From: a candidate division FCPU426 bacterium
GTDB taxonomy: Bacteria > Oederibacteriota > Muellerivitia > Muellerivitales > Muellerivitaceae
Direction of reading: 5' to 3'
Assembly: GCA_963738405.1 (NCBI GenBank)
Contig: CAVTWJ010000012.1
Span: forward strand, 1 to 64,000
DNA: 64,000 bases
Numbering within the stretch: position 1 is the first letter of the stretch; every line of letters starts with the position of its first letter. Positions 1 through 64,000 of the stretch are shown here, in pieces. The notes below the pieces were generated by a model. It saw nothing but the letters and a program-made list of their open reading frames with translations. It was not told the origin of the DNA and did not search any database. The position numbers and the translations under genes were made by a program.

Positions 1-158
1 GTTTTTCGGCTTCGCCGTTTTATCGTTTTTGTTTGGGGTTTCAATCGAAGTCTTTTATACTGCCTTTTCTCTTCCACTAGCCAACGCCCACGCCGAACGA
101 TCTAATTTCCGGTTTTCCGCTTCAAACCGGCTGAATTTATTTTTCTCGAGGGGGAGCC

Positions 159-1454
159 GTGATCCCGCGATACAGCCTTCCAGTGATGGGCGCTGTCTGG
201 TCCGAGCAGTCGAAATTCGAGTCCTGGCTCAAGGTCGAATTGGCGGCCTGCGGGGCCTGGGCCCGCCTGAAAAAAATTCCCTCTAAGGATATGGCGGTCA
301 TCCGCAAAAGGGCCCGTTTTGACCTCAAACGAATCGAAGCCATCGAGCGTAAAACCAACCACGACCTGATTTCATTTCTCACCTCCGTGGCCGAAAAGGT
401 CGGCCCCTCTTCCCGTTATATACACCTGGGGCTCACATCCACCGACGTGGTGGACACCGCCCAAGCCCTCCAGTTGACGGAGGCTTGCGACCTGTTATTA
501 GGCCAGATGGCAAGGCTGCGCAAGGTCCTGTACCGGCAGGCCAAGACCCATAAATATTCCATGATGATTGGCCGCACCCACGGCGTGCACGCCGAACCGG
601 TCACCTTTGGCCTCAAGATGGCTCTCTGGTTCGACGAGGTGGGGCGGGATATCGAGCGTTTGAACCTGGCCCGCCGCCAAGTGGCCGTGGGGAAGATTTC
701 GGGGGCGGTGGGTACCTTCGCCAATATTGACCCTCGGGTCGAGAAATGGGTATGTAGCGAGTTAGGACTGGTACCGGCACCGGTTTCCACCCAGACCCTC
801 CAGAGGGACCGGCACGCTTTCCTTCTTTCTGTTTTGGCGGTTATTGCCTCGTCCTTGGAAAAGTTTTCCACTGAAATCCGGAACCTCCAGCGAACCGAGC
901 TTTTGGAAGTGGAGGAGTTTTTCGCCGAGGGCCAAAAGGGCTCCTCGGCCATGCCCCACAAGCGAAACCCCCTCACGGCGGAGCGCGTGGCGGGCTTGTC
1001 ACGGGTGATGCGGGGCTATGCCGTTGCGGCGCAAGAAAACGTGGCCCTTTGGCACGAAAGGGACATTACCCATTCCTCCGCGGAACGCATCATCCTGCCA
1101 GACGCCACGATTCTCCTAAATTACATGTTGGAAAAGTTCATCCAGGTGATGGAAAAACTCAACGTGTACCCCAAACGCATGATGAAAAATATCCATCTGA
1201 CCCGGGGACTGGTTTCCTCCCAAAAGGTGCTTTTGGCCCTGGTGGGGAAGGGCTGCACGCGGGAAGCGGCCTATGCCCTGGTTCAACGCAACGCCTTGAA
1301 GGCTTGGAAAGAAGACCTGAATCTTCAGGAACTGGTTCTGAAAGATCCGGATATCCTGCTCCGCATGAGCCCTGCCGAGATCACGGCTTGTTTTGACCTT
1401 TCCTATCACTTGAAGTATGTGGACTATATCTTCAAAAGGGCTGGTATCAAGTAG
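159..1454 (+). CDS. purB: Adenylosuccinate lyase
   Basis: SSAMPHKRNP signature, GRTHGVHAEP, TNHD; first gene of the pur cluster. Confidence 0.98.
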   Translation: MIPRYSLPVMGAVWSEQSKFESWLKVELAACGAWARLKKIPSKDMAVIRKRARFDLKRIEAIERKTNHDLISFLTSVAEKVGPSSRYIHLGLTSTDVVDTAQALQLTEACDLLLGQMARLRKVLYRQAKTHKYSMMIGRTHGVHAEPVTFGLKMALWFDEVGRDIERLNLARRQVAVGKISGAVGTFANIDPRVEKWVCSELGLVPAPVSTQTLQRDRHAFLLSVLAVIASSLEKFSTEIRNLQRTELLEVEEFFAEGQKGSSAMPHKRNPLTAERVAGLSRVMRGYAVAAQENVALWHERDITHSSAERIILPDATILLNYMLEKFIQVMEKLNVYPKRMMKNIHLTRGLVSSQKVLLALVGKGCTREAAYALVQRNALKAWKEDLNLQELVLKDPDILLRMSPAEITACFDLSYHLKYVDYIFKRAGIK

Positions 1455-1473
1455 GACAAAAGAGGAGATAAAC

Positions 1474-1728
1474 ATGGCTTGGCACGTGAATGTTTTTGTA
1501 ACCCTTAAACCATCCGTCATGGACCCGCAAGGCGCCACCGTCCAAAGGGCCCTGAATCAAATGGGATATCCCTTCGTAACCGGCGTGCGCATGGGAAAAT
1601 TCACCGAATTGGAATTTGACGATTCGTTAAGCGAGGGAGAAGCCAAAAAGAAAGCCGATGAAATTTGCGATAAGCTATTGGCCAACCCTAATATCGAAAC
1701 CTACCGCTTTACGGTGGTTCAAAAATGA
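1474..1728 (+). CDS. purS: FGAM synthase subunit PurS
   Basis: DPQG and LLANP motifs; ATG at 1474 after an AGGAG RBS (the ORF track starts at 1417). Confidence 0.95.
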
Positions 1729-2426
1729 GGTTTTCGGTCACCGTTTTTCCCGGTTCCAATTGCGACCAGGACTGCGAATACACCATCAGGGACGTAATGG
1801 GCCAAAAGGTTGAGATGGTTTGGCACAAGGACACCGATCTGCGTAGTCCCGACTGCGTGGTGGTGCCGGGCGGCTTTTCCTACGGCGATTACTTGCGCAC
1901 GGGCGCCATTGCCCGCTTTTCCCCCGTGATGAAGTCGGTGGCTGATTTCGCCGCCAAGGGCGGGCTGGTCCTCGGCATCTGCAACGGGTTCCAAATTCTC
2001 TGCGAGGCAGGACTCCTTCCCGGCGCTCTCTTGCGCAATAAGAACCTGAAATTCATCTGCCAAAACATTTACGTGAAGGTGGAACAAACCCAAACACCTT
2101 TCACCTCCCAATGCCATAGGGACCAGGTTCTGAAGCTTCCGATTGCCCACGGGGAAGGGAACTATTTCATCGATCCCGAAGGTATGAAAAGGCTCGAAGG
2201 TCAGGGCCAGGTGGTCGTGCGTTATTGCGACCCGCAGGGCGGGCTGACCGAGGCAGGCAATCCCAACGGGTCTTTGAAATATGTGGCTGGCATCTGCAAC
2301 GAAAAACGAAACGTGTTTGGATTGATGCCCCATCCGGACCGCTCCTGCGAGGCGGGCCTTGGAAGTGAAGACGGCAAATTCATCTGGGAGTCGATTCTCC
2401 ATTCCTTCACTGGAGCGGCCAAATGA
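1725..2426 (+). CDS. purQ: FGAM synthase glutaminase subunit PurQ
   Basis: [31 protein letters not shown]. Confidence 0.98.
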
Positions 2427-4645
2427 CGCCACCCACCGTCGAGATCACTCCTAAGATCATCCAAGAACACGGTCTTAAAGACGAAGAGTACCAGCGCATC
2501 TGCGATATCCTGAACCGCAATCCCAACCTGACGGAACTTGGTGTTTATTCGGTCATGTGGAGCGAGCATTGTGGCTATAAGCATTCCCGCGCCCTCTTGA
2601 AGACCCTTCCCACAAAGGGAGAAAAGGTGCTCCAGGGCCCCGGCGAAAACGCGGGCATCATGGATATCGGCGAGGGCTGGGCTGTGGCTTTTAAGGTCGA
2701 GTCCCACAACCATCCTTCCGCCATCGAGCCCTACCAGGGCGCCGCGACCGGAGTGGGCGGAATCCTACGGGATATCTTCACTATGGGCGCTCGTCCCGTG
2801 GCCAACCTCAACTCTCTTCGTTTCGGCCCCCTCACCGACCCGAAGGTCAAACGGCTCTTCGCGGGCGTGGTTCACGGCATCGCCGATTACGGCAACTGCA
2901 TGGGCATACCCACAATCGCCGGAGAAGTACTCTTTGACGAAAGCTACGCCGAAAACTGCCTGGTAAACGCCATGAGCGTGGGGCTGGTGCGCCATGAGCA
3001 GATCATCCGGGGCAGGGCCACCGGCATAAACAACGCTGTCATCTATATCGGCGCCACCACTGGCCGGGACGGCATCCACGGGGCTACCTTCGCCTCCACC
3101 GAAATCACCGATGAATCTACAGAAAAGCGCAGCGCCGTGCAGGTTGCCGACCCCTTCATGGAAAAACTGCTCATGGAAGCCACCCTGGAATTGATCCACG
3201 GGGAATATCTGGTGGGCATCCAGGATATGGGCGCGGCGGGCCTGACCTGTTCCACCTGCGAGATGGCCAGTCGGGGCGGGGCGGGAATCGAAATCGACGT
3301 GGCTAAGGTTCCGCAGAGGGAAAAAGGCATGAGTCCTTATGAAATTCTGCTTTCCGAATCTCAGGAACGGATGCTTCTGGTGGCCAAGCCGGGTTTTGAG
3401 CAGAAGGTTCACGACATCCTGGCCAAGTGGGATCTCCATGCCGCTACCATCGGCTTCGTCACCGATACGGGCCGGATGGTGGTGAAAGAAAACGGCAAGG
3501 TGGTGGTGGATGTCCCCGCCGACTCCCTGACCGAGGCCCCAATTTATCACCCGGCCAAAAGCGAACCCTCGATTCTTAAAAAACACCGTGAATTCGACGA
3601 AACCAAAGTTTCGGTCCCGGCTGATCACCTTGCGGTTCTTGAGAAACTCTTATCCGATCCCACCATCGCCAGCAAAAGATGGGTCTACCGCCAATATGAC
3701 CACATGGTGCGTTCCAACACGCTTATCCGCCCCGGCTCCGACGCGGGGGTGCTTCGGGTCAAGGGAACGACCTTGGGGCTTGCCATGTGCATCGACGGCA
3801 TTGGTTCCTACTGCTCGCTTGACCCCTATGAGGGTGCCAAAATCGTCGTGGCTGAAGCGGCCCGCAATATTGCCTGCTCAGGCGCCGACCTTTTGGGCAT
3901 GACGGACTGCCTCAATTTCGGAAACCCCGAAAAACCCGAAGTGTTTTATTACTTCGACCGGGTGATTTCAGGGCTTGGCGACGCCTGCAAGGCCTTCAAC
4001 ATCCCCATCACGGGCGGCAACGTCTCTCTCTATAACGAAAACCCTTCCGGGGCTATTGATCCCACCCCTATCGTGGGAATGATGGGTCTTTTCAAAAATG
4101 TGGAAAAACGGGTGACCCAATGGTTTAAAAACGACGGCGACCTTGTCTATCTTTTGGGCGAAATAGGCGACGCGGTCGGCGGAAGCCGGTATCTTCAAAT
4201 CGTCCATGGCCTCAAGACCGGGCTCTGTCCCAGGCTGGATCTGGAAAAAGAAAACAAGCTTCATCATGTTCTCATTCAGGGAGCTGATCAGGAAATTTAC
4301 AAATCCGCTCATGACTGTTCCGACGGGGGTTTTGCGGTAGCCTTGGCTGAATGCTGTTTCACAGGCGCCACCCACGAAAGTAACTCGCGCGGGGTTAAAA
4401 TCACCTTGCCGGGAGAAGGACGACTGGACGGCCGCCTCTTCGGCGAGGCCCAATCCAGAGCCGTCGTTTCTTGCAAACCCTCCGACGCAGAAAAATTAGA
4501 AAAATTGGCGAAGTCCTTGGGCGTTCCCTTTACGCAAATCGGAAAGGTGGGCGGCGATTCGTTTGAAATTTCCGGTCTGCTTCAAGCCCCGGTGGAAAAA
4601 CTGGGGGACTTGTTTTTCACGGCTGTTGAAAAGATGATGAGTTAA
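2423..4645 (+). CDS. purL: FGAM synthase subunit PurL (small type)
   Basis: [37 protein letters not shown]; 740 aa. Confidence 0.98.
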
Positions 4646-4705
4646 GTCTTACCTATTAGAAATGTCGTCGTTTCCAATTTAAGTTGAAGCCTGAGGAGGC
4701 CCGGG

Positions 4706-6124
4706 TTGCCTAATTTCATGGAAGATGACAAGCCCCACGATCAATGCGGAGTCTTTGGAATCTGGGGCCATCCCGAGGCGGCCAAAATTACCTATCTGGG
4801 TCTCCATTCTCTCCAGCACCGGGGACAGGAATCGGCCGGCATCTGCACCATGGAAAATGGCCAGCTTTTCAACCACAAGCGAATGGGCTTGGTGGCCGAT
4901 ATCTTTCACGAGGCCGACTTCAAGAACCTGCCCGGCCCCACGGCCATCGGCCATGTGCGTTATTCCACCACCGGATCCTCCCAGCTTCGAAACGCCCAGC
5001 CTATCGCCGTGGAATACGCCCGAGGCTCCATCGCTTTGGCCCATAACGGAAATTTAGTCAACGCCCGCCGCATCCGCGACGAGCTGGAAGCTCGGGGTTC
5101 CATCTTCGTTTCCACCGTGGATTCGGAAGTCATCATTCATCTGTTGGCCCGCTCCAGCAGCCATACGTTGATTGAAAGCCTCATCGAGTCGCTTAAAAAA
5201 GTGCGGGGGGCCTATTCCTTGCTGGTTCTTTCCGACGAGGGCTTGATCGGCATGAGGGATCCTCATGGCTTCCGGCCTCTCTGCTTGGGCAAGCTGGATA
5301 ATTCCTGGGTCTTGGCCAGTGAAACCTGCGCCTTCGACATCATTGACGCCAAATACGTGAGGGACGTGGAACCGGGCGAGATTGTGTTGATTAACGAGAA
5401 CGGACTGGTGTCCATCAAGCCCTTCGAGGATGTGACCCATGCCTCCTGCATCTTCGAGTACATTTATTTCGCCCGTCCGGATTCGCGCATCTACAACACC
5501 AGCGTGCAGAAGGTTCGCAAACGCCTGGGCGCCATCCTGGCCCAAGAATCCAGCGTTCCCGCCGACGTGGTGGTGCCTGTTCCAGATTCCTCCAACATGG
5601 CGGCCACCGGCTACGCCGAGGAATCGAAGATCCCATACGAAATGGGATTGATCCGCAATCACTACATTGGCCGAACCTTTATCGAGCCCAATCAAACGAT
5701 CCGCGATTTCGGGGCCCGTCTCAAATACAACCCCGTGAGGGAATCCATGGAAGGGAAAAGGGTGATCCTCATCGACGATTCCATCGTCCGCGGAACCACC
5801 ATGCGCAAAATCGTTAAGATGATTCGAAACGCCGGGGCAAAAGAAATCCATCTTCGAATCACCTCGCCTGCCATCATCTCACCATGCTTTTACGGAATGG
5901 ACTTTCCCAGCCGGAAGGAACTGATCGCAGCCACCCATAGCCTTGAGGAGATCAAGACCTACCTGAGGGTGGATAGTTTGGCCTATTTGTCGGTGGAGGG
6001 TATGATGAAGGCGGTGGAGGGAACCCCTCAGGGCCATTGCACGGCCTGCTTTACAGGCAAGTATCCTGTGGCTTTTGATGAGGAAACGGAAAAGTACAGC
6101 CTTGAAGCGGCGGGCAAGTGCTGA
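4706..6124 (+). CDS. purF: Amidophosphoribosyltransferase
   Basis: Propeptide then CGVFG, QHRGQE, GHVRYST, DDSIVRGTT, C-terminal CxxC; TTG start after GAGGAGG. Confidence 0.98.
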   Translation: MPNFMEDDKPHDQCGVFGIWGHPEAAKITYLGLHSLQHRGQESAGICTMENGQLFNHKRMGLVADIFHEADFKNLPGPTAIGHVRYSTTGSSQLRNAQPIAVEYARGSIALAHNGNLVNARRIRDELEARGSIFVSTVDSEVIIHLLARSSSHTLIESLIESLKKVRGAYSLLVLSDEGLIGMRDPHGFRPLCLGKLDNSWVLASETCAFDIIDAKYVRDVEPGEIVLINENGLVSIKPFEDVTHASCIFEYIYFARPDSRIYNTSVQKVRKRLGAILAQESSVPADVVVPVPDSSNMAATGYAEESKIPYEMGLIRNHYIGRTFIEPNQTIRDFGARLKYNPVRESMEGKRVILIDDSIVRGTTMRKIVKMIRNAGAKEIHLRITSPAIISPCFYGMDFPSRKELIAATHSLEEIKTYLRVDSLAYLSVEGMMKAVEGTPQGHCTACFTGKYPVAFDEETEKYSLEAAGKC

Positions 6125-6136
6125 GGTTGGCTTACG

Positions 6137-7405
6137 CTATTTCGCCTTAACGACCCGGTTGCGCCCCGCTTCCTTCGCCTCATAAAGGGCCTTGTCGGCC
6201 CGTTTAATCACGTCGTGATAATCCACCGAGGTCTTCTTGTGGTCGGCAATGCCGGCGCTGAAGGTAATCTGCACCTTCCCGCCCCGGGAGCCTTTTTTCC
6301 CCTCCGAATTCGACTCTTCCCCCTCTCTCCGTCTGTGAGTCCTCAAATTGAACTTTCGTTTCTCCAGGGTCTTGCGCGCCACTTCCATGCGGCTCTCGGC
6401 CTCATCTTTTAATTCACCCTCAAACACCGCGCAAAATTCCTCGCCTCCGTAACGGTAGGTATCCTTGCCTAGGTGTCCCAGAAGGTGTTGGGCGACCATC
6501 CTGAGAACATTATCCCCCTCGGCATGGCCGTAGGTGTCGTTGAATTTTTTGAAATGGTCGATATCCACCATAGCCAGGGCATATTGTCCCCTCAGGGTAT
6601 GCAGCCGGTCATCCAGGGCCTGGCGGTTGGGGATGCCGGTTAAGGGGTCCTGATAGACTCGGTTCCAGTACATGTGCAAAATGACATGCAGGGAAATGGC
6701 CGAAAGGAAAAGGAAGGAAAGGATTACGAGAAAGCGGTTGTAGCCTTGCGAGTCCGGAAGGGTCAGCGCCAGCCCCACGTAAAGGGATAAATAAAAGGGA
6801 ACCCGGGAAATAAAAAAGGCTGCTAAAAAGGGTTTGATCTTGGGTTCGTGGATCAGGTAAACCGCCGCCGTAAGCGCCATAAGCGTCAGGAGAGCACATT
6901 CGGGCCAGACGGCCGCCGGACCCCAGAGAAACTTCCAATGCAAAAGCTTGTGGTGTATTTCCGGCGCCCAGCCAGAGAGGGCCAACAAAAGCAACAAAGG
7001 GCTTCCGGCTAAGGCCATTCGGCTGAGGGACTGTTCGCTAAGGAGACGGCATTCTTTCAACGAAAAAAGGATGGTCCAGAAAAGGGGCAAACCCACAACC
7101 AGGATGTCAAAAGTCTTGAGCCGATCCGCCGGAAGGGGAACCAAAAAGTCCGGGTGTAGCAGATAGTGATAGATCAGCAAATCGGAAAGGGAAGCCCAAA
7201 AGATGCGAGTTTGGGAAATCTGCCAGCCTAGAATCGCCACCAGGATTAAAATCAGGTCTGGGGCGTAGACAAAGAACTGGTTCACCATGGGATGGCTGTC
7301 CAGGGAAAACCCATTGGGCTGAATGAAAAAGAAAAGAAGCGGGCAAAGGCTTAAGGCTAAGTAGACCCCAGTCCAGCGGCCGGTGAAGGGTGAGGATTTT
7401 GCCAT
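6137..7405 (-). CDS. Membrane-bound diguanylate cyclase
   Basis: Multi-TM N-terminus; DPLTG, DIDHFKKFND, RYGGEEF, ADKALYEAK. Confidence 0.93.
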   Translation of the reverse strand: MAKSSPFTGRWTGVYLALSLCPLLFFFIQPNGFSLDSHPMVNQFFVYAPDLILILVAILGWQISQTRIFWASLSDLLIYHYLLHPDFLVPLPADRLKTFDILVVGLPLFWTILFSLKECRLLSEQSLSRMALAGSPLLLLLALSGWAPEIHHKLLHWKFLWGPAAVWPECALLTLMALTAAVYLIHEPKIKPFLAAFFISRVPFYLSLYVGLALTLPDSQGYNRFLVILSFLFLSAISLHVILHMYWNRVYQDPLTGIPNRQALDDRLHTLRGQYALAMVDIDHFKKFNDTYGHAEGDNVLRMVAQHLLGHLGKDTYRYGGEEFCAVFEGELKDEAESRMEVARKTLEKRKFNLRTHRRREGEESNSEGKKGSRGGKVQITFSAGIADHKKTSVDYHDVIKRADKALYEAKEAGRNRVVKAK

Positions 7406-7595
7406 GGAGCCCTTTGAGGAATGGATTAGATGCGCCAGAATAATCTAACGACCGGCACGATGAATGTAAATCAAACTACGTTAGTGTTTTTTGATTACAG
7501 AATGTTGCTGGCGGCCTTTTTCCCCCTTGTCCTATGAAGAAGGGGCCTTTACGATGTCCAGGCTTGAACATTAGTGTTTTTCACTGGGGGAAAGT

Positions 7596-8642
7596 TTGAA
7601 ACAGATTTCATACGAAGACGCCGGGGTCAATATTGAAAAAGGCAACGAGTCCGTCCAGCGCATCAAACAGCTCGTCAAAAAAACCTTCAACTCCGCCGTT
7701 CTATCCGATATCGGCCTTTTCGGGGGCCTTTTTGAATTTGATACCACCCAATACAAAAAGCCCGTCCTGGTTTCCTCCACCGACGGGGTCGGCACTAAAA
7801 CCCAAATCGGCGTTGAGATGAAGAAATACCGCGGCCTGGGTGCGGACATTGTGGGCCATTCCATCAACGATATCCTAGTGCAGGGCGCCAAGCCCCTATT
7901 CTTCTTGGATTACCTGGCTGCGGGCAAGCTGGACGTCTCGGTGGTTGAGGAAATCGTCTCAGGCATGACCGACGAATGCGTCAGGGCGGGACTCGTCCTC
8001 ATCGGCGGGGAAACAGCCGAAATGCCCTCGGTCTACAAAGAGGGCGATTACGATATTGCTGGGACCATCGTGGGCGTGGTTGAAAAAGAGAAGGTGATCC
8101 GGGGCCAAAACGTGGTTCCGGGGGATATTTGCATCGGTCTTCCTTCAGTCTCCCTCCACACCAACGGTTATTCGCTAGCCCGTAAGCTGGTAAGGGAAGT
8201 AGCGGGTCTTCAATACACCGATACCGTGCCCGAATTGGGAGGCGTCATCGGCGAGCTTCTTTTAAAACCCCACAAAAGCTATTACCACGAAATCTATCCC
8301 ATGTTGGATAAGGTGCTGGTGAAAGCCATGGCCCATATCACCGGCGGCGGCTTGATTGACAATCCTCCACGAGTATTGCCCGAGGGATGCCGTATCCGTT
8401 TCAAACAAAGCTCCTGGGATATTCCGCCCCTCTTTAAGTGGCTGGTGAAAACCGGCAACCTTTCCCAGTTTGAATCATTCCGTTCGCTCAACATGGGCCT
8501 CGGCATGGTGATCCTGGTGGGGAAGAACGACGTGGACAAGGCCCTGGCGGAGCTTAAGAAAAACGGCGCCTCCCCCTCGATTGTAGGGGAAGTGGTTGCG
8601 GGCGAACGCGGCGTGGAGTTTGACCCGCCCCTCAAAAACTAA
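7596..8642 (+). CDS. purM: Phosphoribosylformylglycinamidine cyclo-ligase
   Basis: YEDAGV, TDGVGTK, GGETAEMP, HTNGYSL, HITGGG. Confidence 0.98.
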   Translation: MKQISYEDAGVNIEKGNESVQRIKQLVKKTFNSAVLSDIGLFGGLFEFDTTQYKKPVLVSSTDGVGTKTQIGVEMKKYRGLGADIVGHSINDILVQGAKPLFFLDYLAAGKLDVSVVEEIVSGMTDECVRAGLVLIGGETAEMPSVYKEGDYDIAGTIVGVVEKEKVIRGQNVVPGDICIGLPSVSLHTNGYSLARKLVREVAGLQYTDTVPELGGVIGELLLKPHKSYYHEIYPMLDKVLVKAMAHITGGGLIDNPPRVLPEGCRIRFKQSSWDIPPLFKWLVKTGNLSQFESFRSLNMGLGMVILVGKNDVDKALAELKKNGASPSIVGEVVAGERGVEFDPPLKN

Positions 8643-8708
8643 ATTTCCGATCCCTTTATTCTGGCTTTATAAATGTGTCGCCTAGGTTTGTCATGACGGG
8701 GTGATTTT

Positions 8709-8861
8709 ATGTTCTGTCGGAAGTGCAAGATCAAGATGAGGGAACAGCCCCACTCGGCCCACAAGCAAAGAAAGTTCGTCTGCCCCCGCTGCGGCGGGGC
8801 CCGCATGAAATCGGGCAAGGAAAAGGCGGGCGACCGCAGGCGGCGGGAAAGGGACGAATAA
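8709..8861 (+). CDS. Small (50 aa) zinc-ribbon protein, absent from the ORF track
   Basis: Read by hand: MFCRKCKIKMREQPHSAHKQRKFVCPRCGGARMKSGKEKAGDRRRRERDE; two CxxC motifs; GGGGTG upstream of the ATG. Confidence 0.7.
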   Translation: MFCRKCKIKMREQPHSAHKQRKFVCPRCGGARMKSGKEKAGDRRRRERDE

Positions 8862-8934
8862 CAGGTTCCGGTTTAGGCCAACAACCCCCGTCTTTCGGTT
8901 ATCCTAGAGACGACCTCATCTCCAGGGAGTCTCG

Positions 8935-10179
8935 GTGATCCCCAGTTCCACCCCCCATTCGGCCGCCATCCTCGCGGTCTTCGTGCTCACCTACTCGGCC
9001 ATCGCTATCGGCCGCATCCCGGGGCTCAAGCTCAACCGAGCCGGCATCGCCCTGCTGGGCACCATCGGCATGATGGTCTTTGGGGAAGTCACCACCGCGC
9101 AAGTCGTTTCCATGGTCAACTGGCCCACGGTGCTTCTGCTTTTCGGTTTTTTCGTCATTTCAGCCCAACTTCGGCTTTCGGGTTTTTATGACTTGGCGGC
9201 CCGCGCCATCTCGAACCGTTTGGATCATCCGGCGACCTTCCTGCTTATCCTCATGGCCGCCACCGCGGGCCTTTCGGCTTTTCTGAACCACGATATCGTC
9301 TGCCTGGCCTTCACGCCGGTAGTCACCGTGGCCCTGCTGGATAAAAAACTCAATCCGGTGCCCTTTCTGGTGGCCATGGCCCTCGCCAGCAACATCGGGG
9401 CCGGCGCGACCCTCATCGGCAACCCCCAGGACATGCTCATCGGCGAATACGCCCACCTGAATTTCGGGGCTTATCTGCTCTGGAGCCTGCCGCCGGTTTT
9501 GGCGTCGCTTGCCCTGGCCTATGGGCTGGTTTGGTGGCTCTCCCGATCCTCTCTTCGAATATTACCCACTGTCGCGTCCCATAAGGCACTTGCCACTTAT
9601 CCCTATAACCATCACCACACGGTAAAAGGTCTCATTATCTTAGTTATCGTCGTGGGGTTATTCTTTACTTCCATCCCGAAGGAAATCATCGCCTTAGCCG
9701 CTGCGGGTATCCACATCGCCAGCCGGAAGTTCCGGTCGGAAGATCTGCTGGAGGAGGTGGATTGGCAGGTGCTGGTGCTGTTCATGGGGCTGTTCGCGGT
9801 CACAGGGGCCTTTCAATCCACGGGTTACGGCGACCAAGTCGTCGCCTGGCTGGCCCGGATAGGTTTTGACCTTCAAAAATCTTCCAACCTGGCCCTCTCG
9901 GCTGCGGCCCTTTCGAACCTCATCGGTAACGGGGCCACAGTTATGTTTCTGTTGAAGGTAGTGAATCTTTCCCGTTTTTCCACCGCCTATGTTCTAGCCC
10001 TAGCCAACAGTTTCGGCGGAAGCCTTTTGATCGCGGGGTCCGTCTCCAACCTCATTGTGGCCCAGCAGGCCCATGAGCTTGGCGTCACGGTTTCTTTTAA
10101 AGATTTCGCAAGGCTTGGAATTCCGGTGACCCTGACTGCCTTGGCCATTCTTTTGGCCTGGACCGCCTGGATAGGATAA
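8935..10179 (+). CDS. ArsB/NhaD/CitMHS (IT superfamily) anion transporter
   Basis: About 11 hydrophobic segments; ASNIGAGATLIGNPQ and GSVSNLIV motifs. Confidence 0.88.
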   Translation: MIPSSTPHSAAILAVFVLTYSAIAIGRIPGLKLNRAGIALLGTIGMMVFGEVTTAQVVSMVNWPTVLLLFGFFVISAQLRLSGFYDLAARAISNRLDHPATFLLILMAATAGLSAFLNHDIVCLAFTPVVTVALLDKKLNPVPFLVAMALASNIGAGATLIGNPQDMLIGEYAHLNFGAYLLWSLPPVLASLALAYGLVWWLSRSSLRILPTVASHKALATYPYNHHHTVKGLIILVIVVGLFFTSIPKEIIALAAAGIHIASRKFRSEDLLEEVDWQVLVLFMGLFAVTGAFQSTGYGDQVVAWLARIGFDLQKSSNLALSAAALSNLIGNGATVMFLLKVVNLSRFSTAYVLALANSFGGSLLIAGSVSNLIVAQQAHELGVTVSFKDFARLGIPVTLTALAILLAWTAWIG

Positions 10180-10242
10180 AAGGGAAGAGACGGATTTTTC
10201 ATCCAAAATCAAATTTCAAGTAAAAAGAAAGGGGAATCCAGG

Positions 10243-10881
10243 ATGACCACCGACAACCCGCCGGATAACCGAAAGGTAAATATCGGGTTGGTCTTTTTAA
10301 CGGGCCTCGTCTCGGGCGTTGTTTGTTACCTCTTGGCCGAATCGCTGATCCCTAAGCAGGTGGCGGGTCCCGGCGACCATGACATCTTTTTGGCGGACCG
10401 CCTAGGGCTCATTTACACACCCCTCCTGGGCCTTTGGTTGGGCTGGCTACAACGCTCATTTAAACGCGCGATGGCCGGCCTTTTAACCGGTGTCGTGATC
10501 GGGTTCTTTTACATAGGGCTTTGCGCCAGCCGTGATTTCTTGGCCATTATGGTGGGCTTTCCTTGTTTGTTGGGAGGCGTCATGGCGGGCCTCCTGGGCT
10601 CCAACCGTAGTCGCTGGCTGATCGGATTGCCCTGGCGTTTGGCCAAGGGCCTCTTAGCGGGTTTGGTTCTCGGTTTTGTTTATATGCTGATCCTGAATAC
10701 CCTGCCCGGCCTGATCGCCATTCCCGATTCTGGGGATTTCACTCAGAGATATGTCTATATGATGTGGCGGACTGGTCCCGTGGCCTTGGGGATCGCAAGC
10801 GCATTGTTTTTTGTCCTGATGCGCTGGGCGGTGGGGCTCACACGCGCGAAAAGGTGGGCGTTGAGAAATAGGATGGGCTGA
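10243..10881 (+). CDS. Gly-rich multi-pass membrane protein of unknown function
   Basis: About 6 hydrophobic segments; GGGG RBS-like sequence upstream. Confidence 0.7.
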   Translation: MTTDNPPDNRKVNIGLVFLTGLVSGVVCYLLAESLIPKQVAGPGDHDIFLADRLGLIYTPLLGLWLGWLQRSFKRAMAGLLTGVVIGFFYIGLCASRDFLAIMVGFPCLLGGVMAGLLGSNRSRWLIGLPWRLAKGLLAGLVLGFVYMLILNTLPGLIAIPDSGDFTQRYVYMMWRTGPVALGIASALFFVLMRWAVGLTRAKRWALRNRMG

Positions 10882-11039
10882 AACAAACCCGGTCGTTTCC
10901 GTTCGAAACTCATAAGATGAGATTCAAGATTAGCCGGAAAACCCCTGTCAAAGGGGAAGGGCGGCCACTTTCAATTTTTCTTTATAAAACCCAGCGAGTT
11001 TTTGAGATCTTGAAGAAGTTCGTACCCATGAGGGAAAAG

Positions 11040-11498
11040 ATGAAACGTCAGCTTATTTCCATGTTTATTCTTTCCGCTGTCTTAATGCTGTGGTTAGGAG
11101 GGTGCCTTACTCTTCGCAATGATTCAGCGGTGATAAAAAATATCGATAATCAGGATACCTTTCCTGCGATTCAGACCAACCAGGTTTATTTTTTTCTCTC
11201 GAAAGACGCTTTTCCGCCCGACTTACAGCAAATCCCGGTAGGAACCCTCTGGACACCCGAGAACAGCCAATGGACCTACGCCCAGGTTGTTGAAAGATTT
11301 CAGGAAAAGGCTGCCGAAATAGGGGCCAATGCGGTGGTGTTTGAGAGCCTTGGAAAAAACGAATTACTTTACGGCAACCTTTACTATTCTGGTTATGCCA
11401 CCGCTTACCGGCTGTTCCAGCAGGACACTCGAGTTGCTGCTGATTTAAGCGCCTCCCAGTACGGAACCCAAAGCCCAAATTTGCAGAAGGTGAAATAA
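11040..11498 (+). CDS. Putative lipoprotein
   Basis: MKRQ...LWLGGC lipobox; AAEIGANAVV motif reminiscent of YbjQ-like folds; start reassigned from 10917. Confidence 0.7.
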   Translation: MKRQLISMFILSAVLMLWLGGCLTLRNDSAVIKNIDNQDTFPAIQTNQVYFFLSKDAFPPDLQQIPVGTLWTPENSQWTYAQVVERFQEKAAEIGANAVVFESLGKNELLYGNLYYSGYATAYRLFQQDTRVAADLSASQYGTQSPNLQKVK

Positions 11499-11611
11499 GT
11501 CTGGGAATGGACTCTCTGAACCCAATTTAAATAATTTCGTAACGATTGCGTTGAATATATCTGCTGTTAAGCTAACCCAAACAAATCCTTTTTGAGCAAC
11601 GAGGAGATAGC

Positions 11612-12004
11612 ATGAAAAGAATTTTTCTGATTTTAGGACTTGTTCTGTACGGGCTCTATGTGGCTTGGCTGGTCCTTACCAAATATTACGGTTTTGATTA
11701 TGTGGGTCAATTTGGGCCCTTGGTTCCTGAAGGAAAAGAATGGTTGAACACCAATGTAAAAATGGACGGTCTGACCCTTTTCGGACTCTTCGCAGTTTCC
11801 GCCATGCTGGTTTTTTATGCTCTTGAACAAAAGAGCCGGTGGTTCATTTTTTTATTCGCTCTTTCCTGCTGGATGGGATCGGCCTACGGCTTTTTGCAGG
11901 GCGCTTGGCCTTTTGGCCTAGTGGAATGTATCTGGGGGTTCGTGGCTGTTAGGAAGTGGTGGATGACCCCAAAAACGAAACCGGCACCTATCCATACTCC
12001 GTAA
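11612..12004 (+). CDS. Small membrane protein (YGFLQGAWPFG motif)
   Basis: GAGGAG RBS; hydrophobic; the C-terminal ~70 aa resemble a widespread small membrane protein family. Confidence 0.7.
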   Translation: MKRIFLILGLVLYGLYVAWLVLTKYYGFDYVGQFGPLVPEGKEWLNTNVKMDGLTLFGLFAVSAMLVFYALEQKSRWFIFLFALSCWMGSAYGFLQGAWPFGLVECIWGFVAVRKWWMTPKTKPAPIHTP

Positions 12005-12010
12005 AACCAG

Positions 12011-12454
12011 TTATTCCGGTTGTGGTTTCGGTCGGAACTTTGAGAACCAATTTTTCTCCAGATATTGCGAAAGCACGCTGACCCCCATTAAATCTTTGGG
12101 TTTCGAAAGATAATCGTCCGCCTCTGAAAAGGTCGCCCGCATGGAAATTTCCTGGCCTTCCGAACCCGTCAGGATCACGACGGGAATGGGACTGAGTTTC
12201 GCGTCTAACTTTAATTCTGACAGCACCTCCCAACCGTTTTTGGAAGGCAACCCAAGATCCAACAGGATGATGTGAGGAAGGGGCCCATCTTTTATTCTCA
12301 AATAGTTCATAGCGTTCAAGCCATCCGGGGAAACCGTTAGGTGGACGGGTAAGTCGGAATTCTCCATCGCATGACGGATCAGTTCGGCGTCACAGGGATT
12401 ATCCTCAACTAGAAGAACCTCCACCCCAGCATCCTGGTTTAGTTTCATCTTCAT
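12011..12454 (-). CDS. Single-domain response regulator (Rcp1-like)
   Basis: VLLVEDNP, LLDLGLP, LTGS, SKP, terminal W motif. Confidence 0.9.
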   Translation of the reverse strand: MKMKLNQDAGVEVLLVEDNPCDAELIRHAMENSDLPVHLTVSPDGLNAMNYLRIKDGPLPHIILLDLGLPSKNGWEVLSELKLDAKLSPIPVVILTGSEGQEISMRATFSEADDYLSKPKDLMGVSVLSQYLEKNWFSKFRPKPQPE

Positions 12455-12948
12455 TTCGTCCCACCTCCCCCCTGCGATTTAATTAAGTGCTTTCCCTTTT
12501 GAATGTCCCACAGCCAGTAATCTTCAAGGTATTTCAAAAAACTCGGGTACCGGGACCAATCCCGAGGTTTCCGAAGATAGGCGTTCACCCCGGCGTCATG
12601 AGCCCGCCGCCAATCCGCGTCCTGGGCCGAACTCGTCAGGACCACGGTGGGAATGGAATTAAGGGTAGCCGATCCTCGAATCTCCTGAAGGACCTCATGG
12701 CCGTTTTTCCGGGGAAGGTTCAAGTCCAATAGGATGAGCTCGGGTCGAGGCGCGTCATGGTAAGGTCCCCGCTGGTGAAGGTAACCTAAGGCTTCCTCTC
12801 CGTCCCCCACGATGTTCAAGCGCACGCGACAACGGGAGCCTTCGAATAGTTTCTCAAGCAGGATGACATCGCCGGGATTGTCTTCCACCAGGAGTATCTC
12901 CAGTGGATTTTCCGCTGGGCTGGGTTTATCGGTGAGTGGGGTTGGCAT
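12451..12948 (-). CDS. Single-domain response regulator (Rcp1-like)
   Basis: ILLVEDNPGD, LLDLNLP, LTSS, RKP, EDYWL; ATG at 12948 after AAGGAG. Confidence 0.9.
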   Translation of the reverse strand: MPTPLTDKPSPAENPLEILLVEDNPGDVILLEKLFEGSRCRVRLNIVGDGEEALGYLHQRGPYHDAPRPELILLDLNLPRKNGHEVLQEIRGSATLNSIPTVVLTSSAQDADWRRAHDAGVNAYLRKPRDWSRYPSFLKYLEDYWLWDIQKGKHLIKSQGGGGTK

Positions 12949-13509
12949 ACGCACTCCTTCGCAATGGCCGGAAAGGGGAAGAGTCACGCCTGTTACCGAC
13001 TCCACAGCATTTTATCGCCTCTTTTTTTAGGCAATAAAGTCTGGTGAATCTATTTTTAAGGAAACCATTTACCAGTCTGAAATTTCTCGTGCGTGATTTT
13101 TATTCATTCCCAAACGTCAATATTTTAAAGGACCGGCGTGGGACACTGAACCTTGTTTCACGCGCGAATTAGAATTTCTATCCGAAGATGAAGCGTTTTA
13201 AAGCCTAAACATTAACGTTTTGAATTCACGGGATTCCGCAAAGGGGTTTGGGGGTGACCGTTTTCCAAAACGACACTTTTCGTGCCAAATGAATTTCTTT
13301 AGCTAAAAATGATTAGCTTTTAAAGGCGAGTTGTTTTGATGTCCCCCAAGTAAAATGAAATAGAGACAGGTAGCCATTAACCGACTTGGGCCGGTTTGCC
13401 TTTGCGAGAAAATGTTGGAGCAGAGCGAAAAAATAATTTGGGTTCGAATTGGAACGGGGAGAGGGATCGGGTTCGGATTTACGATCCCCCAAAGTTAAAG
13501 GAGGGGAGC

Positions 13510-13953
13510 ATGGCAAGCCATATTGGAATGAAGGAAAAGACAGTAGATATTCTTTTGGTGGAGGATAACCTCGGGGACGTCATGTTGATCAAGGAGATGT
13601 TCAAGGGTTCCCGGTTTCCCGTCCGGTTGAGCGTTGCGCGCAACGGGCTGGACGCCCTTTGTTACCTCCGTCGGCAGGAACCCTATCCTCAGGCGAAAGT
13701 GCCCGACTTGGTCCTTTTGGATTTGAATCTTCCCAAGTTGAATGGACAAGAATTATTAGGGGCCATTAAGAGTGACTCGGAGCTTTGCGACCTGCCCGTC
13801 CTGGTTATCACCTCTTCCAAGGACCCCAAGGACAGGGAGCAATCCTACCAACACAATGCAAACTTCTACATCGTAAAGCCTCCGGATATGCGGGATTACA
13901 TTGGAATCATGAAATACATTGAAGATTTTTGGCTAGAGAAAATTTTCCGGTAA
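13510..13953 (+). CDS. Single-domain response regulator (Rcp1-like)
   Basis: ILLVEDN, LLDLNLP, ITSS, VKP, EDFWL; ATG at 13510 after GGAGGGGAG. Confidence 0.9.
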   Translation: MASHIGMKEKTVDILLVEDNLGDVMLIKEMFKGSRFPVRLSVARNGLDALCYLRRQEPYPQAKVPDLVLLDLNLPKLNGQELLGAIKSDSELCDLPVLVITSSKDPKDREQSYQHNANFYIVKPPDMRDYIGIMKYIEDFWLEKIFR

Positions 13954-14215
13954 TTTAATAGACTGAAGTGGCTTTAGTGCGGCTAAAGGTTCGCCGAAAA
14001 AATCGCTGCGATAATTGTTTCGTTAAACCAAGATACCGCTTCAATCCTTCCATCCGGCTCAGTTCTTCGTTTTCCTCTTACACAGTCGGTTCATGATGTT
14101 TAACCAATCTGTGGGGCGCAAATCTTTAGCGATTGCGATAAAGTTATTTGAATTTAAAAATTCAAGTCACTGCTGACCAGGTCTCCTTTGAAGAGGGGCC
14201 GGTGAGGGGAGAACA

Positions 14216-16885
14216 GTGAAGCGATTGTCTCTTAGGTGGGTATTGTTTTTTGTGACATTGTTTATGGCCTGGGTGCCCAGTTCTATCCTCCTCGCCCAAA
14301 TTTCGCTGACCACCTACCATAACGACCAGGCCCGCGACGGCTGGAACCAAAACGAAACCATCCTGACCACCGCCAACGTCAACACCACCGAATTTGGAAA
14401 ACTTTTTTCCGACGCCGTGGACGGGCAGGTTTACGCCCAACCCCTCTACTTGCCCAATGTCTCCATCGGCGGAGGCACACACAATGTGATTTATATCGTC
14501 ACCGAAAACGACAGCGCCTATGCCTTCGATGCCGATAATGCAGGGGTTACCTACTGGCACGACAGCTTCATTGGCGGGGTCACCATGACCGTTTCCCAGG
14601 CCGATGTGGGCGGCTGTCCCCAGATCACTCCCCAAATCGGCATTACCGACACCCCTGTCATCGACCCCGCCACGGGCACGATTTATTTCGTGGCCATGAC
14701 CAAGACGGTCTCAAGAGGGGTCACCACCTTCACCCAGACCCTGTACGCGCTGGATGTCACCTCCGGTGCCGAAAAATTCAACGGCCCCCAGACGATCGCG
14801 GCCACCGCCCCCGGCACCGGCGATGGCGGCACCACGGTCAAGTTCCGCCCCCTGGTCTATAAAGAAAGGTGCGCCCTGGCCCTGGTGAACGGAGTGGTTT
14901 ACACCAGCTGGACGGGCCATTGCGATTTTGACACCTTGGATGGGAATTATTACGGCTGGGTCCTGGGTTACAACGCTTCCAACATCACGGCCCAAGTCAG
15001 TGTCTTTTGCGCCTCGCCCAACGGCAGCGAATCTTCCTTTTGGGAATCGGGCGACGGCCCCTCGGTGGATTCCTCCGGCAATCTCTATTACATCGCCGGA
15101 AATGGAACCTTTGATACCTCGGCCCCTGTTTCGGATTTCGGTCAGTGCATTTTAAAACTTAACACCATCGCCAACGCGGTCACCGCGCTGGATTATTTCG
15201 CGCCCCTTAGCCAGGCCGCTATGAGCTCCGGGGACCAGGACATGGGCTCGGCGGGCCAATGCCTACTACCTGCTTCCTGGGGAACTACGGCCCATCCCAG
15301 TCTTTTGTTGGGGGCGGACAAACCCGGCGATCTTTACGTGGTGGACGCCGACACCGGTAGCATGGGCAAGTACAGCACCACCGCCAACAATATTGTTCAA
15401 ACGGTCCTTCCGATCGGGGGAAAGGGCTACACCACGCCCGCTATCTACAGCAACGGGGTCACCCAGTTTGTTTATTGGGGGATGACGGGGGCGAAAATGA
15501 AGGCCTATGTCTTTTCTAACGGGCAATATGTGACCCCCAATTCCTCGGCGACCAGTGAAACCTATAGCGGCTCCTCCAGCGGATGCGTCCCCAGCGTTTC
15601 CTCCAATGGAACCACAAACGGCATCGTTTGGGGCCTTTTGCCTGGAACCCCGGTCCAATTGTGCGCCTACGACGCCACCAACCTCACCAAGGAGCTTTAC
15701 ACCAGCGCCCAGAACAGCGCCAGGGACTCGGCGGTCGCTACTTACGTCAAGTTCGCCCCGCCAAGCGTCGTCAACGGAAAGGTCTATGTGCCCACCGCCA
15801 GTAGTTTGGTGGTATATGGGTTGATTTCCACCGGGGGCACCGCCACTTTCACCTCTACGGTGACTCGAACACCTAGCCCCACACCCACGCTAAGCCCCAC
15901 GGTGACCTCCACCCCAACTCAAACCCGAACCACTACTCTAACCAGCACCGCTACCTCCACTTCCACGAATACTTCCACCAAAACAAGTACGGCGACCCCC
16001 ACAACCACAGCGACCTTTTCGATGACCACCACAGCCACCTTCAGTTCCACCAGCTCTCCTACCGCGGTTCCACCCACGGTCACCTTCACCGCCACTTCCT
16101 CACGAACCTCCACAGCGGTTTTTACGGCCACGCCAACCCTGACTTCCACTCCTACCGTAACCAGCACTGGAACCCCCACCAATTCCTTCACCTTCTCGCC
16201 AACGCCCATCCCTACGGGCACGAATACCGCGACTCCCACAACTTCCAAAACCTCTACCTCGACTCCTGTGCCGCCGACCTTCACAACCACGCCCGTTCAT
16301 TCCTCAACCCCGACCGCCATTCCCAGCTCAACCCCCACGGCCACTTTTTCCGCGACACTCTTGAACACTTTCACGGCAACTGCGTCTAGTACAAATACTC
16401 TGGTGAATAGTTTCACCCCTACTTCCGTGAACAGTTCCACTCCGACCTGGACGCCCTCCTCCACCTCCACGTCGGTACCGACTTCCGCCTACACCCCCAG
16501 CGCGACGCCTTCCACGACCCCCTCGCTCACACCCTCTCCCACCTTCACGCCTACGGCTTCTCCAAGCCTCGAACCCTCGCCCTCTGGCACCCCCACCGTG
16601 ATCGTGCCGGCCAAGCCTGTTCTTTACCCCAATCCCGTCAAGGGGGGAACCTCCGCCGAGCTTCAAGTCACCCTTTTGTCCGCTGCGAATGTAAGGGTGC
16701 AAATATTCACCTTGTCTTTCCGCAAGGTCTTTGACCAGACCTATTCGAATCTATCCGCCGGCGTCGATGACCTGCCGGTTTCTCTGGTCCATAGCGAGGG
16801 ACACCCCTTGGCCAACGGGCTTTATTACGTGGTCGTTACCGTCAACGGCCAGCGAACGCTCTTGAAACTGCTGATCTTGAAGTAG
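14216..16885 (+). CDS. Secreted protein: PQQ-like beta-propeller region, long Thr/Ser/Pro linker, C-terminal Ig-like sorting-type domain
   Basis: Signal peptide; TYHNDQARDGWN..ET, VDGQVYAQPLY, KFAPPSVVNGKVYV; ~260-aa T/S/P tract; C-terminal YPNP...LANGLYY...KLLILK. Confidence 0.85.
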   Translation: MKRLSLRWVLFFVTLFMAWVPSSILLAQISLTTYHNDQARDGWNQNETILTTANVNTTEFGKLFSDAVDGQVYAQPLYLPNVSIGGGTHNVIYIVTENDSAYAFDADNAGVTYWHDSFIGGVTMTVSQADVGGCPQITPQIGITDTPVIDPATGTIYFVAMTKTVSRGVTTFTQTLYALDVTSGAEKFNGPQTIAATAPGTGDGGTTVKFRPLVYKERCALALVNGVVYTSWTGHCDFDTLDGNYYGWVLGYNASNITAQVSVFCASPNGSESSFWESGDGPSVDSSGNLYYIAGNGTFDTSAPVSDFGQCILKLNTIANAVTALDYFAPLSQAAMSSGDQDMGSAGQCLLPASWGTTAHPSLLLGADKPGDLYVVDADTGSMGKYSTTANNIVQTVLPIGGKGYTTPAIYSNGVTQFVYWGMTGAKMKAYVFSNGQYVTPNSSATSETYSGSSSGCVPSVSSNGTTNGIVWGLLPGTPVQLCAYDATNLTKELYTSAQNSARDSAVATYVKFAPPSVVNGKVYVPTASSLVVYGLISTGGTATFTSTVTRTPSPTPTLSPTVTSTPTQTRTTTLTSTATSTSTNTSTKTSTATPTTTATFSMTTTATFSSTSSPTAVPPTVTFTATSSRTSTAVFTATPTLTSTPTVTSTGTPTNSFTFSPTPIPTGTNTATPTTSKTSTSTPVPPTFTTTPVHSSTPTAIPSSTPTATFSATLLNTFTATASSTNTLVNSFTPTSVNSSTPTWTPSSTSTSVPTSAYTPSATPSTTPSLTPSPTFTPTASPSLEPSPSGTPTVIVPAKPVLYPNPVKGGTSAELQVTLLSAANVRVQIFTLSFRKVFDQTYSNLSAGVDDLPVSLVHSEGHPLANGLYYVVVTVNGQRTLLKLLILK
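15840..16600 (+). repeat. Low-complexity Thr/Ser/Pro-coding tract
   Basis: ACN/TCN/CCN codon run encoding repeats such as TATPT and TSTPT. Confidence 0.85.
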
Positions 16886-16989
16886 ACCCGCCCGTTGGTA
16901 AGTTCGTTTTAGTTCCCAGGTCGTGATGTGTTTGATCAAATACCGCAGGCAGGGCCGAAACCTGGGCCCTTCCCATTGAAAGGTTTGGA

Positions 16990-19287
16990 ATGAAATTCCC
17001 CCGACCCGGTTTGACCGCTTCAGCCTTTTTTTTATTTTTTCCCTTGGTCCTTCTGGCCCCCCTTCCTTCCCAAGCCCAAATGCTCCTTTCCGGGAAAGTT
17101 TTGGATGCCTATCTCCAAACGCCTTTAAGGGAGGCGAAGGTTTCCGCCCAAGGGCAAACCGTCGAGACGGACGCCGCCGGAAAATTCCAAATATCAGCCG
17201 GGGACCCAACCTCGGAACTGGTAATTACCAAAGAAGGCTACCTGCCTCTCATGCTCCCCGTTCAGGGCTGGATGGGCGAAAAGGCGGTGGCCTTAAAACC
17301 TTCCAATCTCACCCTTCCAGAAGTGGTGGTGCGGGCCTATGGGGAAGACCAGAAGCTTTTGGAAACCCCCGGCAACCTCTCGCTGTTGACCGAGCGTGAC
17401 CTCGACCGGGGGAGCCGGGTCAACCTGGCGCCGGTGCTGAACGCGGTGGCAGGGGTGCGGATGGACCAGGCCTTCATGGTGGATTCGAGGCTTTCCCTTC
17501 GGGGCGTGGGTTTGACCGCCAACTACGGCATCCGGGATATTGGTATTTATGTGGACGGCATTCCCATCAACGAAGCGGATGGGTTCGCCCGTATGGAAGG
17601 CCTGGATCCAGATCTTTTAGGCGAGGCTCAGATCATCCGGGGGCCCGCTTCCAGCCTTTATGGCGCGGGCGTGGGCGGGGACGTGCTTTTTAATACCCTT
17701 CGCCCTCCGGCCGGGGAAACCAGCCTGGAAGCCTCGGGGCTGGCCGGTTCCTGGGGGCTTTACCGCTCCGAGGGTTCGCTCAAGGCAGATCTGGGCAACG
17801 GTTTTATGTTGGTCAACTACGGAACCGAATGGTTCAACGGCTATGTCAACCACACGGCGGATTACCACAGCTTCGCCACGGCCCTCGGCACCTTTTATCC
17901 CGGCGACAAAGACAGCCTGACGGTTCTCATCAACCAATCCAACGAGCAGTCGCTGGTGGCCACCGCCGAAACTTACGCCCAATTCACCTCCGCGCCCCAG
18001 GCGGGCGTGGCCGCTGACGACCTTTTCAACCTGCACCACAACGAGCTATGGACCCGGTACGGGGTCTCCAACCGCTACGTTTTCAGCGACCAGTGGGAAA
18101 ATGAAACCACCCTCTATGCCTCGTCTTTCCTCATGGACAGGGCCTTCGCCGACTCCCTGGCCTTCGCGGCGCTGTTGAACAAGACCATGCAAAACGCGGG
18201 GGGCCGCACCCAATGGACCTTTAAGACCAGCCTAACCGACCGCCTGGATCTTTCCTTAAGCGCGGGCGGGGAATTCATGAACCAATTCTCGACCTATAAC
18301 TATTACTACAACAACCACGGGGTCCAGGGGGCCCTGGGTTATATCCTCCAGGGAACGGAAGAACATGAGAATCTTTTTTTCGAGGCGGACGCGGACCTCG
18401 AGAAAAACACCTTCCTCACCACCGGCCTAAACCTCAATGCCACCAGCTACATGCTGAATTTACAGACCTCCCAATTGAACAACGCCGTTGGCTTTACCCC
18501 CACTCTCTGCCTTCGGGTCGCCTTGTCGCATGTATTCGACAAGGCCTTCTCGGTTTACGGGGATGTCAGCCAGGGTTTCTCGCCGCCCGATTTTGACGAG
18601 ATGAAAAACCCCTTCACGGGCGGCCTGCTTCCGAACCTTCTTCCCGAATTGGCCACCCAATATGAAATAGGCGCCAGGGGCCGTCTTTCGGACATCCCTC
18701 TCGGCTATGATCTGGCGCTTTACGATTTGGACGCGGTCCAGGAACTGGTCCAGCAAACCGTGAGCGGGGTGGCGGAGTTCGTCAACGCGGGCGGCACCAA
18801 CCATAAGGGGGTGGAACTGACCCTGTCGGAAAGCCTGGTGAATGATCCAACGCGATTCCTCACCCTTTTAAAACCCTGGATCGCCTATAGCTATCAGCAT
18901 TACGTCTTCACCCAATACACCAATAATGGGGTCAGCTACGCGGGGAACCAGTTAACTGGCAACCCGGAGAACCAATTCAATACCGGGATCGATATTGAAA
19001 CTCAGCCGGGCCTTTACCTTAACACCAACATTCAATTCGTGGATGCCTACCCTATCACCGACAGCAACAGCGTCTGGAACAATTCATTTGCCCTCTGGAA
19101 CGCCAAATTGGGTTACCGCCAAACGATCGGGAAGCAGATGAAGGTGGATGCCTTTGTGGGCGGGGAAAATCTTTTGAACCAAACCTATTCGGCCTACGTG
19201 GCTTTCAATGCCACCAACGCGGCCTATTACGAGCCGGGTGTGGGCCAAAGCCTTTACGGCGGTTTGAATTTGAACGTGTTGTTTTAG
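16990..19287 (+). CDS. TonB-dependent receptor with an N-terminal carboxypeptidase-regulatory-like domain
   Basis: Signal peptide; EVVVRA TonB box; plug motifs LSLRG, YVDGIP, IIRGPASSLYG; ENLLNQTY; terminal Phe. Confidence 0.93.
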   Translation: MKFPRPGLTASAFFLFFPLVLLAPLPSQAQMLLSGKVLDAYLQTPLREAKVSAQGQTVETDAAGKFQISAGDPTSELVITKEGYLPLMLPVQGWMGEKAVALKPSNLTLPEVVVRAYGEDQKLLETPGNLSLLTERDLDRGSRVNLAPVLNAVAGVRMDQAFMVDSRLSLRGVGLTANYGIRDIGIYVDGIPINEADGFARMEGLDPDLLGEAQIIRGPASSLYGAGVGGDVLFNTLRPPAGETSLEASGLAGSWGLYRSEGSLKADLGNGFMLVNYGTEWFNGYVNHTADYHSFATALGTFYPGDKDSLTVLINQSNEQSLVATAETYAQFTSAPQAGVAADDLFNLHHNELWTRYGVSNRYVFSDQWENETTLYASSFLMDRAFADSLAFAALLNKTMQNAGGRTQWTFKTSLTDRLDLSLSAGGEFMNQFSTYNYYYNNHGVQGALGYILQGTEEHENLFFEADADLEKNTFLTTGLNLNATSYMLNLQTSQLNNAVGFTPTLCLRVALSHVFDKAFSVYGDVSQGFSPPDFDEMKNPFTGGLLPNLLPELATQYEIGARGRLSDIPLGYDLALYDLDAVQELVQQTVSGVAEFVNAGGTNHKGVELTLSESLVNDPTRFLTLLKPWIAYSYQHYVFTQYTNNGVSYAGNQLTGNPENQFNTGIDIETQPGLYLNTNIQFVDAYPITDSNSVWNNSFALWNAKLGYRQTIGKQMKVDAFVGGENLLNQTYSAYVAFNATNAAYYEPGVGQSLYGGLNLNVLF

Positions 19288-21923
19288 CGGGAAATGACGA
19301 TCTTAAGCTTCTGTCTGAAGGTCACAGCCCCGTTTGAGTTGATCACATCCACCACGGCGATGTAATAGCCGCTGGCCATGCCGGATGCGTTCCAAAGGGT
19401 TTGTTGGGACCCCGGGTCCTCCTTAATCGTGGCCACCCTTTCCCCGGCGATATCATAAATTTGGACGCGCAGGGTGTAGGGCTGGAGCGAACTGAATTTA
19501 AAGGCCGTCTTGAACCCGTCGGAGCTGGAAAGAAAATTGGGGCAGGCCGAAAGGGTCCAGTGCTGGTTGGTTTCGCCAGCCGTGACCTGGACGATGCGGG
19601 TGATATCTTCCGTCGCTCCCGTCCCCTGGTCCCAATGGACCGAAAGAATGTAATTTCCGGGGGAAACATAAGGGCCGGAATCGCTAGTTCCGTTCCAGGT
19701 TAAGGTAACGGCTGTTCCGGAAGTTTGAATGGTCATTTGAACTTCGGAGGCGGGGCCTGAGGCACCTGGCTGGAAAGCGCTTTGGCTTAAAAGGACTCCG
19801 GTTAGCTGGGAACCCGTTGGGTCCTCCGTCCAGCCGGAGAGGTGCTTGACCAGTTCCCCTGCCTCGTTAAAGACGCTGGCATCCACCCGCAGGATAGGCC
19901 GGTTTACCATCGCCTGCCTCGTGACGGTAGTCACCACGCCGAGAGGATCGGTGTTTTTAATAACAATATAATAGGTTCCATTCACGACTGGATTGCCTGA
20001 GCCGTCCAGCCCCTTCCAAAATCCCAGGGAGACCCCGCCCGAGTATAGGATGATTTGGTTCTGGGTGCCCTTAAGCGTAGTGATGGGCCCTCCCGCCAAG
20101 TCCAGGCTCAAAACACTTTGTGAATATTTTCTTGTCCATAAGCCGCAAATGAGTTCCCCCGCCTCGTTGTAAACCCCCGCCTCAACCGTGTACCCCCCCG
20201 TCACCGCCACCGTGGCGGCGGCGGAAAGGGGCATTCCCAGACTGGATGAGGAAAGCAGGGCAGTGTTCACGATCTGGCTTTGACCCGGAACAAAGGAATT
20301 GATTTGGGCCTGGTAGCTCAAGCCGTAAACCCCAGGCGGGAGTGTGGGAGGAAGGTTCCAAACCAACTGGGAAGAGGAGGTCGAAAAAGTCGCGGTACCG
20401 GAAGCCGGCGGGGAAAGGCTTATGAAAATTTCATCCGGCGGTAGGTTGTCCGTGACCTGGGCGTTATCCAGTGTTCCCCCGTTCAAGGTCACCGAGAGGG
20501 TATAGGTGATCATGTCACCGGAAGAGGCGGAGCCGGGGGAAGCGGTTTTTCCCAAGGAGGTCCAGGGGGTGGCCGTGGGCGTCACCGTGTAGGTAACTGT
20601 GGGTGAGGGTGTCGGTGTTTGGGTGGGGGAGAAGGTAAGGGTTTGAGTCATCGTTACGGTGAGCGTGGCAGTGGAGGTGAAGGTGGAAGTAAAAGTCAGT
20701 GTTACGGTAGGGCTTGGAGTCAGGGTCGGGCTGTAGGAGGCGGTGGGGGTCTCCGTCGGCGTCTGGGTGGATGTAAAGGTGGCAGTGGAGGTCGGTGTTG
20801 AGGTGGGGCCGCAGAGGCCGGTGATTTTTCGCACGACCGAGTTGCCGTAATCCACCACGTAAAGGTCTCCGGTGCCGTCAAAGGCCAGGGATTCGGTGTG
20901 GTTGAACTGGGCAAGGGCAGCTGGGCCCCCGTCGCCAAAATAACCTGCCGCGCCGGTGCCTGCCATAGTGGTGACCGTACCCGAGGGGATTCCGACCTCC
21001 CGCACGACGTTGTTCATGTCGTCGGTCATGAAAAGGTTTCCGCCGCAACCGAAGGCCATGGTGCCGTTGTCGAAAAAGAAATCGGCCAGCAGGGCGGTGC
21101 CACCATCACCGGTGTAGCCTGGCGTGCCAGTTCCCGCAAAGGTTGAAATAACCCCTGTCGCGATGGAAACCTTCCGGATGACCCAATTGTTGAAATCGGA
21201 AATATAAAAGTTCCCTAAATTGTCTGGATCAACCATTTCACAGCCGTTCAACTGAGCCGATACGGCCGCCCCTCCGTCCCCCGTGTAGCCCGGCGTGCCG
21301 GTTCCCGCCACGGTCGTGATGATTCCCGTCGTCTCGCTGTACAGTCGCACGGCGTTATTGCCCGAATCGGCGATGTAGAGGTTGTTTTGGACGTCGAATC
21401 GAATGCCGATGGGGGAATCAATTTCAGCCGAAAGGGCAGCCCCGCCGTCGCCTGAGAAGCCTGGCGTGCTCGTGCCCACCACGGTGGTGATAATGCCTGT
21501 TGCCGCGTTCACTTCCCGGATTACATCGTTGTAGTAATCGGCGATGAAGAGATTGTTGTTGGAATCCACGGCTATCCCTGAGGGGTAGAAAAAGGTGGCG
21601 AGGGTGGCCGGGCCGCCATCCCCGGTGTAGCCGCCCAGGGTGGAAGACCCCGCATAGGTGCTGATAACGCCGGTGGCGGCGGTTACTTTGCGGATCACGC
21701 AATTTCCCGCATCGGCGATGTAATAATTACCGAAAGAATCGAAGGCGATATCGTCGGGCTGGTTGATTTCGGCCTGGTTGGCCGCCGACCCGTCCCCGGT
21801 GTAGCCGCCAATTCCGTTTCCAGCGGCGGTGGTAATGGTTTGTCCACAGGCGGAGAATAAACCCATCCCTGGGGCGAAGGTTATAAATAGTAACAGCCGG
21901 AAAATATAAATCTTTTGAATCAT
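19284..21923 (-). CDS. Secreted NHL-repeat protein with a T/P linker, DUF11-like domain, FlgD-like Ig domains and a C-terminal sorting-type domain
   Basis: Six G(Y/F)xGDG-type NHL repeats (YIAD...IRK); GDMITYTL...VTDNLP; VYNEAGE...W.G...GTY; C-terminal CPN...IYDIAGE...SGYY...K. Confidence 0.85.
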   Translation of the reverse strand: MIQKIYIFRLLLFITFAPGMGLFSACGQTITTAAGNGIGGYTGDGSAANQAEINQPDDIAFDSFGNYYIADAGNCVIRKVTAATGVISTYAGSSTLGGYTGDGGPATLATFFYPSGIAVDSNNNLFIADYYNDVIREVNAATGIITTVVGTSTPGFSGDGGAALSAEIDSPIGIRFDVQNNLYIADSGNNAVRLYSETTGIITTVAGTGTPGYTGDGGAAVSAQLNGCEMVDPDNLGNFYISDFNNWVIRKVSIATGVISTFAGTGTPGYTGDGGTALLADFFFDNGTMAFGCGGNLFMTDDMNNVVREVGIPSGTVTTMAGTGAAGYFGDGGPAALAQFNHTESLAFDGTGDLYVVDYGNSVVRKITGLCGPTSTPTSTATFTSTQTPTETPTASYSPTLTPSPTVTLTFTSTFTSTATLTVTMTQTLTFSPTQTPTPSPTVTYTVTPTATPWTSLGKTASPGSASSGDMITYTLSVTLNGGTLDNAQVTDNLPPDEIFISLSPPASGTATFSTSSSQLVWNLPPTLPPGVYGLSYQAQINSFVPGQSQIVNTALLSSSSLGMPLSAAATVAVTGGYTVEAGVYNEAGELICGLWTRKYSQSVLSLDLAGGPITTLKGTQNQIILYSGGVSLGFWKGLDGSGNPVVNGTYYIVIKNTDPLGVVTTVTRQAMVNRPILRVDASVFNEAGELVKHLSGWTEDPTGSQLTGVLLSQSAFQPGASGPASEVQMTIQTSGTAVTLTWNGTSDSGPYVSPGNYILSVHWDQGTGATEDITRIVQVTAGETNQHWTLSACPNFLSSSDGFKTAFKFSSLQPYTLRVQIYDIAGERVATIKEDPGSQQTLWNASGMASGYYIAVVDVINSNGAVTFRQKLKIVISR

Positions 21924-22102
21924 AGAGAGGCCCTCAGTCGATACCTGTTCCCCTATTGTCTCATCTTGGTTGTGTTTTGGGTGGAAGAGTCGACTTTTTA
22001 CTTTGGCCTAACCCGGAGAGCCTCTTGGGTGTTAAGCGTAAAACCCTAAGTATCTCGAGGGGTAGTTGGAACCTATTTAATTTAATATGTCTTCTTTTTT
22101 TT

Positions 22103-22762
22103 CTAAACCGCCTCTTGGTGCCGTAGATCCTTACCTTCCACCATGTAAATCACATCGGTGGCGATATTAGTGGCATGGTCGGCGATTCGCTCCAGATAGC
22201 GTGAAACCAGGATTAGATCGAGGGCCTGTTTGATCACGGCGCGGTTATCCAGCATGTAGGTGATGAGCACACGGATGAGCTGGTCGTTCAGGTTATCCAC
22301 CTCCTCGTCTCGAAGGCGCACCTTACGGGCCAAGGACGAATCACGATTCAACAGCGAATCCATGGAACCCTTAAGCATTTCCTGGGTGATCGCCACCAGG
22401 TGGGGGATATCCACGAAGGGTTTCAAGGGCTCGATTTCATTTAAGGTCAATGCCCGTTCGGCGATATTCACCGCCAAGTCGCCCATGCGTTCCAGGTTGG
22501 TATTAATTTTCATGCAGCTGGTGACGAAACGCATATCACCTGCCGTGGGTACGTAGAGAGCCAGCATCCGGTGGCAGGACTCGTCAATCTCAAGTTCTTT
22601 GTCATCGAGGTCACGGTCGCCCTGGATAACCCGGCGGGCCAGCTTGCTGTTGCGGTCCACCAGGGATTGGACGGAGAACTGGATAGATTGTTCCACCATG
22701 CCCCCCATCGTAATCAGGTTGGCTTTGAGTCCCGTAAGTTCTTCGTCAAAAGTCGTCGGCAT
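22103..22762 (-). CDS. phoU: Phosphate signalling protein PhoU
   Basis: LERMGDLAVNIA and LERIADHATNIA repeats. Confidence 0.96.
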   Translation of the reverse strand: MPTTFDEELTGLKANLITMGGMVEQSIQFSVQSLVDRNSKLARRVIQGDRDLDDKELEIDESCHRMLALYVPTAGDMRFVTSCMKINTNLERMGDLAVNIAERALTLNEIEPLKPFVDIPHLVAITQEMLKGSMDSLLNRDSSLARKVRLRDEEVDNLNDQLIRVLITYMLDNRAVIKQALDLILVSRYLERIADHATNIATDVIYMVEGKDLRHQEAV

Positions 22763-22928
22763 TCCATCCCCCTTTAGGTCGCATCTCGTCCTGCCAACAG
22801 TTTATGCCAAACGAAACAATCCAATGTTATTTCTAAGCAAAAGAAAGCTTGTTTCCGTCTTAATCTATATTGATTCTTACTCTCTGCTCCCTCTAATCTG
22901 GCCTATCAAACCGATAAAGGAGCACTGA

Positions 22929-23381
22929 ATGCCGCTACAAGAAGGCAGTCCCGCCCCCGACTTCAAGCTAAAATCCACCGATGGAAGCACCGTCGAATTG
23001 TCCCGTTTCAAAGGCAAGAAAAACGTCATTGTTTATTTTTACCCCAAAGACGACACGCCGGGATGCACTAAGGAAGCCTGCAATTTCAGGGACGACATTT
23101 CCCAAATGTTGGCAAAAGAGGCGGTGGTATTAGGCATTTCTACCGATAACCTGGAAAGTCATCATGCCTTTAGCATGAAGTTTCATTTGAATTTCCCGCT
23201 GTTAAGCGACCCGGACGGCGAGGTTTCCAAGGCCTATGACGCTTACAACGAAGAAAAGAAAATGAGCCGAAGGGTTTCGGCTATCATCGACAAAGAAGGC
23301 AGGATCAAGAAGTATTTCTCCACAGTGAACCCCGAAGTCCACAGTAAAGAGGTGCTCGGGATATTCAACACCACCTTTTAA
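22929..23381 (+). CDS. bcp: Peroxiredoxin, BCP/PrxQ family
   Basis: YFYPKDDTPGCTKEAC. Confidence 0.95.
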   Translation: MPLQEGSPAPDFKLKSTDGSTVELSRFKGKKNVIVYFYPKDDTPGCTKEACNFRDDISQMLAKEAVVLGISTDNLESHHAFSMKFHLNFPLLSDPDGEVSKAYDAYNEEKKMSRRVSAIIDKEGRIKKYFSTVNPEVHSKEVLGIFNTTF

Positions 23382-23489
23382 GCCCGTCGATTCAAAAATG
23401 AGCCTGGATTGCCTGCCGCCACGGCTCTATTAACTGGGCGCTATAATGGCCTTCGTCTTTTCCGTTACCGCATTCTTTTAGGAGGCCTC

Positions 23490-24602
23490 TTGAAATTTCC
23501 TATCCTGCCTTTTGTGGTTGTGCTTGCGATGGGGAGCTTCACCCCGGAATCTTCTTTGGGCTTTGACAACCAACCGCCCACCACCATGGTCAAAATGGTA
23601 CTCCGGGATATTTCCCACTACGCCAAAAACAACAAGTTCCTCTCTCAACCCAAAATCTTTTACCGTTCGGGCCTTCTCTATTCCCGCCTGGAATACGCCT
23701 TGGACCGCGAACGGAACCAGCAAATGATGGTGGTGGGGCATGAGCCCGACATCTACACCATCGACCGGGTGGCCAAGACCGCCAAGGCCATGAAAGACCC
23801 GGAGGGGGCTTTCCACTGGCCCATCTGGTCTTACGGGGAAGTGCCCGAATCTTTGGAGCGCCTGGAATATGGGATGGAATTCGATTTTTTCAAGAAGGTC
23901 AAGGCCCCTCAGAGCGGACCGGTAACCCTCGAAAAGATTCCCTGTGACCGCTACACCTTTAAAAAAGGAATTTACGAGGCCGATCTATTTACCAAGTTGG
24001 GAACCCAGACCCCGGTGGAGATCCGCATTACCAAGGGCGGCCGGGATGAGATGGACGACTTTTACGATGACTACGAGGCCAACCTGCCATTCGACCCCTC
24101 GCTTTTCAAGGTGCCTGAGGGCATCCAGATCGCTAAGGACCCGGAAGACCAGGTCGCGGACTGGAAAGATTTTTCACCCCCGGGAGGGGACTGCGCCCTG
24201 AAGATGCCGGGAACGCCGAAGCAACCCGACCCCAAGATGCCCCTGTGGGAATCCGACGACGCCGACCAAAATAATTACGCCGTCAGTTACTACGATGCGG
24301 ACAAACCGGTCACCAACATTCAAGTTTTTTTCAACGGGGTGATGGCCGACCAGGCACTGTCCATGAAGTTGAAGGCATCCGACATGAAGCGCCTGACCTA
24401 TCAGGGTTATCCCGCCTTTGAATTTCGGTTGTCCGGAGGTAATGGAGCCGATTTGCGGATTCGCTTTTGCCTGGCGAAGACCCGGCTTTACGCCTTGAAC
24501 CTGACGGTCAACACCGAGGACGACCCGAACAAGACCGTTCAACTGCACATCGACCCGGTTCAAAGGGCCCAGGATTTTTTCGCGACGCTGAGGATCAAGT
24601 AA
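23490..24602 (+). CDS. Exported hypothetical protein (two domains)
   Basis: TTG at 23490 after AGGAGG; hydrophobic N-terminus; FDPSLFKVPEG linker motif. Confidence 0.7.
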   Translation: MKFPILPFVVVLAMGSFTPESSLGFDNQPPTTMVKMVLRDISHYAKNNKFLSQPKIFYRSGLLYSRLEYALDRERNQQMMVVGHEPDIYTIDRVAKTAKAMKDPEGAFHWPIWSYGEVPESLERLEYGMEFDFFKKVKAPQSGPVTLEKIPCDRYTFKKGIYEADLFTKLGTQTPVEIRITKGGRDEMDDFYDDYEANLPFDPSLFKVPEGIQIAKDPEDQVADWKDFSPPGGDCALKMPGTPKQPDPKMPLWESDDADQNNYAVSYYDADKPVTNIQVFFNGVMADQALSMKLKASDMKRLTYQGYPAFEFRLSGGNGADLRIRFCLAKTRLYALNLTVNTEDDPNKTVQLHIDPVQRAQDFFATLRIK

Positions 24603-24711
24603 AAGAGTTGGCCTGTTACCATTTTCCTTAATATCACCCCCTAAAGGGGCCCTGAATTCATGAACCCTCTTTCGCCAGGAGAGGTAAAATAGACTTGTAG
24701 GAAGGCTCTCA

Positions 24712-25074
24712 GGTGGCGCCCTTCGAGGCGTGGCGGGGACTGGGGTCCCAAACCGATCAAGAGCCGGGTCGACAAAAGCCGGAAGGCTGGTAAGGGTTTC
24801 GGGCTGGCACCCTTGAGGGGCGCATCGGGAACTGAGGTTCCAAAAAGCGGGAAACCCGGCCTGGTACAACCGGTGAGTGGCTGGCGCAGAGTAGGTGCTG
24901 TAGCGTTAGTGTCGGGTTGTAAGGCAGGTGGAGTTAGTACAATCGTCGGAAGGGTTCAAGGGTTGCGCCGGACGGCGCGGGGCAGAGGCCCAAAACCAAT
25001 TTGGAATCCTGCTGAAGATATTGCTAGTGAAGTTTAAGCAGGTCGCAGTGGCTTGACGCCCTGGGGCGCCTACC
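24712..25074 (+). ncRNA. Large highly structured non-coding RNA, ROOL-like, compact (~363 nt)
   Basis: Ends pair in a long helix (GGUGGCGCCCU/GGGGCGCCUACC, GGCGU/ACGCC, ACUG/CAGU); about 10 internal helices; no credible ORF; TAAAAT upstream and a terminator downstream; motifs recalled from ROOL RNA. Structured ncRNA ~0.85, ROOL identity ~0.6. Confidence 0.8.
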
Positions 25075-25095
25075 GGCCCCGGGGCTTTCTTTTTT
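25058..25095 (+). terminator. Intrinsic terminator overlapping the 3' end of the ncRNA
   Basis: GCCCTGGGGC-N8-GCCCCGGGGC followed by TTTCTTTTTT. Confidence 0.8.
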
Positions 25096-25261
25096 CGAAC
25101 CCCTAAACCGACAACTTTCCCCGAATGAACCCTAAAGTCCCAAAAGATGAACCGAAAAGTGAGTTACAGGGCTAAAATGCTTTGATAAAATACGAAACGG
25201 TGGGTTGATAAGGTTTTGACAGGGTAGTTCGTCTTTGTGCAAGAAATATTGAGGTTACTAG

Positions 25262-27067
25262 ATGCTTCAAGGCACGATCGACAAGTACAAACTCATCGAA
25301 ATTAAGGGAAGTGGGACCTTTGGTACGGTCTGGCTGGCCGAGGATACCTGGATCGGCAAAAAAGTCGCCATTAAGATTCCCCACAACCAAAAAGAAGAAT
25401 TCACCACCCTCATCGCCGAACCCAAGCTTTTAGCCTCCCTCGACCATCCCAACATCGTTCAGATCCTCACTGTGGATAAAGCCGAAAACATCTTTTTCAT
25501 GGTCATGGAATATGTGGACGGCAAAAACCTGGCCCAGCTGATTTCCGAAACCACCCTGACTTATAAAGAAGCGGTCGACATCATCATCCAGATCCTCGCG
25601 GCGCTCCAATACGCCCACGAGAAAAACGTGATCCACCGCGACTTGAAGCCCGGAAACATCCTCCTCACGGCTGAGCGCAAGGCGAAAATCACCGATTTCG
25701 GAACCGCCATGATCCAATCCGGAAAAAACGGCGCGGGGATCGGCGGGACCATCTACTACATGGCCAAGGAACAGGTCTTGGGCCATCCTACCCCGGCCTC
25801 AGATGTCTATTCAGTGGGCGTGATTCTTTATGAAATGGTTACTGGAAAACTTCCATTTTCCGATGAAGTGCCCATGGCGGTCTTAAACAAGATATTAAAA
25901 GACGAGGCCCCCGCACCCCACACCTTGAATTCCGCGATCCCCAAAGAACTGGAAGCGGTGATATTAAAAGCCCTTCAAAAAGAAATTTCGAAACGATATG
26001 GGTCCGCCAATGAAATGAAGCAGGATTTGGAAAAAATCCCATCCTCGGTTTTGACCTCGCTAATTCAAGTAGGGAACCAAAGCCAGGAACTATTAACCCA
26101 TACCATTCAGCAGGAGGCCGTGAAAAAGGCGCCTAAGGAAACGGGAGACATCAACACCCTGCGCTACCAGGGCTACCATTACAAACTGATCCGAACCATC
26201 GGCACCAGGGGAAAAGAAGAAGGCAATTTCATTTCGCCCATCGCGGTTGCGGTGGACGCTCAAAAACGTTCTTATGTCTGCGATTCTATGAAATGCAATG
26301 TGCAAGTATTCGATTTTGAGGGCAAGTTCCTTTACGGAGTGGGAAAATTTGGGAAAGATTCGAATGACCCCAAAGATGTCAATTTCCTCATGCCCATTTC
26401 CTTAAGCGTGGACCAGGGCGGGAATTTAGTGGTTCTGGACGCTAAAACCTGTACGGTCCAGATCATCGGGAAAATGGGACAATTGATCACTAAATTCGGC
26501 GAACCGGCCTCGCCCACCACCGGCAAGATTGAAATCGGAACCGGCGGTTTCTTCCACCCCCAGGCCCTCTGCCTGGACGATAAAGACAATATTTACGTTT
26601 CCGACACCGGCAACCACCGCATAAGGGTCTTCAACCCCGCGGGCAAGGTCATCAACAAATTCGGCATTCAGGGCGCCCGTTTGGGCGAATTCAACAGCCC
26701 CGCTGGGGTGACCATGGACTCTTCAGGGAACCTACTGGTGGTTGATGAAAAGAACTACCGGGTGCAGATTTTTTCAGCCCGGGGCGTTTTCAAGAACAAG
26801 TTCGGCAAACGGGGAACGGGCCGGGGCGAGTTTCAAGCTCCTGTGGGAGTCGCTACCGACACCAAACGCAATATTTTTGTGACCGACAGAGACCTTCGAA
26901 TCCAAATTTTTGACTCTGAGGGGTATTATTTAACCGACTTTGGAACACCCCAGGGCAATTACAAAATCGCCCCCAAGTACTACGGCTTGGCCACCGACAT
27001 TGAAAATAACCTCTACGTGACGGATATCGCCAATTGTAGTCTCTTGATCTACGCCTTGAAGAAATGA
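25262..27067 (+). CDS. Hanks-type Ser/Thr kinase fused to an NHL-repeat propeller
   Basis: GSGTFG, VAIK, HRDLKPGN, DFG, DVYSVG; C-terminal NHL repeats; no TM segment. Confidence 0.93.
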   Translation: MLQGTIDKYKLIEIKGSGTFGTVWLAEDTWIGKKVAIKIPHNQKEEFTTLIAEPKLLASLDHPNIVQILTVDKAENIFFMVMEYVDGKNLAQLISETTLTYKEAVDIIIQILAALQYAHEKNVIHRDLKPGNILLTAERKAKITDFGTAMIQSGKNGAGIGGTIYYMAKEQVLGHPTPASDVYSVGVILYEMVTGKLPFSDEVPMAVLNKILKDEAPAPHTLNSAIPKELEAVILKALQKEISKRYGSANEMKQDLEKIPSSVLTSLIQVGNQSQELLTHTIQQEAVKKAPKETGDINTLRYQGYHYKLIRTIGTRGKEEGNFISPIAVAVDAQKRSYVCDSMKCNVQVFDFEGKFLYGVGKFGKDSNDPKDVNFLMPISLSVDQGGNLVVLDAKTCTVQIIGKMGQLITKFGEPASPTTGKIEIGTGGFFHPQALCLDDKDNIYVSDTGNHRIRVFNPAGKVINKFGIQGARLGEFNSPAGVTMDSSGNLLVVDEKNYRVQIFSARGVFKNKFGKRGTGRGEFQAPVGVATDTKRNIFVTDRDLRIQIFDSEGYYLTDFGTPQGNYKIAPKYYGLATDIENNLYVTDIANCSLLIYALKK

Positions 27068-27071
27068 GGAT

Positions 27072-28640
27072 TTGATGAGCACGCCGCTTCCCAACGATGC
27101 CATACCGCCGGGACGCATTGTTCTGACACCGCCTAAATCCTCCGGCAAGCCCCAAATCACCCTTTCTGTATTGGCGGGGCCCGAGCAGGGCTCGGTTTTT
27201 AAGATCAACCGGCCCACCACCACCATGGGACGTTCCAATACCTGTGAAATTGTTATCTCGGACCCTCTCGTTTCGCGCCAGCATTGCCAAATATTACTGG
27301 GAATGGGTGGAATTAGCCTAAGGGATTTGGGAAGTACCAATGGCACCTTTTTGAACGGCCAAAGGGTCACCGAAAACCCTCTTCGCAATCAGGATGTGAT
27401 TTCGGCAGGCGGCACCAGGATTCGCTTCGCCTTGGAATTGGGGAAGGCAGAGGGTGACGAACGGGCGCTCAAGATTGACGAACTGGCGCACAAAAAGCTC
27501 CTTACGCTTTATGAGGTGGGAAACATCGTCAATTCGGTTCTCGAACTCAAAACCCTGCTTTCCATCATCATGGCCATGGCCATCAAGGTGATGCAGGCCA
27601 ACCGGGGCTTCCTGCTGCTTCGAGAAAAAGGGGGGCAGCTGGTGCCTGTCGCAACGCATGCCCTCACTTCCGCTGAGGCTACCGCGCCCTATAGCCAAAC
27701 CATCGTCGATACCGTTCTCAAGGAAAGAGTGCCAGTACTAGTGCTGGACGCCTCCCATGACGTTCGTTTTTCAGCTCGTGAAAGCCTAAAGGCGCTTCCT
27801 CTGTCTTCCGTCATCTGCGTACCCATCTGGGATAGGGACACCATTGTGGGGGTCATTTATGTGGACAAGGCCGAGGGAACGGCCACCTTCAATGAAGAAG
27901 ACATGTATTTCCTTTCCGCCTTCGCCAATCAGGCTGCGGTGGCCATTACCAACGCGAAGTTGTTTGACGACGTAAGGCGCGAGGAACGCATGAGAACTTC
28001 CTTGCAAAGGTTTATGTCACCTAACCTGGTGGATGAGATGGTTCAAAAGGGGACCATGAACCTGGCACTGGGAGGCGTAAAAAAGAAAATCGCTGTGCTT
28101 TTCTGCGACATTCGTGGATTTACCCCGATGGCTGAAAAAGAACCCGTGGAAACAGTCGTGGGTCTTTTAAACGAGTATTTCAGTACCATGTCCGAAGCCA
28201 TCTTCGCCAACCAGGGAACACTGGATAAGTTTATCGGCGACGCCATCATGGCCATCTACGGTGCTCCCTTGGAATTGACCAACAGCTCCCTGAAGGCTGT
28301 GAAAAGCGCCCTTGAGATGCGTGCTCGACTTTCCCAACTGAATGAAAAATGGAAAAAAGAAGGCAAACCCCAGCTGGAAGTGGGATTTGGCATTAACACA
28401 GGCGAGGCCATTGTCGGAAATATCGGAAGCGAACGCCGCATGGAATATACGGCCATCGGCGACATGGTGAACGTTGCTTCCCGGGTTGAAGGCGAGACCG
28501 AGCATAACCAAATTTTCATCACCGAAGCGACCCTTGCCGATTTGGAGGGCAAGGCAGAGGTGAAAAAACTTTCCCCGGTCCAACTGAAGGGTAAAAGTTC
28601 CAAGGTGCAGATTTACGAAGTGCTTTCCCTGAAAGATTAA
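27072..28640 (+). CDS. FHA-GAF-class III adenylate cyclase
   Basis: FHA (GR, VSRQH, DLGSTNGT); GAF; FCDIRGFT, DKFIGDA, YTAIGDMVNVASR. Confidence 0.93.
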   Translation: MMSTPLPNDAIPPGRIVLTPPKSSGKPQITLSVLAGPEQGSVFKINRPTTTMGRSNTCEIVISDPLVSRQHCQILLGMGGISLRDLGSTNGTFLNGQRVTENPLRNQDVISAGGTRIRFALELGKAEGDERALKIDELAHKKLLTLYEVGNIVNSVLELKTLLSIIMAMAIKVMQANRGFLLLREKGGQLVPVATHALTSAEATAPYSQTIVDTVLKERVPVLVLDASHDVRFSARESLKALPLSSVICVPIWDRDTIVGVIYVDKAEGTATFNEEDMYFLSAFANQAAVAITNAKLFDDVRREERMRTSLQRFMSPNLVDEMVQKGTMNLALGGVKKKIAVLFCDIRGFTPMAEKEPVETVVGLLNEYFSTMSEAIFANQGTLDKFIGDAIMAIYGAPLELTNSSLKAVKSALEMRARLSQLNEKWKKEGKPQLEVGFGINTGEAIVGNIGSERRMEYTAIGDMVNVASRVEGETEHNQIFITEATLADLEGKAEVKKLSPVQLKGKSSKVQIYEVLSLKD

Positions 28641-28725
28641 TCTCGGCTTTCTGTGACGCCAGCCCCTTCGCTTCCTGCCTTTTTCGAAAATAACTTAATG
28701 GATCATTGGATTCTTATCCCCGACC

Positions 28726-30555
28726 ATGAATAATAAACTCATGAATAAAATCAAGGCGCTCAACGAGAAGGTCATCAACCAGATCGCGGCCGGGGAAGTG
28801 GTGGAACGACCCGCCTCGGTGGTTAAGGAACTGGTCGAAAACGCCCTGGACGCTGGGGCTTCCTGGGTTGAGGTTGAAATTGAGGGAGGAGGACTCCAAC
28901 TCATTAAGGTTTCCGATGATGGGGAAGGGATGAACGGGGAGGACGCCCGCCTTTCGGTTCGAAAGCACACCACCAGCAAAATTCAATCGGTTGAGGATCT
29001 TTCCCAATTGAACAGCTTCGGTTTCAGGGGCGAGGCTCTAGCCTCGATTGCTTCCGTTTCTCATTTCGAGATGAAAACCCGTTTAAAAGGGGCCCTTTCC
29101 GGTACCCAAGTCCGCATGAAGGGCGGGGGAGAAATAAATGTTACGGAAGCCGGACGGCCTGAGGGCACGACCCTTTCTATTTTCAACCTCTTCTACAACA
29201 CCCCCGCCCGCCTAAAATTCATGAAAAAACAGTCCACCGAGGAAAACCACATTCTTCTGGTGATGACGACCTACGCCCTAGCCTATCCCCGAATGGGCTT
29301 CAAATTGACCCTAGACGGCAAAACAGTTTTCAATACAACCCCCGCATCCTTCGAAACCCGGCTTCTTCAAATTTACGGCAAGGACTTGGCAGGCTCTTTA
29401 CTGCCGGTTAAGTGGAAGGGCGGTGATATCCATATTACCGGCGCCGTGAGCGCCCCTACTATTACCAAACCCACCCGTGAAAACATGCTCTTTTTCGTGA
29501 ATCGCCGGTGGATTTCAAATCCCTCCCTGGGCCATGCGGTCATGACGGGATTTCACACCCTGCTTCCCACCCGCCGTTTCCCCATTGCCATTATCCAAAT
29601 CGAAATGCCGCTGGATCAGGTGGACGTGAACGTGCACCCGACAAAAAAGGAAGTGAAATTCGCAAAGGACCGGGACATTTACGATTCAATCGTTCGGGCT
29701 ATTCGAGGCGCGCTTTTAACCACCCCCGAGGTGCAACAAATCGTCTCGCCTGCAGTGGCGCATGAAGTGGCCCCAGGCTGGGCACCCGCAGCCCCGAGTG
29801 AAATTTCTCAAACTCCCATGGTTTGGGAAAATTCAACACCGTCCGTCGAAACAAACCCGCTCTTGGGAGTGATTTCAGGCGGGTCACCCCCCTTGGGTCA
29901 TGCTTACACCCCCAGTGAGGCTTTTGGAAAGGGAACCCTTCAGGCAAGAAAGATTGATCCCTCCATTCCGCTTTATAACTTCTCTCAGCTTTTCAATACT
30001 TTCATTGTTTTTCAATCGGATTCCGAAATGTTTCTCGCTGACCAGCACACAGTCCACGAGCGCTTGAATTATGAGAAGCTGATGAAGGGCGTTCGGGAAA
30101 AGCGTCTCGAAATACAGCCTCTCCTGCTGCCGGTCACGGTGGAGCTGACTCCTAAGGAAGCCCTTTGGCTAAGGGACAAAATGGAGCTTTTGATGGAACT
30201 GGGTCTGGAAGTGGCGCCTTTTGGCGGAAATACCTTCATGATTCGTTCGGTCCCGGCAGATTTAGCGGGCAAAAATCTGGTGAATCTGTTGAAAGATTTG
30301 ATCGAGGATTTGGGTTCGAAGGACGCGGCGGGAACCGGCGGGTCCAACCGCCTGGAGCAGGTACGGGAACGTACTGCGACCTTTCTTTCCTGCCGAAGCT
30401 CGGTGATGGCGGGGGATCGCCTGAACGAGGATCAAATGAAAGGCTTGATTGAGCAGATGCGCCAGGCCCATTTACCCTTTACCTGTCCTCACGGAAGGCC
30501 CACGATTCTTTCCATTCCCCTTTCCGAACTTTATCGAAAATTCGACCGACATTAA
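28726..30555 (+). CDS. mutL: DNA mismatch repair endonuclease MutL
   Basis: NQIAAGEVVERP, GFRGEAL, DVNVHPTK, DQHxxHE, CPHGRP. Confidence 0.98.
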   Translation: MNNKLMNKIKALNEKVINQIAAGEVVERPASVVKELVENALDAGASWVEVEIEGGGLQLIKVSDDGEGMNGEDARLSVRKHTTSKIQSVEDLSQLNSFGFRGEALASIASVSHFEMKTRLKGALSGTQVRMKGGGEINVTEAGRPEGTTLSIFNLFYNTPARLKFMKKQSTEENHILLVMTTYALAYPRMGFKLTLDGKTVFNTTPASFETRLLQIYGKDLAGSLLPVKWKGGDIHITGAVSAPTITKPTRENMLFFVNRRWISNPSLGHAVMTGFHTLLPTRRFPIAIIQIEMPLDQVDVNVHPTKKEVKFAKDRDIYDSIVRAIRGALLTTPEVQQIVSPAVAHEVAPGWAPAAPSEISQTPMVWENSTPSVETNPLLGVISGGSPPLGHAYTPSEAFGKGTLQARKIDPSIPLYNFSQLFNTFIVFQSDSEMFLADQHTVHERLNYEKLMKGVREKRLEIQPLLLPVTVELTPKEALWLRDKMELLMELGLEVAPFGGNTFMIRSVPADLAGKNLVNLLKDLIEDLGSKDAAGTGGSNRLEQVRERTATFLSCRSSVMAGDRLNEDQMKGLIEQMRQAHLPFTCPHGRPTILSIPLSELYRKFDRH

Positions 30556-30566
30556 ACGAGGTCCAA

Positions 30567-31490
30567 ATGGAAGCACCCTGGCCCTGCTTGGTAGGGCCCA
30601 CCGGCGTTGGCAAATCTGAAATCGCCTACGAAATCGCCAAGAAACTAGGGTATGAAATCCTCTCCTGCGATGCCTTTCAAGTTTATAAAGAACTGGCGGT
30701 GGGAACCGCCCAGCCACCGCTGGAATGGCAAAAAATGGTGCCGCACCATCTGGTAGGTACACGAAACCCACGGGAAAATTGGTCGGCGGGGGATTTTGCC
30801 CGGGAGGCAGACGCAATACTCCGTGAAAAGCAAAAACAGGGAGTGGGCGTCATCCTCGTGGGCGGATCGGGTTTTTACCTGCGCGCGTTGATTACGGGAC
30901 CCCCAGTTGGTCCTCTTTCGAACCCCGCACTTCGAGAAAAAGTCCAAAAAAGGGTAGAGACTCTGGGTTTGGAAGGGGCCCACGGATGGCTCAAAACCCT
31001 AGACGTTGGGGCGGCTGACCGGATCCATGTGAATGACCGACAAAGGATCTGTCGGGCCTTGGAAAAGGCCTTAACGCCCAAACCGACGGCCGACTCTGAC
31101 GAACCCGCGCCCGTTTCCGCAGTCCTCTTGGGCGTCGAATGTGGCCGGGATCAATTAGATGTTCTTTTAATGCAAAGATGTCGAAAAATGTGGAAAGAGG
31201 GCCTGTTGGAGGAGGCTAAAAGTCTTCAATCTTTGGGGCTTCCTGCACAACATTCCGTTTGGAAAGCCATTGGATACCTGGAAGCCTTGGCCTTTTTGAA
31301 CCGGGAGTTATCCGAAGCCGAGGCATTAGAAAAAATGTTCCGGAGAACGCGCCAGTACGCCAAAAGGCAATGGACCTGGTTTCGCAACCAACATGAGGTT
31401 CAGTGGTTTCAGAAAAACCCGGAGGAACCCCCAAAGTCGCTCATTGAACAGCTGGCCCTGCAAATATCGCGGTTAAGGAGGGAGAAGTGA
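30567..31490 (+). CDS. miaA: tRNA dimethylallyltransferase
   Basis: GPTGVGKS, DAFQVY, GGSGFY, AIGY, TRQYAKRQWTW; follows mutL. Confidence 0.96.
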   Translation: MEAPWPCLVGPTGVGKSEIAYEIAKKLGYEILSCDAFQVYKELAVGTAQPPLEWQKMVPHHLVGTRNPRENWSAGDFAREADAILREKQKQGVGVILVGGSGFYLRALITGPPVGPLSNPALREKVQKRVETLGLEGAHGWLKTLDVGAADRIHVNDRQRICRALEKALTPKPTADSDEPAPVSAVLLGVECGRDQLDVLLMQRCRKMWKEGLLEEAKSLQSLGLPAQHSVWKAIGYLEALAFLNRELSEAEALEKMFRRTRQYAKRQWTWFRNQHEVQWFQKNPEEPPKSLIEQLALQISRLRREK

Positions 31491-31930
31491 ATCAAATCAG
31501 GATTCGGGTGGCCGGAATTCTTGTCCGGGATCAAAAAATTCTTCTTGTGCGCCATGAAAAAAACGGTCAAAGCTATTTTCTGTTGCCGGGCGGGGGAATG
31601 GAATTCGGAGAGACCGCGGAACAGGCCCTGATCCGTGAATTTAAGGAAGAGGTCGGGCTGGAGATTGAGGTGGGGCGGCTGGTGATGGTTCAGGATTCGA
31701 TTCCGCCAAATCTCCACCGGCAGGTACTCAATATGTATTTCCTTGTTTCCACATCCAGTTTTGATATCAAGGTCACACAAGACAAGGTTCTCAAAGGAGC
31801 TGATTTTTTCACTTTCGATGATTTTATGAACAAAAAGGTAAACCCCGATGTGAAAAAGGAAATTGTAGAGGGACTTAAAAACCAATGGCAGGGAAGCGCC
31901 CTTTATTTGGGAAACCGATGGGATGACTGA
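31487..31930 (+). CDS. Nudix hydrolase
   Basis: Nudix box GGMEFGETAEQALIREFKEEVG. Confidence 0.93.
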   Translation: MNQIRIRVAGILVRDQKILLVRHEKNGQSYFLLPGGGMEFGETAEQALIREFKEEVGLEIEVGRLVMVQDSIPPNLHRQVLNMYFLVSTSSFDIKVTQDKVLKGADFFTFDDFMNKKVNPDVKKEIVEGLKNQWQGSALYLGNRWDD

Positions 31931-32038
31931 CCATTGGCTTAAATCATCTTCCGGGCGAACCCGACAAGGGGAAAGGCGTGAAAAGTCGTTTTTTTCAATG
32001 ATTGCAAGGGTTTTAGAGGTTTGTTAACATCTAAACCC

Positions 32039-33001
32039 ATGGATTCTCCAACCGCAGACTCTAAGAACCATACGCTCCTTTACGTCGGGCTTGGATTGCT
32101 CGCTTTTTTCATTTTAACCTTTGGTTTTGTGGTTTATTCGATCCAAAAGACCTTTTCCCACGGAAATACCGATTTTTTCGCGGGGGATGACGAGATCGAC
32201 TTAATTGAAATCCAAGGCCCCATTTACGAAAGCGATGATATTGTCCGCCGGATTAAAAAGTTCGGAAAAAGCTCCAAAAAGGCGCTTTTAATCAGGCTGG
32301 ATAGCCCGGGCGGTGCCGTGGCCCCTTCCCAGGAAATTTACACCGAAATCCTCCGCGCCCGGGAGGAAAAGAAAATCGTCGTGGCCAGCATGTCGAGTCT
32401 GGCCGCATCCGGCGCCTATTACATCGCCTCTGCCTGCGATCAAATCGTGGCCAATCCAGGCACCCTGACAGGGTCCATCGGGGTCATCGCTGAATTTCCA
32501 GACGCTTCAATACTTTTGAAAAAGGTGGGTCTTAATTTCGAGACCATCAAAAGCGGTCAATTCAAGGATACGGGTTCTTTCAGCCGACCCATGACTCCCC
32601 AGGAACGGCAATATCTGCAGGGAACCATCAACGAGGTTTATGAGCAGTTTTTAAGTTCCGTCATGCAGGGCCGCCGGAACGCTTTCCAATTGAAATTGTC
32701 CAAACTGCTCAAGGTTAAACCCCAGGCCGTAACGGACACGCAAATCACCCAATTTATCCGGCCCTACGCCGATGGAAGGGTCTTAACCGGAAGCCGGGCC
32801 TTTGACCTAGGGTTCGTCGATCAATTGGGAAACTATTATGACGCGGTGAAATTGACCGCAGATTTAAGCGGGATCAAGGGCGAACCGGTCGTGCGGCAGG
32901 ACGCGCCGAGCAAATTGGACCAATGGGTCAACGGGATATTGCCCTTTTCGTTTTTTTCTAGGAACAGCACAGGTTTTCAACTGGAATATAGAGCCTTTTA
33001 G
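32039..33001 (+). CDS. sppA: Signal peptide peptidase SppA (36K type)
   Basis: DSPGG, AASGAYY, TGSIGV, KSGQFKD; N-terminal TM. Confidence 0.95.
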   Translation: MDSPTADSKNHTLLYVGLGLLAFFILTFGFVVYSIQKTFSHGNTDFFAGDDEIDLIEIQGPIYESDDIVRRIKKFGKSSKKALLIRLDSPGGAVAPSQEIYTEILRAREEKKIVVASMSSLAASGAYYIASACDQIVANPGTLTGSIGVIAEFPDASILLKKVGLNFETIKSGQFKDTGSFSRPMTPQERQYLQGTINEVYEQFLSSVMQGRRNAFQLKLSKLLKVKPQAVTDTQITQFIRPYADGRVLTGSRAFDLGFVDQLGNYYDAVKLTADLSGIKGEPVVRQDAPSKLDQWVNGILPFSFFSRNSTGFQLEYRAF

Positions 33002-33006
33002 ATCTG

Positions 33007-34854
33007 TTGGACCATAGGAGGACAAATTGGCCGAAGCTAAAATCGCAGCGACTCCCGCGGATGCCCCAGCGCCCGAAACACCAGCCAGCCCCGGTTCCTG
33101 TAATGCCAAAAAAGGAAAGCGCCTTTATTAAAGCCGCCTCCCGAATCTTTTCTACGACTTTTATATTTGTGGCCGGTGTGGTCATGCTTTTGTTGGGAAT
33201 CCTTTTCAAAGTGCAAAACATTTCTTTGGGCCCATTAAACCAGGCCATCGCGGATCACCAATGGCGGGTCACTTATATTTTCGTGGGACTGGGATTGTTA
33301 TTCATCGGACAGGCGAGAACGCAGGTCGTGAGTCTTTATTCGGAAGAGGCGAGAAAAAATAGAGCCTCGACCCATAAATGGAAAATCCCCTTGGTCGTAG
33401 CCCAGGTCGTACTTCTTCAAGTGTCCGGGCTTTATGGCGCCTTAGTGGGTTTTCACGTCATCAAGGAACCCGTTAAAAACCTTCTTTTCTTTTTCTTCAT
33501 CGGCGTTGTTTTTCTCGGTTATTTTTTCTGGTATCTCATCGCCCATATGCAAAACCGCTACCAAACCCTCGCGGGTTTGAGAATAGCGGGCGTGAGCCTG
33601 ATCTTAGCCACCTTTTCTTTTTTCTCCTGGACCATCGGACAGTTTGTCCTTTTAAGCCTCTTAGCCGCTTTTTTTTCGGTTTTGGCCCTTTTAATTTCCA
33701 TCACCTTTGTTCCATTGGGTAAGGAGGAGCAAAGGGGAAATTGGCTTCGAGCCTTGTGCCTGATGGGAACGGTGCTTCTTCTGATCCCCATCGCCTTGGC
33801 CGCCAACCCCTTGAACAAAATTATCTCGACCTATGTTCAATTGGGCCCGGCCGCGCAAAATTTAAGCGGCCAAGTGGATCAATTGACCTATTCCCCAGAC
33901 AGTAAAAAGCTTGCCTTTACGCAAAAAAACGATGACGGGTGGTTTTTGGGGCTTTTGGACCCTGACGCGGCCGACAAAATGATCGTGAAATACCAAGCCG
34001 GCGATGACGCTTTCACCCCCATTTTTGTGGAGCGGGGGTCGGGGATTGTCGTCGATCTTCAAAAGGGTTCCGCCCGCAACCTCTATCTTTTGGATGTGGA
34101 GAAGGGCACCTTTAAATCCTTAACCCATACCGGCATCGAACCCCTATCGGGAGGAGTTCCTTGGTCCGAAACAAGCAAGCAATTTTTATACGTCACCAAA
34201 ACCGAAAGTGGTTATCAGCTGAACGCGCTCCCTCTCTCCTCGGGTAAAAGCGTTAAAATTTTCAGTTCGCCCAACCCCATTCTTTCACCTTCTTGGGTTA
34301 GTACGGGTTATCAAATCGCCTACGTGGACGGGATCTGCGAGCGGCCCTATATTTACGACCAAGAATTAAAGACCTCGCGCAAACTTTTTTCCGATGATGA
34401 AAAGGCGCAGATCGCCGCGGCCGACGGAAAACTCAAGATTGGTTATCCTGCGGTGGAGGTGATTCCATCCCCCGACGCCTTCCGCTACCTCTTCAAATGC
34501 AAAAAGGATGATGTCACCGTTTTGGAAACCGCCCTGGCCGACGGGTCCAAAGCCTATGAGCTGTACCGCTCCTTCCAGCCTATCGAACACCTGGCCTGGA
34601 TGGATTTGGGCCAAAAGATTATTTTCGAGGAAGCGGGCCGGCAGGCCATGTACTTGCGGCCTTCCAAACGGATTGAAATCCAGGACGCAAATCTGGGATC
34701 GATGGAAACCCTGATTTGGCCCCAGATTCCCCACCATTCACCGGCCCCCTCTCCGGATGGGGTGAAGGTGGCCTTTGTCGGGAGTTCCGGTTTATGGTAC
34801 CCTTCGATCGGTCTGCAAGAATCCTCCGGCATTTGGGTCGCGGTTCTTCGTTAA
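33007..34854 (+). CDS. Multi-TM protein with a C-terminal TolB/PD40-like propeller
   Basis: About 7 TM segments followed by YSPDSKKLAF and PSPDGVKVAF repeats. Confidence 0.8.
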   Translation: MDHRRTNWPKLKSQRLPRMPQRPKHQPAPVPVMPKKESAFIKAASRIFSTTFIFVAGVVMLLLGILFKVQNISLGPLNQAIADHQWRVTYIFVGLGLLFIGQARTQVVSLYSEEARKNRASTHKWKIPLVVAQVVLLQVSGLYGALVGFHVIKEPVKNLLFFFFIGVVFLGYFFWYLIAHMQNRYQTLAGLRIAGVSLILATFSFFSWTIGQFVLLSLLAAFFSVLALLISITFVPLGKEEQRGNWLRALCLMGTVLLLIPIALAANPLNKIISTYVQLGPAAQNLSGQVDQLTYSPDSKKLAFTQKNDDGWFLGLLDPDAADKMIVKYQAGDDAFTPIFVERGSGIVVDLQKGSARNLYLLDVEKGTFKSLTHTGIEPLSGGVPWSETSKQFLYVTKTESGYQLNALPLSSGKSVKIFSSPNPILSPSWVSTGYQIAYVDGICERPYIYDQELKTSRKLFSDDEKAQIAAADGKLKIGYPAVEVIPSPDAFRYLFKCKKDDVTVLETALADGSKAYELYRSFQPIEHLAWMDLGQKIIFEEAGRQAMYLRPSKRIEIQDANLGSMETLIWPQIPHHSPAPSPDGVKVAFVGSSGLWYPSIGLQESSGIWVAVLR

Positions 34855-34883
34855 GACAGCCTGAATGTGGGGAGGAGCTGAGA

Positions 34884-37800
34884 GTGGGTGAAAAGCCAAT
34901 TCTCAAGCGTCTCCTCTTTGTTTTTTTTATATTTTTTCTGGCCGCCAATACTCACGCCCTCGAATTTGGCGATAACAAAGTCCGATATCACGATCGGACT
35001 TGGCAAATTCTTGAAAGCCCGCATTTCCTGATTTATTACTATTCCCCCTGCGAATCTTTAGCGAAAGCCGCGGTGCAAGACGCGGAAGCCGCTTTTTTGC
35101 CCACAAGCAAGGCTTTTGATTACGTCCCGAAGACGAAGATTCCCCTTTTTATTTACGCGACCGGGTTGGAATTTCAAGAAACCAACATTACCCCCGAAAT
35201 TTTAGGCGAGGGGGTCGGGGGTTTCACGGAGGTATTTAAAAACCGGATTGTCCTTCCGATGGACGGCTCCTATTTTGAGTTTGAAAAGGTGTTGCACCAC
35301 GAATTGACCCACGCTTTTCAATACGACGTCATTTACGGGGAGGGTTGGAGGTCGTTGAACCTATTCAAGGCAGTATCGGTTCCGACCTGGATGATGGAGG
35401 GAATGGCCGAATGGAACGCCCGACATTTGGACGCTCAGGGCGAAATGGTATTAAGAGATGGGGTTTTAAACGACCAGATTCTGCCTCTTTCTCTTTTGGA
35501 TTCCTTCGACCATTTTGAGCAGGTTTATATGGCCTACAAGGAATCGCAAAGCATCCTGGACTATATTTCCCAAGTTTATGGAAGGGAAATGGTTCCCCAA
35601 CTTTTCGCCAAAATGGCGGGGAACCAATCCCCCGAAGGAGCCTGTAAGGCTCTATTGGGCCTTTCGCTTGAGGAGCTTTACCACAACTGGAGTTTCTATT
35701 ACAAAACCCAGGCCTGGTCCCGCATCAAAGGCATGCCCGAGCCCGAACGATACGGCGATAAAACCAGAGAAAAAGTATTTCGAGCCGTTTGGTCCCCGGA
35801 CGGCGGCCAATTGGCCTGCCTGGGGGAAGACCGGTTGTTTCTATTGGATCCTGATTCTAAAAAAGAGAAAACCTTAATCTCGCGACATTTTCAGGTGAAG
35901 GGAAGCGGTGTGGCTTGGTCGCCCGATGGAAAGTTTTTATCCTTCGTGGCGACGCAAGAAGGGGAGTACAAGCTTTACCTGTTCGAACTGGCGACCCAGC
36001 ATTTAACCGAACTGGGATTTACCGGATTGCCGGAAATAAATTCCCCCGCCTTTTCCCCTGACGGTCGATATATTCTTTTTAGCGGGTTTGACTACCATTC
36101 TTACCAACTGTACCGCGTGGACCTATCATCTAAAAAAATCGATCCGCTAACGGATGATGATCACACGAAAAGCTGGGGGCAGTATGATCCGTCAGGCGCG
36201 TCCATTTACTATTTGGATGAATGGCAGGGGGTTACCGCCCTTCGCCGTTTAAACTTAAACGCCGATGGGCTTCCAATCAGTTCATTCATCCAAGTCCCAC
36301 TTCCAGGCGGGACAATTTCATCCTTTCGAATCAAAAATAAAAAAGTATATTTCACCTCCAATTACGAAAAGAAAATTTTCAATCTTTACCAATCGGATCT
36401 TGATGGAAACCATTCCATCCAATTGACCCATAGTTACGCCGATGTTTTGACCGCCGATCCAACCCTTGACGGCGGGAGAGTTGCCGGGATGGTTTATCAA
36501 AAAGGTGCGGAGTCTTTATATCTTTTCAACGCGAATAAATTTGACGCGATTCCTTTGGCCGCGGGCCTAACCCCAAGCCTTAGTGAAAACTCTTTTCTTT
36601 CCGATTCTTTCGCTGAGGCCGAAAAGGTCATACCCGCTAGCTCCACCAAAACGAATTCCGCCTTAACACCGCTCGTAGCCCAGGCGGACCAAAATCCTTT
36701 GGACAGCAAAACCCAAACAGCGGTTCACGTTCCGGCACAAGTGGAAAAGGTTGAGATTTCCGATGCCTCCAATTTGGTTGTTTTGAAATGGACTCCGTTA
36801 GATCCGGACCAAAATACCGTTGAGGGTTACCGTATCTATCGCTCATCTTCAACCAGTTCCGCCTTTTCCCTGGTGGGCACCGTTGATGGTAGCAAGCCAT
36901 GCCAATTTGCTGATTATTTAACGGAGTCGGGCAAGAACTTCACCTATTACGTCAAGGCTTACAATTCGGCCGGGGAGGGAAATGCATCTTCGACCGTTAC
37001 CGCCACACCCCAGTTAACCCTCCTGCATAAAAAGTATGAATTCTCTTTTACCCCGGACATTATGCTTTTCATAGCAGGGTACGACAGCTCCTTTGGTTTT
37101 GTGGGCGGCGGAATGGCGCAAATGAGCGATTTGTTGGGGGATCACCGCTTGGCTCTTCTGGGTGACACCATTCCTAATGTTCAAACTGGATTGGAGGCAA
37201 ATTACGAGTTCTCCCAATGGAGGACCACGGTAGATGCTGATTTTTATTATTTTCAAAATTATTTCCAAGTTTTCGATCTTCAATCAGGGAATATCGTTAA
37301 TCAATACCGGAACAACGAAAATGGATTTGATTTAAAATTCACCTACCCGTTGGATTTTTCAACCCGAGTGGAATATGGAATCGGCAGCCAACGGTTTGAG
37401 GGAAGCCCCCTTTATCTCCAGTTTTCCCAGGGACTTTCGAATTACGGCCTTAATCCTGACCAATGGGACGTGGCAAATTTCTATACGCTTTCCTTCGTTA
37501 AAGACGAAAGAAGATCGCTCCATTTTTGGCCCTCAAACGGTTACTCGATCAATTTGACGCTTTTGCATGCCTTGCCGGTTTTAGACGCTAACGTTGAATT
37601 CGCAAATCTATTGCTAGAGACCCAAGCTTACGCGGATTTAGACTTTTTAAACCACTTGATTTGGGCGACGCGGCTCATCGGCATGACCTCTCAGGGGCCA
37701 GATCCCCAAACCTTTTTTATAGGGGACGACGCTCCCTTTCAGGCTTTTTTTACAACCATAAGGGGTTACGGGGGATCGACCTTTTACGGGAGGAATCTCG

Positions 37801-38099
37801 GTCTTTTAAACACCGAATTGCGTTATCCCATGGCGACGGATCTTAATTTCCCCCTTCAGCCCCTTTCTTTTCTTTTGTTAAAGGATATTGAATTGGCGGG
37901 ATTCATGGACGCTGGATGGACCAGTAATAGTCTTGATCATCTTTCCCAAAATCCACTTTTATGGAGTGCGGGATCGGGATTAAGGTTTTATTTCTCGGTT
38001 TACCAAAGGGCTTTGGTGATGTTTCGTTTTGACGTGGCCTGGAGGCTTGACGGGACCTATCCGCCGACTTTTCACTTCAATTTAGGCCCAATGTTTTAG
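34884..38099 (+). CDS. Gluzincin-like peptidase + PD40 propeller + FN3 + Omp85/BamA-type barrel
   Basis: HELTH...EGMAE; WSPDG repeats; LKW..GYRIYR..YYVKAYN FN3 pattern; IRGY motif; terminal Phe; GTG at 34884 after GGAGG. Confidence 0.85.
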   Translation: MGEKPILKRLLFVFFIFFLAANTHALEFGDNKVRYHDRTWQILESPHFLIYYYSPCESLAKAAVQDAEAAFLPTSKAFDYVPKTKIPLFIYATGLEFQETNITPEILGEGVGGFTEVFKNRIVLPMDGSYFEFEKVLHHELTHAFQYDVIYGEGWRSLNLFKAVSVPTWMMEGMAEWNARHLDAQGEMVLRDGVLNDQILPLSLLDSFDHFEQVYMAYKESQSILDYISQVYGREMVPQLFAKMAGNQSPEGACKALLGLSLEELYHNWSFYYKTQAWSRIKGMPEPERYGDKTREKVFRAVWSPDGGQLACLGEDRLFLLDPDSKKEKTLISRHFQVKGSGVAWSPDGKFLSFVATQEGEYKLYLFELATQHLTELGFTGLPEINSPAFSPDGRYILFSGFDYHSYQLYRVDLSSKKIDPLTDDDHTKSWGQYDPSGASIYYLDEWQGVTALRRLNLNADGLPISSFIQVPLPGGTISSFRIKNKKVYFTSNYEKKIFNLYQSDLDGNHSIQLTHSYADVLTADPTLDGGRVAGMVYQKGAESLYLFNANKFDAIPLAAGLTPSLSENSFLSDSFAEAEKVIPASSTKTNSALTPLVAQADQNPLDSKTQTAVHVPAQVEKVEISDASNLVVLKWTPLDPDQNTVEGYRIYRSSSTSSAFSLVGTVDGSKPCQFADYLTESGKNFTYYVKAYNSAGEGNASSTVTATPQLTLLHKKYEFSFTPDIMLFIAGYDSSFGFVGGGMAQMSDLLGDHRLALLGDTIPNVQTGLEANYEFSQWRTTVDADFYYFQNYFQVFDLQSGNIVNQYRNNENGFDLKFTYPLDFSTRVEYGIGSQRFEGSPLYLQFSQGLSNYGLNPDQWDVANFYTLSFVKDERRSLHFWPSNGYSINLTLLHALPVLDANVEFANLLLETQAYADLDFLNHLIWATRLIGMTSQGPDPQTFFIGDDAPFQAFFTTIRGYGGSTFYGRNLGLLNTELRYPMATDLNFPLQPLSFLLLKDIELAGFMDAGWTSNSLDHLSQNPLLWSAGSGLRFYFSVYQRALVMFRFDVAWRLDGTYPPTFHFNLGPMF

Positions 38100-38186
38100 C
38101 CAAATTAGAATTCTTTTCCTCCTTACCTGCAATCGTTATAATGAACGCTCTTGTGATTGAACCTATTTAGAAACGAGGTTTCATTC

Positions 38187-38816
38187 GTGAAAAAGATTCT
38201 CTTGGTTTTGGTGGCGGTCTTGGTCGGCCCGGTTCTTTGGGTACTCGCAGAAAACCAGGAAGATTTATTTTTCACTCATTACGAAGACATGCGATTGGGT
38301 TTTCTAAGGACCCAGTACACCAAAATCAATGATGGCAGGCCTATTCGCGTTGAAGGGTATTTTAAGGGCATCCATTGGAAGTCGCCGGTAACTTACCGGG
38401 AGCGCTTGAATGAATTAGGGCTAAATATAGATAAATATAACGTGGTCGAGATGAGCCTGAGAGAGCTCGACAACGTTCATTTCGCCTTTCCCATTCTTTT
38501 AATTCAAACCCAAGCAGGTGATTTGCACGAGATCAACAGCCTAGTGGATGGCCAAAAGGTGGCCCTCTATGGCAAGTATTTCAAGTTGAATAAATCCGAA
38601 TATGGCTTGGAACTGGATGTCCTAGAAGGCACCTCACCCAGCCGGGGAAGCCACGATGTCGGGATCGTCTTAGATGCCCGGGTTGCCCCATCGCCTACCC
38701 TGACACCCACCGTGACCGTGACACCCCAACCCAGCTTCTTTCAAAGGGTTGGCAACTGGATCAATCCAAAAGAAACAACGACGCCCAACCCCTCGGAAAC
38801 CCCATCCCCCAAATAG
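38187..38816 (+). CDS. Exported hypothetical protein with a T/P-rich tail
   Basis: Signal peptide; GAGG RBS before the GTG at 38187. Confidence 0.7.
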   Translation: MKKILLVLVAVLVGPVLWVLAENQEDLFFTHYEDMRLGFLRTQYTKINDGRPIRVEGYFKGIHWKSPVTYRERLNELGLNIDKYNVVEMSLRELDNVHFAFPILLIQTQAGDLHEINSLVDGQKVALYGKYFKLNKSEYGLELDVLEGTSPSRGSHDVGIVLDARVAPSPTLTPTVTVTPQPSFFQRVGNWINPKETTTPNPSETPSPK

Positions 38817-38904
38817 GGAATTACAAAGAATTTTTGGGGATTGGAATTTATTAAAGGTTTTATTTAAGTCTTAAAGCAGAATCTCCAAAGTTTACTCCGA
38901 ACGA

Positions 38905-39699
38905 ATGTTTTTCCGAGGAAATAGCTTGAACCTGAATGTTGAAGTTATTGGCAATGGTCGGCCCTTCCTATTGCTCCACGCCTTTCCACTGAATCACGAG
39001 ATGTTCCAAGCCATTCACCTACCTGGGTATAAACTTATCCTGCCTGATTTCCCGGGTTTTGGCCCAAAGGGAACCATTGACCCAAATTTCAGCTTGGAAA
39101 TGGCGTCTGATAGCCTTAAAAATGGCCTGGATGAGATTTTGCCACCTACGGAGAAAATCGTATTAGGCGGAGTTTCGATGGGTGGTTATTGGGCTTTTGA
39201 ATTTCTTCGGAAATACCCCGAAAAGGTTTCTGATCTTGTTTTGATATCGACCAGACCAGGAATTGATCGCTCTGAAGCAAAGCAAAAGCGATTAGAGATG
39301 GCCTATAGAGTTGAGAAGGAAGGCATTGCATATCTTCCGGATCTGTTGATGCCGGGTCTATTAGGCCCTAAGACCCTCAAAGAAAGGGCCATCGTAGTTG
39401 ATCGTGTTCGAAATTTGATCCTTTCGGGCAGTCCTGAAGGGGTCGCGGCTGCCCAAAGGGCGATGGCGAGCCGCCGGGACCAAACCGACTTGCTTGCTAA
39501 AATTGACTGTCGAGCCCTTATTTTGGCGGGCGCTGATGACCAGTTGATTCCAATAACCGAAGCGAAGGCGATGGCCATGGCCATAAAGAACAGCCGCCTC
39601 GAGATTTTGGAGCAGGTAGGCCACTTGATACCGCTCGAAACTGCAAATTTGTTCGAACAAAAATTGTGTAATTTCCTAACTCCGGACGGTCAAAATTAA
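38905..39699 (+). CDS. Alpha/beta hydrolase
   Basis: LLHAFP, DFPGFG, GVSMGG, DD and GH catalytic positions. Confidence 0.92.
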   Translation: MFFRGNSLNLNVEVIGNGRPFLLLHAFPLNHEMFQAIHLPGYKLILPDFPGFGPKGTIDPNFSLEMASDSLKNGLDEILPPTEKIVLGGVSMGGYWAFEFLRKYPEKVSDLVLISTRPGIDRSEAKQKRLEMAYRVEKEGIAYLPDLLMPGLLGPKTLKERAIVVDRVRNLILSGSPEGVAAAQRAMASRRDQTDLLAKIDCRALILAGADDQLIPITEAKAMAMAIKNSRLEILEQVGHLIPLETANLFEQKLCNFLTPDGQN

Positions 39700-39730
39700 A
39701 AAGCAAAGTGGAAATTTTCGCGATCATTCA

Positions 39731-40081
39731 TTGGATTTGACCTGCACCATATGCGGGAAAAAATACCAATATGTTTATAAAAACGGAAAATCTTCAGGCA
39801 GCAATAAGAAAAAATGTAACTCATGTCACGCCAATTCAGGGCGATTCGCTAAAAAGAATAAGATGATTGACTATAAAGGCGGGCGTTGCCAACTTTGTGG
39901 ATACAATAAATGTAATCGCGCTTTAACCTTTCATCATCTTGACCCAGCAAAGAAAGATTTTAATTTTGCGGGTAATCACTCACTCAAATGGGAGACCATC
40001 AAAAACGAGTTGGATAAATGTATTTTGCTTTGTCAAAACTGCCACTGTGAAGTCCATCCGGGTGTCGCCAAATACCCTTAA
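39731..40081 (+). CDS. Small HNH endonuclease-like protein with Zn-binding CxxC motifs
   Basis: GGRCQLCGY, ALTFHHLDP, CILLCQNCHCEVH; AT-rich; start uncertain. Confidence 0.8.
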   Translation: MDLTCTICGKKYQYVYKNGKSSGSNKKKCNSCHANSGRFAKKNKMIDYKGGRCQLCGYNKCNRALTFHHLDPAKKDFNFAGNHSLKWETIKNELDKCILLCQNCHCEVHPGVAKYP

Positions 40082-40100
40082 ATTTCACTTGAATCCCTTC

Positions 40101-40136
40101 TTGTATTTCATATAACTATAATTATATGAAATACAA
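40101..40136. promoter_or_regulatory. Palindromic dif-like tyrosine-recombinase site
   Basis: TTGTATTTCATATAA-CTATAA-TTATATGAAATACAA: perfect 15-bp arms, 6-bp spacer, ATAA-N6-TTAT core as in dif; overlaps the recombinase ATG. Confidence 0.8.
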
Positions 40137-41163
40137 AAATGACTCCCGGCCCCCAAAAGAATCAGAAAATCTTAATGAATTAGCTCCTTACAAAGATTTC
40201 CTTGCGCTTTGTAAATCTAATCATACTCGGTATAGCTATCATCAGGATCTGCGGGTTTTGAAACAATTTTTGGATCAAAACGGCTTAAATTCTCCGGTTC
40301 TGGCCAAACCTATCGACTTAACCCGATTCGCAGGTGAATTAATAAAACCCGGGCATACACCCATGGGAAAGCCACGTTTATCCTATTCTACCCGTTCAAT
40401 GAAACGTATCTTGGCCTCAACTCGTTCCTTTTTTCGCTTTTTAGCCTCCATCCAGCTAATTGCTACCGATCCTACGGCCGTATTTCACAATTTAAGCATC
40501 CGAAGTCCACATCGTAATCCTCGCCCATTGTCCCCAAGAGACCGTGAAATATTACTTCGAAATCTAAAAACTAATGATTTGCAAAACATGAAAATCAGCC
40601 TCTCGGTTCTTCTAGGCTATCACTGCGGCCTACGAGTCTCTGAAATCGCCCATTTAAAACTTAATGATTTGGATTTTACCCGAGGTTTAGTAACAGTCAT
40701 TGGCAAAGGCGACAAAGAAAGAATCGTTCCTATGACGGAGTCACTCAAGGAACTTGCAAAAAAATATTTTACTCAAATTCAAAACGAAGACCTTTATTTA
40801 TTTCCAAGTCCACGAACAAAGGATAAGCCAATCCATATTCGATACTTGGAAACTTGGGTTAAAACGGCAGCCCGATGGGCTAACTTGGATAAAAACGAAG
40901 AAATCACAGTTCATGTTCTGCGCCATTCCTTTGGTACCCAGCTTGCCGAATCCGGGGCCAGCGTTTATGAAATTCGAGATCTCATGGGGCATTCCAGCAT
41001 CGTGGTAAGTGAAAATTACGTCAAATTGGCTTCCACCAAAGCCACTCAAGCCCATCAAAAGGCCTTTCCTGTGACTTGGACAGCGATGGCACTCCAACTG
41101 GAGGCAGCCAATGGCCCTCAGTCGGTCTTGGCAAAACTAAGACAACTCAAAGGTTCAAGATGA
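40126..41163 (+). CDS. Xer-family tyrosine recombinase
   Basis: Core-binding HTRYSYHQDL; catalytic GLRVSE, GKGDKER, HVLRH, LMGH and Tyr (ENYV). Confidence 0.93.
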   Translation: MKYKNDSRPPKESENLNELAPYKDFLALCKSNHTRYSYHQDLRVLKQFLDQNGLNSPVLAKPIDLTRFAGELIKPGHTPMGKPRLSYSTRSMKRILASTRSFFRFLASIQLIATDPTAVFHNLSIRSPHRNPRPLSPRDREILLRNLKTNDLQNMKISLSVLLGYHCGLRVSEIAHLKLNDLDFTRGLVTVIGKGDKERIVPMTESLKELAKKYFTQIQNEDLYLFPSPRTKDKPIHIRYLETWVKTAARWANLDKNEEITVHVLRHSFGTQLAESGASVYEIRDLMGHSSIVVSENYVKLASTKATQAHQKAFPVTWTAMALQLEAANGPQSVLAKLRQLKGSR

Positions 41164-41533
41164 GGTTTCTGGTGAAAAAAAGATCTTTAGGCGAAGGTGG
41201 CAAAGCTAAGTCACCTACTATCCGACGATTCTTTTTCTTTAAAAGCTCGGATTAACGTTAGAAAAAAGAATCTGAAATAAAATGAAAAACGTGCCGATTT
41301 TGAATTTAAATGCCTTTTTTTTGAAAGATTATTTTGGTTTTGATTATTGAGTCGAACATTTTTTTCCTGATTTCGGACCACCTGTGAAATGATTTTGTTC
41401 TGCTGTTGAAGCTTAGGGATGCGATGGAAAGAACGCTTGGGGCGGGTTTGAGAAAGAAATTGGGTTCAAAAGTACACTTTTTCTCAATTTATAATGGCAG
41501 CAAAGAGTCCTAAAGTTTTACTTTCAGGGGTAA

Positions 41534-42703
41534 ATGATGGCTTTTTCGTTTCGAACTCCCTCGGATCTCACTCCCAACCCTATTTCCAACCTGATCGATT
41601 CCCTTTCAGAAGAGAAATGGATCGATTTAACGGAGTCCAACCCAACCCACTGCGGCTTCAGCTACCCTCCAACCCTTTTAAAAGACCTTTCGGATCACCA
41701 AAATTTAAGTTATTCCCCCCATTCGGCGGGTATTCCAAGCGCCCGCGAGGCTGTAGCGGCCTATTTAAATGCCAGGGGGTTAACAACCAATGCGGACCGC
41801 ATCCTTTTGACTGCGAGTACCAGTGAAGCCTATTCCTATTTGTTTAAGCTCTTGGGCGAGCCGGGAGATTCCTTTTTGGTTCCGATTCCCGGCTATCCCC
41901 TTTTGGATCATCTCGCGCGTTTGGAATCGGTGCGGCCTATCCCCTATTCATTCAAATACGAGGATGGTTGGCCTCTGGATATAAAAGCTTTCCAAATGAC
42001 AATTAAAGAAAAACATAAAGCCCTAGTGAGTGTTAATCCTCAAAATCCAACGGGCGTCCCATTATCCGACCAGGATCTAGTGTGCGTCTTAAAAGCCTGC
42101 GCAGAGGGACAAATGGCGTTTATTTCGGATGAGGTTTTTTGGGACTTTTTAATCCCCGTCCGCCCATATCGGCGCTTTAACCACCCCGACGTTCTTTCCT
42201 TTCGGCTCGGTGGAATCTCCAAGTCTTTGGGCCTTCCCCAGTTAAAACTCGCCTGGATCGTTATCGACGGCCCGGAGAAATTGGTTTTGGAGGCCAAAGA
42301 ACGCCTCGAATTTATCGCAGATACCTATCTTTCGGTACAAACCCCCGTTCAAACAGCCTTACCCGGCTTGTTTCAATCGGCGGAATCTTTCCAAAGCCAA
42401 GTCCGAACCAGGATCAGTCAAAACAGAAAATGGTTGGAATCAAATCTGAGTGTTTTTCAGGAAAGGGTTCGTTTATGGCCCCTTGAGGGAGGGTGGTATA
42501 ACCTGGTTGAAATCAAGGATTCACCACTCACCGACGAGGAATGGACCTTAAATTTGTTGGAAAAAGAGAAGGTGTTGATCCACCCCGGGTCGTTTTATGA
42601 GTTTCAGGAAGGGTGCTTCGGCGTGATCAGCCTATTGCCGAAACCCAAGGATTTTGAGGAGGGTGTAACCCGTATCGCTCAAAATCTAACGACTATTTTA
42701 TGA
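41534..42703 (+). CDS. PLP-dependent aminotransferase, class I/II
   Basis: NPQNPTG, ISDEVF, GISKSLG. Confidence 0.92.
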   Translation: MMAFSFRTPSDLTPNPISNLIDSLSEEKWIDLTESNPTHCGFSYPPTLLKDLSDHQNLSYSPHSAGIPSAREAVAAYLNARGLTTNADRILLTASTSEAYSYLFKLLGEPGDSFLVPIPGYPLLDHLARLESVRPIPYSFKYEDGWPLDIKAFQMTIKEKHKALVSVNPQNPTGVPLSDQDLVCVLKACAEGQMAFISDEVFWDFLIPVRPYRRFNHPDVLSFRLGGISKSLGLPQLKLAWIVIDGPEKLVLEAKERLEFIADTYLSVQTPVQTALPGLFQSAESFQSQVRTRISQNRKWLESNLSVFQERVRLWPLEGGWYNLVEIKDSPLTDEEWTLNLLEKEKVLIHPGSFYEFQEGCFGVISLLPKPKDFEEGVTRIAQNLTTIL

Positions 42704-43402
42704 TTTAATTTCCGCCAGCTGTTGAGCGGCCTGTTTGCCCCAGTTGCTATCCGAATATTCCTTGGCGGTCAATTTCAACTCATCCAGCGCCTTATCTTTG
42801 TTTTGATTCTTAAGATAAGCCTCGGCCAGACGAAGGTGAATTTCAGGATTCAGGAAATTTTGAGGCTGGTCCTTTAGAAAGGTTTCAAGCAAAGTGATAG
42901 CTTGGGGCCATTGGCTTTGGGCTTCAAGACAAAGAACCTTCCCCAAATAGGCCTCATCCCCCAACGGGGTACCTTTGAGGGATTGGGTAGCAACATCAAA
43001 GCTGGCATAGGATTGGGGATATTGACCCATAAATAACTGGCATTTCGCCTCGAAAAACTGAGCCACTTTCGCTGATTTGGTTCCCGCGAAATCGGTCGTG
43101 ATGCGGTGAAAGGAATCGAGGGCTTGCTTGTATTTATCACTATCCGATTTAAAAGGACCGTTTTTTGGGTCCACTTGGGCTTGTAGGTAATATTGCGCTA
43201 GATTCAATCCGTTCTGGGCGTCTTTCTCGCTTTGTTCCCTGCTTTGAAGAACATAGGGGATGCCGATCACCAGCAATAGAATCAAAATTCCTCCCACAAA
43301 AACAATTTCTTGATGCGTTTTCGCCCACCCCAAAAGCTTTTGAGTGGTGTTTTCGCTTGAGTGATGGTGAGTGCCGGGCACCGGATGAATAGCTTGTGTC
43401 AT
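42698..43402 (-). CDS. Single-TM TPR protein (YfgM-like)
   Basis: N-terminal TM followed by TPR helices. Confidence 0.8.
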   Translation of the reverse strand: MTQAIHPVPGTHHHSSENTTQKLLGWAKTHQEIVFVGGILILLLVIGIPYVLQSREQSEKDAQNGLNLAQYYLQAQVDPKNGPFKSDSDKYKQALDSFHRITTDFAGTKSAKVAQFFEAKCQLFMGQYPQSYASFDVATQSLKGTPLGDEAYLGKVLCLEAQSQWPQAITLLETFLKDQPQNFLNPEIHLRLAEAYLKNQNKDKALDELKLTAKEYSDSNWGKQAAQQLAEIKS

Positions 43403-43440
43403 ATTGAAAAATCCTTTTCACAATAGTCTTTAAAAGCGAA

Positions 43441-43460
43441 GCCTTCCCTGTCGGGAAGGC
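43441..43460 (-). terminator. Hairpin downstream of tRNA-Arg
   Basis: GCCTTCCC-TGTC-GGGAAGGC, with an interrupted T tract on the - strand. Confidence 0.6.
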
Positions 43461-43469
43461 CCCATGAGG

Positions 43470-43546
43470 TGGTACCCTCGACGCGAATCGAACGCGTGAC
43501 CTACCCTTTAGGAAAGGGTCGCTCTATCCAACTGAGCTACGAGGGC
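43470..43546 (-). tRNA. tRNA-Arg(CCT)
   Basis: GCCCTCGTAGCTCAG...anticodon loop TTCCTAA...GTTCGATTC...ACCA. Confidence 0.96.
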
Positions 43547-43579
43547 CCTTCGAAGCAAAAGGGTTTAAAAGCTGAAAAA

Positions 43580-44092
43580 TTAGTAGTGAATTATAGAAAA
43601 AACGGGTGTTGTTTTCAATTTATCCCGGCCCTTCAGAAACTCAAGTTCAATCAAAAAACTGGCTTCAACCACTTGTCCGCCGGCCCTCTCCACTAAACGA
43701 ATCGCTGCGGCGGCCGTTCCGCCAGTGGCTAACACATCGTCCAAAACAACCACCTTCTCCCCAGCTTTAAAGGCATCCTGGTGGATTTGAAGGGTGTCCT
43801 GCCCATATTCCAGGTCGTAGGTTTCGCTGTAGGTTTTCCAGGGGAGTTTTCCGGGTTTCCTTACCGGAACAAACCCAGCGCCCATTCGGCTGGCCAAGGC
43901 CGCGCCAAAAATAAAACCCCTAGATTCCATGGCTACTACTGCGCTAATACCAATTTTTTTGTAGCGTTCTGTCCATTGGTCCAAAACAAAATTCAACGCG
44001 GAGGAATCTTTTAATAAGGGGGTGATGTCTTTAAAAGTGATGCCTGGTTTTGGAAAGTCAGGAACATCGCGGATAAAAGATTTTAAATCCAT
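43580..44092 (-). CDS. apt: Adenine phosphoribosyltransferase
   Basis: DFPKPGITFKDITP, ESRGF, RKPGKLP, DDVLATGGT. Confidence 0.98.
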   Translation of the reverse strand: MDLKSFIRDVPDFPKPGITFKDITPLLKDSSALNFVLDQWTERYKKIGISAVVAMESRGFIFGAALASRMGAGFVPVRKPGKLPWKTYSETYDLEYGQDTLQIHQDAFKAGEKVVVLDDVLATGGTAAAAIRLVERAGGQVVEASFLIELEFLKGRDKLKTTPVFSIIHY

Positions 44093-44165
44093 GGACCCTC
44101 CAGGGCCTTGGGATCAGCGTCTATAAAAAGTTGTAGTGAATGCTTTTGATTAACGGAGGGTTATC

Positions 44166-45122
44166 TTACACAAATTCATTGAGGAGTTCATGGTATTCTT
44201 GCTGGCGAGATCTGATCAAAGAACGAATTTTCTGAAGGGCCTTTTCCTCGATTTGGCGGATTCTTTCCCGGGTCACACCCAAAAACTGACCGGTTTGCTC
44301 CAAGGTATGGCATTGGTCCAAATCAAACCCAAAGCGCATTTCAATGACCTTTTGTTCCTTTTCCGACAAGTGATGAATTAGTTTTTTTAATTTTTCAGTG
44401 CGTAATTGATCAAAAACGGTTTCAGCCGGGTTGGCGGACGTTTTGTCCTCGATAAAATCGCCGAAGGATTTGGCCTGGGAGTCATCCCCAAGCGGGCGTT
44501 CCAGAGAGACGTCTTTTTGGGCTAACCGGTGTAGTTTGTGAATTTTTTCAAACTTAATTTTCGCGGCTTTTGATAATTCCAACAGGCTGGGGTCACGGCC
44601 CAGTTTGCGGGTGAGATTCCGGCTGATCCGCTCAACCCTGCTGATATCCTCAGAAACATGAACCGGAACCCGGACGGTCCTGGAGTAATTTGAAAGGGAT
44701 CTGGTGATCGACTGGCGGATCCACCAAGTCGCATAGGTGCTAAATTTAAACCCCCGCCGCCAGGAAAACTTTTCGCTGGCCTTAATCAATCCCAGGTTGC
44801 CCTCTTCAATTAAATCCTGAAAGCTGAGCCCCTGATACATGTATTTTTTGGCGACCTTGATCACTAGGCGCAAATTGGCGGCGATAAGGATTTGTTTGGC
44901 CTTTTCCTCGCCCTTTTCAATTCGTTGGGCTAAATCAACTTCTTCTTTTCCGGTCAGGAGGGGAATTTTGGATATCTCGCGGAAATACAGTTTTAAACTG
45001 TCAGTGGTGACCCGCTCGGCTGTTTTCGGAAACCGTTTAGTGGCGATGGATACCAACTGGGTAACTTGGTCGTTTCCGACCTGTGGTTTAGATGCCAATT
45101 GGATGCCCAAACGTTTGGCCAT
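44166..45122 (-). CDS. Group 2 sigma-70 factor, RpoS-like (no region 1.1)
   Basis: [37 protein letters not shown]. Confidence 0.92.
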
Positions 45123-45123
45123 T

Positions 45124-45399
45124 TCAGTACCTAATCGTGAAATCGGAGTATGCTTCCCTCTCTGAAAGCCACTGGAAAGCGAAGGAGTGAACCCTGCTCC
45201 CCAAGGGACCTTCTTTTAAAACTTGCATAAACTGTTCCAAATCCGATTCAGGCCCAAAAGCCAAAACTTCCACATTGCCATCGGGAAGATTTCGAACCCA
45301 GCCCGTCAAACCCCGCGCATCCGCATGATTTTTGGTGAAGTATCTAAACCCCACTCCCTGTACTTTCCCTGAAACAGTAATGGTTATGCCTTTGACCAT
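45124..45399 (-). CDS. acyP: Acylphosphatase
   Basis: [18 protein letters not shown]. Confidence 0.95.
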
Positions 45400-45523
45400 T
45401 GATGCCTCAATGTTTTTGTCAGTTTTTTGAATAAATAAAATAAATTTGACGTATTAGGCCAAAAAAGCGCTATTTAGAGCGATGCCCAATATTTTTGAGT
45501 TTTATGGAATTTACAAGAAAAAA

Positions 45524-45600
45524 TGGTCGGGGCGGCAGGATTTGAACCTGCGACCTTTTGCACCCCATGCAACTGCGCTACCGAGCTGCGCCACGCCCCG
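45524..45600 (-). tRNA. tRNA-Pro(GGG)
   Basis: CGGGGCGTGGCGCAG...ATGGGGT loop...GTTCAAATC...CCA. Confidence 0.96.
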
Positions 45601-45658
45601 ATTTTCCGACCATTAGGAAGGTTGTACATCACTTTTAGGCACTAAAGACAGGCTATCC

Positions 45659-45735
<77 letters not shown>

Positions 45736-45873
45736 TCCAAAGATACCCGGCCAGGTTTGTCCCAGCCATCCGCCTCTCCTTTATTTAAAAGAAAGGCCGA
45801 AAAGGAAACACACTATAAGCCAAAAAGGATGGCGCTTCAAGAACAACAAAAAGGGTTATGTTTTAATGCTTTC

Positions 45874-46347
45874 CTAAGCCAAATTATATTTTTTAAGGAT
45901 TCTTTGAATATCCCTTAACAAAGCTTGAAACTCTAAACCTTTTTCACGCTTGATGGGTTTGGTGGTTAGGGGCTTTTTCTCTTGCGGTATTCCCCTCCCT
46001 CTTGATTCTTGAGCGTTTGAAGCAGGAACTGGTTCCTTTTGGGATGGTGTAGAAATGGTTCCCGATACAGGCAAGGCATTAAAACCTGTCTTTTCAAGTT
46101 CTTCTAATTTTTGTTTCGCTCCGGCAATGGTGTACTTTTCATCATATAAAAGGTTTTTTATTGTTTTTAAAACAAGAAGGTCTTTAGGTCGGTAGACCCT
46201 TTGGCCTGTTTCGGATTTTTGGGGCTTCAACTGGTGAAATTCGGTTTCCCAGTAGCGCAAAACATAGGGCTTCACATTTATTTCTTGAGAAGCTTCTCCT
46301 ATGGTAAAAAAAAGTTTCTCTTCGCCCATTTTTTCTCCGGGTAACAC
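45874..46347 (-). CDS. MerR-family HTH regulator (ihfA-linked type)
   Basis: FTIGE...YVLRYWETEF..LKP...QRVY...YTIAGA. Confidence 0.9.
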   Translation of the reverse strand: MLPGEKMGEEKLFFTIGEASQEINVKPYVLRYWETEFHQLKPQKSETGQRVYRPKDLLVLKTIKNLLYDEKYTIAGAKQKLEELEKTGFNALPVSGTISTPSQKEPVPASNAQESRGRGIPQEKKPLTTKPIKREKGLEFQALLRDIQRILKKYNLA

Positions 46348-46650
46348 TTAACTTAACTTCGCGCTTTTGAACCTGCTTTTAAGCGATGGCGCCGGGGTAA
46401 ATGACAATGTTTTGCGTTTATTTAAATAGATAACCTTACCCGTTTTTGGGTTTCTGGTTTTTCTCGACAGCCGGGTTTTCCATTGCCAAGAACCTAATCC
46501 AACTATAGTTACTTTTTCTTCCCGCTTCAAGCCATCCAAAATAGTGTCAAAAAATGTCTCCAGAGCCGTTTGAGCTTGATTTTTCTTAAGGCCCAATGAC
46601 ATTAAAGATTTTAAAAACTGATCTCTTTTTAATGGATATTTAGGACTCAT
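46348..46650 (-). CDS. IHF/HU-family DNA-binding protein
   Basis: GLGSW, RNPKTG, FTP. Confidence 0.85.
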   Translation of the reverse strand: MSPKYPLKRDQFLKSLMSLGLKKNQAQTALETFFDTILDGLKREEKVTIVGLGSWQWKTRLSRKTRNPKTGKVIYLNKRKTLSFTPAPSLKSRFKSAKLS

Positions 46651-47656
46651 GTTCTGGTTTCGGCGACCGGTTTAAGAGACTCTTAACCGCGTCGGATGGT
46701 TTTTTACCTTCAAACATGACGTTATAAACTTCCTGGGTGATGGGTATTTCAACCCCCACCGTTAAAGCCAGGTCGAGGGCGGCCTTTGCCGTATTCATCC
46801 CCTCCGCCACCATAGTCATTTCTTTCAAAGCCTGCTCCAGGCTCTTCCCCTGCCCGATTTTTTCGCCCAATAGCCGGTTTCGGCTGTGGCGGCTGATACA
46901 AGTCACCATCAAGTCGCCAATTCCGGCAAGCCCGGCGAATGTCTGGGGGTTTGCGCCGAGGGCTACCCCTAAGCGGGTCATTTCATAGAGGCCCCGGGTC
47001 ATCAGAGCCGCTTTGGTGTTATCGCCAAGGCCTAGTCCATCTAGTATCCCCGCGGCGATTGCGATCACGTTTTTCAGTGAAGCCCCTAGTTCGACCCCTA
47101 ACAAATCGGGAGAGGTATAAACCCTAAAAAAATCAGCATGAAAGACGGATTGAATCTTTTCGGCCAGCGCAAGGTCATAAGAAGCTGCCACAACCGTGGT
47201 CGGCATCTTTCGCGCGACTTCCTCCGCGTGACTTGGGCCGGATAGGACTCCAATAGGGGTTCCGGGGGGCAAGCTCTGGCTTAATACCTCGGATAAACGC
47301 AGGTGGGTTTTGGGTTCCAGGCCCTTACTCACGCAGACAATCCAGCTTTTGGGGTTCAAAAAAGGTTTCGCCGTTAAGGCTGTCGAGCGTATGGCGCTGG
47401 AAGGTACCGCCATCACCACCCCTGCTGCCTCTTTTAAACAAGTTTCAATGGAGTTTGAAACCACGACCTCTTTTGGCAAATGCGCTTCTGGAATAAGGGG
47501 GTTGGTCCTTTTTTCACTCATTTCTTTGGCCTGTTGGGGATCAAAAGACCATAAATAAACCTGATGTCCATTAGCTTGTAGATGACAAGCCAAGGCGGTT
47601 CCCCAACTTCCAGCGCCTAAGATGCACATTTTCAAGTTATTTGCCCTTTTTTCCAA
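46640..47656 (-). CDS. gpsA: NAD(P)H-dependent glycerol-3-phosphate dehydrogenase
   Basis: GAGSWGTALA, SGPSHAEE, LKNVIAIA, GDL..TC.S.HSRN; the start may lie a few codons downstream. Confidence 0.97.
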   Translation of the reverse strand: MEKRANNLKMCILGAGSWGTALACHLQANGHQVYLWSFDPQQAKEMSEKRTNPLIPEAHLPKEVVVSNSIETCLKEAAGVVMAVPSSAIRSTALTAKPFLNPKSWIVCVSKGLEPKTHLRLSEVLSQSLPPGTPIGVLSGPSHAEEVARKMPTTVVAASYDLALAEKIQSVFHADFFRVYTSPDLLGVELGASLKNVIAIAAGILDGLGLGDNTKAALMTRGLYEMTRLGVALGANPQTFAGLAGIGDLMVTCISRHSRNRLLGEKIGQGKSLEQALKEMTMVAEGMNTAKAALDLALTVGVEIPITQEVYNVMFEGKKPSDAVKSLLNRSPKPEHES

Positions 47657-48242
47657 AACTAATCGTGTTTTCCTTGCCTTGGGCGATCCGCTTCAAGTTG
47701 GCCCGGTGGGTATACCAAACCATCGCCACCGCAAAGACCGCCAAGAGGATGGACCAATGCTCTGATTGATTAAAAACGAAACTTACAGCCGCCATGGTGG
47801 TAACACCTGTCAAGCTTCCGACCGAAATCATCTTCCAAGCCGAGAGGGCAACCACAAATACGGCCATACCAATCATGCTTGGTATAGGTAAAAGAGTAAA
47901 AAATACGCCCACGCTTACGCCAATTCCCTTCCCGCCCTTGAATTTTAAGAAAGCTGAAAAAACATTCCCCAAGAGAACCAACAGCCCGGCCGCTGCGGGC
48001 AGCCAGTCGAATTGCTGAAAATGTTGGGCCGTTTTGACGGCGATCACGCCCTTGGTAATATCCAGGGCCAAGGTTACGATTCCCCATGGCGCGCCAGCCA
48101 CCCTCCACACATTGGTCATCCCGATATTTCCACTGCCCTTGGCGCGGATGTCATAGCCCTTGAAGGCTTTAATGAGCCAATAGCCTGTTGGAATGGATCC
48201 CAGCAAGTAAACGCCGATCAAAATCAGGATTGCGTAGATCAT
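47637..48242 (-). CDS. plsY: Glycerol-3-phosphate acyltransferase PlsY
   Basis: YLLGSIP, GSGNIGMTNV.R, FKGGKG, HRAN. Confidence 0.96.
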   Translation of the reverse strand: MIYAILILIGVYLLGSIPTGYWLIKAFKGYDIRAKGSGNIGMTNVWRVAGAPWGIVTLALDITKGVIAVKTAQHFQQFDWLPAAAGLLVLLGNVFSAFLKFKGGKGIGVSVGVFFTLLPIPSMIGMAVFVVALSAWKMISVGSLTGVTTMAAVSFVFNQSEHWSILLAVFAVAMVWYTHRANLKRIAQGKENTISFGKKGK

Positions 48243-49702
48243 TTTGTTTTTTTCCTCGTTTTCTTTTTAGCGCTCATATAGGCGTCTTTCTTGACTTTGT
48301 TTTTGGCCCGGTCCTTCCTTAATTTAATGTTGGGGTCGAAATTCCGTCTGTAACTAGGACGGCTAAAGGGATTTTCCTCAACCTTTTCTTTAAGAACAAG
48401 GTGTAAGGGAGACCTTTCAAAACCAAGGCTTTTCCTCAGCTCATCTTCCAAGAAGCGCATATAGGCCGGGGCCATGCTATCGGCGTGACGGGCGAAGATT
48501 TCAATGGCGGGCGGATGGCCCTTGCGCTGATAGCCATAGAGTATTTTTACCTGATTGCCCTTGCGGTAGGGCGGGCCCTGCTTTGAAAGGGCGTCCTGAA
48601 GGGCCTGGTTTACCCTTGAGGTGGGTATTTCCTGGCAGCTTTCTTCAAATACCGACTTGGCCAAGGGCAATACCTTTTCCAACCCCATCCCGGTTTTGGC
48701 TGAAATAAACAATACCGGGGCGAAGTACAAAAGTCTTAATTCCCTCTTGGTGATCCTCTCAGCCCTGGCCTGTTCCGCCGCGGGGGGGTGGATATCCCAC
48801 TTGTTGATCAAAATCACGGTGGGCCGGAAAGCCTCATCAATAATTCTGCTAATGGTGACATCCTGGTGGGTAATTCCCTTTTCGCCGTCCACCAGCATTA
48901 CCGCCACCTGGCAGGTCTGAAGCTCAAAAAGGGCCTGTTCCACGCTCATTTTTTCAATCCGGCTGTCCTGCTGCTTGGAAAGCCTTATGCCCGCTGTGTC
49001 CACCATGGTCAGTGCCGAATCGGCTGTTTCGATGATGACCGGAATGGCGTCATGGGTGGTGCCGGGCATGTCATCCACAATCAGCCTTTTTTCGCCCAAC
49101 AGGGCGTTCACTAGCGAGGATTTGCCCACATTGGGCTTGCCCAATACGGCCAGCCGCATCAGGCGGGGGGGCCCTTCGGCCCATTCCTTTGGCTTTTCAT
49201 CCATTGGAATGCTTAGAATTAATTCGTCCAAAAAGTCGTCGATGCCGATTCCGTGAAGTGCCGAAATGGGGAAAACATGCTTAAACCCCACCTTGGTGAA
49301 ATCCGAAACCATTTCATCGCTCTTATCGTATTCATCCACTTTATTCACGATCAGCCAAGGCTGAACGTTTTTGGTCCGCAAATACCGAATGACGGTTTGG
49401 TCCGAAACGGTCAAACCCTCCATCGCGTCCACCACCATCACCAAAACGGGCACTTTTTTTATTTTTTCATCGAGCATTTGCCCGACTTTATTTGCGATCG
49501 ATTCTTTATCGCCCGGCACCCAGCCTCCGGAATCGGTTAAAAGAAATGTCACGCCTTGCCATTCCACCTCGTGGCTCTTGAAATCACGGGTAGAACCGGG
49601 CTGGCTGTCCACCAAGGCCAGGTTTTTACCGACGAGGCGGTTGAAAAGGGTGGATTTCCCCACGTTCGGACGGCCGATAATTAAAACTTCAGCTTGGGAC
49701 AT
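48239..49702 (-). CDS. der: Ribosome biogenesis GTPase Der
   Basis: Two P-loops (GRPNVGKS, GKPNVGKS), NKVD/NKWD, KH-like C-terminus. Confidence 0.96.
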   Translation of the reverse strand: MSQAEVLIIGRPNVGKSTLFNRLVGKNLALVDSQPGSTRDFKSHEVEWQGVTFLLTDSGGWVPGDKESIANKVGQMLDEKIKKVPVLVMVVDAMEGLTVSDQTVIRYLRTKNVQPWLIVNKVDEYDKSDEMVSDFTKVGFKHVFPISALHGIGIDDFLDELILSIPMDEKPKEWAEGPPRLMRLAVLGKPNVGKSSLVNALLGEKRLIVDDMPGTTHDAIPVIIETADSALTMVDTAGIRLSKQQDSRIEKMSVEQALFELQTCQVAVMLVDGEKGITHQDVTISRIIDEAFRPTVILINKWDIHPPAAEQARAERITKRELRLLYFAPVLFISAKTGMGLEKVLPLAKSVFEESCQEIPTSRVNQALQDALSKQGPPYRKGNQVKILYGYQRKGHPPAIEIFARHADSMAPAYMRFLEDELRKSLGFERSPLHLVLKEKVEENPFSRPSYRRNFDPNIKLRKDRAKNKVKKDAYMSAKKKTRKKTK

Positions 49703-49713
49703 GTTTCCTCAAA

Positions 49714-50244
49714 TCATTTCATTACGGCAAAATTGCTCAGGGGAAGATGGGTGATCTTTCCGGTTTTATCATCGACGATCTGCGTTTGATAGTAATAAAG
49801 ACCTTCAGGCACTTCTTTAAGGTTCCACAGGATATCAAAAACCTTCTCCCCCTCCTTTTCTATTTTGGCGAAGCCTTCCAGATTATGGTTGTAGATCCTG
49901 ATCCGAACCAAGGATTTGGCGGGTGCCATCACCCGAAAAGACACTTTATCGCCGTAAGCCGGGTTGGGAATCACGGTGACATCGGCTTTGGTGATCTTTG
50001 AGGAAAGGTCAAATTGAAAGGTATCCACCGGCGTAGGGGTGCGGGCGGCCTTAGGGGTTGGGGTTTCCGTGACCGTAGGCGTTAAGGTTTGATCAAGGGC
50101 CTTAGCTTGTGGGGCCTGCAATGAAATGAACAAGAAAATGATATAGGAGATTTTTGTTAAACACTTTTGGGCCGCTGTCAGAATCAAATGACAGGGTTTT
50201 CTTGGTGTCTTGGAGTCTTGGTGGTGAAAAATCCTTATCATCAC
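49714..50244 (-). CDS. Small secreted protein consisting of a T/P linker and a sorting-type Ig-like C-terminal domain
   Basis: Hydrophobic stretch ending AKA; TPT linker; IPNP...IRIYN...WN...GLYYY; start uncertain. Confidence 0.7.
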   Translation of the reverse strand: MMIRIFHHQDSKTPRKPCHLILTAAQKCLTKISYIIFLFISLQAPQAKALDQTLTPTVTETPTPKAARTPTPVDTFQFDLSSKITKADVTVIPNPAYGDKVSFRVMAPAKSLVRIRIYNHNLEGFAKIEKEGEKVFDILWNLKEVPEGLYYYQTQIVDDKTGKITHLPLSNFAVMK

Positions 50245-51179
50245 CCGGTAACCTTCACCATTGCGGCGAGGGTTTTCATGTCTTCCACGTTGGAACTGCG
50301 GGTATCCACGTCGATTTTTTTAACCATAGAGGTATAAACCCTTCCCGGGCCCACCTCGACCCAAGTGCGAAACCCCCTCAATATAACAGCTTTTACCGAC
50401 TCCACCCATTGAACGGGGCTGGAAAGCTGCTTCACCAAAACGGCTCGAACCGCCTCGGGGGTCGATACCATTTCCCCGCCCCGGCAATGGTGAAAGCTGA
50501 TCTTGGGGTTCTTCAGCGCGGTTCCGGCCAAACACTCGTCCAACAGTTTCTCAATAGGTTCTTCCAGCTCCTGGGCCAAGGGCGTAAAGACCGGCCCCCG
50601 ATCCAGTTGAAGGTTGGTTTTGACCTGTTTCACGCCCTGAAGCTCCGCTTGAAGGGATTTCACAGCTTCCCCCGGCCCCCAAACGATAAAGGTTTCGGGC
50701 GAGAGAAAATGGGTAAGGATTAGTTCCCCCTCTTCCCTTTGAAGCAGGGGGGTTAGTTGTTCTTGGGTGATTCCGGTTAAGGATAAAGAATGGCCGCCGT
50801 GCTTTTGGGCGAAGGTTAATAACAGTTCAGCCCTCTTGGCCACAAATTGCACCGCGTTGGCAAAGGGAATGGATTCGGCAACCACCAAAGCGGCAATTTC
50901 TCCCAACCCCACTCCAGTCAATGCCTCGGGTTTGCGCCGATTGGGCACCAGGGGCTCGTAAAAAGCCACATCGTTTAAGAAGGTTGCCAAATGGGCGTTG
51001 AAAAGTTTGTCCTGTTCTTCCTTGGGCCCGAGAAAGCAGACCTTGGCAATTTTCGAGTTTAGAAGTTTCTCGGTGTCATCGTAAAATTTCCGGGCGCCGA
51101 GGGATTTGGCGTAAAAATCCTTCCCCATCCCCACGTATTGGGAACCCTCGTTTGGAAACACCACCGCGATGCGGGCCAT
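50241..51179 (-). CDS. FabD-like malonyltransferase homologue lacking catalytic residues
   Basis: FPNEGSQYVGMG, PVQW, VEVGPG; GHSLGE replaced by GVGLGE. Confidence 0.85.
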   Translation of the reverse strand: MARIAVVFPNEGSQYVGMGKDFYAKSLGARKFYDDTEKLLNSKIAKVCFLGPKEEQDKLFNAHLATFLNDVAFYEPLVPNRRKPEALTGVGLGEIAALVVAESIPFANAVQFVAKRAELLLTFAQKHGGHSLSLTGITQEQLTPLLQREEGELILTHFLSPETFIVWGPGEAVKSLQAELQGVKQVKTNLQLDRGPVFTPLAQELEEPIEKLLDECLAGTALKNPKISFHHCRGGEMVSTPEAVRAVLVKQLSSPVQWVESVKAVILRGFRTWVEVGPGRVYTSMVKKIDVDTRSSNVEDMKTLAAMVKVTG

Positions 51180-51220
51180 GAAAACCCCAGTTGAAAAATA
51201 TTGTGGATCTTAAACCAGCC

Positions 51221-51751
51221 TCAATAGGGGCGGTTCCAGCCCTTGTTCATAAAGTAATGGGTGGGACAGATATATTTGAAAAGGTCGTAAACCTTGTCCG
51301 CCTTGGTGACCCAGACCTCTTCTTTATTTAGGTCTTGTTTCATTTGTTTCCCGAACATGGCGTTGAAATAGTCGTCCGTGGCCTTGGCCTTTTCGGCTTC
51401 GGAATGAAACTGTTCGCGAATCTTCAGCAGTTCGCCCATATAGAGGAAATAACCTCCGCATTCGGGGCATTCGTTGATCAAAACTTCCCTTTTCACGCTG
51501 AAGAAATGCCGCATCATGACGATCTTGTCGGGACATTGGGGGCAGTGAAGGGGTTGGTTGACGTCAATCTTGATATTGGCCTTGTTTTGAAGCTGTGTCA
51601 GTATTTCCCCGTCGTACTCATCCGGCATGTCGATCTTGTCCAATTGGAAATGGTTGATCCATAATCCGCCGCACCCGTTTTGGCAGGCGTGCACGAGGAT
51701 GCTTCCGGCTTTTACTTCCGACAGGGCGTTCCCGCAGACGGGGCATTTCAT
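51221..51751 (-). CDS. Tandem zf-TFIIB-like zinc-ribbon protein
   Basis: MKCPVC...CQNGCGGLW and CPQC...ECPECGGYF..GEL. Confidence 0.85.
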   Translation of the reverse strand: MKCPVCGNALSEVKAGSILVHACQNGCGGLWINHFQLDKIDMPDEYDGEILTQLQNKANIKIDVNQPLHCPQCPDKIVMMRHFFSVKREVLINECPECGGYFLYMGELLKIREQFHSEAEKAKATDDYFNAMFGKQMKQDLNKEEVWVTKADKVYDLFKYICPTHYFMNKGWNRPY

Positions 51752-51871
51752 ATCGCTTCCTTTCCAAACCTATCGTTTCGACAAAGCTTTCAATCGGGGG
51801 TTAGTTTAACACAGCTCCTAAAAATGGGCGCTGGTTGAAGGCCTTCCCATTTCTTCATAAACCCTTCAATA

Positions 51872-52465
51872 TCACTTCAGTCTTTCCTCCAACAATTTGA
51901 TCATTTCGGCTTTCTTCTTATCCCCGCCCATACTTCCATAGGCGCCCCAGCTGGTCCAATGGACCAGATCGATTTGAAACTTGGTTATTTCCGAAAGGTC
52001 AGCGCCCTTCGCGCTCAGTTCCCTGGCCTTTTTCCGCCACTCTCGGCCCGCTTCCAAATAGACGGCCATACCTCCGTCTCCGTGGGGCAAATGGGCCAAC
52101 AGCCGTACCGCCACAGCCTCTATTTCCAGGTTGGGGCCTACCACCTTTTTGAATGACTCCCGCAGAGTGTCCCGGGCATATTCCAAAAGCCCCAGTTTTG
52201 TGTCTTCTTCGTTTATTTCAGGGTCGCTATAGGAAAAACCGAACCTTTTATAGCTGCGAAAAAGGGCCAAGTTCCATCCCAAAATAAAGGTCGCTTCCGC
52301 GACCAGCAGTTCCTTGGTTTGTTCGAGGTTGAGGAGATGACAAGGTACATCGAAGAATTTTTCCAGCAGTTCGTGGCCGCAAATGAGGCAAAAAATCCAA
52401 CGCTTACTTTCACTGGGGGGTGGAAGGGTCTTGGGTTCAAGACAGAAGTGGCAGAGGCCTTCCAT
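51872..52465 (-). CDS. Hypothetical protein with an N-terminal CxxC pair
   Basis: 197-aa ORF; no family recognised. Confidence 0.6.
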   Translation of the reverse strand: MEGLCHFCLEPKTLPPPSESKRWIFCLICGHELLEKFFDVPCHLLNLEQTKELLVAEATFILGWNLALFRSYKRFGFSYSDPEINEEDTKLGLLEYARDTLRESFKKVVGPNLEIEAVAVRLLAHLPHGDGGMAVYLEAGREWRKKARELSAKGADLSEITKFQIDLVHWTSWGAYGSMGGDKKKAEMIKLLEERLK

Positions 52466-52853
52466 TTAGACGAACCCTATGAATTTTTTAGTTCGAAATT
52501 GAATGGGATCACCCATTTGGTTTTAAAAGGTGATCCCATTATCGTTGGCTCGATGGACAAAACAATCGAGAATTTATTCAGCCCAGCCTTTAAACAGGAG
52601 CGATCGCCGCCGCCGCTTCCCGCACGGCGGGCAAGGGGATGGTATCGGAATCCTGCCAAACCTCATAGCCGTAAACATCCGTAAGAACCACATAACCGGT
52701 AAAATCACCGCTGTTGGCTTTAAAGAGCTCCGAGGCAATTTTACCTACTTTCGCGGTCTTTAAATTGCCCACTCTAAAGTCCAAAGCGAATTGTCTCATG
52801 TTGCCTGCTTTCACCTGGGTCGAGGCTACAAGCCGAGACCCATGGTTTGGTAA

Positions 52854-52878
52854 TGCCGGTTCCTTAGGGGAACCGGCA
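52854..52878 (-). terminator. GC-rich hairpin after the radical SAM gene
   Basis: TGCCGGTTCC-TTAGG-GGAACCGGCA. Confidence 0.6.
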
Positions 52879-52896
52879 CGATAAGAGATGAATAGG

Positions 52897-54546
52897 TTAT
52901 CCTGCCATCGCCGGCACAGCTGCCGCCGGCTTTAAGATGGTTTCGATTCTTCTTGGGAAGGCGCACACCATCCGCGGGTCGCCGTCCCTTTCCAGCTTCT
53001 TCACATCCGCGTCCAGCCTTTGTAAAATCACATCTCGGAAATTCTGGAAATGAAGGTAAAGGGCCATCAGCGAAAGCGCGTCCCTGAAGGCTTTTGGATT
53101 CTTCAACAGGGTCGTTATCAGCACCCGCCAATAGTGATAGCCGGTGGAAGGCTTGGACATCATCTGGGCCGTCAGGCTTAAAAAGCCCTTCGCGTCTTTG
53201 AAAATGTTCAAAAGGCTGTAATGCTGGCGCCGTTTGGTGGTGCGCAGCATCAGCGAGCTTCGAAGCGCCCGGCTGAAATATTTTTCAGGCTTCAGAATTT
53301 CCATCACAATCTTTCCGTAGTCTTTCAAAATATCAAGCCGGGGGCGGGTGGTGGTAAAGTTCAAGCCGCTCACGCATTGGTCCCCCGTCGTGTCGGTGGG
53401 GGTCTCAAAATCCTCGTCCAAACGGCCTTCGGCCTTGAGGCGCCGTGTCAACTGGGTGTTGGGCACGGCCAACATCAGGCCCACCATATTGACGGCGATG
53501 TTGGTTTGCTCAATGTTTTCAAGAATTCTTTCGGCGATATCGGGCTTTTCCCCGTCAAAGCCCACAATGTAGCCCGCCATCACAATCATGCCGTGGCGGT
53601 TGATCTTGTGGATGCTCTCGGGGATCGACCGGTGGGTGTTCTGGTGCTTCTTCGCGGCCAATAGGGCGTCCTTGTCGGGCGTTTCAATGCCCGTGAAGAG
53701 CCAGGTAAAGCCCGCCTCTTCCATCAGATCCATCAGCTCGTCGTCATCGGAAAGGTTGAGCGAGGCTTCGGTGCTGAAATCGAAAGGAAAATCGCGCTGC
53801 TTCTGCCACTCGATCAGCTGCGGCAATAGTTCTTTCACGGCTTTCTTATTGCCGATGAAATTGTCGTCCACGATGCCTAACTGGCCGCGGTAGCCCAGTT
53901 CGTACACCTTTTGCAGTTCCTTTTCCAATTGGGCAAAGGTCTTGCCGCGGGGCTTGCGCCCGAAAAGCTCAATGATGTCGCAAAATTCGCACATGAAGGG
54001 GCATCCACGGTTCCACTGGATGCTCAGGTTCAGGTAGTTGGAATATTTCAATAGGTCAAACCGGGGCGTGGGCGATGTGTGCATGTCGGCCTTGCGTTCG
54101 CCGGGCTGGTAGCGGTGCTTGGCCTCCCCAGCCAGGTAATCCTGTAAAAATTCGGGCAGGGTCACTTCGGCCTCGCCCAAGATTTGGTGGCTGGCGTGAT
54201 CATAAAGGTGGGGGCTGGATGTGGCGTCGGGCCCGCCGATGATGACGGTCTTGCCCCGGTCGCGGAAATAGTCAATCAGGCGCAGGTGCTCGCTTTGCTG
54301 AAAAATCTGCCCGCCGATGAAAACCAGGTCGGCCCAATCCACGTCCTTGGGGTTCATGGGTTCGACGTTCAGATCGTTTAAACGAACGTCCCAGCCGTCA
54401 GGCAGCATGGCCGCCACGGTAATGAGGCCTAACGGCGCCTCAGGGTATTTGGCCCCGACCAGCTCGCAGGTTTCGCGGTAATTCCAGAAGGAATCGGAGG
54501 TAAAACGGGGATAAATAAATAAACAGTTTTTGACGGCTGTATCCAT
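52897..54546 (-). CDS. B12-binding radical SAM protein (DUF4070-type)
   Basis: PLGLITVAAMLP, GGP, GEAE, RGCPFMCEFCDI, DDNFIGN, GIETP. Confidence 0.93.
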   Translation of the reverse strand: MDTAVKNCLFIYPRFTSDSFWNYRETCELVGAKYPEAPLGLITVAAMLPDGWDVRLNDLNVEPMNPKDVDWADLVFIGGQIFQQSEHLRLIDYFRDRGKTVIIGGPDATSSPHLYDHASHQILGEAEVTLPEFLQDYLAGEAKHRYQPGERKADMHTSPTPRFDLLKYSNYLNLSIQWNRGCPFMCEFCDIIELFGRKPRGKTFAQLEKELQKVYELGYRGQLGIVDDNFIGNKKAVKELLPQLIEWQKQRDFPFDFSTEASLNLSDDDELMDLMEEAGFTWLFTGIETPDKDALLAAKKHQNTHRSIPESIHKINRHGMIVMAGYIVGFDGEKPDIAERILENIEQTNIAVNMVGLMLAVPNTQLTRRLKAEGRLDEDFETPTDTTGDQCVSGLNFTTTRPRLDILKDYGKIVMEILKPEKYFSRALRSSLMLRTTKRRQHYSLLNIFKDAKGFLSLTAQMMSKPSTGYHYWRVLITTLLKNPKAFRDALSLMALYLHFQNFRDVILQRLDADVKKLERDGDPRMVCAFPRRIETILKPAAAVPAMAG

Positions 54547-54793
54547 GGCCGATCCTTTTTTTGAAGTGGGCTGGAGGGACGAGTGGGATCGGGCAGGTTC
54601 TAAAAGGCTGGATCAGTACTCTTCAACCGACTGAGGTGAGCTACTTAAGTTCATCATAGGAGGGTTCAGGATAAGAAGGTGATTAATCGGAGGTTTTCAG
54701 GGTAAACGTGACAGGCGCATGAAATAAAGAATGACCTTTACCACTAAAACACACACGCCTACCTAAAGGTTTGTTTGAAGGGGTTCCGAGCGA

Positions 54794-55081
54794 TCAATCC
54801 AATTTCAATAATCTTTCGCTTCGCCATACGCGAATAATCCAAATGTTTTTGGGATCGACCTTATAAACGAGCCGGTAAGGCGGCACGATCACTTCCCTTA
54901 AAAAGGGGACCCCGAATTCAGGGACAATTCTTCCCGACTCGGGGTATTTCGCGAGCCTTTCCGATTTACGGAGGATTTCCGCGATTAAGCGAAGGCCCGT
55001 TTCTCTTAAATTTTGTTCTTCGTAATAACGGAGAGAATTTTCCAAATCCTTGAGTGCGGATTCGGTGAGTTGAACTTTCAA
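54794..55081 (-). CDS. RelE/ParE-family toxin
   Basis: SALKDL, YPESGRIVPE, YRLVY; downstream of the antitoxin. Confidence 0.9.
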   Translation of the reverse strand: MKVQLTESALKDLENSLRYYEEQNLRETGLRLIAEILRKSERLAKYPESGRIVPEFGVPFLREVIVPPYRLVYKVDPKNIWIIRVWRSERLLKLD

Positions 55082-55084
55082 GGC

Positions 55085-55354
55085 TTATTTCAAACCGAAT
55101 TTCACCCGGGCTTCCGCCACACTCAAGGTCTTGCCCTTTTCAACGTCCTTGAGGCCTTCCACCACAGCCTTCATGAAGGCCCTTTCTTCGGCTTGTGTCT
55201 CATAATCGGCGAGGGATTGAACAATCGCGACGCCTTTCCCGCGGCTCGTCAGCAGAACAGGACGGTGGGCTTCCGTAACCTGCTGAATCACCTTGGCGGG
55301 ATTAGCCTTCATGGTGGTCACGGGCACCACATCTTGTGAAAATTTAACGTTCAC
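55085..55354 (-). CDS. Phd/YefM-family antitoxin
   Basis: PVLLTSRGKGVAIV; upstream of the toxin. Confidence 0.9.
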   Translation of the reverse strand: MNVKFSQDVVPVTTMKANPAKVIQQVTEAHRPVLLTSRGKGVAIVQSLADYETQAEERAFMKAVVEGLKDVEKGKTLSVAEARVKFGLK

Positions 55355-55380
55355 GGGAATCTCCTGGATAGTGTATTCCT

Positions 55381-55400
55381 AAGACCACTTAACAGGTCTT
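55381..55400. promoter_or_regulatory. Probable toxin-antitoxin autoregulatory operator
   Basis: AAGACC-N8-GGTCTT just upstream of the antitoxin. Confidence 0.55.
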
Positions 55401-55482
55401 AACACGGGTCTCTTAACAGCACCTATTCTAGGTCCGCTCGGGTTGAATTCAAGAGACAATTGAAATGGGTATTGGGGCAAAT

Positions 55483-55518
55483 AAAAAAGCCTCGGGGCGA
55501 ATGCCTCGAGGCTTTTTT
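55483..55518. terminator. Bidirectional intrinsic terminator
   Basis: AAAAAAGCCTCGGGGC-GAAT-GCCTCGAGGCTTTTTT. Confidence 0.85.
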
Positions 55519-55537
55519 TCGGATAGAAGAAAAAGAA

Positions 55538-56131
55538 TTATGGGCAGGTCGTGGCGTAAACATTCAGGGTGCGGGCATAGCTTGTTCCCCCCGACGGAAA
55601 GGTATCCGGGAAAACCCCGTAACCGCCGCTGGAGGTAAGAAAGAAGGATGTTCCCCCGGTGTTGCTATTGTACCCGCCGCCGGCGTTGGAAAACTCGAAA
55701 CAAATAAAATAGACCCCCGCCGGTAAAAGAATATCGGGCACGCTAGCGGTGGTCCAGGCGAGGTTTTGGGTCAAATCCAGAGGAAGGGTCTGGTAGATAA
55801 GGTTCGTCGGGTAATTACCGCTGGCGTTGTAGAGGGCCATAATGATCTGGTCGGTCGTGCCCGACCCATAGGGCCCCTCGCCGTAGAAGGAGAGGTTGGT
55901 GATGGTTTCGGTGGCCGCGAAGGTCACGGCCTGGGAGTAAAAATAGTTGATCGCCCCGCCCGCGTTAGTGTTTCCAATGGCGCTCAGGCCTTGGGAGCTG
56001 GGGTTGGAACAAAGCCCCGAGGGGCCGCTGGGTGAATTACTGCTGGGGGAGGAAGAACTGCCGCAACCGTTGATCGTGATCCACGCGATACCGATACAGA
56101 ATAACCCTGCCAAAATCACTGGCTTTTTCAT
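55538..56131 (-). CDS. Lipoprotein with a Ser-rich linker and beta-rich domain
   Basis: MKK...INGC lipobox, SSSSPSS linker. Confidence 0.75.
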   Translation of the reverse strand: MKKPVILAGLFCIGIAWITINGCGSSSSPSSNSPSGPSGLCSNPSSQGLSAIGNTNAGGAINYFYSQAVTFAATETITNLSFYGEGPYGSGTTDQIIMALYNASGNYPTNLIYQTLPLDLTQNLAWTTASVPDILLPAGVYFICFEFSNAGGGYNSNTGGTSFFLTSSGGYGVFPDTFPSGGTSYARTLNVYATTCP

Positions 56132-56296
56132 AGAACGCTCCCCCGAGTTGTTAAAGGCGGGGCAAATTTAAGGGAATCCCATGTCAATGTCAATCAACCC
56201 ATTTTCGAGGGGTTATTTTGGCTTTTACCCTCCAAACCTTCTGACCCATCACTCCTCTCGTGGGTTCAGCCTTAATCAGCAACTTGTCCTCACCTC

Positions 56297-56731
56297 TCAG
56301 CACCAAAGATGATGGCGAATTCTAATAAGACGAAGGAGCATTTCATCCTCGAGGGCGTTATTTCTATCTTCCAGTTTCCGATGATAGGCGTTGGCCTTCT
56401 TATCTTCGTGCAGCACGACATGCAACGAAGACCTTCCATCCGGGTTGGGAACCCAAGTGTCCTTATAAGTCTTGGCCCATTTTTTTAAGGCTTTTTGTTC
56501 TTCCCTTTGCAGCCGGGGCCGCTCCACCTTCCAATATTGATAGAGGGCCTGAAGCTCTTTCCATTGTTTCCGATGGGATGTGTCATAATCGTAATCCACG
56601 ATCTTCTGTGGGTTTTCTTTTTCTATAAAATCCACCAGCAGTTGAAAACAGGCGTAAAGCATCACCCGGTCCTTGTCGCACCACTCGCTCCTCTTCTTTA
56701 ACGCTGTAATTCTAAGAACATTACCTTTCAT
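56297..56731 (-). CDS. Hypothetical protein
   Basis: WCDKD..MLYACFQLLVDFIEKE...MLLRLIRIR..LW; start overlaps the upstream stop codon. Confidence 0.7.
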   Translation of the reverse strand: MKGNVLRITALKKRSEWCDKDRVMLYACFQLLVDFIEKENPQKIVDYDYDTSHRKQWKELQALYQYWKVERPRLQREEQKALKKWAKTYKDTWVPNPDGRSSLHVVLHEDKKANAYHRKLEDRNNALEDEMLLRLIRIRHHLWC

Positions 56732-57627
56732 CGTGATCGCCTTTTGAGTTTTTTTCGCTCGGAACCTTTATCGGGTATCGTCGGGCCCTCGATCTTTTTC
56801 AGGTCCCCTTTGGGCGGCAAGAAATTCTCGCCTGTCACAACCTTTCGTCCGGTCTTACTTTCAAGTTCCAAACGCGCACCCCGGGCAATTCCGCCCCCCT
56901 TTTGTCCGGCCGCCTTGTTCGGCTCCAAGCCAACCGCGCTTTCGGTTTCCGCGATTTGACGGGTGGAAAGCTCGGCCAGGGCCGTGAAGATCAACTCCGC
57001 CTCCGTCATGTGGTCGCGAAGGTTCTGGGTTTTGAGGCCCTTCAACTTCTTGTGGCCTTTCACCGAAACGTCGGCCCATTCCCGGTGGATCAGGTCCGTC
57101 AATAACGCGTATTCGGCGTCGCCCTTAATCTCATGGTCTTTCCAGTAATCCGTCAGCTTATTGCGGGTTTCCTGACCCATCATCCGCTGTTGTACCCACT
57201 TCTCGCTTCGGCCCTGCCGCTTCCAGTATTCCCTTGCCCGGTCCAGGGATAGGGCGGGGTCCGCCATATCCTTCAGGCGTTCATGGCCCACCTTGGCCAG
57301 CCAAAGCTTCAAGGGCTCGGCCTTGGGGCTGGGGACGGATTGGACCAGCCTTAATAGCGTTTCGGAGTTCGCCACATCCGTCAGGTATTCTTTTCCGTCC
57401 GGAGCTGCCAATTTCAGGGCGTTACAGTTTGTAACGACCTGGCTTCCTTCCTTTTTCAGGCGATGCTTCAGGACCCTCCAATAAACACCGGCTTTTTGGA
57501 AAGAGGATTGTTGAGTCAAAGCGCCGACGACATCTACGACGGAGAAGAACCATTCTTGTTTCTTTTCGTCGAATACACGGCGTATCTTGAAATTCTCAAA
57601 GACCGTCACTGATTTTTCCAATTCCAT
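56728..57627 (-). CDS. BRO-N domain (phage antirepressor-like) protein
   Basis: IRRV..WFFSVVDVV, LVQSVPSPKAEP.K.WLA, NLRDHMT..EL; ATG at 57627 after GGGAG. Confidence 0.88.
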   Translation of the reverse strand: MELEKSVTVFENFKIRRVFDEKKQEWFFSVVDVVGALTQQSSFQKAGVYWRVLKHRLKKEGSQVVTNCNALKLAAPDGKEYLTDVANSETLLRLVQSVPSPKAEPLKLWLAKVGHERLKDMADPALSLDRAREYWKRQGRSEKWVQQRMMGQETRNKLTDYWKDHEIKGDAEYALLTDLIHREWADVSVKGHKKLKGLKTQNLRDHMTEAELIFTALAELSTRQIAETESAVGLEPNKAAGQKGGGIARGARLELESKTGRKVVTGENFLPPKGDLKKIEGPTIPDKGSERKKLKRRSR

Positions 57628-57847
57628 ACCAATCTCCCAGTTTTTTTGCCCATTTGTTGACGTCAACGATATGTTTTTCAGAGTCTCCGCCAAAAAGAAT
57701 ACGGGTGTATACTATTCAAAAAACAGGCCGGAGACAAGATGAATTTGGGGAGGGTTTCGGCTAGTTGTGAAATGGAGGGGCCAATTCATTGAAACTTTCC
57801 CGGCGCCGGCCCCGTATATTCCCTCGAACGCAAATCCAGGAGAATCC

Positions 57848-58588
57848 ATGAAATTACCTTCCCTCCTCGCCCTATTCGCCCTCTTCCCTTTCCAGGGCGC
57901 GTGGGCGGAGGATGTTTCCATCCAGGGGGATGTACCCATCCAAAGGGATGCCCCTATCCTGGTGGAACTCTTCACTTCCCAGGGTTGCTCCAGCTGTCCC
58001 CCTGCCGAAAACTGGCTCAACACCCGGGGCATGGAACTTTTTAAGCAGGGCAAAATTATCCCCCTGGCCTTTCATGTAGATTATTGGGATTACCTGGGTT
58101 GGAAGGACCCCTTCTCTTCCAGGCTCTTCACGGACCGCCAGCGTTTCTATTCTTCCGCCTGGGGTGAAAATTCCATCTATACCCCCCAGATGGTCGTAGC
58201 GGGCCGGGTGGGGTTCGTGGGAAGCGACGGGGAGAGGGCCATCCAGGCCTTGTCGGACCCCGCCAACCAGACTGCCGGAAGGATCAGCTTGGCCCGCCTT
58301 AAGGGTATGCTGAAGATCACCCTGCCTCGGCCCCTCAACCCAAATGAAAAACTTTATATGGCGGTAATTGGGAATCAACAGGTGACAAATGTTTTAAGGG
58401 GCGAAAACGCCGGGAAGACCTTGGAGGAAAACTTCGTGGTCACCCATCTTCAGGAACTCCATTCCACTCAGGTCAACGAATTGAGTGTGCCGGTTCCTAC
58501 AGGAAACGGCATAGAGGGCATGGCCGTTTTCACGCAGGATGAAATGAATATGCAAATCACCGCCGTGGGGTGGATGGGTTTGAAATGA
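57848..58588 (+). CDS. DUF1223 thioredoxin-like secreted protein
   Basis: VELFTSQGCSSCPPA, FHVDYWDYLGWKDPF, YTPQ, RGENAG. Confidence 0.92.
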   Translation: MKLPSLLALFALFPFQGAWAEDVSIQGDVPIQRDAPILVELFTSQGCSSCPPAENWLNTRGMELFKQGKIIPLAFHVDYWDYLGWKDPFSSRLFTDRQRFYSSAWGENSIYTPQMVVAGRVGFVGSDGERAIQALSDPANQTAGRISLARLKGMLKITLPRPLNPNEKLYMAVIGNQQVTNVLRGENAGKTLEENFVVTHLQELHSTQVNELSVPVPTGNGIEGMAVFTQDEMNMQITAVGWMGLK

Positions 58589-58676
58589 GAACATCGAAAC
58601 GGGAATGAGACGCCTGCTGCGAGACAACGGGTCGAGCAGCAAGACTTGGCAGTCCCAATTCCTAGCGGGAATTGGG

Positions 58677-58709
58677 AAAAAAGGCCCCCTTTTCTTAAAA
58701 GAGGGCCTT
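58677..58709 (-). terminator. Intrinsic terminator for the SDR gene
   Basis: A-run followed by the hairpin AAGGCCCCCTTTT-CTT-AAAAGAGGGCCTT. Confidence 0.7.
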
Positions 58710-58727
58710 AAACACGAAAAAGTGTTT

Positions 58728-59462
58728 TTAGACCTGGGCCATTCCCCCGTCCACGAACAATTCGGCGCCCGTGACGAAACTGGAATCATCCGAGGCCAAA
58801 TAAACCGCGGCCTTGGCGATCTCATCCGGCTCGCCCATGCGCCCCAGGGGAACCTGGGAAACGATCTGGTCGATCATGGCCTGCGGGGCCCCGGCCAGGA
58901 TAGGGGTTTTAATGGGCCCCGGGCTGATCACGTTCACCCGGATCTTGCGGCCCTTCAGGTCGGTCGTCAGGCTTCGGGCGAAGGACCGCAGGGCGGCCTT
59001 GGTGGCGTTGTAAACGCTGAAATTGGCCAGGCCCATGCTTCCGGCCACCGACCCGGTCATGATGATCGATCCCCCGTTTTTAAAAAGAGGCAAAGCCTTT
59101 TGAATGGAAAAAAGCACGCCCTTCACGTTGGTCGCGAAGGTCTTGTCGTAATGGTCCTCGGTCAGCTGGTCGATATGCACCCACTCGCCCCCGCCCGCGT
59201 TGGCGAAAAGAATGTCCAGATGCCCTTTTTTCTCCTTCACGGTCGTAAAAAGGGCGTCCAGGTCTTTCATATTGGAAACATCCCCGCGGAAAGCCTTTGC
59301 CTCCGGCCCCAATTCCTTCACGGCCTCATCCAGTTCCTTCTGCCGGCGGCCCGTGATAATCACATGGGCCCCTTCCTCAACAAACCGCTTGGCCGTGGCA
59401 AAACCGATCCCCGTGGACCCGCCCGTAATCACCGCTACTTTCCCTTCCAGTTTCTTGCTCAT
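58728..59462 (-). CDS. Short-chain dehydrogenase/reductase
   Basis: TGGSTGIG, NAG, YNATK, SPGP. Confidence 0.95.
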   Translation of the reverse strand: MSKKLEGKVAVITGGSTGIGFATAKRFVEEGAHVIITGRRQKELDEAVKELGPEAKAFRGDVSNMKDLDALFTTVKEKKGHLDILFANAGGGEWVHIDQLTEDHYDKTFATNVKGVLFSIQKALPLFKNGGSIIMTGSVAGSMGLANFSVYNATKAALRSFARSLTTDLKGRKIRVNVISPGPIKTPILAGAPQAMIDQIVSQVPLGRMGEPDEIAKAAVYLASDDSSFVTGAELFVDGGMAQV

Positions 59463-59515
59463 GCCGCTCCCCTTTTAACTGTAATTTTGTTTGTAACAAT
59501 ACCCCGCAAAAAAAA

Positions 59516-59935
59516 TCACCGGCCCACCGCGTCGGCGATCACTTCCGAAAGCCTCACCTTCCCCAAACTTTCCTCCATCGTCTTCTGCGTTCGGCTTAAA
59601 ACCCTCTCCAGGCTCGACTTGATCCCGCAGCTTACCGGGCAGAAGCTTTGCGTGGGATAGGTGTGGATGGCGAAAGCCTTCGGGGCCTCGACCGCCCGGT
59701 AGATATCAAGCAAGGTCACCTGCTCCGCTTTTCGGCTTATGGAACATTTCCCCAGCTTGCCGGTCGTGGTGCTCACCAGCCCCGCCTTGGAAAGCTTGGC
59801 CATCGTTCGGCGGACAAAACTCGGCGAGGCATTGATGCTTTTGGAAAGGTCCGAAGAGGTGACGCCCTTTCCCCCGTGGTGCCCCAAACCCGCCATCAAA
59901 TGCACCGCGATGGAAAACTGGTTGTTGATCGCCAT
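59516..59935 (-). CDS. Rrf2-family regulator (YwnA/SaiR/HypR-like)
   Basis: FSIAVH, VTSSDL..SI..SPSFVRR, TLLDIYRAVE, CPV. Confidence 0.92.
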   Translation of the reverse strand: MAINNQFSIAVHLMAGLGHHGGKGVTSSDLSKSINASPSFVRRTMAKLSKAGLVSTTTGKLGKCSISRKAEQVTLLDIYRAVEAPKAFAIHTYPTQSFCPVSCGIKSSLERVLSRTQKTMEESLGKVRLSEVIADAVGR

Positions 59936-59936
59936 A

Positions 59937-59969
59937 CTGTTACTATATTTATCACAGTATGGAAGTCAA
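59937..59969 (-). promoter_or_regulatory. Sigma70 promoter with an overlapping Rrf2-type operator; second operator copy at 59479-59499
   Basis: On the - strand: TTGACT-N16-TATAGT-N6-ATG. Imperfect palindromes CTGTTACTATATTTATCACAG and CTGTAATTTTGTTTGTAACAA. Confidence 0.7.
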
Positions 59970-60086
59970 ATGAAATCATTCCGTCCCATGGTCATCACCA
60001 AAAGCCATATTCTCATGCCAGCCTATACCCATCTCTTACCTTCCCAGTAAGCGGCGGGAATTGGGATTTCTTCGGTTCCGATTTAA

Positions 60087-60116
60087 TTGCGTTGTAACTA
60101 CATTGTAGTTTATAAT
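60087..60116 (+). promoter_or_regulatory. brnTA promoter with an operator palindrome
   Basis: TTGCGT-N18-TATAAT; AACTACA-T-TGTAGTT (60096-60110) lies in the spacer. Confidence 0.7.
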
Positions 60117-60122
60117 CCAAAT

Positions 60123-60395
60123 ATGCTCATCATTTGGGATCCGCTAAAGGCGCTTGCCAATCATAAGAAGCATGGGGTCTCTTTTGAGGAAGCCCAATCC
60201 GTATTGGAATCAGAGGTTCAGCTGATTCTAGAGGATCGAGAACACGCGGAACCCCGATTCATCGCAATCGGAGTTTCTAAAAAACTGAACGTGCTGGTTG
60301 TGGTTTACGCCTACAGGGATGTCGACGTCATCCGCATCATCTCGGCCAGGAAAGCCACAAGGAAGGAACGGGAAAACTATGAAAAAAGAATATGA
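60123..60395 (+). CDS. BrnT-family toxin
   Basis: WDPLKALANHKKHGVSFEEA...RIISARKA. Confidence 0.92.
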   Translation: MLIIWDPLKALANHKKHGVSFEEAQSVLESEVQLILEDREHAEPRFIAIGVSKKLNVLVVVYAYRDVDVIRIISARKATRKERENYEKRI

Positions 60396-60636
60396 TTTTT
60401 CTAAAGCCAAGGTTCACCGGGGTTCCCTTTTGACCCCCAAAGGGTCCAAGATCCAGAAGACTTTTCGGCTCGATGAGTCTGTCTTCTTGTGGTTGATCGA
60501 AGAAGGGAAAAAGCAAGGCATTCCCTACCAAACCCTTATGAACTCAATCCTCAAGCGTTCCATGTCGGAAAACTCATCTTTGGAGGAACGGGTCCGTAAG
60601 ATTGAGTTGAAACTGGGATTGAAAAAAACCGGTTAA
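60379..60636 (+). CDS. BrnA-family antitoxin
   Basis: MKKEYDFS...FRLD...GIPYQTLMNSIL. Confidence 0.9.
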   Translation: MKKEYDFSKAKVHRGSLLTPKGSKIQKTFRLDESVFLWLIEEGKKQGIPYQTLMNSILKRSMSENSSLEERVRKIELKLGLKKTG

Positions 60637-60738
60637 CCTAACGTGTAATGTGTATGCCAGGCTCCTTGGTTTTACCTAATTCATTACCTAATTGATTAGG
60701 TAATACCCAATTGCAAAAGGAAATGGGGATCCGTTCCC

Positions 60739-62298
60739 TCAATGCCCCGCCGGGTTTTCAGGCGTTGGCGCTTTCGTATTCTTTACGAAGGCAATCAACG
60801 CGACGCTCACGAAAAACATGACGCCAATGGCCATAAAGCAATCGCTGTAAGACATCACAAAGGCCTCGCGGTTGAGGGTGCCGAAAACCGAGGCCATGGC
60901 CTGGCCAATTCCATCACCCGGCGCCCGTAGGGCGAAAAGCCCGGCCCGGTTTGAAAGATCCACCTGGGCGGCCAGTGAAAACCGGCTGGTGGCCTCCGCC
61001 AGGCGGGTGAAATGCAGGTGGTAGCGGTTGTTCAAAAGCGCCCCCAAAAGCCCTATGCCGATGGACCCGCCAAGGTTTCGCATCATGTTGAAAAGCCCCG
61101 ATGCCGACCCCATTTCTCCCGGCTCCAGGCCCCGGTAGGCCAGGTTCGACATGCAGGTAATAATCAGCGGCTGTCCCAGGGCCCGCACCACTTGCGACCA
61201 GAGAAACTGGTCGTAACCCCAATCTTTGGTTAGCCCCGCGTTCATGAAGGCGCTGATGCCGAAAAGCAAAAACCCGGTCCCCGCCAAAAGGCGGTTATCT
61301 ATCTTTTTCACCAGGGTCGGCAAAAGGGGAATCACCAGAAGCTGGGGAAAGCCCGACCACATGATCACTTCCCCGATATGCACCGCGTCAAACCGCTCCA
61401 CCTGGGCCAAGTACAAAGGAAGGATAAAAATGGAGCCGTAAATGCCAAAGCCAAAGGCCAGGGCCCCCAGGTTCACCAGCAAAAAATTGGGGCGAAGCAA
61501 AAGCCTTACATTGATGAAGGGTTTTGGGTTGTGTATTTCCACCGCCAAAAAAGCCAGGGCTGAAACCAGGCACAAGAGGGCGAGGGAAAGGATCAGGTTT
61601 GAAGAAAACCAGTCCTTGCGCACGCCTTCTTCCAGCACCACCGTCAGCGACCCCAGGGCCGTTCCCATAGTCAGAATTCCCCACCAATCGCCATGCCCCA
61701 AAAGTTCAAGCTTCAAAGCGCTCTTTTCTACCCCGTAGCCGATCAACAGCATCAACAACAGGCCCGGCACCAGATTGATGTAGAAAACCAATGGCCAGGA
61801 AAAGTTCACCGTCAGCCATCCCCCCAGGGTTGGACCCACGCAGGGGGCAAAGGTGGCCGCCAAACTGAAGAGGGATAAACCTAAAGGCCTTTGGGCCGCC
61901 GGCAGGTAAGTCATCACAATCGTGGCGCTTAAAGGGATCAGCGCCCCGCCCGAAAAACCCTGAATCACCCGAAAAAGAATCATCTCGGGCAGGCTCTGGG
62001 CCGTGCCGCACAGCATGGAAGCGGCGATAAAAACCGCCGCGCTCCCCAAAAGGTAGCGGCGCAATCCGAACACCTGCGAAAGCCAGCTGGTTAGGGGGAT
62101 GATGATAATTTCAGCCACCAGATAGGCGGTGGATATCCAGGCGCCTTCGTCTAACGTGGCTGAAAGTCCACCCTGGATATCCTGTAAGGAGGCGTTGGTG
62201 ATGGAAATATCCAGTATGGCCATAAAGGCCCCCAGGAGGGATCCCGCCACCGCCACCCACTGCCGGGCCGTGGCCTTGTCGGGGGTTGGGGAATTCAT
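60739..62298 (-). CDS. DHA2 (EmrB-like) MFS efflux permease
   Basis: FMAILDISITN, WISTAYL, GPTLGG, ASGLFNMMRNLGGS. Confidence 0.95.
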   Translation of the reverse strand: MNSPTPDKATARQWVAVAGSLLGAFMAILDISITNASLQDIQGGLSATLDEGAWISTAYLVAEIIIIPLTSWLSQVFGLRRYLLGSAAVFIAASMLCGTAQSLPEMILFRVIQGFSGGALIPLSATIVMTYLPAAQRPLGLSLFSLAATFAPCVGPTLGGWLTVNFSWPLVFYINLVPGLLLMLLIGYGVEKSALKLELLGHGDWWGILTMGTALGSLTVVLEEGVRKDWFSSNLILSLALLCLVSALAFLAVEIHNPKPFINVRLLLRPNFLLVNLGALAFGFGIYGSIFILPLYLAQVERFDAVHIGEVIMWSGFPQLLVIPLLPTLVKKIDNRLLAGTGFLLFGISAFMNAGLTKDWGYDQFLWSQVVRALGQPLIITCMSNLAYRGLEPGEMGSASGLFNMMRNLGGSIGIGLLGALLNNRYHLHFTRLAEATSRFSLAAQVDLSNRAGLFALRAPGDGIGQAMASVFGTLNREAFVMSYSDCFMAIGVMFFVSVALIAFVKNTKAPTPENPAGH

Positions 62299-62305
62299 GG
62301 TCGCC

Positions 62306-63163
62306 TCAATTCACTAAAATTTTGGCCTCAACCGACAGGCCAGGCACGATGCGGTCTTCATAGCCCTGTATTGAATCCGCCAAAAAGCGCAGGCGCACCG
62401 GCACCCGCTGGACGATCTTGGTAAAGTTGCCCGTGGCGTTTTCGGGCGGGATCAAGGCGAAGGTCGATCCGGTACCGGGGGCGATGCTATCGACTACTGC
62501 CTCAAACCGCTTCCCACCAATGGAATCAATATTCACCTCGGCCTTCTGGCCGGGGCGAATTTTTTTGAGCTGGGTTTCTTTAAAGTTGGCGTCCACCCAG
62601 GGCGTGCCCGCGTCCACGAAAGCAAGCAGAGGCTCGCCGGGCGCCACCACCATGCCCGATTCCACGGCCTTCTTGCCGATGGTGCCGTCCGATGGCGCGC
62701 GAAGCAGGGTAAATTGCAAGTTCAGCTCACTTTGCTCAATCTGCGCCCTCAGGGAATCCCACTGGTTTTCCAGTTCCTGGGCCTTGGCGTTGGCCTCGTC
62801 CCGGTACTGGGCGCTCACCGCCCCTTCGGCGAAAAGGTCTTTCGCGCGTTTTTCATCTTTCTTGGCAAGCGTTAGGCTCGCCTCCACCGACCTCAGCTGG
62901 GCTTCCTGCTGGTCCAGGGCATTTTGGAAATCCCGGGGGTCAATGGCCACCAGTATCTGGCCCTTCTTGACCTTCTGGTTTTCTTGCACCAGCACCTGCG
63001 TCACCAGCCCCGGCACCTTGGTGGATAGGGTGGCCACGTTGGCACCCACATAAGCGTTGTCGGTGGATTCGCTTTTCCCGCCGAACACCGCCATGATCCC
63101 TAGGATCAGCGCGGCCCCGATGCCGATCCCGAACCCCGTTTGTTTTTTCGCTCTTTCCGTCAT
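62306..63163 (-). CDS. EmrA/HlyD periplasmic adaptor
   Basis: STDNAYV, ANFKETQL, PENATGNFTKIVQRVPV; ATG at 63163 after AAGGAGG. Confidence 0.95.
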   Translation of the reverse strand: MTERAKKQTGFGIGIGAALILGIMAVFGGKSESTDNAYVGANVATLSTKVPGLVTQVLVQENQKVKKGQILVAIDPRDFQNALDQQEAQLRSVEASLTLAKKDEKRAKDLFAEGAVSAQYRDEANAKAQELENQWDSLRAQIEQSELNLQFTLLRAPSDGTIGKKAVESGMVVAPGEPLLAFVDAGTPWVDANFKETQLKKIRPGQKAEVNIDSIGGKRFEAVVDSIAPGTGSTFALIPPENATGNFTKIVQRVPVRLRFLADSIQGYEDRIVPGLSVEAKILVN

Positions 63164-63209
63164 GACTGCCTCCTTGAATTTTGAATGCTCTCCAACCCTT
63201 GGAAACTTC

Positions 63210-63377
63210 TTATGCCGCCCGGTGAAAGGGCCTCCCCTTGTGGCTTTCCTGAATAGTGGCCACCCGGCGCACCATGTTGTCGTTGATGTGCAACAAACTT
63301 TTGATTTCCTCCAAACCCCGCTCGGGGTTAGGCCTTTCCACTTCAATCAGGTTTTGAATCGCGCTTTCGGTTTTCAT
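63210..63377 (-). CDS. 55-aa small protein leading the efflux operon, absent from the ORF track
   Basis: GGAGG RBS; MKTESAIQNLIEVERPNPERGLEEIKSLLHINDNMVRRVATIQESHKGRPFHRAA. Confidence 0.55.
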   Translation of the reverse strand: MKTESAIQNLIEVERPNPERGLEEIKSLLHINDNMVRRVATIQESHKGRPFHRAA

Positions 63378-63446
63378 GTCGTCCTCCCCAAAGACTGTTA
63401 AGGGTGATTTATTTTTTTCCCGGTGAGCCGGGCCTTTTCAAACTAT

Positions 63447-63460
63447 CTACCTCAAGGTAG
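63447..63460. promoter_or_regulatory. Probable TetR operator
   Basis: CTACCT-CA-AGGTAG palindrome between the TetR gene and the efflux operon. Confidence 0.65.
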
Positions 63461-63487
63461 GTATTGAGGGTAAAAAAATTTAACCGG

Positions 63488-64000
63488 TTACTTCTTCAAG
63501 GCCTCCGAAATTTGGCCCGTTACCTTTTTAAAATAATCAGGGTTGCTCTGCGCCCGGCTGATCTGCAATGCCCCCTGGATGGAGGAATAAATAAACTGCG
63601 CCTGGTCCGCCGCCTCACCCTGAAGGGCGAAAACCCCTTCTTCCCTTCCCCGTTCCAACAAGGCCTTCAGCCAATCCTGGTGGCGCTTCATTACCCGCCC
63701 CGCCGCGTCCTGCAGTTTCTTAGGCAAAGATACCCATTCAGAAGCCAAGGCCCCGATCGGGCAAATGCGGGTGCAGTTTTCGGAAATGCGGGTGAAGTAG
63801 GCGAAGTAGGCTTGCATCTGCTCTACCGGCGGCAGGTTTTGGTCTTTCATCATTTCTTGCCAGGTGTCGATGCGTTTCAGGCTGTCGTTAAGCAACCCCA
63901 CCCCCAGGTCTTCCTTCGTGGGAAAGTGGTAGTGGATGCTAGCCTTGCGGATATGCAGCCTGTCCGCCAGGTCCTGGTAGCTGAAGGCGTTGTAACCCCG
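63488..64000 (-). CDS. TetR/AcrR-family regulator (5' end lies outside the window)
   Basis: Frame open to the window edge: GYNAFSYQDLA..LHIRKASIHYHFPTKEDL. Confidence 0.92.
   Translation of the reverse strand, partial: RGYNAFSYQDLADRLHIRKASIHYHFPTKEDLGVGLLNDSLKRIDTWQEMMKDQNLPPVEQMQAYFAYFTRISENCTRICPIGALASEWVSLPKKLQDAAGRVMKRHQDWLKALLERGREEGVFALQGEAADQAQFIYSSIQGALQISRAQSNPDYFKKVTGQISEALKK

Follow-up and report, generated by a model that had tools for sequence, protein, structure and literature searches.

A candidate triple-module RNA family with a regulatory lead and a putative function in the bacterial family Muellerivitaceae

Large structured RNAs are few in bacteria, and most of them are without a known trigger. 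ROOL RNAs average 581 nt, have six junctions, three pseudoknots and a long helix that joins their ends, and often lie near tRNAs and in prophages, according to the available part of their description (PMC5737381). ROOL and GOLLD RNAs carry a disordered linker inside a cage, as stated in the accessible sections of a structural account (PMC12286853). Smaller regulatory RNAs follow other plans. For example, RNAs that titrate proteins are built around repeated binding sites, with 18 in CsrB and 9 in CsrC (PMC4347634, in part). The fnrS gene of E. coli has an FNR site at -42.5, and -41.5 is the class II activating position of E. coli FNR (PMC3688515, in part).

The RNA gene described here shares features with each of these systems. 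Like ROOL and GOLLD, it is a large, multi-junction, stand-alone bacterial RNA of unknown function with a variable internal linker (PMC5737381, PMC12286853, both in part). Unlike ROOL, with its 581 nt and six junctions, it measures about 360-415 nt and has three junctions and three copies of one domain; it is also chromosomal, does not adjoin tRNA genes, is known from one family and has an unconserved closing helix. The raiA motif RNA is likewise structured and stand-alone, and its variable neighbour orientation argues against a leader in the part of the account that we cite (PMC10861870); OLE, as partly described, is a structured stand-alone RNA that binds proteins. Both are widespread in Gram-positive phyla; the new RNA has no Rfam match. 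The raiA and OLE RNAs are not known to be internally triplicated. CsrB/CsrC (RsmX/Y/Z), CrcZ and GlmY resemble it in having their own transcription unit, repeated sites and a proposed role in soaking up protein (PMC4347634, in part), but the new RNA would offer three folded domains of about 80 nt as sites, and CsrA and Hfq are absent from all five carriers searched. The likeness to FnrS lies in a CRP/FNR-type site near -42, complete in six of the ten homologues (FnrS: PMC3688515, in part); the FNR-activated FnrS of E. coli lowers target mRNAs by base pairing, whereas the new RNA is larger and mostly paired. Finally, tandem riboswitches also have several aptamer-sized junctions followed by a terminator, but the new RNA has no controlled gene in six of the ten loci and matches no riboswitch family.

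The host copy lies in a window of 64,000 nucleotides, the whole stretch of DNA analysed, from a candidate division FCPU426 bacterium (assembly GCA_963738405.1, contig CAVTWJ010000012.1, positions 1 to 64,000). A preliminary description had placed a G-rich, stand-alone structured RNA in a 660-bp gap with a TAAAAT box before it and a terminator after it. The gap is as described, between an open reading frame ending at 24602 and the next starting at 25262; the box stands at 24685-24690, the terminator hairpin at 25058-25085 is followed by a U tract, and G skew reaches +0.29 over 24800-24999. The claimed preference for the + strand also holds: the + strand folds with z -3.35 (0/100 shuffles as stable) and the - strand with z -2.17 (1/100), and the + strand is predicted to be the more stable in 10/10 homologues. 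The proposed length of 363 nt is revised, since transcription would start near 24697 and yield about 395-400 nt (about 24697-25095); the ten RNAs as excised measure 359-417 nt. The main feature, a threefold repeat, had been missed. The features are as follows.

ends 24602: upstream open reading frame of 397 aa (ORF call)
24647..24662, + strand: CRP/FNR-type operator position (TATGA-N6-TCATA); the host copy keeps the right half only (24658-24662)
24685..24690, + strand: -10 box TAAAAT; homologues have a similar hexamer in this position
24694..24774, + strand: module 1, with P1, internal loop, P2 and a three-way junction with P3 and P4
24704-09/24760-65, + strand: stem P1 of module 1
24736-24749, + strand: conserved hairpin P4 of module 1 (P3 is a variable hairpin)
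24778..24874, + strand: arm 2, which carries module 2
24778-82/24870-74, + strand: basal helix of arm 2; compensatory change in 3/10 rows
24784-24865, + strand: module 2, with P4 at 24828-24841
24877..24940, + strand: linker, variable, poor in C and rich in G/U; 27-94 nt in the homologues
24934..25027, + strand: arm 3, which carries module 3 (24942-25017), whose P3 and P4 are shortened
25058..25095, + strand: intrinsic terminator hairpin and U tract, in 10/10 homologues, 96% of cells paired
25163..25191, + strand: separate promoter-like site of the gene at 25262, outside the RNA
starts 25262: downstream Ser/Thr kinase-NHL gene (ORF call)

Every homologue has a -10 box, three tandem modules of about 80 nt, a variable G/U-rich linker and an intrinsic terminator. 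The gene, its repeat, its fold and its terminator can be read from sequence comparison, by which the RNA consists of three tandem copies of one three-way-junction module. The module plan comprises P1 (6-8 pairs), an asymmetric internal loop, a short P2, the three-way junction, P3 and P4, and then AAA. P4 is nearly fixed, with a near-invariant GGGAC/GUCCC stem and a loop that is mostly UGAG, while the junctions are A-rich and the P3 loops vary freely; no column is invariant across the 30 modules. Counting the linker, the repeat period of modules 1 and 2 is 83-94 nt. P4 may resemble helix 91 of 23S rRNA; the host assembly is without rRNA. In two homologues (G020, L012 1870-1911; G004, L013) the terminator hairpin also resembles P4 in sequence.

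A covariance model trained on modules 1 and 2 (16 copies) finds module 3 in eight of the ten loci (E 5.5e-7 to 1.1e-4). The refined model, built from 27 of the 30 modules, recovers 30/30 in all ten carriers, a 31st alignment row (E 0.81) having been excluded before counting. The covariation among homologues that the preliminary description had sought is present: across 27 modules, two-sided change is seen in 19/21 pairs, pairing holds in 84% of cells as against 26-58% with slid partners, and 0/500 shuffles equal the observed values on 4/5 measures, these counts coming from a model-fitted alignment that is biased towards structure. When all 30 modules are aligned plainly with MAFFT, the alignment falls out of register and recovers P1 alone. 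In an unfitted alignment of the ten whole RNAs, two-sided change occurs in 24/83 pairs (0/500 shuffles). The weakest helix is P2, with 68% of cells paired. Together with the homologues, promoter and terminator, this covariation supports a stand-alone structured non-coding RNA and the alternative, also raised earlier, of a new large-RNA class; the locus is very probably an uncatalogued gene of about 400 bases for a real structured RNA.

The modules cluster by position and not by genome (2 changes, 0/200 shuffles), with 61-71% identity at the same position and 48-56% across positions. Each copy has thus been kept since before the genera split, and the triplication is old. All ten carriers have three copies, and the RNA tree agrees with the two multi-member genera.

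Not all of the pairing first proposed survives. The helix said to join the two ends is complementary at 20/20 pairs in the host copy but has 0.0 expected pairs in the ensemble, where it is outcompeted by the terminator stem (9.9 expected pairs), and in nine homologues the same columns pair at just 6-14/20. All 11 listed internal helices exist as complementary word pairs, but most have pair probabilities near 0. Those that stand are GGAAC/GUUCC and the GCGCC/GGCGC hairpin, both part of the conserved fold; UGGCGC/GCGUUA forms in the host copy but lies in the variable linker. In all ten RNAs the three-arm fold itself is less stable than the predicted minimum by 3.6-14 kcal/mol, and its helices have mean pair probabilities of 0.14-0.68, which are low because the repeats can cross-pair.

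BLAST finds the RNA in 7/30 other genomes of the host's family, and a whole-RNA covariance model in 10/31 including the host, one copy per genome, spanning 7/17 genera and 8/17 high-quality genomes. It was not found in 21/31 family genomes, nine of them of high quality. A closer search of five non-carriers gave just two module matches (E 0.2 and 0.4; G008 and G006), and a genome outside the family (G077) a whole-RNA match of E 2.8e-4 on a single hairpin; all three are rejected as chance. The covariance model finds no homologue in 68 other genomes of the phylum. Beyond it, four sequence patterns gave no match in viral contigs, 15 pattern matches in metagenomes gave none confirmed by whole-RNA or module model, and phage and plasmid records held short chance matches only. 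A pattern scan of 185,579 species genomes returned three matches, each in a genome already known as a carrier, and at least two carriers whose sequence fits the pattern escaped it. The module model found nothing in 52 genomes outside the phylum, nor in further, partly overlapping samples (0/1, 0/2, 0/151 and 0/151, with 30 candidates scored per genome in the last two). As the searches outside the phylum were samples and exact-pattern scans, distant relatives may exist; the known range, and with it the reach of the finding, is so far one family and ten genomes, whose hosts appear to be uncultured. Within the host assembly, which is without the rRNA operon, there is no second copy of the module (next match E 0.38), so that a site on an mRNA which the RNA might mimic is not evident.

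Most genomes have different genes on either side of the RNA. In six of the ten loci the gene downstream is convergent, and where it is co-directional, three of the four cases have a promoter signal of their own. These varied neighbours, convergent genes and separate promoters indicate that the RNA acts in trans and is not a leader. Carriers have no common neighbour gene beyond an island shared by three genomes (G020, G004 and G021), and an NYN gene adjoins the RNA in 1/10. Spacings between modules change by numbers of bases that are not divisible by three, and homologues differ in their longest open frame, both of which argue against coding.

A lead on when the RNA is made comes from its promoter. 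An exact TGA-N6-TCA occurs at one register in six of ten RNA promoters, centred about 41.5-42.5 bases before a start inferred from the -10 box. On an operator matrix trained on 19 boxes upstream of protein genes, which had been picked for matching TGA-N6-TCA and came largely from the loci of three carriers, these six score 10.4-19.0 bits, corresponding to a genome frequency of 2e-6 to 5e-5; the host copy, G001 and G015 are negative, and G003 scores 0.2 bits. In the host genome, a box of the TATGA-N6-TCATA type precedes genes for a CRP/FNR regulator, cytochrome bd, pyruvate:ferredoxin oxidoreductase and ScdA/hemerythrin, and NO reductase has a weaker TGA-N6-TCA site upstream. By the same matrix, 21 of the 23 best sites in the host genome were called intergenic, one of which was later placed in a gene; the genes behind such sites include those for the CRP/FNR regulator, pyruvate:ferredoxin oxidoreductase and ScdA, and the cytochrome bd site ranks lower. 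Two strong operator-like sites without a downstream gene were set aside as lying in or at reading frames. The regulon loci are the following.

C14:258791-279150, C1:114959-119338, C18:37702 and C18:61309: regulon loci in the host genome
L125, L126 and L128: further regulon loci

Across the family, a CRP/FNR-type regulon with TATGA-N6-TCATA boxes covers cytochrome bd, NO reductase, ScdA/hemerythrin, PFOR, a nickel transporter and a CRP/FNR gene itself. In the host genome, CRP/FNR proteins are encoded at C14:258791-259489 and on C1 near 117851-118060. By gene content it reads as a low-oxygen/NO regulon. In the three-genome island the RNA sits amid ScdA/hemerythrin, phosphoribosyltransferase, cytochrome c, radical SAM and transporter genes, many of which have the same CRP/FNR-type box upstream. 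Two or more ScdA_N genes occur in 10/10 carriers versus 6/21 non-carriers (good genomes, 8/8 versus 3/9), at a threshold set post hoc and among related, non-independent genomes. With operator and regulon membership both legible in the DNA, CRP/FNR control within the family is likely. The host copy may be controlled otherwise, since it lacks the full box. Host and G003, both of which have lost the left operator half, share another upstream element (CACCCCCTAAA..GGGCC; window 24635-24662 and L017), which is perhaps a replacement control site.

We propose that a ~400-nt RNA, derived from an old internal triplication, would be transcribed independently and would fold into three long arms that are each capped by the common three-way junction with its nearly fixed hairpin. 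In most carriers, the activator of the low-oxygen/NO regulon, a CRP/FNR-family protein, would bind near -42 and turn the RNA on; transcription, activation and oxygen or NO as the signal are what we infer here from sequence. The three arms would serve as three binding sites for one protein, which the RNA would titrate or scaffold under low oxygen in a CsrB-like manner, but with whole folded domains as sites. That the ligand is a protein is a guess. We put the probability of a multivalent protein-binding decoy or scaffold at roughly 0.4, because the RNA is trans-acting, preserves three folded sites, has no conserved seed and resembles protein-titrating RNAs. The candidate partners CsrA, Hfq and Ro60/TROVE are absent from the five carriers searched, the CsrA search control being positive in 3/14. 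A base-pairing small RNA of the FnrS type is rejected: FnrS depends on Hfq, found in 0/5 carriers, and the long single-stranded stretch of the new RNA, its linker, is unconserved in both length and sequence. Synthesis and probing of the ~80-nt module are feasible, which opens its ligand, partner and oligomer state to direct study.

One alternative, possible if unlikely, is an RNA-only multimer, in which the arms and self-complementary CCGG words would act as contacts for a cage or lattice unrelated to ROOL and GOLLD. A stand-alone ornate RNA with a central linker of 27-94 nt recalls the linker inside the ROOL and GOLLD cages (PMC12286853, in part), and the near-invariant P4 stem and A-rich junctions would fit tertiary contacts, but conserved loop-loop complementarity was not seen by eye in the module alignment, where the P3 loops are free, and a phage or tRNA-island context is absent. 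Another reading, which we regard as speculative and equally short of probable, is a new RNA machine made on demand under low oxygen or NO, in which three paralogous junction domains would form a pseudo-threefold particle, either by themselves or with a protein at its centre. A stress-switched ornate RNA with a known regulator would differ from ROOL, GOLLD and raiA, for which the published accounts, as far as available, give no such regulator.

Rather doubtful is a ligand sponge, that is, three riboswitch-like aptamers without an expression platform that would hold a metal or metabolite relevant at low oxygen. Tandem aptamers exist, as in glycine and triple c-di-GMP riboswitches, and the size of about 80 nt, the three-way-junction layout and membership in a redox regulon would suit one. 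Against this, no riboswitch family matches (E<=10 on the host copy, E<=5 over the RNA in nine homologues), the absence of any invariant column across 30 modules is low conservation for a ligand pocket, and the module never occurs in a leader among 99 phylum genomes searched. A suspected likeness to SAM-I, TPP, c-di-GMP and ykkC riboswitches found no Rfam support.

The regular period of modules 1 and 2 (83-94 nt) might also suggest a precursor cut into unit-length RNAs, either by tandem self-cleaving ribozymes or as a nuclease-processed array of the type III antitoxin or guide-array kind. This is improbable, as three copies are fixed in 10/10, the modules diverge by position, the only common neighbours are those of the three-genome island, an NYN gene adjoins 1/10, and no ribozyme family in Rfam matches the host copy or its homologues.

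A cis-acting attenuator or triple riboswitch of the downstream gene, with the 5' segment pairing the terminator loop as an antiterminator, is very improbable. Positions 24712-24722 at the 5' end are complementary to 25063-25074 in the terminator loop of the host copy, and about 19 such pairs are predicted in G001 (L014), possibly a genus-specific alternative fold; this pairing amounts to less than one expected pair in 7/10 RNAs and exceeds shuffles in 1/10, the downstream gene is convergent in 6/10, and that of the host copy has its own promoter-like site. Still more remote is repeated DNA that is mobile or without function, or a coding sequence whose conservation mimics RNA structure: the variable flanks and patchy presence (10/31) would suit mobile DNA, which is opposed by the single copy per genome, the covariation, the retained promoter and terminator and a tree that fits the two multi-member genera, and neither the spacing changes nor the inconstant longest frame fit coding.

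Known RNA families offer no better assignment. Rfam 15 gives no gathering-level match on 24600-25270, only weak unrelated matches up to E 10, and the GOLLD, OLE, HEARO and raiA models, which had been named as comparisons, do not match, their best scores falling far under the cut-off. A substitute for RNase P is rejected, since RNase P RNA is present elsewhere in 28/30 family genomes; the host assembly is without RNase P RNA and without a 16S rRNA motif, probably an assembly gap. A 6S or SRP copy is rejected on matches elsewhere in all five carriers, mostly under cut-off, and tmRNA on the one called in the host genome, none being in the window. The published accounts consulted, in the parts available, of ornate RNA classes, tandem junction RNAs and the P4 hairpin sequence hold no description of it, and motif lists outside Rfam may bear on this novelty. 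As judged from sequence features, the family appears uncatalogued, with an unusual repeated-domain build, a regulatory lead, a narrow range and a putative function, and it is a plain example of a large RNA built by repeating one domain.

The first assignment, a minimal ROOL, fares worst. Rfam model RF03087 has no match at E<=10 on 24600-25270 and none in the whole host genome or the five carrier genomes (5/5), whereas at the membership threshold of at least 99.1 bits its positive controls work (L. salivarius 130 bits; 17/20 viral loci 160-367 bits). The other three viral loci with the ROOL pattern (L058, L070 and L072) have no gathering-level ROOL match and may be chance or divergent ROOL-like RNAs. 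Profiles of the 17 ROOLs and of the ten new RNAs each recover their own members and neither finds the other, and the whole-RNA model has no match in 56 loci retrieved by the ROOL pattern. Most of the proposed ROOL blocks lie in the variable linker (24877..24940); the two long ones mismatch ROOLs at 7-9/19 and 5-7/18 positions, as they do shuffled ROOLs, and have 5-8 mismatches against the nine homologues. The ROOL words AAUAGACGC, AGUAGCC, GGUGAAA, CUCAGAC and CUGAAUA are exact in 0, 0, 0, 0 and 1 of the ten RNAs and in 11, 17, 17, 8 and 7 of the 17 ROOLs, AGUAGCC and GGUGAAA being in 16 of these owing to the retrieval pattern. With one mismatch allowed, GGUGAAA occurs in 9/10 RNAs (shuffles 5.4) and CUGAAUA in 7/10 (shuffles 3.0). 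Among homologous loci, tRNA genes lie within about 8 kb in 2/9 and adjacent in none; in the window the nearest Rfam tRNA match is about 20 kb away. No phage families appear among 101 neighbouring proteins, and a MutL search of viral contigs found none. That the RNA belongs to ROOL, for which the faint one-mismatch excess and the shared variable linker speak, is thus largely refuted already, with a residual chance close to nil, by the failure of models and profiles in both directions, the four hallmark words exact in none, the missing closing helix and the different architecture.

The rest of the window gives some view of the host. Downstream of the RNA, at 25262-28640, a Ser/Thr kinase with NHL repeats is followed by an FHA-GAF-adenylate/guanylate cyclase gene, and then by genes that we take, from their sequence, to be mutL- and miaA-like. 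A TonB-dependent receptor gene within the window marks the host as a diderm. At 14216-16885 and 19284-21923 (L127) lie secreted proteins whose C-terminal domains are alike and whose long linkers are rich in Thr and Pro, presumably typical of the candidate lineage FCPU426.

Follow-up and report, generated by a model that had tools for sequence, protein, structure and literature searches.

A G-rich, terminator-ended intergenic element as a candidate orphan structured RNA in an uncultured diderm lineage

We analysed a stretch of DNA of 64,000 nt, hereafter the window, in which a 397-aa open reading frame ends with its stop codon at 24602 and a kinase gene starts at 25262. The gap between them is 659 nt long (24603-25261, considered here on the + strand), practically the 660 bp given in the initial annotation of this DNA. 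It is the longest of the 25 intergenic regions of at least 80 nt that a crude gene call yielded across the window. The G-rich segment that had been described inside the gap was clearly seen. Calculated in 200-nt windows, GC content was 0.615-0.64 and GC skew was +0.23 to +0.29 at 24700-24999, compared with GC contents of about 0.42-0.55 in the flanks, 0.31-0.55 in the other intergenic regions and 0.517 in the whole window. A G-rich core of 358 nt (24700-25057, + strand), with a folding z-score of −2.52, is predicted to be structured and multi-branched. Measured from a TAAAAT box to a terminator, the element has a length of about 360-390 nt.

The genes next to the gap are ordinary chromosomal genes. 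Upstream lie genes for PhoU (22103-22762, − strand) and an AhpC/TSA protein (22929-23381, + strand), followed by the gene for the 397-aa protein (23409-24602, + strand). Downstream, a gene for a Ser/Thr kinase with NHL repeats (25262-27067, + strand) is followed by those for an FHA-GAF-cyclase and MutL. The 397-aa protein is a near-orphan: it matches no Pfam or NCBIfam family, and a search of 5.8 billion clusters gave a single relative (42% identity). It begins with a hydrophobic, signal-like stretch, and there are weak atlas leads (0.86-0.87) to NfeD-like and DUF7954/DUF7955 clusters, the DUF families being of secreted type. With no family and only these weak leads, the protein was rejected as a TnpB- or IscB-like RNA-guided partner of the element.

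The TAAAAT box that had been reported at 24685 is present on the + strand (24685-24690) and, as read from the sequence, is a possible promoter of the −10 type. The best −35 hexamer for it, TGAACC, is poor (3/6, with an 18-nt spacer), and a promoter scan made no call at the box. A terminator after the element had also been proposed, and an intrinsic one was found at 25058-25095 on the + strand, with the form GCCCUGGGGC-loop-GCCCCGGGGC and then UUUCUUUUUU (pair probability 0.99). Its hairpin (25058-25085) has a 10-bp stem with 9 G-C pairs and is followed by TTTCTTTTTT. The terminator is predicted to act on the + strand only, and it sits exactly where the G-rich stretch ends.

No terminator was found in the stretch that leads from the stop codon (24602) to the element; the only other terminator-like site (24557-24569) is inside the gene. 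Because the upstream gene and the element are not parted by a terminator, the element may be only a 3′ UTR. It is quite possible that the element has no function of its own and is the long 3′ UTR of the orphan gene (23409-24602) or a spacer from the rearrangement that brought a 16.5-kb segment, described below, to this place, its predicted structure coming from its G+C-rich composition. The terminator would then simply end the orphan gene, and the weak −35 hexamer and the promoter scan without a call are in favour of this explanation. However, the other intergenic regions are A+T-rich (GC contents of 0.31-0.50), and a neutral 390-nt spacer with a GC content of 0.62 and a one-sided G excess would be unusual.

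We compared the locus with those of related genomes. We aligned 38 of about 60 kinase orthologue clusters (65-93% identity) and scanned the alignment against genome contigs, which yielded 78 loci (1,173,300 nt), including 216,197 nt from 14 related genomes. The loci of these 14 genomes (L001-L014) are orthologous at 70-93% identity, and the other 64 loci are unrelated kinases. All 14 genomes are MAGs of uncultured organisms; their labels read 'bacterium', 'proteobacterium' and, in one case, Candidatus Firestonebacteria. Neither blastn nor nhmmer matched the element at E ≤ 1e-3 in the 78 loci, and nhmmer with --max at E ≤ 100 gave no credible match there; thus the collection of homologues with nhmmer that had been suggested returned none over these 1.17 Mb. 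We found no paralogue within the window, and blastn in 'distant' mode gave no match in 72,556 plasmid or 50,697 phage records. The element was absent from the corresponding place in all 14 relatives, whose loci cover 10 kb on either side of the kinase. Synteny with the relatives begins at 25162-25262 and runs downstream through the kinase, the cyclase, MutL and beyond. Because synteny breaks just 3′ of the element, none of the 14 orthologous loci contains it. Both this position at a synteny break in a species-specific segment and the lack of a homologue or paralogue in the 78 loci, the window and the plasmid and phage collections favour the explanation as a 3′ UTR or spacer.

In L001, the closest relative, with about 77% DNA identity in the genes that both have, the DNA upstream of the kinase matches positions 110-8596 of the window, which encode a GGDEF protein and PurM. 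In the window, purM and the kinase gene are separated by a segment of about 16.5 kb (8643-25161) whose right edge carries the element, and L001 lacks this segment here; we give this comparison of loci as context only. The segment carries genes for a CitMHS transporter, three unknown proteins, three response regulators, a TonB-dependent receptor, two T9SS-tailed proteins, PhoU, AhpC and the orphan protein. The initial annotation had placed the element in a diderm host, and this part of it holds because the window encodes a TonB-dependent receptor and T9SS sorting domains. By tblastn, no upstream gene of the segment was found near the kinase in the relatives. A link with a mobile element was considered and rejected: the segment contains no integrase or transposase, no att-like repeats were found at its ends, and the element had no plasmid or phage match. 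A flanking 9-nt repeat (ATGAACCCT) and the other flanking repeats are at chance level. Without an integrase, a transposase or flanking repeats, 8643-25161 looks more like the result of a rearrangement or an indel than like a mobile element. Where this block begins on the left, directly behind purM, a GC-rich intergenic region contains a reading frame of about 50 aa (8710-8863, + strand) with two CxxC pairs, which are zinc-ribbon-like, and a basic tail.

The kinase gene has a promoter-like site of its own, GTTACA-17-TAAAAT at 25163-25191, whose −10 hexamer is the same as the box of the element. This promoter and the leader that follows, AGTTACAG...TTGATAAAAT (25162-25261), are conserved whatever gene lies upstream, and their counterparts were located at 9901-10000 in L001, at about 1640-1680 in L005 and at about 3160-3200 in L008. 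For 12 of the 14 relatives (L002-L006 and L008-L014), the gene immediately before the kinase is MGMT-like, encoding about 190-213 aa with a PCHRV motif; it is missing there in the window and in L001, and L007 gave no tblastn match. Because the promoter and leader of the kinase are conserved in relatives without the element, the element appears to be a separate unit outside the kinase leader.

This result bears on the suggestion that the element is a cis leader of the kinase-cyclase operon, riboswitch-like or an attenuator. We consider such a leader improbable, although the element does lie upstream of the kinase on the same strand. The operon is intact in 14/14 relatives that do not have the element, 12 of which have the MGMT-like gene in its place, and in the window the conserved promoter and leader that belong to the kinase are still there. 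From the terminator to the start codon there are 166 nt, with the promoter-like site between them. Moreover, a length of about 360 nt far exceeds that of known riboswitch aptamers, and no riboswitch family in Rfam matched at E ≤ 10.

To estimate the coding potential of the element, we used codon log-odds with ten of the window's genes as the training set. In each of its six frames the element scored between −0.10 and −0.31, which indicates non-coding DNA, and the control set of 38 in-frame 405-nt gene chunks scored at least +0.276 throughout. The longest open frame on the + strand (114 aa, stop to stop) had one match among 1.84 billion representatives (E = 1e-6); it is spread over five stretches of a 1252-aa protein, and we judged it to be compositional. 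A 104-aa frame on the − strand had zero matches in the protein-collection search. Such searches with translated frames are a weak test, for even the window's own copy is absent from the collection as a predicted protein. When the whole gap was compared by tblastx with the 78 loci and the window, the only clear match was at 25156-25261 (the kinase leader); the matches over the element were marginal (best E 0.006). The frame searches, the codon log-odds and tblastx thus gave no sign of a decayed gene in the element, which speaks against a 3′ UTR or spacer origin.

We then calculated the folding energy of the element. The + strand of 24695-25095 had a minimum free energy (MFE) of −177.8 kcal/mol (z = −3.14), and 0/100 dinucleotide shuffles were as good. 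The − strand reached −133.3 kcal/mol (z = −2.17). Thus, the + strand folds far better than the − strand, which fits the earlier argument that frequent G-U pairs favour the + strand. With the terminator included, z was −3.42 (0/60 shuffles as good), and with the terminator excluded (24700-25057) it was −2.52 (1/60). The ensemble diversity of 24700-25057 was 40, compared with 87 ± 27 in shuffles, and 3/60 shuffles were as low. Values of z from −2.5 to −3.4 on one strand only, together with a low ensemble diversity, argue against a spacer or 3′ UTR whose structure comes from composition.

The effect of GC content was also considered. Taking 638 windows of 400 nt that together span the stretch, we folded each and regressed MFE on GC content; the GC-adjusted MFE of the element was −2.48 SD and would rank third among the 638. 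GC-adjusted folding was as good or better at about 58.6 kb (a terminator region of convergent genes) and at about 17.4 kb (coding). Because two other sites score as well or better, the folding signal is real but not unique, and this similarity to other sites is a point for the 3′ UTR or spacer. Folding of the element is moderately beyond chance, and its stability is suggestive, not exceptional. The strongest GC-adjusted folding in the window, −3.5 and −2.8 SD on the two strands, is found at 58600-58720, where hairpins between convergent genes (GGGCCCCCTTTTCTTAAAAGAGGGCC and others) look like a bidirectional terminator.

The predicted MFE layout, which is a single-sequence prediction, consists of three local domains and the terminator, all on the + strand. 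The 5′ domain (24717-24822) is closed by a 12-bp helix, 24717-24728/24811-24822, with a pair probability of 1.00, and inside it hairpins are predicted from the single sequence at 24736-49, 24754-71 and 24777-24805 (0.86-0.93). The central domain (24859-24929; pair probabilities 0.79-0.99) would contain GCCUG/CAGGU, UACAACC/GGUUGUA and a hairpin at 24880-24910 whose loop contains AG-UAGGUG. GGUUGUA has an alternative partner in UACAAUC at 24938-44, which is the pairing of the initial annotation. For the 3′ domain (24935-25026; 0.89-1.00), the prediction is a long irregular stem leading into a three-way junction, with junction hairpins at 24965-78 (loop GGAC) and 24980-91 (loop AGAG). The single-sequence folds show multibranch loops, alternatives compete with each other, and pseudoknots are outside the fold model.

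Repeated motifs were considered as binding sites and rejected. AGGUG occurs three times (24711, 24893 and 24926), and neither AGGUG nor GGA lies consistently in loops; by hand count there are about 9-10 GGA triplets, near the roughly 10 expected from base composition. An internal duplication was likewise rejected as a source of covariation, since the similarity of the two short stretches concerned, which lie about 160 nt from each other, is too weak (D1 70%, D3 80%).

The structure drawn in the initial annotation was a different one, in which the two ends of the segment pair in a long helix that encloses many others. Every complementary string that it listed lies where it had been placed and forms standard pairs, but the fold as drawn is not favoured. 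The list is nested, with 4 positions used twice, and as listed the structure has an energy of −94 kcal/mol. The best fold that contains all 77 listed pairs reaches −137.9 kcal/mol against the MFE of −177.8 kcal/mol; it is thus 40 kcal/mol less stable than the MFE fold and falls short of the average for shuffled sequences. The MFE structure shares just 15 of the 77 pairs. The end-to-end helix itself is at chance level in strength for ends of such high G+C content, and enforcing it costs 10-16 kcal/mol. Its duplex has an energy of −47.1 versus −39.0 ± 4.9 in shuffles (z = −1.66; 56/1000 as good), and an internal partner at 24791 does better (−51.3). The chance-level strength of this helix is a further point in favour of the 3′ UTR or spacer.

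The end-to-end helix (24712-22/25063-74) overlaps the 5′ arm of the terminator (25058-67) and rivals the local helix 24717-28/24811-22. On these pairings a leader of the kinase operon could be modelled as a switch. Pairing of 24712-24731 with the terminator 5′ arm would prevent termination, and its pairing with 24811-24822 would leave the terminator free to form. Both helices are real and exclude each other (11 bp for 24712-22/25063-74 and 12 bp for 24717-28/24811-22). However, the anti-terminator state would cost the 10-16 kcal/mol given above and is no better than chance, and we hold a switch of this kind to be improbable, like the leader as a whole.

We compared the DNA with the 4227 families of Rfam 15, using gathering thresholds for the whole window and E ≤ 10 with permissive filters for a region of 666 nt and for the 411 nt put forward in the initial annotation. 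At gathering thresholds, the whole window gave only two tRNAs (45527-45735). These are adjacent genes on the − strand, preceded by a clear sigma-70-type promoter (TTGAAG-N17-TATAGT at about 45840-45811), which serves as a promoter reference for the organism. At E ≤ 10 there were six matches, all far below their gathering scores. The best was HOXB13-AS1_2, a region of a vertebrate lncRNA, with 22.7 bits against a threshold of 40; a match to nuclear RNase P (8.7 bits against 28) is noise. Bacterial RNase P, tmRNA, SRP, 6S, riboswitches and group I and II introns were absent from the results at E ≤ 10, and ARAGORN, including its intron mode, detected no tRNA, split tRNA or tmRNA in 24400-25400. 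This agrees with the earlier remark that hallmarks of RNase P, tmRNA, SRP and 6S are missing. The element therefore appears, by comparison with these models, to belong to no described RNA family.

The initial annotation had read the element as a minimal form of ROOL (Rumen-Originating, Ornate, Large) RNA and had proposed a check against the Rfam models of ROOL, GOLLD, OLE, HEARO and raiA. Rfam 15 includes a ROOL model. None of these five families aligned with the element, even at E ≤ 10 with permissive filters on the 666-nt and 411-nt regions, nor did any reach a gathering score. Like ROOL, the element is non-coding and bacterial, has many predicted helices and is independent of any gene downstream. 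The sequence blocks listed as ROOL-like in the initial annotation, the many helices and one GGAA-loop hairpin (24777-24788) are what favours a shortened GC-rich ROOL member or another large ornate RNA of this kind. In Weinberg et al. (2017; PMC5737381), ROOL RNAs have an average length of 581 nt, so the element is about 200 nt shorter, and only 10 of their nucleotides are highly conserved, which is a poor fit to proposed conserved blocks of about 19 nt. The solved ROOL example in the preprint by Kretsch et al. has 659 nt and forms a homo-octameric, RNA-only cage. According to these two sources, ROOL usually occurs in prophages or phages, often near tRNA genes. In contrast, the element has no phage genes around it (Pfam and NCBIfam scans of 6-30 kb gave no phage or integrase gene), its nearest tRNAs are 20 kb away, and its host is an uncultured diderm lineage. 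Length, conservation pattern and context, as far as these sources describe them, all misfit. As far as the family model goes, the ROOL identity is refuted, and membership of ROOL or of one of the other large ornate families is very improbable. The main practical outcome of the analysis is negative, in that the proposed tie to the ROOL nanocage RNAs in an unexpected host fails.

A group I-like intron or ribozyme would have the right size and many helices, and AAGAUAU at 25015-25021 resembles what we take to be the J8/7 consensus of some group I introns. However, no group I family matched in Rfam at E ≤ 10, there are no flanking exons, the flanks are non-coding, and ARAGORN found no split tRNA or tmRNA in 24400-25400. 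We regard an intron or ribozyme of this type as very improbable as well.

A stand-alone, non-coding, structured transcript of the + strand, which the initial annotation had also proposed, is compatible with the folding, terminator, composition and coding tests. The element has a G-rich composition, a non-coding state, a strand-specific folding signal and a terminator. Our preferred reading, to which we give a probability of about 0.4, is that the + strand encodes here an orphan structured non-coding RNA, about 360-390 nt long and restricted to its lineage, which ends at the terminator and acts in trans. Within the same reading, the element may instead be the structured 3′ end of the transcript of the upstream orphan gene. 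Against an orphan RNA there are the lack of homologues in the searched sets, the species-specific segment with its adjoining orphan gene, the weak promoter, the lack of a terminator towards the upstream gene, a fold stability that two other sites of the window equal or exceed, and the usual outcome of such regions in the GC-IGR survey described below.

For the transcription, fold and function of the orphan RNA we infer the following. Transcription would start at TAAAAT (24685-24690) or come by read-through from the upstream orphan gene, and it would end at the intrinsic terminator (25058-25095). The G-rich body, with its many G-U pairs, would fold into three local domains and not into one fold closed end to end. 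An element so long and so heavily paired, and one independent of the operon that follows, would most likely act in trans, as a protein-binding or scaffold RNA; a short antisense regulator or a riboswitch would be less likely. It is rather unlikely, though consistent with this scheme, that the element is the first member of a new class of G-rich multi-domain RNAs of about 370 nt, which would act in trans as protein-binding or scaffold RNAs from a variable part of the genome in an uncultured diderm lineage.

CsrB (about 370 nt) and 6S are long protein-binding regulatory RNAs. Like them, the element is predicted to be stand-alone, terminator-ended and highly structured, and its length is near that of CsrB. 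Unlike CsrB, it has no repeated pattern of A(N)GGA in hairpin loops beyond the expectation from composition (hand count), and unlike 6S, its predicted fold is not one long hairpin opened by a central bubble. Rfam gave no match to a CsrB, Rsm or 6S family at E ≤ 10. If it is real, the element would be a mid-sized structured RNA from a candidate lineage in which, to our knowledge, no RNAs have been studied so far. Its value is limited for now, with a single representative and no gene association that hints at function.

Structured RNAs can be found by searching for long GC-rich intergenic regions, as in the GC-IGR method of Narunsky et al. (2024; PMC11109978). Being the longest intergenic region of the window and having a GC content of about 0.62, the region matches the signature that this method uses. 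In Table 1 of that paper, the outcomes among 4714 intergenic regions include 427 'Unnamed', 607 'Low-ranking' and 55 high-ranking, and the 'Unnamed' and 'Low-ranking' outcomes are by far the commonest for long GC-rich regions with few representatives. Like these, the element is long, GC-rich for its genome, without a known reading frame or RNA family, and has fewer than five representatives. In the terms of the method, it is an 'unnamed/low-ranking candidate'. Two features set it apart from that class, a clean terminator and a folding z-score that is both significant and strand-specific. The uncultured lineage of the host is probably not covered by such surveys. The second longest intergenic region of the window (33819-34365) measures 547 nt, has a GC content of 0.497 and lies within a stretch that is about 68% identical to L001.
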